Origin: Clostridia bacterium
GTDB lineage: Bacteria > Bacillota > Clostridia > UMGS1883
NCBI GenBank assembly: GCA_045580605.1
Contig: JAZNOC010000066.1
Coordinates: 1 to 32,438, forward strand
DNA length: 32,438 nt
Direction: 5' to 3'
Part shown: positions 1-32,438 of the stretch, piece after piece
How positions within the stretch are numbered: the stretch's first letter is position 1
How the letters are laid out: each line of letters starts with the position of its first letter
The notes under the pieces: model-generated
The model's database searches: none
Told to the model about the DNA's origin: nothing
Seen by the model: only the letters and a program-made list of their open reading frames with translations
Translations under genes and position numbers: made by a program

Positions 1-93
1 TTCTCTTTTTTTTACTTTTATGTAATGAAATAAATATCTTACTTTAAAAGGTAGAAGATCTTTTATTATTCTTTTTACTTTATTTTTTTTCAT
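1..93 (-). CDS. 5' fragment of the next polysaccharide-locus gene (runs off the window edge)
   Basis: ATG at 93 preceded by GAGAGGGA. The frame is open to position 1 (MKKNKVKRIIKDLLPFKVRYLFHYIKVKKRE) and starts 12 nt after the wzx stop. Product cannot be determined. Confidence 0.65.
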   Translation of the reverse strand, partial: MKKNKVKRIIKDLLPFKVRYLFHYIKVKKRE

Positions 94-105
94 ACTGTTC
101 CCTCT

Positions 106-1359
106 CTAAACAAGTTTCGTTTCTAACCCTTTTTTAAACAGCGTTTTATTTACATAAACAAAACTCATACGAATTGCCATAAAAAGCATTTCCGTCACAC
201 CTTTTAAAAAGGCAATATGTATTAAAGTAAATTCATTAAAGAATACTAATAATATCAAACCTAAAATGTGTAAACCGGCGGAAACAACAGTCGATATTGT
301 AACGTATTTTTCTTTTCCTATAGCCCCCAACGTCGGCCATCCATATATTTGAGCCGGAAACGAGAAAAACAATATCGGTATCATACATTGAAAAAGTTGA
401 TAAGCATCTATATATTTTTCTCCACCTACAATCATCAATGCTGTCTTGGCAAAAAAGAAGCTGAATATACAGCCCAGCGTTACAATCGGCATACATATTT
501 TCAACGTCTTATGAATAAACGCTAAACTTTTTTCCTTTATCATATGGGGATATATACTATTACATATAGGCGTGTATAAGCCTTGTATTGTTGAAATAAT
601 ATTGATGCACAAACTCCATTGAGCGATTTGGGATAAATCGTTTATATAAACACCTATCATAACGGTATTCAGTGCCGAAAACGCAGTCGTTGCAACACTC
701 GAAATAAAGTACACAGATGAATCCTTCAGCATTATAAGACAATCTTTAATTCTGCTTACTCGTATACGTATTTTTAATTGTTTGATAATAATTAAGGTGA
801 TTATTATTGAAATCACATGCGATAAAATATCAAGTATTGGAATCCACAATACATCGCTATCACCCTTAATTACAAAAAAGGTTGAAACTACAGCAAATCC
901 TTTTGATATTACATATATACCCGTGATATACTGCATTTTTTCAAGCCCTCTAAATAGGAAATCTGCTAAAAACGCTGTTGTTGCAACAGATATAAAACTT
1001 AGAAAAACAAATAAAATATTTAAATGCAAGATTTTAATTGTAAAACACATTACTATCAGCATTGCAAAAGAAACTACTGAAAGAAAAACTTTTGATAAAA
1101 ATGTATTTCCTACAATATATCCTATTTTCTCCTTGTTACCTTCTGAATTCACAATATCTTTTACAGAAGATAAAATAAAGCCAAAGTCAATTAAAAGTTG
1201 TATGTACACCATGCAACTTTTAACATATGAAACAAATCCATACATATCTTCACTCAACACGCGTGTCAGATATGGAAACGTCAACAAAGGAAATACCATC
1301 TTTGCTATATTCATTATATATAGCATTATTGTATTTTTTAAAACTTTACTTTTTGTCAT
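106..1359 (-). CDS. wzx: Oligosaccharide flippase (Wzx, polysaccharide export)
   Basis: 417 aa, many hydrophobic segments. N-terminal KNTIMLY...FPLLTFPYLTRVL...YG...LIDFGF is typical of Wzx. AGGAG RBS. Confidence 0.9.
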   Translation of the reverse strand: MTKSKVLKNTIMLYIMNIAKMVFPLLTFPYLTRVLSEDMYGFVSYVKSCMVYIQLLIDFGFILSSVKDIVNSEGNKEKIGYIVGNTFLSKVFLSVVSFAMLIVMCFTIKILHLNILFVFLSFISVATTAFLADFLFRGLEKMQYITGIYVISKGFAVVSTFFVIKGDSDVLWIPILDILSHVISIIITLIIIKQLKIRIRVSRIKDCLIMLKDSSVYFISSVATTAFSALNTVMIGVYINDLSQIAQWSLCINIISTIQGLYTPICNSIYPHMIKEKSLAFIHKTLKICMPIVTLGCIFSFFFAKTALMIVGGEKYIDAYQLFQCMIPILFFSFPAQIYGWPTLGAIGKEKYVTISTVVSAGLHILGLILLVFFNEFTLIHIAFLKGVTEMLFMAIRMSFVYVNKTLFKKGLETKLV

Positions 1360-1443
1360 TATTTTATGCTCCTAAATTTCTTTCGGGGAAGTAATATGTT
1401 TTTCAAAAGAATTTATTAACCAGTAATTTTCACGATAAAACTC

Positions 1444-2247
1444 TTACAATTCATTTCCCTTCACACTTTTTATAAATTCTAAGAAAAGAGCCTTCACCCC
1501 TCTATACTTTACTATAGATATCGTTTTTGCAAATATTCTCGCTATTCCTTGAGGCATGAATTTCCAAAGTTTCGCCCTGAGCTTTTTATAAAATTTTATT
1601 TCGTCTGACACCCAGCTTCCATCAAAATGATGAATTGTGTGGGTGTTTTCTGTAATATTCAACTCTTTAAACCTTATATCCTTTGGACAAAAATATTCCG
1701 GAGGATATATAGTAATATTTGCTACAACTTGTTTTTTTGCGCATGGTACAAACCCGTATTTTGATAATATATCCGTTGTTCTCGCAACAATTGTCTTTAA
1801 ATCCATCTCTCCATTTTCGTCTATAAAAACGCTGTTTTCGTAATCATCTATTATCTCTTTTATAACTTTTAATTTGGGCTCAACTCCAAAGCCCAATCCT
1901 GTGGCTATATAATTTTTGGGTAGTTCCATTCCCATAAAACTTCCTGCTTCAACAATATCATCCAAAGGTTTAATAATTTCAACATCGGTATCCAAATATA
2001 TACCGCCATACTCATAAAGGATTTTGTACCTTGCAACATCACTTACAAATGCCCATTTTTTTGCTTCATAAGCTTGTTGTGAGTAAACACAACAATTCAC
2101 ATCATAGTTCGATTCATTCCACTCTTTAATTTCATAATCAGGGCAATATTTTTTCCAACTTTCAATACATTTAACTGCCATATCATTTAAAGGATTTCCA
2201 CCAAACCAACAATAATGTATAACCTTAGGAATCTTTCCCATCCACAT
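1444..2247 (-). CDS. GT32 (DXD sugar-binding) glycosyltransferase; start may be the ATG at 2241
   Basis: IPKVIHYCWFG, WAFVSDVARY, GGIYLDTDVE and IHHFDGSW motifs. Confidence 0.9.
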   Translation of the reverse strand: MWMGKIPKVIHYCWFGGNPLNDMAVKCIESWKKYCPDYEIKEWNESNYDVNCCVYSQQAYEAKKWAFVSDVARYKILYEYGGIYLDTDVEIIKPLDDIVEAGSFMGMELPKNYIATGLGFGVEPKLKVIKEIIDDYENSVFIDENGEMDLKTIVARTTDILSKYGFVPCAKKQVVANITIYPPEYFCPKDIRFKELNITENTHTIHHFDGSWVSDEIKFYKKLRAKLWKFMPQGIARIFAKTISIVKYRGVKALFLEFIKSVKGNEL

Positions 2248-2254
2248 TCACTCC

Positions 2255-3373
2255 TTAGTTTTTACAGTAAAAATCACAAAGTTTCTTCGCTTCAACTTGT
2301 ATATCATATCCGTTATGAGCAACTATTTTTTTTCCATTAACCCTCTCTTCTAAATGCCTATCTTTCTCATTATAGATTTCGAGAATCTTATCACACCACT
2401 TATCAATACTATCTTCCAACGGCAAAAATTCTGCTTTGTACAGCCCGATTTCCTTGGTTATTCTATCAGACAACAATGAAGGCAATCCGTTTGTTTGTGT
2501 TTCAACACATGTAAGCGGAAGACCTTCAAAAAATGATGGCATAACAAACATATCCATAGCAGACATCAATTCATTAGCATCTGTACGTAGCCCAGGTATT
2601 TTAACCTTATCCTCAATATCGTATTTTTTTATAAGGTCAATAATATCCGGTTTTGTAGAATTGGATGCTAGTCCATCTCCACCAATTAAAACAAGTGCAA
2701 CATCGCTTTGTTTTTTTTGTAATTCATTAAAAATATCGACAATCATTTTGTGATTTTTAGAAAGAGTAAATCCACCAATATGTCCTATTACAAATTTCCC
2801 TTCAAGTTGGAGTTCGTTAATAACCTTTATCCTATTTTCATAGTTAAATGCAAATTTTTCAGTATCAATGGCATTTTGAATAAGGATGTAGTTACGCTTT
2901 TTGCCAAACATGAAATCGCCTGCTTTTTTTGAACAAGCCATTTTATAATCAGAAAAATATTTAGCTTGCTTTACGAAAACAAAATTTCTTGCTTTTTGAA
3001 TAAGAGAATTTCCGTAACTCGAACTATGACTATGTGCAATTATTTTTTCACAACCATTTTTTTTGGCAACACCGGCAAATACACTCACAGCAAACAATAC
3101 ATGGCAGTGAATATGTTTCCACTCGTCTTTATGTGTTTTGAAAAAGTCATCCCGTTCTTTGAAGAATGTCGAGGAAATTGATGGTTCGCTAAGCTTAAAG
3201 CATCTTCCGCCCATAGACTCTATTTCCTCTATGTAGTTGTCCTCCACATCCCTGAAATATAAAAAATCAAATTGCACCTTGGATCTGTCTATAAACCGGT
3301 AGTAGTTCATAACAACTGTCGTCAATCCACCACCTCGGGTGGGGGCATGCACTATATGCAAAACTCTAATCAT
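2255..3373 (-). CDS. GT4-family glycosyltransferase (EpsF-like)
   Basis: IRVLHIV..RGGG N-terminus, IAHSHS, KNH, and PSFFEGLPLTCVETQ (EX7E motif). Confidence 0.9.
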   Translation of the reverse strand: MIRVLHIVHAPTRGGGLTTVVMNYYRFIDRSKVQFDFLYFRDVEDNYIEEIESMGGRCFKLSEPSISSTFFKERDDFFKTHKDEWKHIHCHVLFAVSVFAGVAKKNGCEKIIAHSHSSSYGNSLIQKARNFVFVKQAKYFSDYKMACSKKAGDFMFGKKRNYILIQNAIDTEKFAFNYENRIKVINELQLEGKFVIGHIGGFTLSKNHKMIVDIFNELQKKQSDVALVLIGGDGLASNSTKPDIIDLIKKYDIEDKVKIPGLRTDANELMSAMDMFVMPSFFEGLPLTCVETQTNGLPSLLSDRITKEIGLYKAEFLPLEDSIDKWCDKILEIYNEKDRHLEERVNGKKIVAHNGYDIQVEAKKLCDFYCKN

Positions 3374-3386
3374 CTAATTCCATCCC

Positions 3387-4505
3387 TCAAATATTCAAAC
3401 TAAAATAAATGCTTTCCAGTTTTTCTGATTGCTTTGATATATCAAAATTCTCAAACAATTCCGTTCCAAGTTTCCTATTCGTATTTAAATTTAAATTGCA
3501 GATATAATCGGCCCATTTCCCCACTCCATCCGAGAGTTGTAGTGTAGCAACACTGTTACTAACCTTAATTGCCTCAACAATATTTTCTGATACCAGGCAA
3601 GGTAATCCAGTAATCTGAGCCTCAATCAAAGAGATTCCAAATCCCTCAAACAAAGATGGAAATACAAAAAAATCCATCGCCATAAGTATGTGGTTGACAT
3701 CACTTCGCACATCCAAAAACCTGACACAATTCTCAAGACCAAGTTTTTTTACCTTTTGTTCAACAAGATTCTTTGTTGATCCAAAGGCAATTCCATCAGT
3801 TCCAACGAGTAGAAGGATGGAGTCAGGATTTTTTTTATGCACTTCATTAAACACCTCTATAATAAATGTATGGTTTTTTTGTGCTGAAAAAACCCCAACA
3901 TGTCCAAGAACAAGTTCATCATTTATACCGAGTTCTTGTCTTATATCTTTTCGTATGCCTTCGTCAAAAACATATTTTTTACAGTCTATGGCGTTACTTA
4001 TTATGCTTGCTTTACCACTTTCAAAGGCCTTATTACCAAACATAAAACGCGCAGTTTCTTCGGAACAAGCTAACCTATGCGTAGCAACGATTTTGGCCCT
4101 TTTTATAAAGTAGAAATTGCGAATTCTTCTAATCATCCCTATACCGTATGAAGTACTATGGCTATGGACAATTACATTTCTGATTCCATATTTGTTTGCA
4201 ATTTTGCCGTAAAAAGCAGCTGCAAAAAGTGCATGACAGTGGATTGCACTGTATTCACCCTTGTGCTCGACAAAGAACTTTTCAGCTTCTTTTTTATACG
4301 AAAAGTCAAAAGATGGCTCTGTAAACTTAAAATATCTTCCGCCTAAAGAAGTAATTTCGTCCTTAAAATCACTTTCAACCTCTTTAAAATAAACAAAATC
4401 AAACTGAATTTTACTTCTGTCAATCTGGCGATAATAATTCATTATAAAGTTTGAAATTCCCCCACCTCTAGCAAGAGCATGGACAAAATGAAGTATTCTT
4501 ACCAA
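3387..4505 (-). CDS. GT4-family glycosyltransferase (EpsF-like), TTG start, paralog of the adjacent gene
   Basis: VRILHFV..RGGG, IVHSHS, QKNH and PSLFEGFGISLIEAQ. Confidence 0.9.
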   Translation of the reverse strand: MVRILHFVHALARGGGISNFIMNYYRQIDRSKIQFDFVYFKEVESDFKDEITSLGGRYFKFTEPSFDFSYKKEAEKFFVEHKGEYSAIHCHALFAAAFYGKIANKYGIRNVIVHSHSTSYGIGMIRRIRNFYFIKRAKIVATHRLACSEETARFMFGNKAFESGKASIISNAIDCKKYVFDEGIRKDIRQELGINDELVLGHVGVFSAQKNHTFIIEVFNEVHKKNPDSILLLVGTDGIAFGSTKNLVEQKVKKLGLENCVRFLDVRSDVNHILMAMDFFVFPSLFEGFGISLIEAQITGLPCLVSENIVEAIKVSNSVATLQLSDGVGKWADYICNLNLNTNRKLGTELFENFDISKQSEKLESIYFSLNI

Positions 4506-4510
4506 TTAAA

Positions 4511-5656
4511 TCATCTCCAAAAGTTTGTTTCCCAGAAGAAGTGGAAAGGATATGTACTTTGCCATTCGGGACGGAAGGTGTAGATAATAACGCTGTACAA
4601 AACAAAGACTGCACCCGAAACATAGCTTACCAAATCCCTCTCATTCTGCCTTTTTACATTTGAAAGCATGTTCGGGAAAAACAAAAGGAGAGACGATGCA
4701 AATACGAACTTAAATCTTGTAAGAATAGTACCATGAAGTGATAAGAACAGTGCAAGTACACCAAACCACATCGTGAGCTCGTGAACTGAGTTTACGTATA
4801 TTTTTCTGTTCTCAAGTATAGCTCTCGTTCTGAGACGATATTTTGGGCTTTCTTCCCTCATCTTTTTTCCGTACAAGACTGAGAATATAAAGATAATGAG
4901 CCACAATGCAAGCTGAAGTGCAACGGCAACTGTCGCACCAGCAGTATACGCATTTGACCCCTCATTAGTAAGATAATGTGCATACTGAGGGAAGACAAGT
5001 TCAATAAACTTTATAAACGAACCGAATCCAACATATATTAAACCTGAAATCACAATACTCCAGAAATAGAATGATTTTTTATGTTTCTTCCCTGCAAATG
5101 GATAGATAAGCAAAAACGCAATCGCACTGGTATGTATTGACGCAGCTAAAAGCACCAATGCTAAAAACCGAATAAACTTTCTGTCAATCAAAAAGTCATA
5201 TGCGAAAAGAAGTATTGCAACAGAAACAACCTGCCTTACGCCCGACATTGCCAAATCAAAGAACTGAAGGCATAAAAACATAAGAACGCTCATCCACGGA
5301 ATTTCAGAGTATTTGTAAATAAACCTGCCGTATGCGTATGCTACAAATGCACCAGTTGCAATCAAAAGCAACTGTGGATTAGGTGAAATTTTGTTTAGAA
5401 AGTAGCAAAGATAAACGAAGCCCTTCTCAAATCTTGTATCATTTAAGAAATATTCAATATTTGACGTTCTTCCTACTTCACGGTAAAACTTAAGATAAGT
5501 TGTTGTGTCGTTACCGATGTATTCGTGGCGAAGCATCATCATCAACCCGAAAATGAAAAACATAAAGAAAACATAGTTCCTTTTGCTTTTCTCAGTTTTC
5601 TGGAAAACGAACTGTGCCGCAAATACTAAAAATACTAAAAAATAAAACAAAGACAT
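4511..5656 (-). CDS. EpsG-family polysaccharide polymerase (putative Wzy)
   Basis: Polytopic membrane protein with LRxxxIGNDTxxY, EKGF, SGVRQ and IHTSA motifs, located among glycosyltransferases and wzx. Confidence 0.8.
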   Translation of the reverse strand: MSLFYFLVFLVFAAQFVFQKTEKSKRNYVFFMFFIFGLMMMLRHEYIGNDTTTYLKFYREVGRTSNIEYFLNDTRFEKGFVYLCYFLNKISPNPQLLLIATGAFVAYAYGRFIYKYSEIPWMSVLMFLCLQFFDLAMSGVRQVVSVAILLFAYDFLIDRKFIRFLALVLLAASIHTSAIAFLLIYPFAGKKHKKSFYFWSIVISGLIYVGFGSFIKFIELVFPQYAHYLTNEGSNAYTAGATVAVALQLALWLIIFIFSVLYGKKMREESPKYRLRTRAILENRKIYVNSVHELTMWFGVLALFLSLHGTILTRFKFVFASSLLLFFPNMLSNVKRQNERDLVSYVSGAVFVLYSVIIYTFRPEWQSTYPFHFFWETNFWR

Positions 5657-5687
5657 TGTATATTACCCTTCAATCATACAAAATGCG

Positions 5688-6887
5688 CTAATCTTTAAAA
5701 TGCAAAACCTTTGACGCAATCGATGCAACTCTTAATTTATATAAAAGCGGCACCAAAAAATCACGCTTAAGCCTTTGCTTGCCCTTTACCTGTCCATATT
5801 TAGAAAACAGCTTTTCAGCACCATCTTTTTTGTAGTCGCTGATAAATTGTTTTCTTCGTGGATTCATCCTTGTAGGTTCACGAAGAACCTGCTGAAGAAT
5901 TTCTCCACGTTTAAATTCGGTAAGTGTTACCTCTCCCTTTATTTTCTCTATAATTTCCTCGCCTTTTTGGGTATTGACCAAAACGGCGGAAACCCCTGTG
6001 TTTTTGTCAAGGCTGGGCTTTACACGCTCTATACCCCAGAAATCTCCGATGGAGATATCTCCAACCCTTGACAAATTCATATAGCTGCATTTATAGCACA
6101 CATCCCTGAATGATAAGTTTTGCTCATACATTCTGAGTACCGATGCCTGATAATTGCAAAAATCCGATATGTCCTTACTTTCAGTCAAAACCTTCAGTTG
6201 CTTATTTCTCCAACCCTTTTCTTTATCTCTGAAAGAGAAGTATGTAATTCTTTCGCCAAACTTTTTTTGTAAAAGCTCGATGTATTCGCCCCAAATTTTC
6301 GGGCTGAAAACACCATGGCAGAAAATATCAACTACGAAAAGCAAGCTATCATCAACCTTGTTTTCGCATAAAAACTGACGCATAGCACTGCACTGACAGG
6401 GCGTACCTACAAACAAAACCCTTTTGCCGTTTTCTAAATCACCTTTAACAAGCTCGTAAACACCTAAAATACTGCTCTGTGTGTATTTGGTGCCTGTTAT
6501 CAGTGAAAGTTCCTCTTGCTTGTCGATGCCTCTGTGCTCAATAGCAAAAATATCAGTGTAACCCGCACCGTAAACTGTGCCTCCATTTTCAAGGAAAACA
6601 TTTGCCAAAGCGGTAAACATCCCGCCCGAGCCACTGTTTTTTACAACCTCAACGTCCTTATTTATTGCGGAATAATACTTTTGATTATCTCCGCCGTTTT
6701 TTGCATTAAGCTTTAGCGATTCACAAATGATTTCGCATTTTTCGCATTTAATGCACTTTTCCTCATTTATTACAGAATGCAAAAAACCTAAATCGTCATT
6801 TGTAATTTCTATCGCATCTACGGGGCACTGTTTTTTGCAAAGCATACAACCCGTGCAGAACGATTTATCAGCTATTCCGTTTTTTTT
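5688..6887 (-). CDS. 4Fe-4S / coenzyme F420 hydrogenase beta-subunit (FrhB/FdhB)-like protein; 5' end ambiguous
   Basis: CTGCMLCKKQCP and CIKCEKCEIIC ferredoxin motifs, SGSGGMF, KYTQS, GTPCQ, CHGVFSP, CYKC, GDISIGDFWG. The frame is open up to 6887, but the first ATG (6845) lies inside the first Cys motif. Confidence 0.85.
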   Translation of the reverse strand, partial: KKNGIADKSFCTGCMLCKKQCPVDAIEITNDDLGFLHSVINEEKCIKCEKCEIICESLKLNAKNGGDNQKYYSAINKDVEVVKNSGSGGMFTALANVFLENGGTVYGAGYTDIFAIEHRGIDKQEELSLITGTKYTQSSILGVYELVKGDLENGKRVLFVGTPCQCSAMRQFLCENKVDDSLLFVVDIFCHGVFSPKIWGEYIELLQKKFGERITYFSFRDKEKGWRNKQLKVLTESKDISDFCNYQASVLRMYEQNLSFRDVCYKCSYMNLSRVGDISIGDFWGIERVKPSLDKNTGVSAVLVNTQKGEEIIEKIKGEVTLTEFKRGEILQQVLREPTRMNPRRKQFISDYKKDGAEKLFSKYGQVKGKQRLKRDFLVPLLYKLRVASIASKVLHFKD

Positions 6888-7963
6888 TTAGAATCAAAGT
6901 GATTGAGAATTTTGTCTAAATTCTCAAGACCCTGATTTTTGTATTCCTCAACATTTTTGCGTATCTGAGTGTAGTCCATATCGGGAAGATTAACTGCTTC
7001 TTCTACAGTTTCAACAATACGCTCCTGTGTGCCAAGCTTTTCTGTTAAATTGTGCATACGAGCACCAAGCTGAGATATTTTTATAATAAGATTGCGTTCA
7101 TAAATCGATGCAAAAACGCATCCGTGGAACGAATCTGTCAAAACGTACTCTGCATTTTTCATATAACCGAGCCATTCCTGCGGGCCGATATGCGGCTTCA
7201 TAGAGCACTTGCAAAAGCCGTACGGGAAAGGAACATAAACCATTGGAAGCCCCTTTGCATTTGCAAATTCACGTGCAAATTTAACAAATGAAGCAGATGG
7301 CGACATCTGGTATACAAGCACATATTTGCCTTTATTCTTTGGCTGAATTGCAAGCTCGTCCCACTCCTCTGCTGTGAGGAAAAATGTCGGGTCGCAAGTG
7401 TCAAAAGCGTTTACGTCTGCAAAACTATTTAAATCATCTGCAATGATTTTCTCTCTGGTGCTTACTATCGCAAACTTTTCAAGATGCTCCTTAAACGCAG
7501 TCTTCTCCCCCTCGGGAATTCCTGAAAGTCCCATACTTGCGGCGTAGCTTGCTTTTTTATCATCATTTGTTACAAAATCAAAGAAATAGTTTAAGTCAAG
7601 ACCTGTAAGCTTAGAGTTCCACACATTATCGCTCCCGACAATGTAACCGTCGTAAAGGTCAGCAATCTGAGCAATGTTCTTTTCAGTGAACTTTTTAGTA
7701 AGGATAAGCTTATCCTTCCTGAATTTCACAAATGCTCTCTTTTTGGGAAGCCTGCTGATAACGCCAATAATACTCGTGATATACTTTTTTACGCCCTTTG
7801 TCTTAAACGACTTAAGACAAAACGCACGGTCAGCAGCATCGCAGATGTAGTCTATAATCTCGTTTTCTGCACCTTTTTTTATTATGGCGTTCTGAAGAGC
7901 ATAGCACTGAAGCATTGCACCGATATTATCATGTCTTTGGTAGGTTAATGTTGCGATTTTCAT
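6872..7963 (-). CDS. Polysaccharide pyruvyl transferase family protein
   Basis: NIGAMLQCYAL, IVGSDNVWN, SYAASMG, STRE, DPTF and LTDSFHG motifs. Confidence 0.9.
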   Translation of the reverse strand: MKIATLTYQRHDNIGAMLQCYALQNAIIKKGAENEIIDYICDAADRAFCLKSFKTKGVKKYITSIIGVISRLPKKRAFVKFRKDKLILTKKFTEKNIAQIADLYDGYIVGSDNVWNSKLTGLDLNYFFDFVTNDDKKASYAASMGLSGIPEGEKTAFKEHLEKFAIVSTREKIIADDLNSFADVNAFDTCDPTFFLTAEEWDELAIQPKNKGKYVLVYQMSPSASFVKFAREFANAKGLPMVYVPFPYGFCKCSMKPHIGPQEWLGYMKNAEYVLTDSFHGCVFASIYERNLIIKISQLGARMHNLTEKLGTQERIVETVEEAVNLPDMDYTQIRKNVEEYKNQGLENLDKILNHFDSKKKTE

Positions 7964-7977
7964 CGTTATCCCTGCCT

Positions 7978-9420
7978 TTACTTTCTGAATAAATATTTCT
8001 TAAATGTGTTAAATGACTTAAGTGTTCTTACAAGGTCATCCTTGTTTGTAAGACATTCGCCGAGTTTCATAAACATATAGCTTGGACGAAGATAGAACTT
8101 CTTTCTTGCGTAGTTACAGAATTCAACAAGCTCCTTGTCAGAAACCTCAGGTGTTGAAAGCACGCAGTTGTGCATACCGTCTTCTGTAAGCCACTGGTCA
8201 TAGTTCTTAGCAGTGATATAGTTATTTTCTTTAGCCCACGCATAAGCCTCTGTTCCGGGATATACAATAAGCGGGAAATACTGAACTGTGTCAAGGCGAA
8301 GCTTTTTGCTGAACTCAAGCGTTTCGTTCATTGTTTCCTTAGTTTCGCCGGGGTTACCAACCATAAAGCAACCGTGAACACGCATTTTTGCTTTCTTAGC
8401 AGCCTTATTAAATTTAAGCGACTGCTCGAGCGTAATACCCTTGTGCATACCGTCAAGGACCTTCTGGCTTCCGCTTTCAAAGCCTACAACGACAAGACGG
8501 CAGCCTGCCTTTCTCATAAGCACCATTGTCTCGTAAGAAAGTGTTACTCTGCACTGTACAACCCACTTTATGTTAACTTTATTTTCAATTAAAAGATTAC
8601 AGAACTCACGAACATTTTCCTGATCAACCGCAAAGTTATCGTCGTCAATAAGAATTTCCTTAACTTCGGGGAATTCTTTTGTTATGTACACACATTCCTC
8701 GTAAAGATTTTTTGCACTTCTCTTGCGATAAGCCTTACCAAACATTACCTGAGAGTACATACAGTAGAAGCACTTTGACGGACATCCTCTGCTTGAGAAA
8801 ATGCTCACTGTCGGGAAGCTTACGTGTGCATAGAAATAGTCCTTGATATCAAGATACTTCTTGTATACTTCACTTACAAAAGGAAGCTCGTCAAGGTCGT
8901 GAATATATTCACGGTCCTCTGTTTCTTTGAGTGCACCGTCTTCTACGTAGCTTATACCCTTAACATCAGAAAGTGCCATCTTGCCCTCAATAGCTTCTGC
9001 AAGCTCGGGAAGAGTATAGTCATATTCGTGGCGTGCGATAAAGTCAATTGCCTTATGCTCGGGGATAATCTCAGCAACACAAGCAGTAGCATGTGTACCT
9101 ACAAGGCAAATCTTTGCCTCGGGAAGCTTTGCCTTAAGCTCATCTGCAAAAGCAAGGTCGTTATTTATACTTGCAGTTGAAGTATCAATAACAATCATCT
9201 GCGGTGCAAACTCTACAATCTCAGCAAGGGTTTCCTCCTTGGTTGAGCACTTTGCAGGAGCATCAATAAGCTTTAAAGTATGTCCCTTTTTGTCAAGCAC
9301 GCCTGTTGCGTAAGAAAGCCAAAGCGGGAAATATATTGTACCGCTTTTTGTTACAGCAGGGCTTCTTGAGCTTTTTGAGTATTTGTTTAAGAATGGTGGA
9401 TTTAACATTACAATTTTCAT
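7978..9420 (-). CDS. B12-binding-domain radical SAM protein (HpnJ-like architecture)
   Basis: N-terminal LNPP...PLWLSY and VGTHAT cobalamin-binding-like domain; SRGCPSKCFYC (CxxxCxxC); DDNF, GFESG, FMVGNPGET and YPGT. Confidence 0.88.
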   Translation of the reverse strand: MKIVMLNPPFLNKYSKSSRSPAVTKSGTIYFPLWLSYATGVLDKKGHTLKLIDAPAKCSTKEETLAEIVEFAPQMIVIDTSTASINNDLAFADELKAKLPEAKICLVGTHATACVAEIIPEHKAIDFIARHEYDYTLPELAEAIEGKMALSDVKGISYVEDGALKETEDREYIHDLDELPFVSEVYKKYLDIKDYFYAHVSFPTVSIFSSRGCPSKCFYCMYSQVMFGKAYRKRSAKNLYEECVYITKEFPEVKEILIDDDNFAVDQENVREFCNLLIENKVNIKWVVQCRVTLSYETMVLMRKAGCRLVVVGFESGSQKVLDGMHKGITLEQSLKFNKAAKKAKMRVHGCFMVGNPGETKETMNETLEFSKKLRLDTVQYFPLIVYPGTEAYAWAKENNYITAKNYDQWLTEDGMHNCVLSTPEVSDKELVEFCNYARKKFYLRPSYMFMKLGECLTNKDDLVRTLKSFNTFKKYLFRK

Positions 9421-9421
9421 T

Positions 9422-10165
9422 TTATTTTCCCGTCCTTTTCATTACTGCGTTAAAAGCATAGCACATAAAGTAGTACGAGCTTTTAACAAGTGATAATTTG
9501 TGGTATTTTCTATAGGTATACCATTGCCTTTTAATAACTTTGAATTTATTGCCCGTAAGTGAATTTGAGCTTACTCTGTAAAGTGAAAGCACTTCCTGCA
9601 GAGCGTAAGCCTCATACCCACGGCTTAAGATATCCTGCCACGTGCACTGATCCTCCGTATGATTAAGTGGAGGCATATAAAACTCGCCCGATTTTTTGCG
9701 GTTAACCATAACCGTCAAACACGCTATAGCAGTGTTTCTAAATATATCCTCGTAGGTCATTTTATTGGGTACGGATATCACCTTTCCCAAAGCATCTTTT
9801 TCATCGATGTTCTGATACTTCGTGTATGTAAGCACATATCCGTTTTCTTCCATAAACTTAAGCTGTTTCTCCAGCTTATCCGGCAAAAACAAATCGTCGC
9901 TGTCCAGAAAAGCAATGTAGTCGCCCTTTGCGAGCTTCAGTGCAGTGTTTCTGGCACTTGCAACACCACCGTTTTTTTCCTGCTTTACTACTTTTATTCT
10001 GTCGTCCTTGTCAGCATACTGCTTTGCGACATCGTATGTATTATCCTTTGAGCAGTCATCAACGATTATCATTTCCCAGTCAGTATGCGTTTGGGCGAGA
10101 ACGCTTTCGATGGTTTTTGCTATAGATTTTTCGGCATTATAAGCCGGCGTAATTATAGAAATCAT
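9422..10165 (-). CDS. GT2 glycosyltransferase (TuaG-like)
   Basis: ISIITPAYN, VDDCSKD, ARN, AFLDSDD and ED motifs. Confidence 0.92.
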   Translation of the reverse strand: MISIITPAYNAEKSIAKTIESVLAQTHTDWEMIIVDDCSKDNTYDVAKQYADKDDRIKVVKQEKNGGVASARNTALKLAKGDYIAFLDSDDLFLPDKLEKQLKFMEENGYVLTYTKYQNIDEKDALGKVISVPNKMTYEDIFRNTAIACLTVMVNRKKSGEFYMPPLNHTEDQCTWQDILSRGYEAYALQEVLSLYRVSSNSLTGNKFKVIKRQWYTYRKYHKLSLVKSSYYFMCYAFNAVMKRTGK

Positions 10166-10171
10166 AAGCTA

Positions 10172-10780
10172 TTACCCCACCTTTTCCTTTTCTTCAACTG
10201 CACCCTCTACAACACTCTCGTGCTTTAATACTGAAAACACGGTTTTTATAAAGCACTTGCAGTCAAAAAGAAAGCTTAAATTCTCTACATATTCACCATC
10301 GAGCTTGGCTTTTAGCTCAATCGGTATTTCATCACGCCCGTTTATCTGTGCCCAGCCTGTAAGACCGGGCTTAACATCATTTGCACCATACTTATCACGT
10401 TCTGCAATAAGGTCGTACTGGTTCCACAGTGCAGGTCTTGGCCCGATAATGGTCATATTCCCGATAAAAATATTAAAAAGCTGCGGAAGCTCATCAAGCG
10501 AATATTTTCTTATGAATGTTCCCGACCTTGTTATGTACGAATTTGCACCCTGCAGCTGATGCGTCGGCACATTTTGAGGAGTCTCGGTATACATACTCCT
10601 GTACTTAAAAATATCAAACTCCGTTTTTCCCTTACCTATTCGCTTTTGTTTAAATATCACGGGGCCTTTAGAATCGAGCTTTATAACAATCGCGATTATA
10701 AGCATCGGGATTGCCAGCACAATAATCCCCATAAGCGATAAAACCACATCTATCGCCCTTTTAAAGAACTTTTTATACAT
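10172..10780 (-). CDS. Priming sugar-phosphate transferase (bacterial sugar transferase family)
   Basis: KRAIDV, GPVIFKQKRIG, FKYRSM, SLDELPQL, IGPRP and KPGLTGWAQINGR. Start placed at ATG 10780 (after AAAAGGAAA) rather than the upstream TTG. Confidence 0.93.
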   Translation of the reverse strand: MYKKFFKRAIDVVLSLMGIIVLAIPMLIIAIVIKLDSKGPVIFKQKRIGKGKTEFDIFKYRSMYTETPQNVPTHQLQGANSYITRSGTFIRKYSLDELPQLFNIFIGNMTIIGPRPALWNQYDLIAERDKYGANDVKPGLTGWAQINGRDEIPIELKAKLDGEYVENLSFLFDCKCFIKTVFSVLKHESVVEGAVEEKEKVG

Positions 10781-10843
10781 TTTCCTTTTCCCCTTAGAGG
10801 GCAAGATAAGCACACTTTTGCCCAATTATACATATTCTATTTT

Positions 10844-10872
10844 ATTTTACCACTTTTTTTGTACATTGTCAA
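10844..10872 (-). promoter_or_regulatory. Sigma-A promoter of the polysaccharide operon
   Basis: Minus strand TTGACA-17 nt-TAAAAT with an extended -10 TG. Confidence 0.8.
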
Positions 10873-10970
10873 CAAAAAGAAGCGTGCCGCTTCACCCTTG
10901 TCGCACTCTTACCAAGTGCAGACATTAATTCCTGCGTTTTAATTTTACGCAATTTCCTGTACAACCAATA

Positions 10971-11006
10971 AAAACGACCGCAATATTCCTTTATTGCGGT
11001 CGTTTT
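10971..11006. terminator. Intrinsic terminator after the GRE gene (possibly bidirectional)
   Basis: AAAACGACCGCAATA-ttcctt-TATTGCGGTCGTTTT, a perfect 15-bp inverted repeat 3 nt past the GRE stop, ending in T-runs on both strands. Confidence 0.85.
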
Positions 11007-11009
11007 GTT

Positions 11010-13259
11010 TTAGCCGTTATAGAAGTTCCGGCTTAAAAATTCGTCCTGATATTCTTTTGAAAGAGCAACAAACTGCACTGAAAAACCGTACATTCTTACT
11101 ATGATATGACCATACTTTTCAGGCTCTTTCTGTGCTTTTAATAAGTCCTCTTTATTTACACAGTTAATCTGCATAATCTGTGCTTTGGATGCGGCACATC
11201 CGCGCAAAAATGCATTCAGTATCTCTTTGCTTGAGCTTGCTGCCGGTAAAATCACGTTTATTACCGTTCCCTTAGAGAAGTTACTGCTCTCAAAATATCT
11301 AAGTCCCGAGAAAACGTCTGTAACAGATTTTATTTTATGAAGTCTTGACGGTGTAAATCCCTGAGAAATCACATCCCCGTTATATCTTCCGTTGGGTGTA
11401 GCTTTAATATTTTTGCCCCACCATACAACCTCAGTATACATAAATGAGCCAATCTGCCACTTTCCGCCGTAAGATGTCGGGAGATTTCTCGTCATATTAT
11501 AAATATCATCTGCCAGCTTTCCCGTCATCCGTGCCGACTCCTCTGAGCTGTCCCCATAAGAGGGCGCTTCAAGCACGAGATTACGAAGCTTTTCATCCTG
11601 CCAGTTATTTTTGCAGGCATTCAATAGTTCTTTAAGTGTGCACAGTTTCTTGTCAAAGCACACATCCTTAATTGCAAGGAGTGAGTCAACGGTGTCGGGA
11701 AATGCTGCAAGATACATATTCTCCCAGTTGTATGTAGCACCGCCGTTTGTGTAGTCAGTTCTTTTTTCAAGAGGTCCATACATAAGCGCAGATGTAACAC
11801 AAAACGGAGCAACTCTTGACCAGTTGCGCATTCCAATTGACTCATCATTTGCCTTTTTCTTTATGATTTCAAGTATGTTATGCACAACTGCATTGTAAAC
11901 CTCATCAAAGGTTTCGCAATTTTCAAGTGCCTTAATGTCAAGTTGACACTCCTTTATCTTTTCTTCGGGCATATATATCGACCACTCCAACGCTTTAAGA
12001 GTGTTAACATACTGTCCGCTCTGTGCCTTGCAATAGTCATCCGCACCTGCATCCCAGCATCCTCCCACTGAGTAGTTTAAAGCGTGTTCCTTTTTAAACC
12101 CATGCTTTATAAGTGCGGGTAGTATTGCATCATCATTACAGTAAAGTAAAATACTTTTCTGACTAAGTATAGGTCTGTTAATAAGCGTAAGGTATTCCTC
12201 AGACGAATTTTCACTGTAACGGCATTTTATTTTGGGATACATATTGTCAAGTTCAAAATGCGCGGTTAAGATGAATTCCGTGATTTTATTGAAAACTTCA
12301 TTGCCGTTTTCGTCGCAACCACCAACTGTTATTGCATTTTCATATTCGTAGTCGGCATAGCCGGTCATTTTCTTACTCTTATCAATATGTGCATCCCAGA
12401 TAGTAAGAAACAAGCAAACTAAATCATAAATTTCTTCGTCTGAAACTCCGTTTTTCTTGTCGTTATCATAAAGCGGCGCCAACAAAACGTCAACTCTTCC
12501 CATTGAACCATAGCCTATTCCCTCTATCGTACCTACCGCTTTTCTGATAAATGTAAGTGTATTAAGCCCCTCATACACGGTTTCGGGTTTATTCCACGGC
12601 ACTCTTTTTGCTGTATCTGCAATAAGCTTAAGAGTTTTTATCTTCTCTTCATCTGTTTCGTTCTTTATCTTTTCTTCTGCACACTCTGCAAATTTTTCAC
12701 TGATTTTTTTAAGAGCTAAAATTCCCGCTATCGCACAATTTACAAAGTCTGTTTCTTCCTGATTTTCGCAAAGCTTAAGAGCTTCCACAGCTTCCTCATA
12801 AACACCTTTTAAGCCTCTCTCAAAAATCTTTTTGTACGGAAGTCTGAAATGCTCTAAATCCATATAAATATCATTACTGCAAATAAGCTGCTCTTCAACA
12901 TTTGCAAGGTGGCTTTTATACATTTTTGGATTTTCGGTTTCTGGAATATGGCGGTTACGCTCAATAAGCCAGCCATTTGCGTGGCGCATTCCGCGAAGGT
13001 AATGTCCGTCGCTATAGGGATGGAGTGCCCCCGTTTCAAAATAAAAGGGTACATCATCAAACAGAATTGGCTCAAAATTATCTGCAATACATTCGTATTG
13101 CTTTGCCTTTAATTCGTAATTGTTTAGTGTTGGGTTTTCATCAAACATTTTATCCAGATAACTATAACACTTTTCCTGTAGTTTTTGTGCGTTAACCGGT
13201 GCTTGATTAAGGTAATAATCATTAAGTATTTCTTTAACTAATTTATACTCCACTGTCAT
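11010..13259 (-). CDS. Glycyl radical enzyme, pyruvate formate-lyase superfamily, substrate unknown (start ATG 13259 or GTG 13253)
   Basis: About 750 aa. RVPWNKPET, SMGRVD, ITVGG, Cys loop GGCWD, ATPNGR, QINCV, and C-terminal Gly loop AQKEPEKYGHIIVRMYGFS. GAGGAG RBS. Confidence 0.85.
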   Translation of the reverse strand: MTVEYKLVKEILNDYYLNQAPVNAQKLQEKCYSYLDKMFDENPTLNNYELKAKQYECIADNFEPILFDDVPFYFETGALHPYSDGHYLRGMRHANGWLIERNRHIPETENPKMYKSHLANVEEQLICSNDIYMDLEHFRLPYKKIFERGLKGVYEEAVEALKLCENQEETDFVNCAIAGILALKKISEKFAECAEEKIKNETDEEKIKTLKLIADTAKRVPWNKPETVYEGLNTLTFIRKAVGTIEGIGYGSMGRVDVLLAPLYDNDKKNGVSDEEIYDLVCLFLTIWDAHIDKSKKMTGYADYEYENAITVGGCDENGNEVFNKITEFILTAHFELDNMYPKIKCRYSENSSEEYLTLINRPILSQKSILLYCNDDAILPALIKHGFKKEHALNYSVGGCWDAGADDYCKAQSGQYVNTLKALEWSIYMPEEKIKECQLDIKALENCETFDEVYNAVVHNILEIIKKKANDESIGMRNWSRVAPFCVTSALMYGPLEKRTDYTNGGATYNWENMYLAAFPDTVDSLLAIKDVCFDKKLCTLKELLNACKNNWQDEKLRNLVLEAPSYGDSSEESARMTGKLADDIYNMTRNLPTSYGGKWQIGSFMYTEVVWWGKNIKATPNGRYNGDVISQGFTPSRLHKIKSVTDVFSGLRYFESSNFSKGTVINVILPAASSSKEILNAFLRGCAASKAQIMQINCVNKEDLLKAQKEPEKYGHIIVRMYGFSVQFVALSKEYQDEFLSRNFYNG

Positions 13260-13274
13260 CACTCCTCACCTTGC

Positions 13275-13303
13275 ACTCTATCACAATAAAAAAAAATACG
13301 CAA
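13275..13303 (-). promoter_or_regulatory. Putative promoter of the GRE gene
   Basis: Minus strand TTGCGT-17 nt-TAGAGT with an extended -10 TG. The weak -35 fits activator dependence. Confidence 0.55.
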
Positions 13304-13340
13304 TGTAAAATACTGCAAATTTGTAAAAAACAGAAACTTA

Positions 13341-13369
13341 TTGACATATACATTTTGCTGTGATAAATT
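13341..13369 (+). promoter_or_regulatory. Sigma-A promoter of the AraC gene
   Basis: TTGACA-17 nt-TAAATT with an extended -10 TG. Confidence 0.7.
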
Positions 13370-13389
13370 TAAGGCAAGGGGGGATTGGT

Positions 13390-14145
13390 ATGGATTTTTT
13401 TTACATTGATAAAATTGTGGGAACATTTCGTCTTTATTCTGAGGGGCACTCTCTTTCACACTCTAAGAAAAGGCGTGTTCACCATTTAGCATATCACCTG
13501 TTGGGTGAAAACGTACATACCATAAACGATAAGGAAACACCTATCAATACTGACACTCTGCTTTTTCTGTCAAAAAACGATTCGTACGGCTTTAATTGCA
13601 CAACCCCTACCGAAAGTATTTCAATCGAGTTTATAGCTGACACTGATATGGAAAGCTTTACGCTCGACTGCTCGGATAGCCCCAAAATAAAAACCTTGTT
13701 TAAAACGCTCGCATCGCTTAAAAATTTAGATGATAAAAACAATATGTTTTTGTCCATTTCTGTATTGTATGAAGTTTTTAATGAAATCGATAAACTCCAA
13801 CAAAAAAAATACAAATCTTCTGCTGAAAAAAGTAAGCTTCATCCTGCCGTTACATATATTCAGGAGCATTTCACGGATAAGATAATAACAAACGAGGCTT
13901 TGGCAAAAATGTGCAATTTAAGCGAAAGGCGTTTTATTACGCTGTTCAACGATGTTTACGGCTTAACACCCAATCAGTTTGTTATTCGCAAAAAATTATC
14001 TCTGGCAGAAACGCTTCTCACATCCAAGCTTTATTCAATCGGGCACATCTCGGAAATGTGTGGATTTTCTGACATTTACTACTTTTCCAAAGCATTTAAA
14101 AAATATATGAACGTAACACCGAGCGAGTACAAGAAAAATATTTAG
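13390..14145 (+). CDS. AraC/XylS-family transcriptional regulator
   Basis: C-terminal double HTH: YIQEHF..LAKMCNLS..F..YGLTP..ISEMCGFSDIYYFSKAFKK..TPSEY. ATG 13390 follows a G-rich RBS. Confidence 0.92.
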   Translation: MDFFYIDKIVGTFRLYSEGHSLSHSKKRRVHHLAYHLLGENVHTINDKETPINTDTLLFLSKNDSYGFNCTTPTESISIEFIADTDMESFTLDCSDSPKIKTLFKTLASLKNLDDKNNMFLSISVLYEVFNEIDKLQQKKYKSSAEKSKLHPAVTYIQEHFTDKIITNEALAKMCNLSERRFITLFNDVYGLTPNQFVIRKKLSLAETLLTSKLYSIGHISEMCGFSDIYYFSKAFKKYMNVTPSEYKKNI

Positions 14146-14717
14146 CTTGTTACTCTGGGAAAAAACAGCTTTTCGTTTTTTTCATCAACGCAGACAAATG
14201 CGTAGCCGTTTTCAAAATGAGTGTTTCCCAGAAACTTCAGCGGGTTATCTTCCCTTTTGCATGGGAGCGCGATAATCTCGTAACTCTCCCCTTTCCCGAG
14301 CCAGTAATGCCCGTACTTTTTAAAACAATCATAAACACTTTGATTGCATAATATATATTTTACTGCATCGGTCATTTCACCGAAGCGTTTTTCCGTAATT
14401 TTCCGCCACGAAAGATTTTGAAGCTCGAGTGGCGGTTTTTCTTTTTTTTCCTTTTTTTCGATATTCTCACTGTAGTAGCCTATAAGCATCTGTCGTCCGC
14501 TTTGCGTTATAAGAATTCCATTGTGGTTTGCAGTGTCAATTTCCTTTTCGAGCTTGCCGTCAACAAGGTTTCCGATTTGCTTTGCTTCATTTCCTATAAG
14601 CCATGCCTTAAGTACGCCGTTTATGCCTGATACTTTTATTTTTATGCTATGGTCGTCCACCTCGGCAATCCCGCCACCCATCTCTGCAAGCGGAGTAAAA
14701 GAAATTGTCTTTTTCAT
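14142..14717 (-). CDS. Hypothetical protein (191 aa)
   Basis: Long ORF with GAGGTG RBS before ATG 14717. It overlaps the AraC stop by 4 nt. No motif confidently recognised. Confidence 0.75.
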   Translation of the reverse strand: MKKTISFTPLAEMGGGIAEVDDHSIKIKVSGINGVLKAWLIGNEAKQIGNLVDGKLEKEIDTANHNGILITQSGRQMLIGYYSENIEKKEKKEKPPLELQNLSWRKITEKRFGEMTDAVKYILCNQSVYDCFKKYGHYWLGKGESYEIIALPCKREDNPLKFLGNTHFENGYAFVCVDEKNEKLFFPRVTS

Positions 14718-14793
14718 AAAATTCACCTCAGTAAATTCTACTGAGAAAAATGCAAAATATTATCAATTTATGAATTTTTTTCGCACAATATAA

Positions 14794-16827
<2,034 letters not shown>

Positions 16828-17005
16828 AGAGGATGACAATGTCATCCTCTCGCAAGCGAAGTTTTGCGGTGCAAAACATTCACTTGCGAAAAAGGGCTTT
16901 CGTTCGCACGACGCTCACCGCGTCAGCCCTTATAAGGTGTTAAAATTGAGGTACACGCCCTCGATTTTAACTGATTTTATTGTTAAGGGGATGCCCCTTA
17001 ACAAT
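16828..17005. repeat. Array of five contiguous inverted repeats (REP/MITE-like or structured RNA)
   Basis: Hairpins at 16828-16850, 16850-16889, 16892-16931, 16939-16971 and 16979-17005. Confidence 0.7.
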
Positions 17006-17027
17006 CCCCTCAAAATACAACGTATAC

Positions 17028-17060
17028 AAAAAAGCTATTCCAGTTTGGAATAGCTTTTTT
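17028..17060. terminator. Bidirectional intrinsic terminator between groEL and the amidohydrolase gene
   Basis: AAAAAAGCTATTCCA-gtt-TGGAATAGCTTTTTT between convergent genes. Confidence 0.88.
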
Positions 17061-17063
17061 TAT

Positions 17064-17849
17064 TTAATTTTTCAGTATTCTCTCGGGGTTCTTTGTAAGT
17101 ATCTTTTCAATATCTTTGTCTTTAAGCCCAAGAGACATAAATGTTTCGTATTCATCCTTGGGGCTCCACATCGGGAAGTCCGACCCAAACACAAAACGGT
17201 CTGCGCCGTAAAGGTTTATAAGCTCCTTTGCACGCAGCTTACCCAATGTCGCAAATGAGCTTGACGTATCCATAAAGCAGTTTTCGTCTTTTAAAAATTC
17301 GTATGCTAAATCAGGCATAGACCATCCACCGAAGTGTGCCGCAATAACACAAAGCTTAGGAAATTTTGCAAGCAGCTTTTTCACTCTTGACGGATGTGAA
17401 TAATCATACCTGTAATCGCCGCAGTGGATAAGCACGGGAAGTCCAAGCTCTTGTGCCGCCTCGTAAATTTCATCCATATCCTTTGAATTTACCTTGAACT
17501 TTTGCGTATCAGGATGGATTTTTATTCCATGAAGACCAATATTTTTTATTCTCTCAACTTCCTCTGCCCCGTTTTCAAGGTCTGGATGGATTGTCCCAAA
17601 ACCTACAAACTGCTCGTATTTTTCACACTGCTCCTTTATAAAGTTATTTATGCTTGCAACCTGTTTTGGGATTGTTGCAACCGAATGAACAATGTGCTTA
17701 TTTATAGGAGAATTTTCTGAAAGTTCCAGAAGAGCCTCCGCCGTACCATGCCCCTCCATCTCGATATTATAAAACTGCCCGACAGCCTCAACTGCGCGGG
17801 AAGCGATTTTTTCGGGATAAATGTGAGCGTGAAAATCGTATATATTCAT
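17064..17849 (-). CDS. Amidohydrolase_2-type TIM-barrel metalloenzyme
   Basis: DFHAH, GIKIHP, LIHCG, AAHFGG, DTSS and FGSDFP metal-binding motifs. Confidence 0.9.
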   Translation of the reverse strand: MNIYDFHAHIYPEKIASRAVEAVGQFYNIEMEGHGTAEALLELSENSPINKHIVHSVATIPKQVASINNFIKEQCEKYEQFVGFGTIHPDLENGAEEVERIKNIGLHGIKIHPDTQKFKVNSKDMDEIYEAAQELGLPVLIHCGDYRYDYSHPSRVKKLLAKFPKLCVIAAHFGGWSMPDLAYEFLKDENCFMDTSSSFATLGKLRAKELINLYGADRFVFGSDFPMWSPKDEYETFMSLGLKDKDIEKILTKNPERILKN

Positions 17850-17869
17850 AACCCGACTTCCTTTTTTGT

Positions 17870-17900
17870 TTAACGGGGCTACAAATTGTAGCCCCGTTAA
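17870..17900. other. Intercistronic stem-loop
   Basis: TTAACGGGGCTACAA-a-TTGTAGCCCCGTTAA, a perfect inverted repeat. On the coding (minus) strand it is followed by ACAAAAAAGG rather than a U-tract. Confidence 0.7.
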
Positions 17901-17903
17901 TTC

Positions 17904-18443
17904 TTATTCAAAATTGTATCCTGTTTCGATAGCTTTAAGGTTAACCTCAAGCATATCAGCACGCTTTGCAGATATTACCTTTTTAAGACCTGCTTCAAGT
18001 CCGTCGTAATTAACTGCACCTGTTTCCTTAATCATCTTGCCAACCATTATCATATTAGCAAGTGTCGGAGCGTTAATATCCTTAGCAATTTTTGTTGCTG
18101 GAATGTAGCATACCTTAACATCATCACGCTCAACCTTTTTGTCGATAAGTGATGAATCAAGAATAATGCATCCACCCTCTTTAACAGTATCCTGATATTT
18201 TTCGAGCGACGGAAGATTCATCGCAAACAAAACATCGGGATTTGCAATAATGGGCGAGCCTACTTTTTCATCGCTCAAAATTACGGAGCAGCTTGCAGTA
18301 CCGCCACGCATTTCGGGACCGTAAGACGGAAGCCAGCTTACGTTTTTGCCTTCGGTAAGCCCCATATAAGCAAGGAACTTACCTGCGAAAAGAACACCCT
18401 GACCGCCAAATCCGGCAATTATAATCTGTGTTGTATTACTCAT
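17904..18443 (-). CDS. 2-oxoacid:ferredoxin oxidoreductase gamma subunit
   Basis: AGFGGQGV, PSYGPEMRGGTA and ANMIMVG. Confidence 0.93.
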   Translation of the reverse strand: MSNTTQIIIAGFGGQGVLFAGKFLAYMGLTEGKNVSWLPSYGPEMRGGTASCSVILSDEKVGSPIIANPDVLFAMNLPSLEKYQDTVKEGGCIILDSSLIDKKVERDDVKVCYIPATKIAKDINAPTLANMIMVGKMIKETGAVNYDGLEAGLKKVISAKRADMLEVNLKAIETGYNFE

Positions 18444-18458
18444 AGCTACTTCCTCCCA

Positions 18459-19208
18459 TCACTCGTTATCCGCTGTTTTATCGCAGTAAACGCCAAGCGG
18501 ATAGTACGGAATCATCTTTTCTTCAACCCATTCAAGAGCCTTCTGAGGTGTCATACCCCAGTTTGTCGGGCAGCTTGAAACAACCTCAATAAGAGAGAAG
18601 CCTTTGCCGTTTACCTGATTTTCAAACGCCTTTTTGATTGCAGCCTTAGCAGCCTTAATGTTTTTAACATTGTTTACTGCAACACGATGCAAATAGCGGG
18701 GTCCGTCAAGTTGTGAAAGCATTTCACAAACTCTTATCGGGAAACCTGCAGTGCTTGTATCACGTCCGTAAGGAGAGGTCTGTGTAACCTGACCGGGAAG
18801 TGATGTCGGTGCCATCTGACCGCCTGTCATACCATAGATTGCGTTATTTACGAAAATAACTGTGATATTTTCGTTACGGGCAGCAGAGTGAACTGTTTCT
18901 GCCATACCGATTGATGCGAGGTCGCCATCGCCCTGGTATGTAAAAACAATCTTTGAGGGGTCTGCTCTTTTTATACCTGTTGCAACTGCCGGTGCACGAC
19001 CGTGAGCAGCCTCAACCATATCACAAGCAAAATAGTTATATGCCATAACGGCGCATCCAACGGGTGCAACACCTATTGTTTTACCTTCTATACCAAGCTC
19101 ATCAATAGCCTCTGCTACAAGTCTGTGAATAATACCGTGTGTACAACCGGGGCAATAGTGCATCGGTGCATCGGTAAGTGCATGCGGCTTTTCAAATACT
19201 ATACTCAT
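18459..19208 (-). CDS. 2-oxoacid:ferredoxin oxidoreductase beta (TPP-binding) subunit, VOR type
   Basis: HYCPGCTHG, HGRAPAVATG, YQGDGDLASIG, YGMTGGQ and CPTNW. Start is ATG 19208 (MSIVFEKP), overlapping the alpha stop (TAATG). Confidence 0.93.
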   Translation of the reverse strand: MSIVFEKPHALTDAPMHYCPGCTHGIIHRLVAEAIDELGIEGKTIGVAPVGCAVMAYNYFACDMVEAAHGRAPAVATGIKRADPSKIVFTYQGDGDLASIGMAETVHSAARNENITVIFVNNAIYGMTGGQMAPTSLPGQVTQTSPYGRDTSTAGFPIRVCEMLSQLDGPRYLHRVAVNNVKNIKAAKAAIKKAFENQVNGKGFSLIEVVSSCPTNWGMTPQKALEWVEEKMIPYYPLGVYCDKTADNE

Positions 19209-20263
19209 TAGTTTGCTCCCCCTTCTTTGATTTTTTCGAGAACCTGTTCGGGCGAAACAATCATTCCGCCTACACGGTTGCAAAGCTCTACGGGTTTCTT
19301 ACATTCGATTGCAAGCTTAACGTCTTCAATCATCTGACCCATAGAAAGCTCAACACAGATAAAGCGGTTTACCTTATCTGCAGCCTTAAGAAGCGCATCC
19401 TTCGGGAAAGGCCAGAGGGTAATCGGTCTTATCATACCAACCTTTATACCCTGACTTCTTGCCTCAACAACAGCATTCTGCGCTACTCTTGCGGCAATAC
19501 CGAATGCAACAACGCAGATTTCTGCGTCGTCCATCATAAATTCTTCGTACATAACCTCGTTTTTCTCAACCTCGGCATACTTCTCAAAGCGGGCGAAGTT
19601 AAGCTGTTCGAGTTCTTCCGGAACAAGTGAAAGTGAATTTACAATATTGTGCTTACGCTTCATCTCTGTTCCTGTAACAGCCCAGGGCTTGTCATATTCC
19701 TTAACCTCTACATCGTTAAGCTCAACAGGCTCCATCATCTGACCCATTGTACCATCTGCAAGAATCATAGAGGTCATTCTGTACTTATCTGCAAGGTCAA
19801 AGCCCTTGATTGTAAGGTCAGCCATTTCCTGAACAGAAGACGGGGCGAGAACAATCATCTTGAAGTCGCCGTGTCCGCCACCCTTAGTTGCCTGGAAGTA
19901 GTCAGACTGAGAGGGCTGAATGCCACCAAGACCGGGGCCACCACGCTCAACGTTAATTACAAGTGCGGGAAGGTCAGAGCCTGCCATATAAGAAAGTCCC
20001 TCGCTCTTAAGCGAAATTCCTGGGCTTGAAGAAGATGTCATAACTCTCTTACCTGTCGAAGCTACGCCGTAAACCATATTTATAGCAGCAACTTCACTCT
20101 CCGCCTGAAGGAATGTTCCGCCGATTTTGGGCATTCTCTTAGCCATATAAGCGGCAACCTCTGTCTGAGGAGTAATCGGATATCCAAAGTAATGTCTGCA
20201 GCCCGCCTTGATAGCAGCTTCAGCGAGAGCTTCATTACCTTTCATTAAAACCTTATCTGCCAT
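19208..20263 (-). CDS. vorB: 2-oxoisovalerate(-like):ferredoxin oxidoreductase alpha subunit
   Basis: MKGNEALAEAA, FGYPITPQ, QAESEVAA, TSSSSPGISLK, and RGGPGLGGIQPSQSDY characteristic of VorB-type alpha subunits. Confidence 0.9.
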   Translation of the reverse strand: MADKVLMKGNEALAEAAIKAGCRHYFGYPITPQTEVAAYMAKRMPKIGGTFLQAESEVAAINMVYGVASTGKRVMTSSSSPGISLKSEGLSYMAGSDLPALVINVERGGPGLGGIQPSQSDYFQATKGGGHGDFKMIVLAPSSVQEMADLTIKGFDLADKYRMTSMILADGTMGQMMEPVELNDVEVKEYDKPWAVTGTEMKRKHNIVNSLSLVPEELEQLNFARFEKYAEVEKNEVMYEEFMMDDAEICVVAFGIAARVAQNAVVEARSQGIKVGMIRPITLWPFPKDALLKAADKVNRFICVELSMGQMIEDVKLAIECKKPVELCNRVGGMIVSPEQVLEKIKEGGAN

Positions 20264-20272
20264 TTGTAAAAC

Positions 20273-20479
20273 CTACCTTTCTACCTTGATGATGCAGTCG
20301 GGACACATTGTCGCACAGAATGCACAGGCAATGCAAGCCTCCTGGTCAGTAATTTCTACGGGCGAATGGCCCTTTTTGTTAATTTTGTCCTTCGCAAGCT
20401 GCAAAAGATTTTTCGGGCAAGCGTTTACGCAAAGTCCGCAACCCTTACAGTTGTCGGTATCAAAAGTCAATTTAGCCAT
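20273..20479 (-). CDS. 2x[4Fe-4S] ferredoxin-like delta subunit
   Basis: CKGCGLCVNACP and CIACAFCATMCPD. AAGGAG RBS. Confidence 0.93.
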   Translation of the reverse strand: MAKLTFDTDNCKGCGLCVNACPKNLLQLAKDKINKKGHSPVEITDQEACIACAFCATMCPDCIIKVER

Positions 20480-20494
20480 TTTATCTATCTCCTT

Positions 20495-21154
20495 TTATAT
20501 AATTTTTTCTTGTAATTTAAGCGGGAAAACATTTTCTATACAACCCTTGGCTTCTTCGTACAAATTTTCAGGCACCGTTGTCATAACGATTGGAAGTCCC
20601 GAAAGAGACGCAAGCTTTTTAATTTCTTCGTCTGTATCAAGCACAGTTTTAACAGTTGTGTTTACGCCAAGATTTGAATTGTTGATTATTGCCGTGAATG
20701 GAATTTTAGATGCAAACTCAATCTCGCGCATTACCTCTATTGCCTCTTCGGCAGTTCTTGTAAGCGGTCTGTAAAGATTTGCAACGAAAATCATTTCATA
20801 ATCGTTTTCCTCAAGAATTGTCGGGGTATATCTACCAAGCGCGAGAGCACCGCGGTCATCACCGCCAACATCCATAATAAGCACCGTTTTTCTGTCCTCT
20901 AAAGCAGGATAAATTTCCTTTGGGAGTGCAGGTGCATCGAGGTTTGTATTTGCGTACTGCGAAGCTACAACCTCAATCCCCTTTTCCCGAAGCCTTTTCT
21001 CACTGTCCTTAGACCTGAAATACGGATTTACAATATCAATGTCGCAAAGAGCAACCTTTTTCTCTTCGCTGATTTTCTCGGCAAGGTTTACGGCAATGTT
21101 TGTTTTTCCGCTACCGTAATGCCCTGCAAGAAGCATAACACGTTTTATATTCAA
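20495..21154 (-). CDS. P-loop NTPase of unknown function (MinD/CooC-like SIMIBI class)
   Basis: Walker A GHYGSGKT, DIDIVNPYFRS and MDVGGDD. Likely start is TTG 21154 after GAGGTG; the ORF track uses GTG 21163. Confidence 0.8.
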   Translation of the reverse strand: MNIKRVMLLAGHYGSGKTNIAVNLAEKISEEKKVALCDIDIVNPYFRSKDSEKRLREKGIEVVASQYANTNLDAPALPKEIYPALEDRKTVLIMDVGGDDRGALALGRYTPTILEENDYEMIFVANLYRPLTRTAEEAIEVMREIEFASKIPFTAIINNSNLGVNTTVKTVLDTDEEIKKLASLSGLPIVMTTVPENLYEEAKGCIENVFPLKLQEKII

Positions 21155-21166
21155 CGGCTCCACCTC

Positions 21167-23455
21167 TTAAAGCTTATTTCTCATAATCTTACCGCTTGTT
21201 GTCTTAGGAAGCTCATCGCGGAACACCACAATTCTGGGATACTTATAAGGAGCAGTGTTCTTTTTAACGTAATCCTGAATTTCCTTTTTAAGTTCTTCAG
21301 GAGGAATTGTACCCTTTGTAAGAACTATGCTTGCTTTAACGACCTGACCGCGAACCTCGTCAGGTTCTGCAGATACGCCACATTCAAGAACATACGGAAG
21401 TTCCATAATAACGTTTTCAATCTCGAACGGTCCTATGCGATAGCCACTTGACTTGATAACATCGTCAATTCGGCTTACATACCAGTAGAAGCCGTCCTCA
21501 TCACGCCAGGCAACGTCGCCCGTGTGATACAAACTGTCTCTGAACGCATCCTTTGTTTTTTCTTCGTCGCCAAAGTATTCCTTGAATAAGCCACACGGAA
21601 GTTTATCGTCAATTCTGATAACGATTTCGCCGTTTTCACCAACGCCAACGCTCTTTCCGTCAGGGTCAACAAGGTCAACATTATAAAGCGGAACAGGTTT
21701 ACCCATTGAGCCAAGCTTGTGCTTTGAGCCAAACAGGTTACCGATTACAAGCGTAGTTTCACTCTGTCCGAAGCCCTCCATAACCTCAAGCCCTGTAAGG
21801 CTCTTAAGCTGACGGAAAACCTCGGGGTTAAGTGCCTCACCCGCAATAGTCGCATGCTCAACAGAAGAAAGGTCATACTTTGTAAGGTCTTCCTTTATAA
21901 GCATCCTGTACATTGTCGGCGGTGCACAAAATGTTGTGATTTTATATTTTGCAAACATCGGAAGTATGTTTGCGGCATTAAACTTATCAAAATCGTATAC
22001 GAAGATTGCACCCTCGCAAAGCCACTGACCGTAGAGCTTGCCCCACATAGCCTTAGCCCAGCCCGTATCGGAAATAGTAAGATGCAATCCCTCGGGATTT
22101 ACGCAGTGCCAGTAGTTTGCAGTGATAAAGTGCCCAAGCGGATACTTGTATGAGTGAGTTGCAATTTTGGGATAACCTGTTGTGCCTGACGTAAAGTACA
22201 TAAGCATTGTATCATCACCGCAGGGAGTATCCTCAGTCCTCTCATAAACATCGGAGAAGAGTGTGTATTCACTGTCAAAATTATGCCAGCCCTCACGCTC
22301 GCCGTTAACAATAATCTTTGTTGCAAGCGTGGGAGACTCTTTCTGTGCAAGCTCTGCCTGATGCGCAACATCACCGTCAGCAGTACATACAATTGCAGAT
22401 ATACCTGCCGCATTGCATCTGTACGAGATATCATGCTCCTGCAAAAGATTTGTTGCGGGAATTGCGACTGCACCAATTTTGTGAAGAGCAAGTATAGAAA
22501 ACCAGAACTGATAATGTCTCTTTAAAATAAGCATTACCTTGTCGCCCTTTTTGATGCCGAGCGATGTAAAGTAGTTTGCAACCTTGTTTGAGTAAAGCAT
22601 CATATCCTTAAATGTAAAGCGTCTTTCTTCGCCTTCATTTGAAATATGAAGCATTGCAAGCTTGTCGGGTCTTTTTTCTGCTAAGCCATCAACTATGTCA
22701 TAAGCAAAGTTAAACTTATCCTCGTTTTCAAACGTGAGAGACAAAAGGGCGCCACGCTCATCCTCTTTGGGGTGGATAAAGTTGTGGTAAAGCCTTCTGT
22801 AAGGCTGCTTCACCTTAACCTTGGTAGGCTCTGCAATTTCCTGAGTTTCACTCACTTTGTCTGTTGATGGATTAAGTACGATTGCATAGAAAAGGCAATC
22901 CTCGCCGCCAACTGCCACCATACCATGCGGAGTTGAGCTGTTGTAATATATACTGTCGCCCTCACTTAATATTTCAGTGTGCTGACCAATCTGTACCTTA
23001 AGCTTACCTTTTATAATAATATCACATTCCTGACCCTCGTGGGTAGTAAGCTCGATATCACGGTTTTCAGCCTGCGGATCGTAAACTGCGTTAACGTAAA
23101 GAGGTTCTGCAATTCTGTTTTTAAAGGTAGGAGCAAGGTTGTAGTAAATCATATCGTGCGCCTGCTCAATTCGCTGACCCTCACCCTTTTTCGTTACAGT
23201 ATACGACTTAAGATTGGGGCTGACACCCTCAATAATATCAGTTACGTCAACGTGAAGAGAAAGTGCACACCTGTAAATAAACGCAAAGCTTAAATCGTGC
23301 TCTCCGTTTTCGCAGGCTACATACTCTTCCCTTGAAACATCGCAAAGCTTTGACATTGTTTCAATGCTTAAGCCCTCGATTTCTCTCAGCTCTTTAATAC
23401 GAGCCGCCATAAGCTTGATTTTATAGTCAAGCCCTGTAATAATTTTTTCTTCCAT
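21167..23455 (-). CDS. Fusion of an XRE-HTH/cupin regulator and an AMP-forming short/medium-chain acyl-CoA synthetase
   Basis: N-terminal RIKELRE HTH and HEGQE..GDSIYYNSSTPHGM cupin. C-terminal ~550 aa has FNFAYDIVD, YFTSGTTGYPK, EGFGQSET, YHTGD and LPKTTSGK. AAGGAGAG RBS before ATG 23455. Confidence 0.92.
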   Translation of the reverse strand: MEEKIITGLDYKIKLMAARIKELREIEGLSIETMSKLCDVSREEYVACENGEHDLSFAFIYRCALSLHVDVTDIIEGVSPNLKSYTVTKKGEGQRIEQAHDMIYYNLAPTFKNRIAEPLYVNAVYDPQAENRDIELTTHEGQECDIIIKGKLKVQIGQHTEILSEGDSIYYNSSTPHGMVAVGGEDCLFYAIVLNPSTDKVSETQEIAEPTKVKVKQPYRRLYHNFIHPKEDERGALLSLTFENEDKFNFAYDIVDGLAEKRPDKLAMLHISNEGEERRFTFKDMMLYSNKVANYFTSLGIKKGDKVMLILKRHYQFWFSILALHKIGAVAIPATNLLQEHDISYRCNAAGISAIVCTADGDVAHQAELAQKESPTLATKIIVNGEREGWHNFDSEYTLFSDVYERTEDTPCGDDTMLMYFTSGTTGYPKIATHSYKYPLGHFITANYWHCVNPEGLHLTISDTGWAKAMWGKLYGQWLCEGAIFVYDFDKFNAANILPMFAKYKITTFCAPPTMYRMLIKEDLTKYDLSSVEHATIAGEALNPEVFRQLKSLTGLEVMEGFGQSETTLVIGNLFGSKHKLGSMGKPVPLYNVDLVDPDGKSVGVGENGEIVIRIDDKLPCGLFKEYFGDEEKTKDAFRDSLYHTGDVAWRDEDGFYWYVSRIDDVIKSSGYRIGPFEIENVIMELPYVLECGVSAEPDEVRGQVVKASIVLTKGTIPPEELKKEIQDYVKKNTAPYKYPRIVVFRDELPKTTSGKIMRNKL

Positions 23456-23477
23456 AAGATACTCTCCTTTTAGGGCA

Positions 23478-23526
23478 AACACAAATGCTCGCCCCAAGAT
23501 GTGATAAAAATCTTGAGACGAGCATT
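23478..23526 (-). terminator. T-box attenuator (terminator) hairpin
   Basis: AATGCTCGTCTCAAGAT...ATCTTGGGGCGAGCATT followed by TGTGTTT. Its 5' arm is the 3' strand of the antiterminator. Confidence 0.8.
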
Positions 23527-23760
23527 ATATCTTTGATATAAAATACCCGCGGTACCACTCAAATTGCATACAAGATGCCACTTCAGGCTCCAACAAGCCC
23601 TACGCTATTAACGCAAGCATAACGGGAAGGGTCTACTTTCTGCACAACAGAGTTCTTCCTTCCGGCTCAGGAGCTACAGATTGCAAAGGCCCTCTTTATG
23701 GCTTGCACCAACCGCCAATTCTCTTAAAAGACTGCCAAAGCATCACTCTCCGTCAATGCC
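23478..23760 (-). ncRNA. T-box riboswitch leader, branched-chain amino acid type (Val GUA most likely)
   Basis: T-box AATTTGAGTGGTACCGCGG at 23547-23565. Stem I has GA-motif ends (GGCATTGACGGAG / CTCCTGAGCC), an AGAGA bulge and a GGTGCAA loop. Stem II has AGTA, followed by CCGTTA. Antiterminator helices UUUGAG/CUCAAG and GCGGGU/GCUCGU. Confidence 0.92.
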
Positions 23761-23781
23761 TTTATTATTCATATACTATTA

Positions 23782-23810
23782 TTTTTACCACATATATATC
23801 AATTTGTCAA
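23782..23810 (-). promoter_or_regulatory. Putative sigma-A promoter of the T-box operon
   Basis: TTGACA-17 nt-TAAAAA with an extended -10 TG. The -10 lacks the final conserved T. Confidence 0.55.
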
Positions 23811-23815
23811 GCTTT

Positions 23816-26800
23816 TTATTTAAAGAACTTAACCGCTGCCTCAAACATTCTTATGTCGTAGTTTCCTTCGACGTTCTTGTAAAGGCCGCTGCCAACTCTT
23901 TCACTGTGTCCCATCTTACCAAAGACTCTGCCATCGGGAGATGTGATACCCTCAATTGCATACATTGAATTATTGGGGTTAAAGTGAATATCTCCAGTTG
24001 CGTTATTATCTGCATCAACATACTGAGTTGCAATCTGTCCGTTTTTGGCAAGCTCTTTTATAAGCTTTTCGTCAGCAATAAATCTGCCCTCGCCGTGAGA
24101 AATCGGCACGCTGTAAACATCACCAACATTTGTAAGTGAAAGCCAGGGAGATTTGTTTGAGGCAACACGTGTGCGTACAATTCTTGACTGGTGGCGTGCA
24201 ATGGTGTTAAAGGTGAGTGTCGGGCAAGTTTCATCAGTATCAATAATCTTGCCGTAAGGAACAAGACCAAGCTTTATAAGTGCCTGGAAACCGTTACAGA
24301 TACCACACATAAGGCCGTCGCGGTTGTCAAGAAGGTCTGTAACGCCGCTGCGGATTTCATCATTTCTGAAGAATGCAGTTATAAACTTACCGCTTCCGTC
24401 AGGCTCATCACCGCCTGAGAAACCACCGGGAATGAATACCATCTGTGATTCTTTAAGAATATTTGCAAATTCCTTAACACTGTCTGAAATTCCCTTTGCG
24501 GTAAGGTTATTTATAACGAAAATCTTTGCCTCTGCACCGGCATTTTCCACCGCCTTAGCACTGTCAAACTCACAGTTTGTTCCGGGGAATACGGGAATAA
24601 GCACCTTAGGCTTAGCAGTTTTGACACTTGCAAACTTACGCTCTGTAGCCTCAAAACTAAAGTTTTCCATTTCAGTAGCCTTCTGCTTAATATTGCAGCT
24701 GTAAACACTTTCAAGCTTCTCTTCATAGATGTTAAGAAGCGAAGCAAGTTCAACACATTCGCCCTTGTAGCAGATGCTTTCCTTTTCAGTTACCTTTCCG
24801 ATAACTGTTTCGTCTGTCTCACCCTCTACCTCGAGCACAAATGCACCATAGTTGTAGCCAAAAATATCTTCAAGTGAAAGTACATCGTTAAGTTCTGCAC
24901 CTAAACCGTTACCAAAGCACATCTTCATCACTGCTTCAGCCACGCCGCCCATACCGGGTGTATAGCAGGCTTTAGCCTTGCCGTTTGAGAGAAGCTTTCT
25001 TACCTTATCAAAATTCTCGATAAGAGATTTTGTAACAGGGAGATTATTTTCGTCGTACTCAGGCTTAATAAGAACAATACTATTTCCTGCACATTTAAAC
25101 TCAGGAGAAACAATGTCTTTGATTTTTTCAGTTGTTACGGCAAAGGAAACAAGTGTCGGCGGAACATCAAGGTTTTCAAAGCTTCCGCTCATCGAGTCCT
25201 TACCGCCTATTGAGCCAATGCCAAGCTCCATCTGTGCCTTAAATGCACCAAGGAGTGCGCTAAACGGCTTGCCCCAGCGCTTCGGGTCGCCTGAAAGACG
25301 CTCAAAGTATTCCTGGAATGTAAGATAAACGTCTTTAAATTCTGCACCTGTTGCAATAAGCTTACAAACAGATTCCACAACTGCAAGATACGCACCGTGA
25401 TACTGGCTCTTTTCCATTATAAACGGGTTATATCCAAAGGACATAAGCGAGCAATCGTCAGTGTCCTTTCTTTCTGTTGAGATTTTTTGTACCATTGCCT
25501 GAATTGGCGTAAGCTGATTTTTACCGCCAAATGGCATAAGCACTGTGCCTGCACCGATTGTTGAGTCGAAACGCTCCGAAAGTCCTCTCTTTGAGCAGAT
25601 ATTCAAATCGCCTGCAAGGCTCTCGTAGTTTTCCCTAAATCCACCCTTTACTTCCTTTTCGTAAGGCTGGCACTTTGACGCCAGTACATTTATATGCTTT
25701 TCAGCACCGTTTGAGTTAAGGAACTCTCTGCTGATATCGCAAATCTTGACACCATTCCAGTTCATTACAAGGCGGGGATTTTCCGTTACCCGAGCCACGG
25801 GGCACGCCTGAAGGTTTTCACTGTTTGCAATTTCAAGGAAACGCTCAACGTTTTCCTTTTCTATTACAACAGCCATTCTCTCCTGAGATTCGCTGATTGC
25901 AAGCTCTGTGCCATCAAGACCCTCGTACTTTTTGGGAACTGCGTTAAGGTCAATTTCAAGACCGTCAGCAAGCTCACCAATAGCAACAGAAACGCCGCCT
26001 GCACCGAAGTCGTTACAACGCTTAATCATAAGGCAGGCTTCCTTGTTCCTGAAAATTCTCTGGAGCTTTCTCTCCTCGGGCGCATTACCCTTCTGTACCT
26101 CAGAACCGCAGGTTTCGATAGATTCAACAGTATGCGACTTTGATGAGCCTGTTGCACCGCCGCAACCGTCTCTGCCTGTGCTTCCGCCAAGGAGAACTAC
26201 AACGTCTCCGTCAAGCGGAGTTTCACGCCTTACGTTTTCCTTAGGTGTTGCAGCAATAACTGCACCGATTTCCATTCTCTTAGCGGCATAGCCGTCATGA
26301 TAAATCTCATCTACAATACCTGTAGCAATACCAATCTGGTTACCGTAAGAAGAATATCCTGCTGCAGCAGTTGTAACAATCTTTCTCTGCGGGAGCTTAC
26401 CCTCGATTGTTTCATTTATAGGCTTAAGCGGGTCTGCCGCACCCGTTACACGCATCGCACCGTAAACATAGCTTCTGCCTGAAAGCGGGTCGCGGATTGC
26501 ACCACCGATACAGGTTGCTGCACCGCCAAAAGGCTCTATTTCGGTAGGATGGTTATGTGTTTCGTTCTTAAAGAGAAGAAGCCACGGCTCTTTTTTACCA
26601 TCTACAGTTACATCGATGCAAACTGTACAAGCATTGATTTCTTCTGATTCGTCAAGTTTGTCAAGCTTTCCGTTTGCCTTAAGATGCCTTACTGCAAGTG
26701 TCGCAATATCCATAAGGCAGATGCTCTTTGTTCTGCCAAGCTCTTTTCTTGTAGCAATGTACTCTTCATAAGTTTTCTGCAAGAGCTCGTCTTCAAATGT

Positions 26801-27502
26801 AACATCATCAATAATTGTCTGGAATGTCGTATGACGGCAGTGGTCAGACCAGTAGGTGTCAATCATACGGATTTCTGTGATGGTAGGATCTCTGTCTTCC
26901 TTAATAAAATACTGCTGACAGAAAGTGATATCATCAATATCCATAGCAAGACCATATTCCTTGATAAATGCCGCAAGGCCATCACGGTCAAGCTTGGTAA
27001 ACCCGTCAAGTGTTTTAACACTTGTGGGGATTTCGTATTCTACATTAAGTGTTTCGGGCTTTTGAGTTGAAGCCTCTCTTGCTTCTACGGGGTTAATTAC
27101 ATACTTTTTGATTTCAGCAAGCTGAGAATCGGAAAGATTGCCGTAAAAAGCATAAACTTTTGCGGTACGGATAAGGGGTCTCTCGCCCTGAGAGATGAAC
27201 TGAATACACTGTGCCGCAGAATCTGCCCTCTGGTCAAACTGACCGGGCAAAAACTCTACAACAAAGCTAATTGCTTCTCCAAGTTCAATGCTTTCCGTAA
27301 CAATATCGGACTGAGGCTCGGAAAACACGGTCTTTTTCGCATTTTCAAAAAGCTCAGGTGTGATGTTTTCAACATCATATCTGTTTATAATTCGTACCTT
27401 TTCCAAGGTAGATATTCCAAGGAATGTTTTAAGCTCATAAAGCAAATTTTCACTATCGCCTGCAAACTCAGGCTTTCTTTCAACATAAGCTCTGTATACC
27501 AT
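23816..27502 (-). CDS. purL: Phosphoribosylformylglycinamidine synthase, large single-chain form
   Basis: 1228 aa. WSDHCRH, KNETHNHPTEIEPFGGAAT, DFGAGG, ESQERM, and glutaminase domain GGFSGGD, GICNGFQ, MGHSER. Confidence 0.97.
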   Translation of the reverse strand: MVYRAYVERKPEFAGDSENLLYELKTFLGISTLEKVRIINRYDVENITPELFENAKKTVFSEPQSDIVTESIELGEAISFVVEFLPGQFDQRADSAAQCIQFISQGERPLIRTAKVYAFYGNLSDSQLAEIKKYVINPVEAREASTQKPETLNVEYEIPTSVKTLDGFTKLDRDGLAAFIKEYGLAMDIDDITFCQQYFIKEDRDPTITEIRMIDTYWSDHCRHTTFQTIIDDVTFEDELLQKTYEEYIATRKELGRTKSICLMDIATLAVRHLKANGKLDKLDESEEINACTVCIDVTVDGKKEPWLLLFKNETHNHPTEIEPFGGAATCIGGAIRDPLSGRSYVYGAMRVTGAADPLKPINETIEGKLPQRKIVTTAAAGYSSYGNQIGIATGIVDEIYHDGYAAKRMEIGAVIAATPKENVRRETPLDGDVVVLLGGSTGRDGCGGATGSSKSHTVESIETCGSEVQKGNAPEERKLQRIFRNKEACLMIKRCNDFGAGGVSVAIGELADGLEIDLNAVPKKYEGLDGTELAISESQERMAVVIEKENVERFLEIANSENLQACPVARVTENPRLVMNWNGVKICDISREFLNSNGAEKHINVLASKCQPYEKEVKGGFRENYESLAGDLNICSKRGLSERFDSTIGAGTVLMPFGGKNQLTPIQAMVQKISTERKDTDDCSLMSFGYNPFIMEKSQYHGAYLAVVESVCKLIATGAEFKDVYLTFQEYFERLSGDPKRWGKPFSALLGAFKAQMELGIGSIGGKDSMSGSFENLDVPPTLVSFAVTTEKIKDIVSPEFKCAGNSIVLIKPEYDENNLPVTKSLIENFDKVRKLLSNGKAKACYTPGMGGVAEAVMKMCFGNGLGAELNDVLSLEDIFGYNYGAFVLEVEGETDETVIGKVTEKESICYKGECVELASLLNIYEEKLESVYSCNIKQKATEMENFSFEATERKFASVKTAKPKVLIPVFPGTNCEFDSAKAVENAGAEAKIFVINNLTAKGISDSVKEFANILKESQMVFIPGGFSGGDEPDGSGKFITAFFRNDEIRSGVTDLLDNRDGLMCGICNGFQALIKLGLVPYGKIIDTDETCPTLTFNTIARHQSRIVRTRVASNKSPWLSLTNVGDVYSVPISHGEGRFIADEKLIKELAKNGQIATQYVDADNNATGDIHFNPNNSMYAIEGITSPDGRVFGKMGHSERVGSGLYKNVEGNYDIRMFEAAVKFFK

Positions 27503-27520
27503 TAGTTTTCCTCCTTTGCC

Positions 27521-28789
27521 TTAAGCCTCGTAAGCCTTAAGTGCTCTTTGTCCGATGTCGTTTCTGTAATAAGCCTTATCAAACTGAATTTTCTTCGTTT
27601 TTTCGTAAGACAGCTTTATTGCAGTTTCAAGAGTATCAGCAATTGATGTAACACCAAGCACTCTGCCGCCGTTTGTGTAAAGCTTACCACCCTTAAGGTC
27701 TGCACCGGCAAAATAAATGTCATCAATAACATCTTCAGCTATAGTCATTTCCTTACCTTTTTCGTAGCTTTCGGGATATCCGCCCGAGGCTACTATAACA
27801 CAACAGGCATTTTTATCTTCGAATTCAACGTCTACCTCAGAAAGAGTCTGATTTGTTACTGCTTTCATAATAGTAAGCAAATCGCCCTTTAAAAGCGGAA
27901 GCACAACCTGAGTTTCGGGATCGCCAAAACGGCAGTTGTATTCGATAACCTTCGGGCCGTCCTTTGTGAGCATAAGTCCAAAGTAAAGGCAACCCTTAAA
28001 GGTTCTTCCCTCTTTGTTCATTGCATCAATAGTGGGAATGAAAATCTTTTCCATACACTCTTTTGCAATGTCTTTTGTGTAGTATGGGTTGGGAGCAACT
28101 GTTCCCATACCGCCTGTATTAAGACCTGTGTCGTTATCTCCTACACGCTTGTGGTCCATTGAAGAAACCATCGGCTTAACGCACTTTCCGTCAGTAAATG
28201 CTAAAACGCTTACCTCGGGACCTGTCAAAAATTCTTCAATAACGATTTGACGGCCGCTTGCGCCGAACTTGTCGTTTTCCATCATATCCTTAACGGCATC
28301 AATTGCATCTTCCTTATTTTCCGCAATGATAACGCCTTTTCCGAGTGCTAAGCCATCCGCCTTGATAACAGTTGGCATGGGAGCATTTTCAAGATACTTT
28401 ACTGCATCATCTGCATTTGTGAAAACCTCGTACTGAGCAGTCGGGATATTATATTTCTTCATAAGATTTTTTGAGAAAATCTTACTTCCTTCAATAATTG
28501 CTGCATTTTTATCGGGACCGAAGCAAGGGATACCCTTTGCACTGAGTGCATCAACACAACCGAGTACAAGCGGGTCATCGGGAGCAACAACTGCATAATC
28601 AATATTATTGTTAACTGCAAATTCAACGATTTTTTCAATATCCTTTGCACCGATATTTACGCACTCTGCATCGCGAGCAATACCGCCGTTACCGGGGAGT
28701 GCAAAAATCTTCTCAACTTCTTTATTCTCTTTTATTTTTTTGATTATGGCGTGCTCTCTTCCGCCACCGCCAACAACAAGAATATTCAT
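27521..28789 (-). CDS. purD: Phosphoribosylamine-glycine ligase
   Basis: GGGGREHA, KADGLALGKGV, NTGGMG, EYNCRFGDPE and NGGRVL. Confidence 0.98.
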   Translation of the reverse strand: MNILVVGGGGREHAIIKKIKENKEVEKIFALPGNGGIARDAECVNIGAKDIEKIVEFAVNNNIDYAVVAPDDPLVLGCVDALSAKGIPCFGPDKNAAIIEGSKIFSKNLMKKYNIPTAQYEVFTNADDAVKYLENAPMPTVIKADGLALGKGVIIAENKEDAIDAVKDMMENDKFGASGRQIVIEEFLTGPEVSVLAFTDGKCVKPMVSSMDHKRVGDNDTGLNTGGMGTVAPNPYYTKDIAKECMEKIFIPTIDAMNKEGRTFKGCLYFGLMLTKDGPKVIEYNCRFGDPETQVVLPLLKGDLLTIMKAVTNQTLSEVDVEFEDKNACCVIVASGGYPESYEKGKEMTIAEDVIDDIYFAGADLKGGKLYTNGGRVLGVTSIADTLETAIKLSYEKTKKIQFDKAYYRNDIGQRALKAYEA

Positions 28790-28807
28790 TTTATTCGTCC
28801 TTTCTGA

Positions 28808-29992
28808 TTAGTGGTGGAATAAACGCATTCCTATAAACGCCATAGCCATACCATACTTATCACAGCAATCAATTACCAAATCATCACGGATTGAACCGCC
28901 CGGCTCTGCAATATATTTTACGCCGCTTTTCTTAGCACGTTCAATGTTGTCAGAGAATGGGAAAAATGCGTCTGAGCCAAGTGATACGCCGTCAATGGTG
29001 TCAAGATAAGCACGCATTTCTTCAGGTGTAAATGGCTCGGGCTTTTTGGTAAAGTACTTTTCCCAGATACCGTCTGCACAAACATCCTCTTCGTTCTTAT
29101 TTATATAGCCGTCAATTACGTTATCTCTGTCAGCACGCTTAAGGTCATCACGGAAAGGAAGATTAAGCACCTTATCTGCCTGACGCAAGAACCAGGTATC
29201 TGCCTTTGTACCTGCAAGGCGTGTACAGTGAATTCTTGACTGCTGACCTGCACCAACACCGATTGCCTGACCGTCATAAGCAAAGCAAACTGAATTTGAC
29301 TGAGTGTACTTAAGAGTTATGAGTGAAATGATAAGGTCAATTTTTGCCTTTTCGGGAATGTCCTTATTTTTGGTTACAATATTCTGGAGCAAGCTTTCGT
29401 CAATCTTAAAGTTATTGCGACCTTGTTCAAATGTAATACCAAATACCTGCTTTGTTTCCTTTTCCTCAGGAACATAATTTTTATCAATTTTAACAACATT
29501 GTAATTGCCGTTACGCTTGGATTTTAATATTTCAAGAGCCTTATCAGTATAACCCGGTGCGATAATTCCGTCAGAAACCTCACGCTGAATAAGCTTTGCC
29601 GTAATTTCATCACACTCGTGAGAAAGAGCAACCCAGTCGCCAAAGGAACACATTCTGTCAGTACCTCTTGCTCTTGCATAAGCACAGGCAAGCGGAGAAT
29701 CGTCAAGATTTTCGATATCGTCAACAAAGCAAGCCTTTTTAAGCTTGTCGCTGAGCTTAATACCTACTGCCGCAGAGGTGGGACTAACGTGCTTAAATGA
29801 TGTAACCGCAGGAAGCCCTGTAGCCTCGGAAAGCTCCTTTACAAGCTGCCAGCTGTTAAACGCATCAAGAAAGTTTATGTAGCCGGGTTTTCCGCTAAGG
29901 ATTTCGATTGGAAGCTCACTTCCGTTCTCCATATAAATTCTGGAGGGTTTCTGGTTAGGGTTACAACCGTATTTCAATTCAAATTCTTTCAT
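28808..29992 (-). CDS. purH: AICAR formyltransferase, monofunctional (no IMP-cyclohydrolase domain)
   Basis: 394 aa starting at LKYGCNPNQ; SFKHVSP, GAGQQSR, SDAFFPF, PGGSIRD and RLFHH. Confidence 0.93.
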   Translation of the reverse strand: MKEFELKYGCNPNQKPSRIYMENGSELPIEILSGKPGYINFLDAFNSWQLVKELSEATGLPAVTSFKHVSPTSAAVGIKLSDKLKKACFVDDIENLDDSPLACAYARARGTDRMCSFGDWVALSHECDEITAKLIQREVSDGIIAPGYTDKALEILKSKRNGNYNVVKIDKNYVPEEKETKQVFGITFEQGRNNFKIDESLLQNIVTKNKDIPEKAKIDLIISLITLKYTQSNSVCFAYDGQAIGVGAGQQSRIHCTRLAGTKADTWFLRQADKVLNLPFRDDLKRADRDNVIDGYINKNEEDVCADGIWEKYFTKKPEPFTPEEMRAYLDTIDGVSLGSDAFFPFSDNIERAKKSGVKYIAEPGGSIRDDLVIDCCDKYGMAMAFIGMRLFHH

Positions 29993-30003
29993 TGGAAAGC
30001 TCC

Positions 30004-30723
30004 TTACTTATTTATATTTATCAAACGCTCTTCGATAGAGTTGTCTTTAAGATTTATAAATGCAACATAAAGCGAAATCTTGTTCTCGTTATTAAGATTT
30101 GTCCATAAGTCATTTGTAAACTCATCAATATCATTAGGAATAGTAACTCTCTCAGGCTCACCAACAAATGTCGGAAGCGGGTTACCATCTGTTACATAAG
30201 TGTGGATGAAGTGTCCCGTGCCCTTAAGCGAAGGATACGCAAAGTGGTATCTGCTGCAGGCACTTCCGATTTCATCGGCACTCTTGAGAATACTCATTTC
30301 GTAATCGAAATCACCATTTTCAAATGTAAGCATACCGCTTATACGAGGTGTAAAGTTGGGAGCGTCCGGTTCAAACTCACGCTTTGTAAGAGCCTTTGCA
30401 AATGACTCACCATTTTTAAGACCGTCAAGCACAGTATCTGTCTGGTCGCCATTGGTAACAACAAGCTTGTTTTCATAAGAGCCGATAGCCCTGTAAATTA
30501 TAAGGCTCGGGTCTTCAACCTTTGATGCGTCAAAAGGCTCAGTAAAAACTGCTCCGTCTTTAAGTGAGAAAACTCTGTTACGGCTGTTTTCGCTTCTGCC
30601 CATAATAAAATAAGCAACAGCGGCTTTTTCTCCATCCTCGGTTTTGCCGATTACAATGCCTCTTCCAACATAAGGGTTTCCTTTTATAATATCACCAATT
30701 TTGTTTTTTTCGTATACGTTCAT
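30004..30723 (-). CDS. purO: IMP cyclohydrolase (PurO-like)
   Basis: YVGRGI, YFIMGRS..SRNR, VTNGDQTD and EPDAPNFTPRISG. Adjacent to the truncated purH. Confidence 0.88.
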   Translation of the reverse strand: MNVYEKNKIGDIIKGNPYVGRGIVIGKTEDGEKAAVAYFIMGRSENSRNRVFSLKDGAVFTEPFDASKVEDPSLIIYRAIGSYENKLVVTNGDQTDTVLDGLKNGESFAKALTKREFEPDAPNFTPRISGMLTFENGDFDYEMSILKSADEIGSACSRYHFAYPSLKGTGHFIHTYVTDGNPLPTFVGEPERVTIPNDIDEFTNDLWTNLNNENKISLYVAFINLKDNSIEERLININK

Positions 30724-30734
30724 TCTTATCTACC

Positions 30735-31331
30735 TCATTTATGTGTATTCTCTGAGCATATAAGCTCCACCGATTTGGGAAGAATTTGCCATTCTGCAAG
30801 ACGCATAACACGTTTTTGCAAACTCTCGGGAGTATCCTCGGGTCTGATGTTTACTGCCTTTTGCATAATAATTTCTCCGCCATCGGGAATTTCGTTAACA
30901 AAATGCACCGTTGCACCTGTAACCTTAACGCCCTTACTGAGCGCCGCCTCGTGCACTCTCAGGCCGTAAAAGCCCTTACCGCAAAACGACGGGATAAGCG
31001 ACGGATGTACATTTATAATCCTCTTCGGATACTTTTTCGTAAAGCTTTCGCTTAAAATGCACATAAACCCTGCAAGGACAATAAAATCAATCTTATGTTT
31101 TTCAAGTGCCGAAATTATTCCCTGCTCAAATTCTTCCTGACTTACACCTTTTTTAGGCACAACAACGGTCTTTATACCATTGTTTTTTGCACGCTCAAGA
31201 GCATAGGCGTCAGAGTTGTTTGATATAACAAGGCTAATTCTACCACTTTTTATAATGCCTTTTTTCTCAGCATCGATAAGTGCCTGAAGATTTGTTCCGC
31301 CACCCGATACCAAAACTGCAATTTTCTTCAT
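30735..31331 (-). CDS. purN: Phosphoribosylglycinamide formyltransferase
   Basis: VSGGGTNLQA, LAGFM, INVHPSLIP and GATVHFV. Confidence 0.98.
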   Translation of the reverse strand: MKKIAVLVSGGGTNLQALIDAEKKGIIKSGRISLVISNNSDAYALERAKNNGIKTVVVPKKGVSQEEFEQGIISALEKHKIDFIVLAGFMCILSESFTKKYPKRIINVHPSLIPSFCGKGFYGLRVHEAALSKGVKVTGATVHFVNEIPDGGEIIMQKAVNIRPEDTPESLQKRVMRLAEWQILPKSVELICSENTHK

Positions 31332-31345
31332 ATTATATCCACCAA

Positions 31346-32386
31346 TCAGATGATTTCTATTTTATTGTCAGATTTAACTGTTTCGCCGATGATGTAAGCA
31401 TCCTCGCCGTTTTCCTTAAGAATCTCAAGAGCAAGCTCAGCGTCTTCCTTATTAACAACGATGCTCATACCAACACCCATATTAAAGGTGTTGAACATAT
31501 CGTGCTCGTCAATTCCGCCTCTTTTTGCAATGAGGTCAAATATCGGGAGCACCTTAACTGCGCTCTTGTTAATTTTTGCACCAAAACCATCAGGCATACT
31601 TCTCGGAATATTTTCGTAGAAGCCGCCACCCGTAATATGTGAAATAGCCTTAACCTGAACCTTTTCCAAAAGCGCAAGCACAGACTTAACGTAAATCTTT
31701 GTGGGTGTAAGAAGAGTCTCGCCTATTGATTTTCCGCCAAGCTCTGCAAGCGGAGTCTTGATGTCAGCATTTTCAACATCAAACACCTTTCTTACAAGAG
31801 AAAAGCCGTTTGAATGAACACCGCTTGAAGCAAGTGCGATAATAACGTCGCCCTCTTTCATAGTTGTGTTGTCAATTATTTTGTCCTTGTCAACAACGCC
31901 TGTGCAATAGCCTGCAAGGTCATATTCATCCTCGGGATAAAAACCGGGCATCTCAGCAGTTTCACCGCCGATAAGAGCTGCACCTGACTGAACACAGCCG
32001 TCGCAAACGCCTTTTACAATGCTTTCAATTCTCTCGGGAATATTCTTCCCGCAAGCAATATAGTCAAGGAAGAAAAGCGGCTTTGCACCACAACAGATAA
32101 TGTCATTAACGCACATAGCAACACAGTCAATACCGACAGTATCGTGCTTGTCCATAATAAATGCAAGCTTAAGCTTTGTACCTACACCATCTGTACCGCC
32201 AACCAGAACAGGCTTTTTAATGCCCTCAAGGTCAAGCTCAAAAAGGCCGCCAAAGGAGCCAATGTCTGAAACGCAACCCTTTGTCATGGTAGTTGCGATA
32301 TGTTTTTTCATAAGTTCTACTGCCTTGTAACCTGCAGTAATATCAACGCCCGCTGCTGCGTAGCTTTTAGATTCTGAGCCTTTCAT
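31346..32386 (-). CDS. purM: AIR synthetase (FGAM cyclo-ligase)
   Basis: YAAAGVDI, DGVGTK, GGETAEMP, HSNGFSL, HITGGG and TFNMGVG. Confidence 0.98.
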   Translation of the reverse strand: MKGSESKSYAAAGVDITAGYKAVELMKKHIATTMTKGCVSDIGSFGGLFELDLEGIKKPVLVGGTDGVGTKLKLAFIMDKHDTVGIDCVAMCVNDIICCGAKPLFFLDYIACGKNIPERIESIVKGVCDGCVQSGAALIGGETAEMPGFYPEDEYDLAGYCTGVVDKDKIIDNTTMKEGDVIIALASSGVHSNGFSLVRKVFDVENADIKTPLAELGGKSIGETLLTPTKIYVKSVLALLEKVQVKAISHITGGGFYENIPRSMPDGFGAKINKSAVKVLPIFDLIAKRGGIDEHDMFNTFNMGVGMSIVVNKEDAELALEILKENGEDAYIIGETVKSDNKIEII

Positions 32387-32389
32387 ATT

Positions 32390-32438
32390 TTACCTCCCCT
32401 TATTTTCTGAAATTTTAAAATCAAATTTACTTTTTTGT
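32390..32438 (-). CDS. 3' end of an upstream gene (possibly purF by synteny)
   Basis: Open frame ...QKSKFDFKISENKGR* ends 3 nt before the purM ATG and contains its GGAGG RBS. Identity is inferred only from usual pur operon order. Confidence 0.4.
   Translation of the reverse strand, partial: QKSKFDFKISENKGR

Follow-up and report, generated by a model that had tools for sequence, protein, structure and literature searches.

Why should a T-box, an RNA element that switches genes on when its amino acid is scarce (as is established for the family), stand before genes for an acyl-CoA ligase and a 2-oxoacid:ferredoxin oxidoreductase (VOR), and in which direction does the oxidoreductase then run? 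T-box examples in Firmicutes include the ilv-leu operon and the leaders of ileS, valS and leuS. The window analysed here, i.e. the whole stretch of 32,438 nucleotides from a Clostridia bacterium (contig JAZNOC010000066.1 of assembly GCA_045580605.1), carries a T-box leader and a six-gene cluster, all on the minus strand and where the initial annotation had placed them. We infer, with a probability of about 0.77, that the operon is a valine-starvation-induced salvage route from isobutyrate and CO2 to valine, the substrates and the direction being part of that inference.

The T-box leader and its specifier

The leader region comprises the following features.

23805..23810, minus strand: -35 box TTGACA (sequence reading and pattern scan)
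about 23782-23790, minus strand: extended -10 element TGG-TAAAAA, at a 17-nt spacer from the -35 box
23511..23765, minus strand: T-box leader, class I, transcription-terminating, predicted to be Val-specific (RF00230)
23675..23677, minus strand: specifier codon GUA (Val), with G, a purine, next to it at 23674 and then the CUCC strand of the basal helix
23546..23560, minus strand: T-box core GAG-UGGU-ACC-GCGGG (sequence and cmscan alignment)
23476..23526, minus strand: intrinsic terminator, a 17-bp stem (23526-23484) with a U-rich tail

The family model RF00230 matched the leader over its full length (model positions 1-219 of 219) with 77.1 bits and an E value of 7.4e-17, and a scan of the whole genome gave the same match. 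Because this score is below the Rfam gathering score of 93, at which a scan of the window returned 0 matches, the leader is missed by default annotation. It carries an AGAGA motif and the UGGU-ACC-GCG core, with a UGGU bulge that is complementary to the A-CCA end of the genome's tRNA-Val(UAC). The terminator hairpin had a minimum free energy of -29.5 kcal/mol (z -6.41, equalled by 0 of 200 shuffles), and in the cmscan alignment its 5' arm shares sequence with the antiterminator's 3' strand. The single-sequence fold of Stem I gave a z of +0.85, and the covariance-model alignment and covariation were used for this stem instead. Judged from its sequence, the leader is a genuine T-box with a terminator/antiterminator alternative. 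Homologous leaders again showed TTGACA and a TGnTA-type -10 element.

The specifier site is in the internal loop of Stem I, on its 3' side, and is immediately followed by the basal helix. UGUAG was invariant there in all 28 aligned leaders of relatives that cover the site, the base before it was C, U or A, and the basal helix beside it covaries (GGAG/CUCC to GAAG/CUUC). CUG (Leu) was rejected as the specifier because its first base varies among leaders in this way, and UGU (Cys) because the genome's tRNA-Cys has a U before CCA, so that its U-CCA end mismatches the UGGU bulge. By comparison, the specifier is fixed as GUA (Val); the tRNA-Val of the genome has the UAC anticodon only, in 2 copies with A73 before CCA. 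Of 76 readable homologous leaders, 74 have a Val codon (GUA, GUC or GUG) in this position; automatic reading of the GTDB leaders gave GUA 58, GUC 5 and GUG 1, the remaining 11 were read by hand (GUA 10, 1 unclear), and one leader, L118, reads CUG-like and not as a Val codon. A response to an unrelated tRNA had initially been named as a finding that would speak against the scheme; the Val specifier and its match to tRNA-Val(UAC) point to the related one.

Genes of the cluster

The cluster and its downstream flank were assigned as follows.

21167..23455, minus strand: fusion of HTH_XRE, Cupin_2, AMP-binding and AMP-binding_C domains, 762 aa, here ACS(a) (Pfam and NCBIfam)
20495..21163, minus strand: SIMIBI-class P-loop NTPase, 222 aa, with a weak CbiA/ParA match
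20273..20479, minus strand: 2x[4Fe-4S] ferredoxin-like protein, 68 aa (Fer4 families)
19208..20263, minus strand: VOR alpha, 351 aa (POR_N and PFOR_II; NF005507 VorB, 551 bits, cut-off 399)
18459..19208, minus strand: VOR beta, TPP-binding, 249 aa (TPP_enzyme_C; under every NCBIfam cut-off)
17904..18443, minus strand: VOR gamma, 179 aa (PF01558; TIGR02175, 87.8 against a cut-off of 81.1)
17870..17900, minus strand: 14-bp hairpin 3' of VorC, then an A-rich, not U-rich, stretch on this strand
17064..17849, minus strand: Amidohydro_2 protein, 261 aa (Pfam and sequence)
17028-17060, minus strand: terminator after the Amidohydro_2 gene, a hairpin and U-tract (sequence)

An HTH-cupin::AMP-forming acyl-CoA ligase is thus followed by the P-loop NTPase and the VOR delta, alpha, beta and gamma genes. 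The genes are separated by gaps of 3-15 nt or else overlap (the ATG of VOR beta at 19208, a start taken from the translation and a homolog, shares its first base with the alpha stop codon), and a pattern scan of the window found no terminators between them. The spacing and the full-length model match bear out the original description of a complete T-box leader before tightly linked genes. At the 3' end, the hairpin at 17870..17900 is no canonical terminator for the operon, and the Amidohydro_2 gene may be a seventh member of the transcription unit; a homolog of it lies inside the cluster at 6 of 80 related loci.

The ligase domains of ACS(a), of the short/medium-chain clade, matched PF00501 (212.9 bits) and PF13193 (76.5 bits). 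What had been called an acyl-CoA synthetase is indeed an AMP-forming ligase, but not a plain one, since Pfam finds it fused to an HTH-cupin module. Its best NCBIfam family was MbcS at 443.4 bits; the cut-off of 850 was not reached, so ACS(a) is a relative of MbcS rather than an equivalog. The nearest solved structure was 3ETC (614 bits, residues 246-759), the medium-chain acyl-CoA synthetase MacsMa of Methanosarcina acetivorans, for which excerpts of PMC10455477 give 2-methylbutyrate as the preferred substrate. MacsMa, the closest match to the ligase domain among solved structures, is without the N-terminal HTH-cupin module and without a known T-box, both of which ACS(a) has. ACS(a) is proposed to be an isobutyrate-CoA ligase. 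AMP-forming ligases are effectively irreversible towards acyl-CoA.

The P-loop NTPase keeps its place between ligase and VOR genes in relatives, being found in 57 of 80 related loci. It had no PDB sequence match; its predicted model (pLDDT 88.7) was closest in fold to SRP/FtsY GTPases and the ATPase-type HypB (TM 0.51-0.59), i.e. to generic SIMIBI NTPases, and its Atlas neighbours were unannotated CbiA/ParA clusters. A NifH- or CooC-like metal-cluster ATPase was rejected because the protein has a single cysteine.

Of the initially named ferredoxin and VOR alpha, beta and gamma genes, the last three are upheld by the family matches listed above. The 68-aa protein does have two 4Fe-4S motifs, but it is most likely the VOR delta subunit rather than a free ferredoxin; its TIGR02179 (PorD_KorD) score of 45.3 lies below the cut-off of 60.05. 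By family assignment the alpha, beta, gamma and delta set is a POR/VOR-type four-subunit OFOR, the name VOR coming from annotation.

Conservation among relatives

T-boxes upstream of homologous operons had been suggested as a check, and they were found before the homologous genes at all 29 relatives' loci having upstream sequence. Among GTDB loci, the T-box core preceded 75 of the 76 ACS(a)-class copies with at least 300 nt upstream, the other being at locus L133. ACS(a) was directly followed by NTPase-Fdx(-Vor) at 57 of 80 GTDB loci, and a linkage to VOR confined to the closest relatives was accordingly rejected as too narrow. IlvE adjoined the VOR genes at 34 of the 44 related GTDB loci that reach VorC.

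Part of this survey favours a different account, in which only the ligase is regulated and committed, and VOR is a constitutive, reversible housekeeping enzyme that sits behind the Val T-box by gene order; the regulation would then say little on VOR direction. In L061-L069, 9 same-order orthologous loci, the Val T-box-ligase occurs by itself, and no VOR genes were found within 2.5 kb or more downstream in 19 of 80 GTDB loci, so T-box control of VOR is not universal. No VOR genes follow the Ile T-box-ligase described below in any of 13 loci (L041-L052 and L059). Genome G012, of the same genus, has a cluster of LeuA-like, TIM::ligase, IlvE, NTPase, Fdx and VorABC genes with no T-box within 15 kb. 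The step that is gated in all relatives is the ligase. Against the account stand the VOR genes directly behind the ligase at most GTDB loci, the short gaps and uninterrupted cluster in the window, the co-operonic IlvE genes, and the failure to find IlvC and IlvD, considered next, which leaves 2-oxoisovalerate without another visible source. Valine synthesis, if there is any in the cell, must then rely on VOR in the reductive direction, and we regard the ligase-only account as unlikely.

The classical pathway and the proposed function

The absence of ilvBCD had been another proposed check. None of ilvB, ilvC and ilvD was found in the source MAG, where missing genes may be merely unassembled because it is only 79.5% complete. 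Across 39 genomes of the genus, IlvD passed its cut-off in 2 and IlvC in 3, and neither was found in the more complete G012 (96%) and G019 (95%); the search controls matched in all 14 genomes. Of 5 genomes, only G018 yielded a large subunit of acetolactate synthase. Since both G018 and G028 carry the fusion ligase plus IlvC/IlvD, the two routes can coexist. In a tally of 81 relatives compiled by hand, IlvD was above cut-off in 2 of 52 with a full-length fusion ligase versus 14 of 29 without.

A Val switch on the ligase and VOR, in a genome where the usual valine pathway was not found, makes it most likely that the operon rebuilds valine. When uncharged, tRNA-Val(UAC) would base-pair with the leader at both its GUA specifier and its UGGU bulge, which would stabilise the antiterminator and let RNA polymerase pass the terminator. 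The ligase would then convert isobutyrate to isobutyryl-CoA at the cost of ATP to AMP and PPi, and the four-subunit VOR would combine isobutyryl-CoA, CO2 and reduced ferredoxin, supplied e.g. by PFOR (1835 bits, contig C50), into 2-oxoisovalerate. An IlvE-type aminotransferase would complete the route to valine. No aminotransferase was found among the 28 ORFs of the window compared with Pfam, as the initial annotation had stated, and an Aminotran_4/IlvE-type gene lies on contig C74; the pathway is thus not self-contained here, contrary to the initial claim, though IlvE is in the operon of many relatives. VOR is reversible, so gene content alone leaves its direction unfixed. The anabolic direction that was originally proposed, which we likewise infer from regulation and gene content together, gains support from the T-boxes before homologs, the Val specifier and the ilv genes not found.

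Matched ligases for other amino acids

The operon had been taken to serve valine, isoleucine and leucine alike. This holds for valine, given the GUA specifier, but not for the other two, which have T-box-gated ligases of their own elsewhere; the three acids thus do not share this operon as a common switch. In relatives, all 13 readable leaders of the paralogous ligase ACS(b) are AUC (Ile) T-boxes, and so are all 40 in GTDB loci (22 read automatically, 18 by eye). A LeuA-like gene and a third ligase, a TIM::ligase, lie behind a CUC (Leu) T-box. In 3 loci an Rfam scan found 3 T-boxes apiece. The source genome also has a Tyr (UAC) T-box with a symporter, a ligase and IorAB, and one for Phe (UUC) with PaaK; acid-activating genes are behind 4 of its 7 T-boxes.

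These paralogs bear on a further possibility, namely that the ligase feeds isobutyryl-CoA to iso-branched fatty acids and answers to a Val T-box as valine is the normal source of the primer. MbcS of Staphylococcus aureus scavenges acid for branched fatty-acid primers, and MbcS is the best NCBIfam family of ACS(a); in the rumen, isoacids were reportedly incorporated into lipids as well as amino acids (Allison and co-workers). Yet VOR, and in relatives IlvE, induced in valine starvation would drain valine if flux ran to acyl-CoA; moreover, every ligase paralog bears the T-box of its matching amino acid, and the aromatic IOR parallels are unconnected to lipid primers. We therefore hold lipid priming to be very improbable. 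A catabolic operon, taking valine through 2-oxoisovalerate and isobutyryl-CoA to isobutyrate for energy, would agree with gut-microbiome papers that, in excerpt, usually treat VOR/PorA as degrading branched-chain amino acids, and with papers on VOR, isobutyrate and valine whose excerpts give no anabolic VOR, but is scarcely credible beside a T-box that turns genes on at scarcity, an AMP-forming ligase unable to conserve energy from acyl-CoA, and an operon in which Pfam and NCBIfam profiles found no phosphotransacylase/kinase or ADP-forming synthetase.

Valine salvage may belong to a wider scheme, which is doubtful as a whole. In it, a large uncultured gut/rumen clade of Oscillospirales would have swapped de novo branched-chain, and partly aromatic, synthesis for a T-box-wired salvage regulon, with one CoA ligase per acid gated by the matching tRNA and with Val, Ile and Leu made via VOR and Tyr and Phe via IOR. 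The same scheme would have the HTH-cupin module make the ligase a DNA-binding "trigger enzyme", a second control layer sensing acid or acyl-CoA, and would have VOR need the P-loop NTPase for assembly or for carboxylating drive.

Comparison with known systems

T-box control of branched-chain amino acid biosynthesis is described for Bacillales and Clostridia in excerpts of PMC2494555. The window's leader shares with those of Firmicutes the RNA family, the specifier and UGGN bulge, the terminator/antiterminator switch, and the logic by which one amino acid's shortage turns on its supply. Unlike them, it scores under the Rfam gathering cut-off, and the genes behind it encode a CoA ligase for an organic acid and an oxidoreductase of the 2-oxoacid:ferredoxin type, whereas they control ilv/leu genes, tRNA synthetases and transporters. 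The salvage reading would add organic-acid activation and ferredoxin-dependent CO2 fixation to the functions known to be under T-box control.

It has been known since the 1960s that rumen bacteria need isoacids and convert them to Val, Ile and Leu. Allison et al. (1962-1971) reportedly described how rumen bacteria form these amino acids by reductive carboxylation of isobutyrate, 2-methylbutyrate and isovalerate, and excerpts of PMC7356843 treat the isovalerate-to-leucine route. The proposed chemistry, from acid via acyl-CoA and 2-oxoacid to amino acid, is the same, as is the rumen/gut anaerobe habitat; that work comprises physiology and labelling, whereas here there is a gene set with a per-amino-acid regulator, known from sequence alone. 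Our literature search found no paper naming genes or a regulator for this conversion; as testable candidates, the cluster supplies a ligase for each acid and a common VOR and IlvE. The VOR and IOR of methanogens are said to be anabolic (Tersteegen et al. 1997; Porat et al. 2004). They are the same kind of four-subunit OFOR carboxylating acyl-CoA to amino acid precursors, as proposed here, but the window's VOR is bacterial, has a dedicated ligase and is predicted to be under the control of an RNA that senses tRNA.

As a switch turned on by starvation, the T-box provides built-in evidence of direction, which argues against automatic labelling of VOR/IOR as amino acid degradation in gut metagenomes. 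Gut and rumen metabolic models, predicted auxotrophies and cross-feeding, and the case for isoacid feeding of ruminants would be affected.

The literature search found no published description of the T-box-ligase-VOR cluster, nor a paper linking a T-box to VOR, IOR or such an acyl-CoA ligase, although supplementary tables of T-box surveys might list such genes. The main text of PMC2494555, as excerpted and apart from its supplements, has 0 occurrences of CoA, oxidoreductase or ferredoxin, and PMC3766115 has 0 of the six terms looked for. Separately, "T-box riboswitch" and "CoA ligase" co-occur in what is, by its title, a Staphylococcus epidermidis genome paper.

Leader, promoter and specifier codon

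A complete T-box leader ahead of a set of tightly linked genes had been proposed in the initial annotation, and both elements were recovered. Under permissive filters, a whole-model match to RF00230 was obtained at 23511-23765 on the minus strand (77.1 bits, E 7.4e-17); this score falls under the gathering score of 93, and with default Rfam settings the window gave 0 matches. Direct reading of the leader revealed AGAGA and the GAG-UGGU-ACC-GCGGG core, as well as a 17-bp hairpin and then a U-rich tail, closely followed by a Shine-Dalgarno sequence and the start codon (ATG, 23455, minus strand). The leader hairpin (-29.5 kcal/mol, z -6.41) was not equalled by any of 200 shuffles, and in the covariance-model alignment its 5' arm is also the 3' strand of the antiterminator. 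T-boxes turn their genes on when the cognate tRNA is uncharged. The genes behind the leader number six, all on the minus strand, spaced 3-15 nt apart or overlapping.

Features of the operon
23810-23805, minus strand: -35 box TTGACA (consensus), read from sequence
Downstream of TTGACA, minus strand: TGn-extended -10, read from sequence
Gene 1, minus strand: HTH_XRE, Cupin_2 and AMP-forming acyl-CoA ligase fusion, 762 aa
Gene 2, minus strand: P-loop protein, 222 aa
Gene 3, minus strand: 2x[4Fe-4S] protein, 68 aa, most likely the delta subunit
Gene 4, minus strand: alpha subunit (NCBIfam VorB, 551 bits vs a cut-off of 399)
Gene 5, minus strand: beta subunit, TPP-binding
Gene 6, minus strand: gamma subunit
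17028-17060, minus strand: proper terminator after an Amidohydro_2 gene

The cmscan alignment of the window leader places GUA followed by G in the specifier slot. When the leaders upstream of ligase homologs in relatives were aligned, the core motif was present, among the matches listed, in 29/29 loci having upstream sequence; T-boxes before homologous operons were a check suggested in the initial annotation. UGUAG was invariant in all 28 leaders covering the specifier, preceded by C, U or A, and the basal helix beside it covaried (GGAG/CUCC to GAAG/CUUC). A larger GTDB set of 80 loci from named genomes held 82 copies of the fusion ligase class found in the window, ACS(a); the core was found in 75 of the 76 copies with at least 300 nt upstream. 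Automatic reading of these leaders gave GUA in 58, GUC in 5 and GUG in 1, and reading by eye gave GUA in 10 of the 11 that lacked a unique automatic call; a slot that varies among synonymous codons is the hallmark of a specifier. The only tRNA-Val anticodon in the metagenome-assembled genome (MAG) carrying the window as contig C66 is UAC, in two copies with an A-CCA end that fits the UGGU bulge. A Cys specifier (UGU) was rejected since tRNA-Cys ends in U-CCA while the leader bulge is UGGU, and a Leu specifier (CUG) because its first base varies (C, U, A) across the aligned leaders. At one GTDB locus (L118) the slot upstream of ACS(a) looks like CUG followed by G, Leu-like instead of a Val codon, and at L133 the core was not found between ACS(a) and its paralog ACS(b).

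Operon genes

The closest assignment obtained for the P-loop protein is to the SIMIBI-class NTPases. The XRE-type HTH and cupin form the N-terminus of the ligase (residues 1-235; 22751-23455, minus strand), and this module had a weak match only, to the solved HTH_3 regulator 1Y9Q. Among the matches listed, most relatives carry full-length HTH-cupin-ligase fusions, and homologs consisting of the ligase only also occur, at about 46-62% identity. On domain content, the fusion could be a DNA-binding ‘trigger enzyme’. AMP-forming ligases run towards acyl-CoA. The closest solved structure to the ligase domain is 3ETC, the structure of MacsMa. The substrate preference of MacsMa is for 2-methylbutyrate (PMC10455477).

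Downstream of vorC is a minus-strand hairpin without a U-tail, followed by the Amidohydro_2 gene (PF04909; 17064-17849, minus strand); as the proper terminator lies only past this gene, the transcription unit may count seven genes. An Amidohydro_2 gene recurs in or beside the cluster in 6 of the 80 GTDB loci (L105, L110, L130, L131, L157, L158; 43-48% identity), and the MAG has a paralog on contig C61 (20290-21087).

Cluster layout in related loci

The NTPase and ferredoxin-like genes (with or without Vor genes) stand directly behind ACS(a) in 57/80 GTDB loci. Four of the remaining 23 have less than 500 nt of downstream sequence, and VOR genes were not found in 19/80 despite at least 2.5 kb downstream of ACS(a). 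The Val T-box and ligase also occur alone, without VOR neighbours, in nine orthologous loci (L061-L069); thus the step gated in all cases is the ligase rather than VOR. An IlvE gene adjoins in 34 of the 44 GTDB loci reaching VorC. Downstream of IlvE lies a third T-box, with a CUC (Leu) specifier, before a LeuA-like gene and a TIM-barrel::AMP-ligase fusion (the Leu unit).

ACS(b) is immediately upstream of ACS(a) in 40 GTDB loci, where its leaders read AUC (Ile) in 40/40 (22 automatically, 18 by eye); in the relatives AUC was read in 13/13 readable leaders, a fourteenth being masked by N. The base after a specifier is usually a purine; many ACS(b) leaders (L080-L159 and L041-L059) have C after AUC. 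Exactly three T-boxes per locus were detected in the three loci tested with Rfam (77.6 to 123.7 bits).

In the MAG, ACS(b) was not found among the matches listed, and the Leu unit is on another contig, C72. The related genome G018 has the order purL, ACS(b), Val unit; the Val leader of the window directly adjoins purL. G012, of the same genus, wires the same genes differently: LeuA-like, TIM::ligase, IlvE, NTPase, Fdx, VorABC and a ligase-only homolog form one tight cluster (L160; C2:185500-200500, minus strand), with no T-box detected in the 15 kb.

Undetected valine genes and the proposed route

The labels of related records name uncultured Clostridia, Acutalibacteraceae, Oscillospiraceae or Ruminococcaceae, with the guts of ruminants and humans as sources. 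The initial annotation had suggested looking for missing classical genes, and neither IlvC nor IlvD was found in the MAG (1.08 Mb, 99 contigs, 79.5% complete, 41.6% GC), in G019 (95% complete), which carries the same operon, or in G012 (96%), and controls matched in 14/14 genomes. Within the genus the cut-off was passed by IlvD in 2 of 39 genomes and by IlvC in 3 of 39. The acetolactate synthase large subunit was present in one of five genomes (G018), likewise the only one with LeuB above cut-off. In the MAG, an incomplete assembly, none of ilvB, ilvC and ilvD was found. Among the matches listed, 52 genomes carry the full-length fusion ligase of group a or b, and IlvD passed the cut-off in 2 of these, vs 14 of the 29 in which no such ligase was detected; this comparison covers 81 hand-compiled relatives that are not independent of one another.

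The evidence is best fitted by a route from isobutyrate to valine, since ilvB, ilvC and ilvD were not found and ligase, VOR and IlvE form one unit in many species. The ligase would convert isobutyrate to isobutyryl-CoA, VOR, whose reaction is reversible, would carboxylate this to 2-oxoisovalerate, and IlvE would yield valine. The window was said to hold no aminotransferase, and there is none among its 28 ORFs scanned; the MAG encodes an IlvE-type enzyme on contig C74 (3862-4929). It also encodes a PFOR (1835 bits).

The chemistry of isoacid carboxylation is old, and the T-box regulon is likewise known. A route from isovalerate to leucine is described in PMC7356843, which also cites the Allison papers. 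In the literature searched, no paper tied a T-box to VOR, to IOR or to a ligase of this kind; the main text of one T-box survey (PMC2494555) makes no mention of CoA, oxidoreductase or ferredoxin.

Parallel T-box units in the same genome

Seven T-boxes were found in the MAG. One each stands before thrS, pheS and an ileS-like gene, and the remaining four before acid-activating genes. These four, with specifiers read by eye, are the leaders of the Val and Leu units, a UUC (Phe) leader ahead of a PaaK-type phenylacetate-CoA ligase, and a UAC (Tyr) leader before a symporter, a ligase and IorA/IorB (TIGR03336, 743 bits vs a cut-off of 651). The Tyr unit is a candidate pathway for making tyrosine out of 4-hydroxyphenylacetate.

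Parallel units on contigs C89 (L009) and C72 (L008)
C89, 4-5777, plus strand: Tyr (UAC) unit, T-box clipped by contig end
C89, 238-1788, plus strand: Na+/solute symporter
C89, 1797-3434, plus strand: AMP-forming CoA ligase
C89, 3442-5199, plus strand: IorA
C89, 5202-5777, plus strand: IorB
C72, 151-5969, minus strand: Leu (CUC) and Phe (UUC) T-box units

On C72, the LeuA-like protein behind the Leu T-box is short (462 aa) and under all LeuA cut-offs, with the LeuA_dimer domain kept. Next comes an 832-aa protein in which a xylose-isomerase-like TIM barrel is fused to an AMP-ligase, and downstream of it lie the Phe T-box and PaaK-type ligase. A second cluster, PaaK-IorA-IorB-PaaK (C61:1141-6159, minus strand), shares 62-76% identity with the proteins encoded on C89 and C72; no T-box was found there in the genome scan at E <= 0.001.

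Other window neighbours

The last gene of the pur operon (purM, purN, IMP cyclohydrolase, AICARFT, purD, purL) ends 5 nt upstream of the T-box operon's -35 box, and no terminator was seen between the two. Apart from the pur operon, the flanks (106-13262 and 23816-32386) hold a PFL-like glycyl radical enzyme (11010-13262) with an AraC regulator next to it, and a polysaccharide cluster whose products include a B12-binding radical SAM protein, a pyruvyl transferase and an FrhB-like protein.
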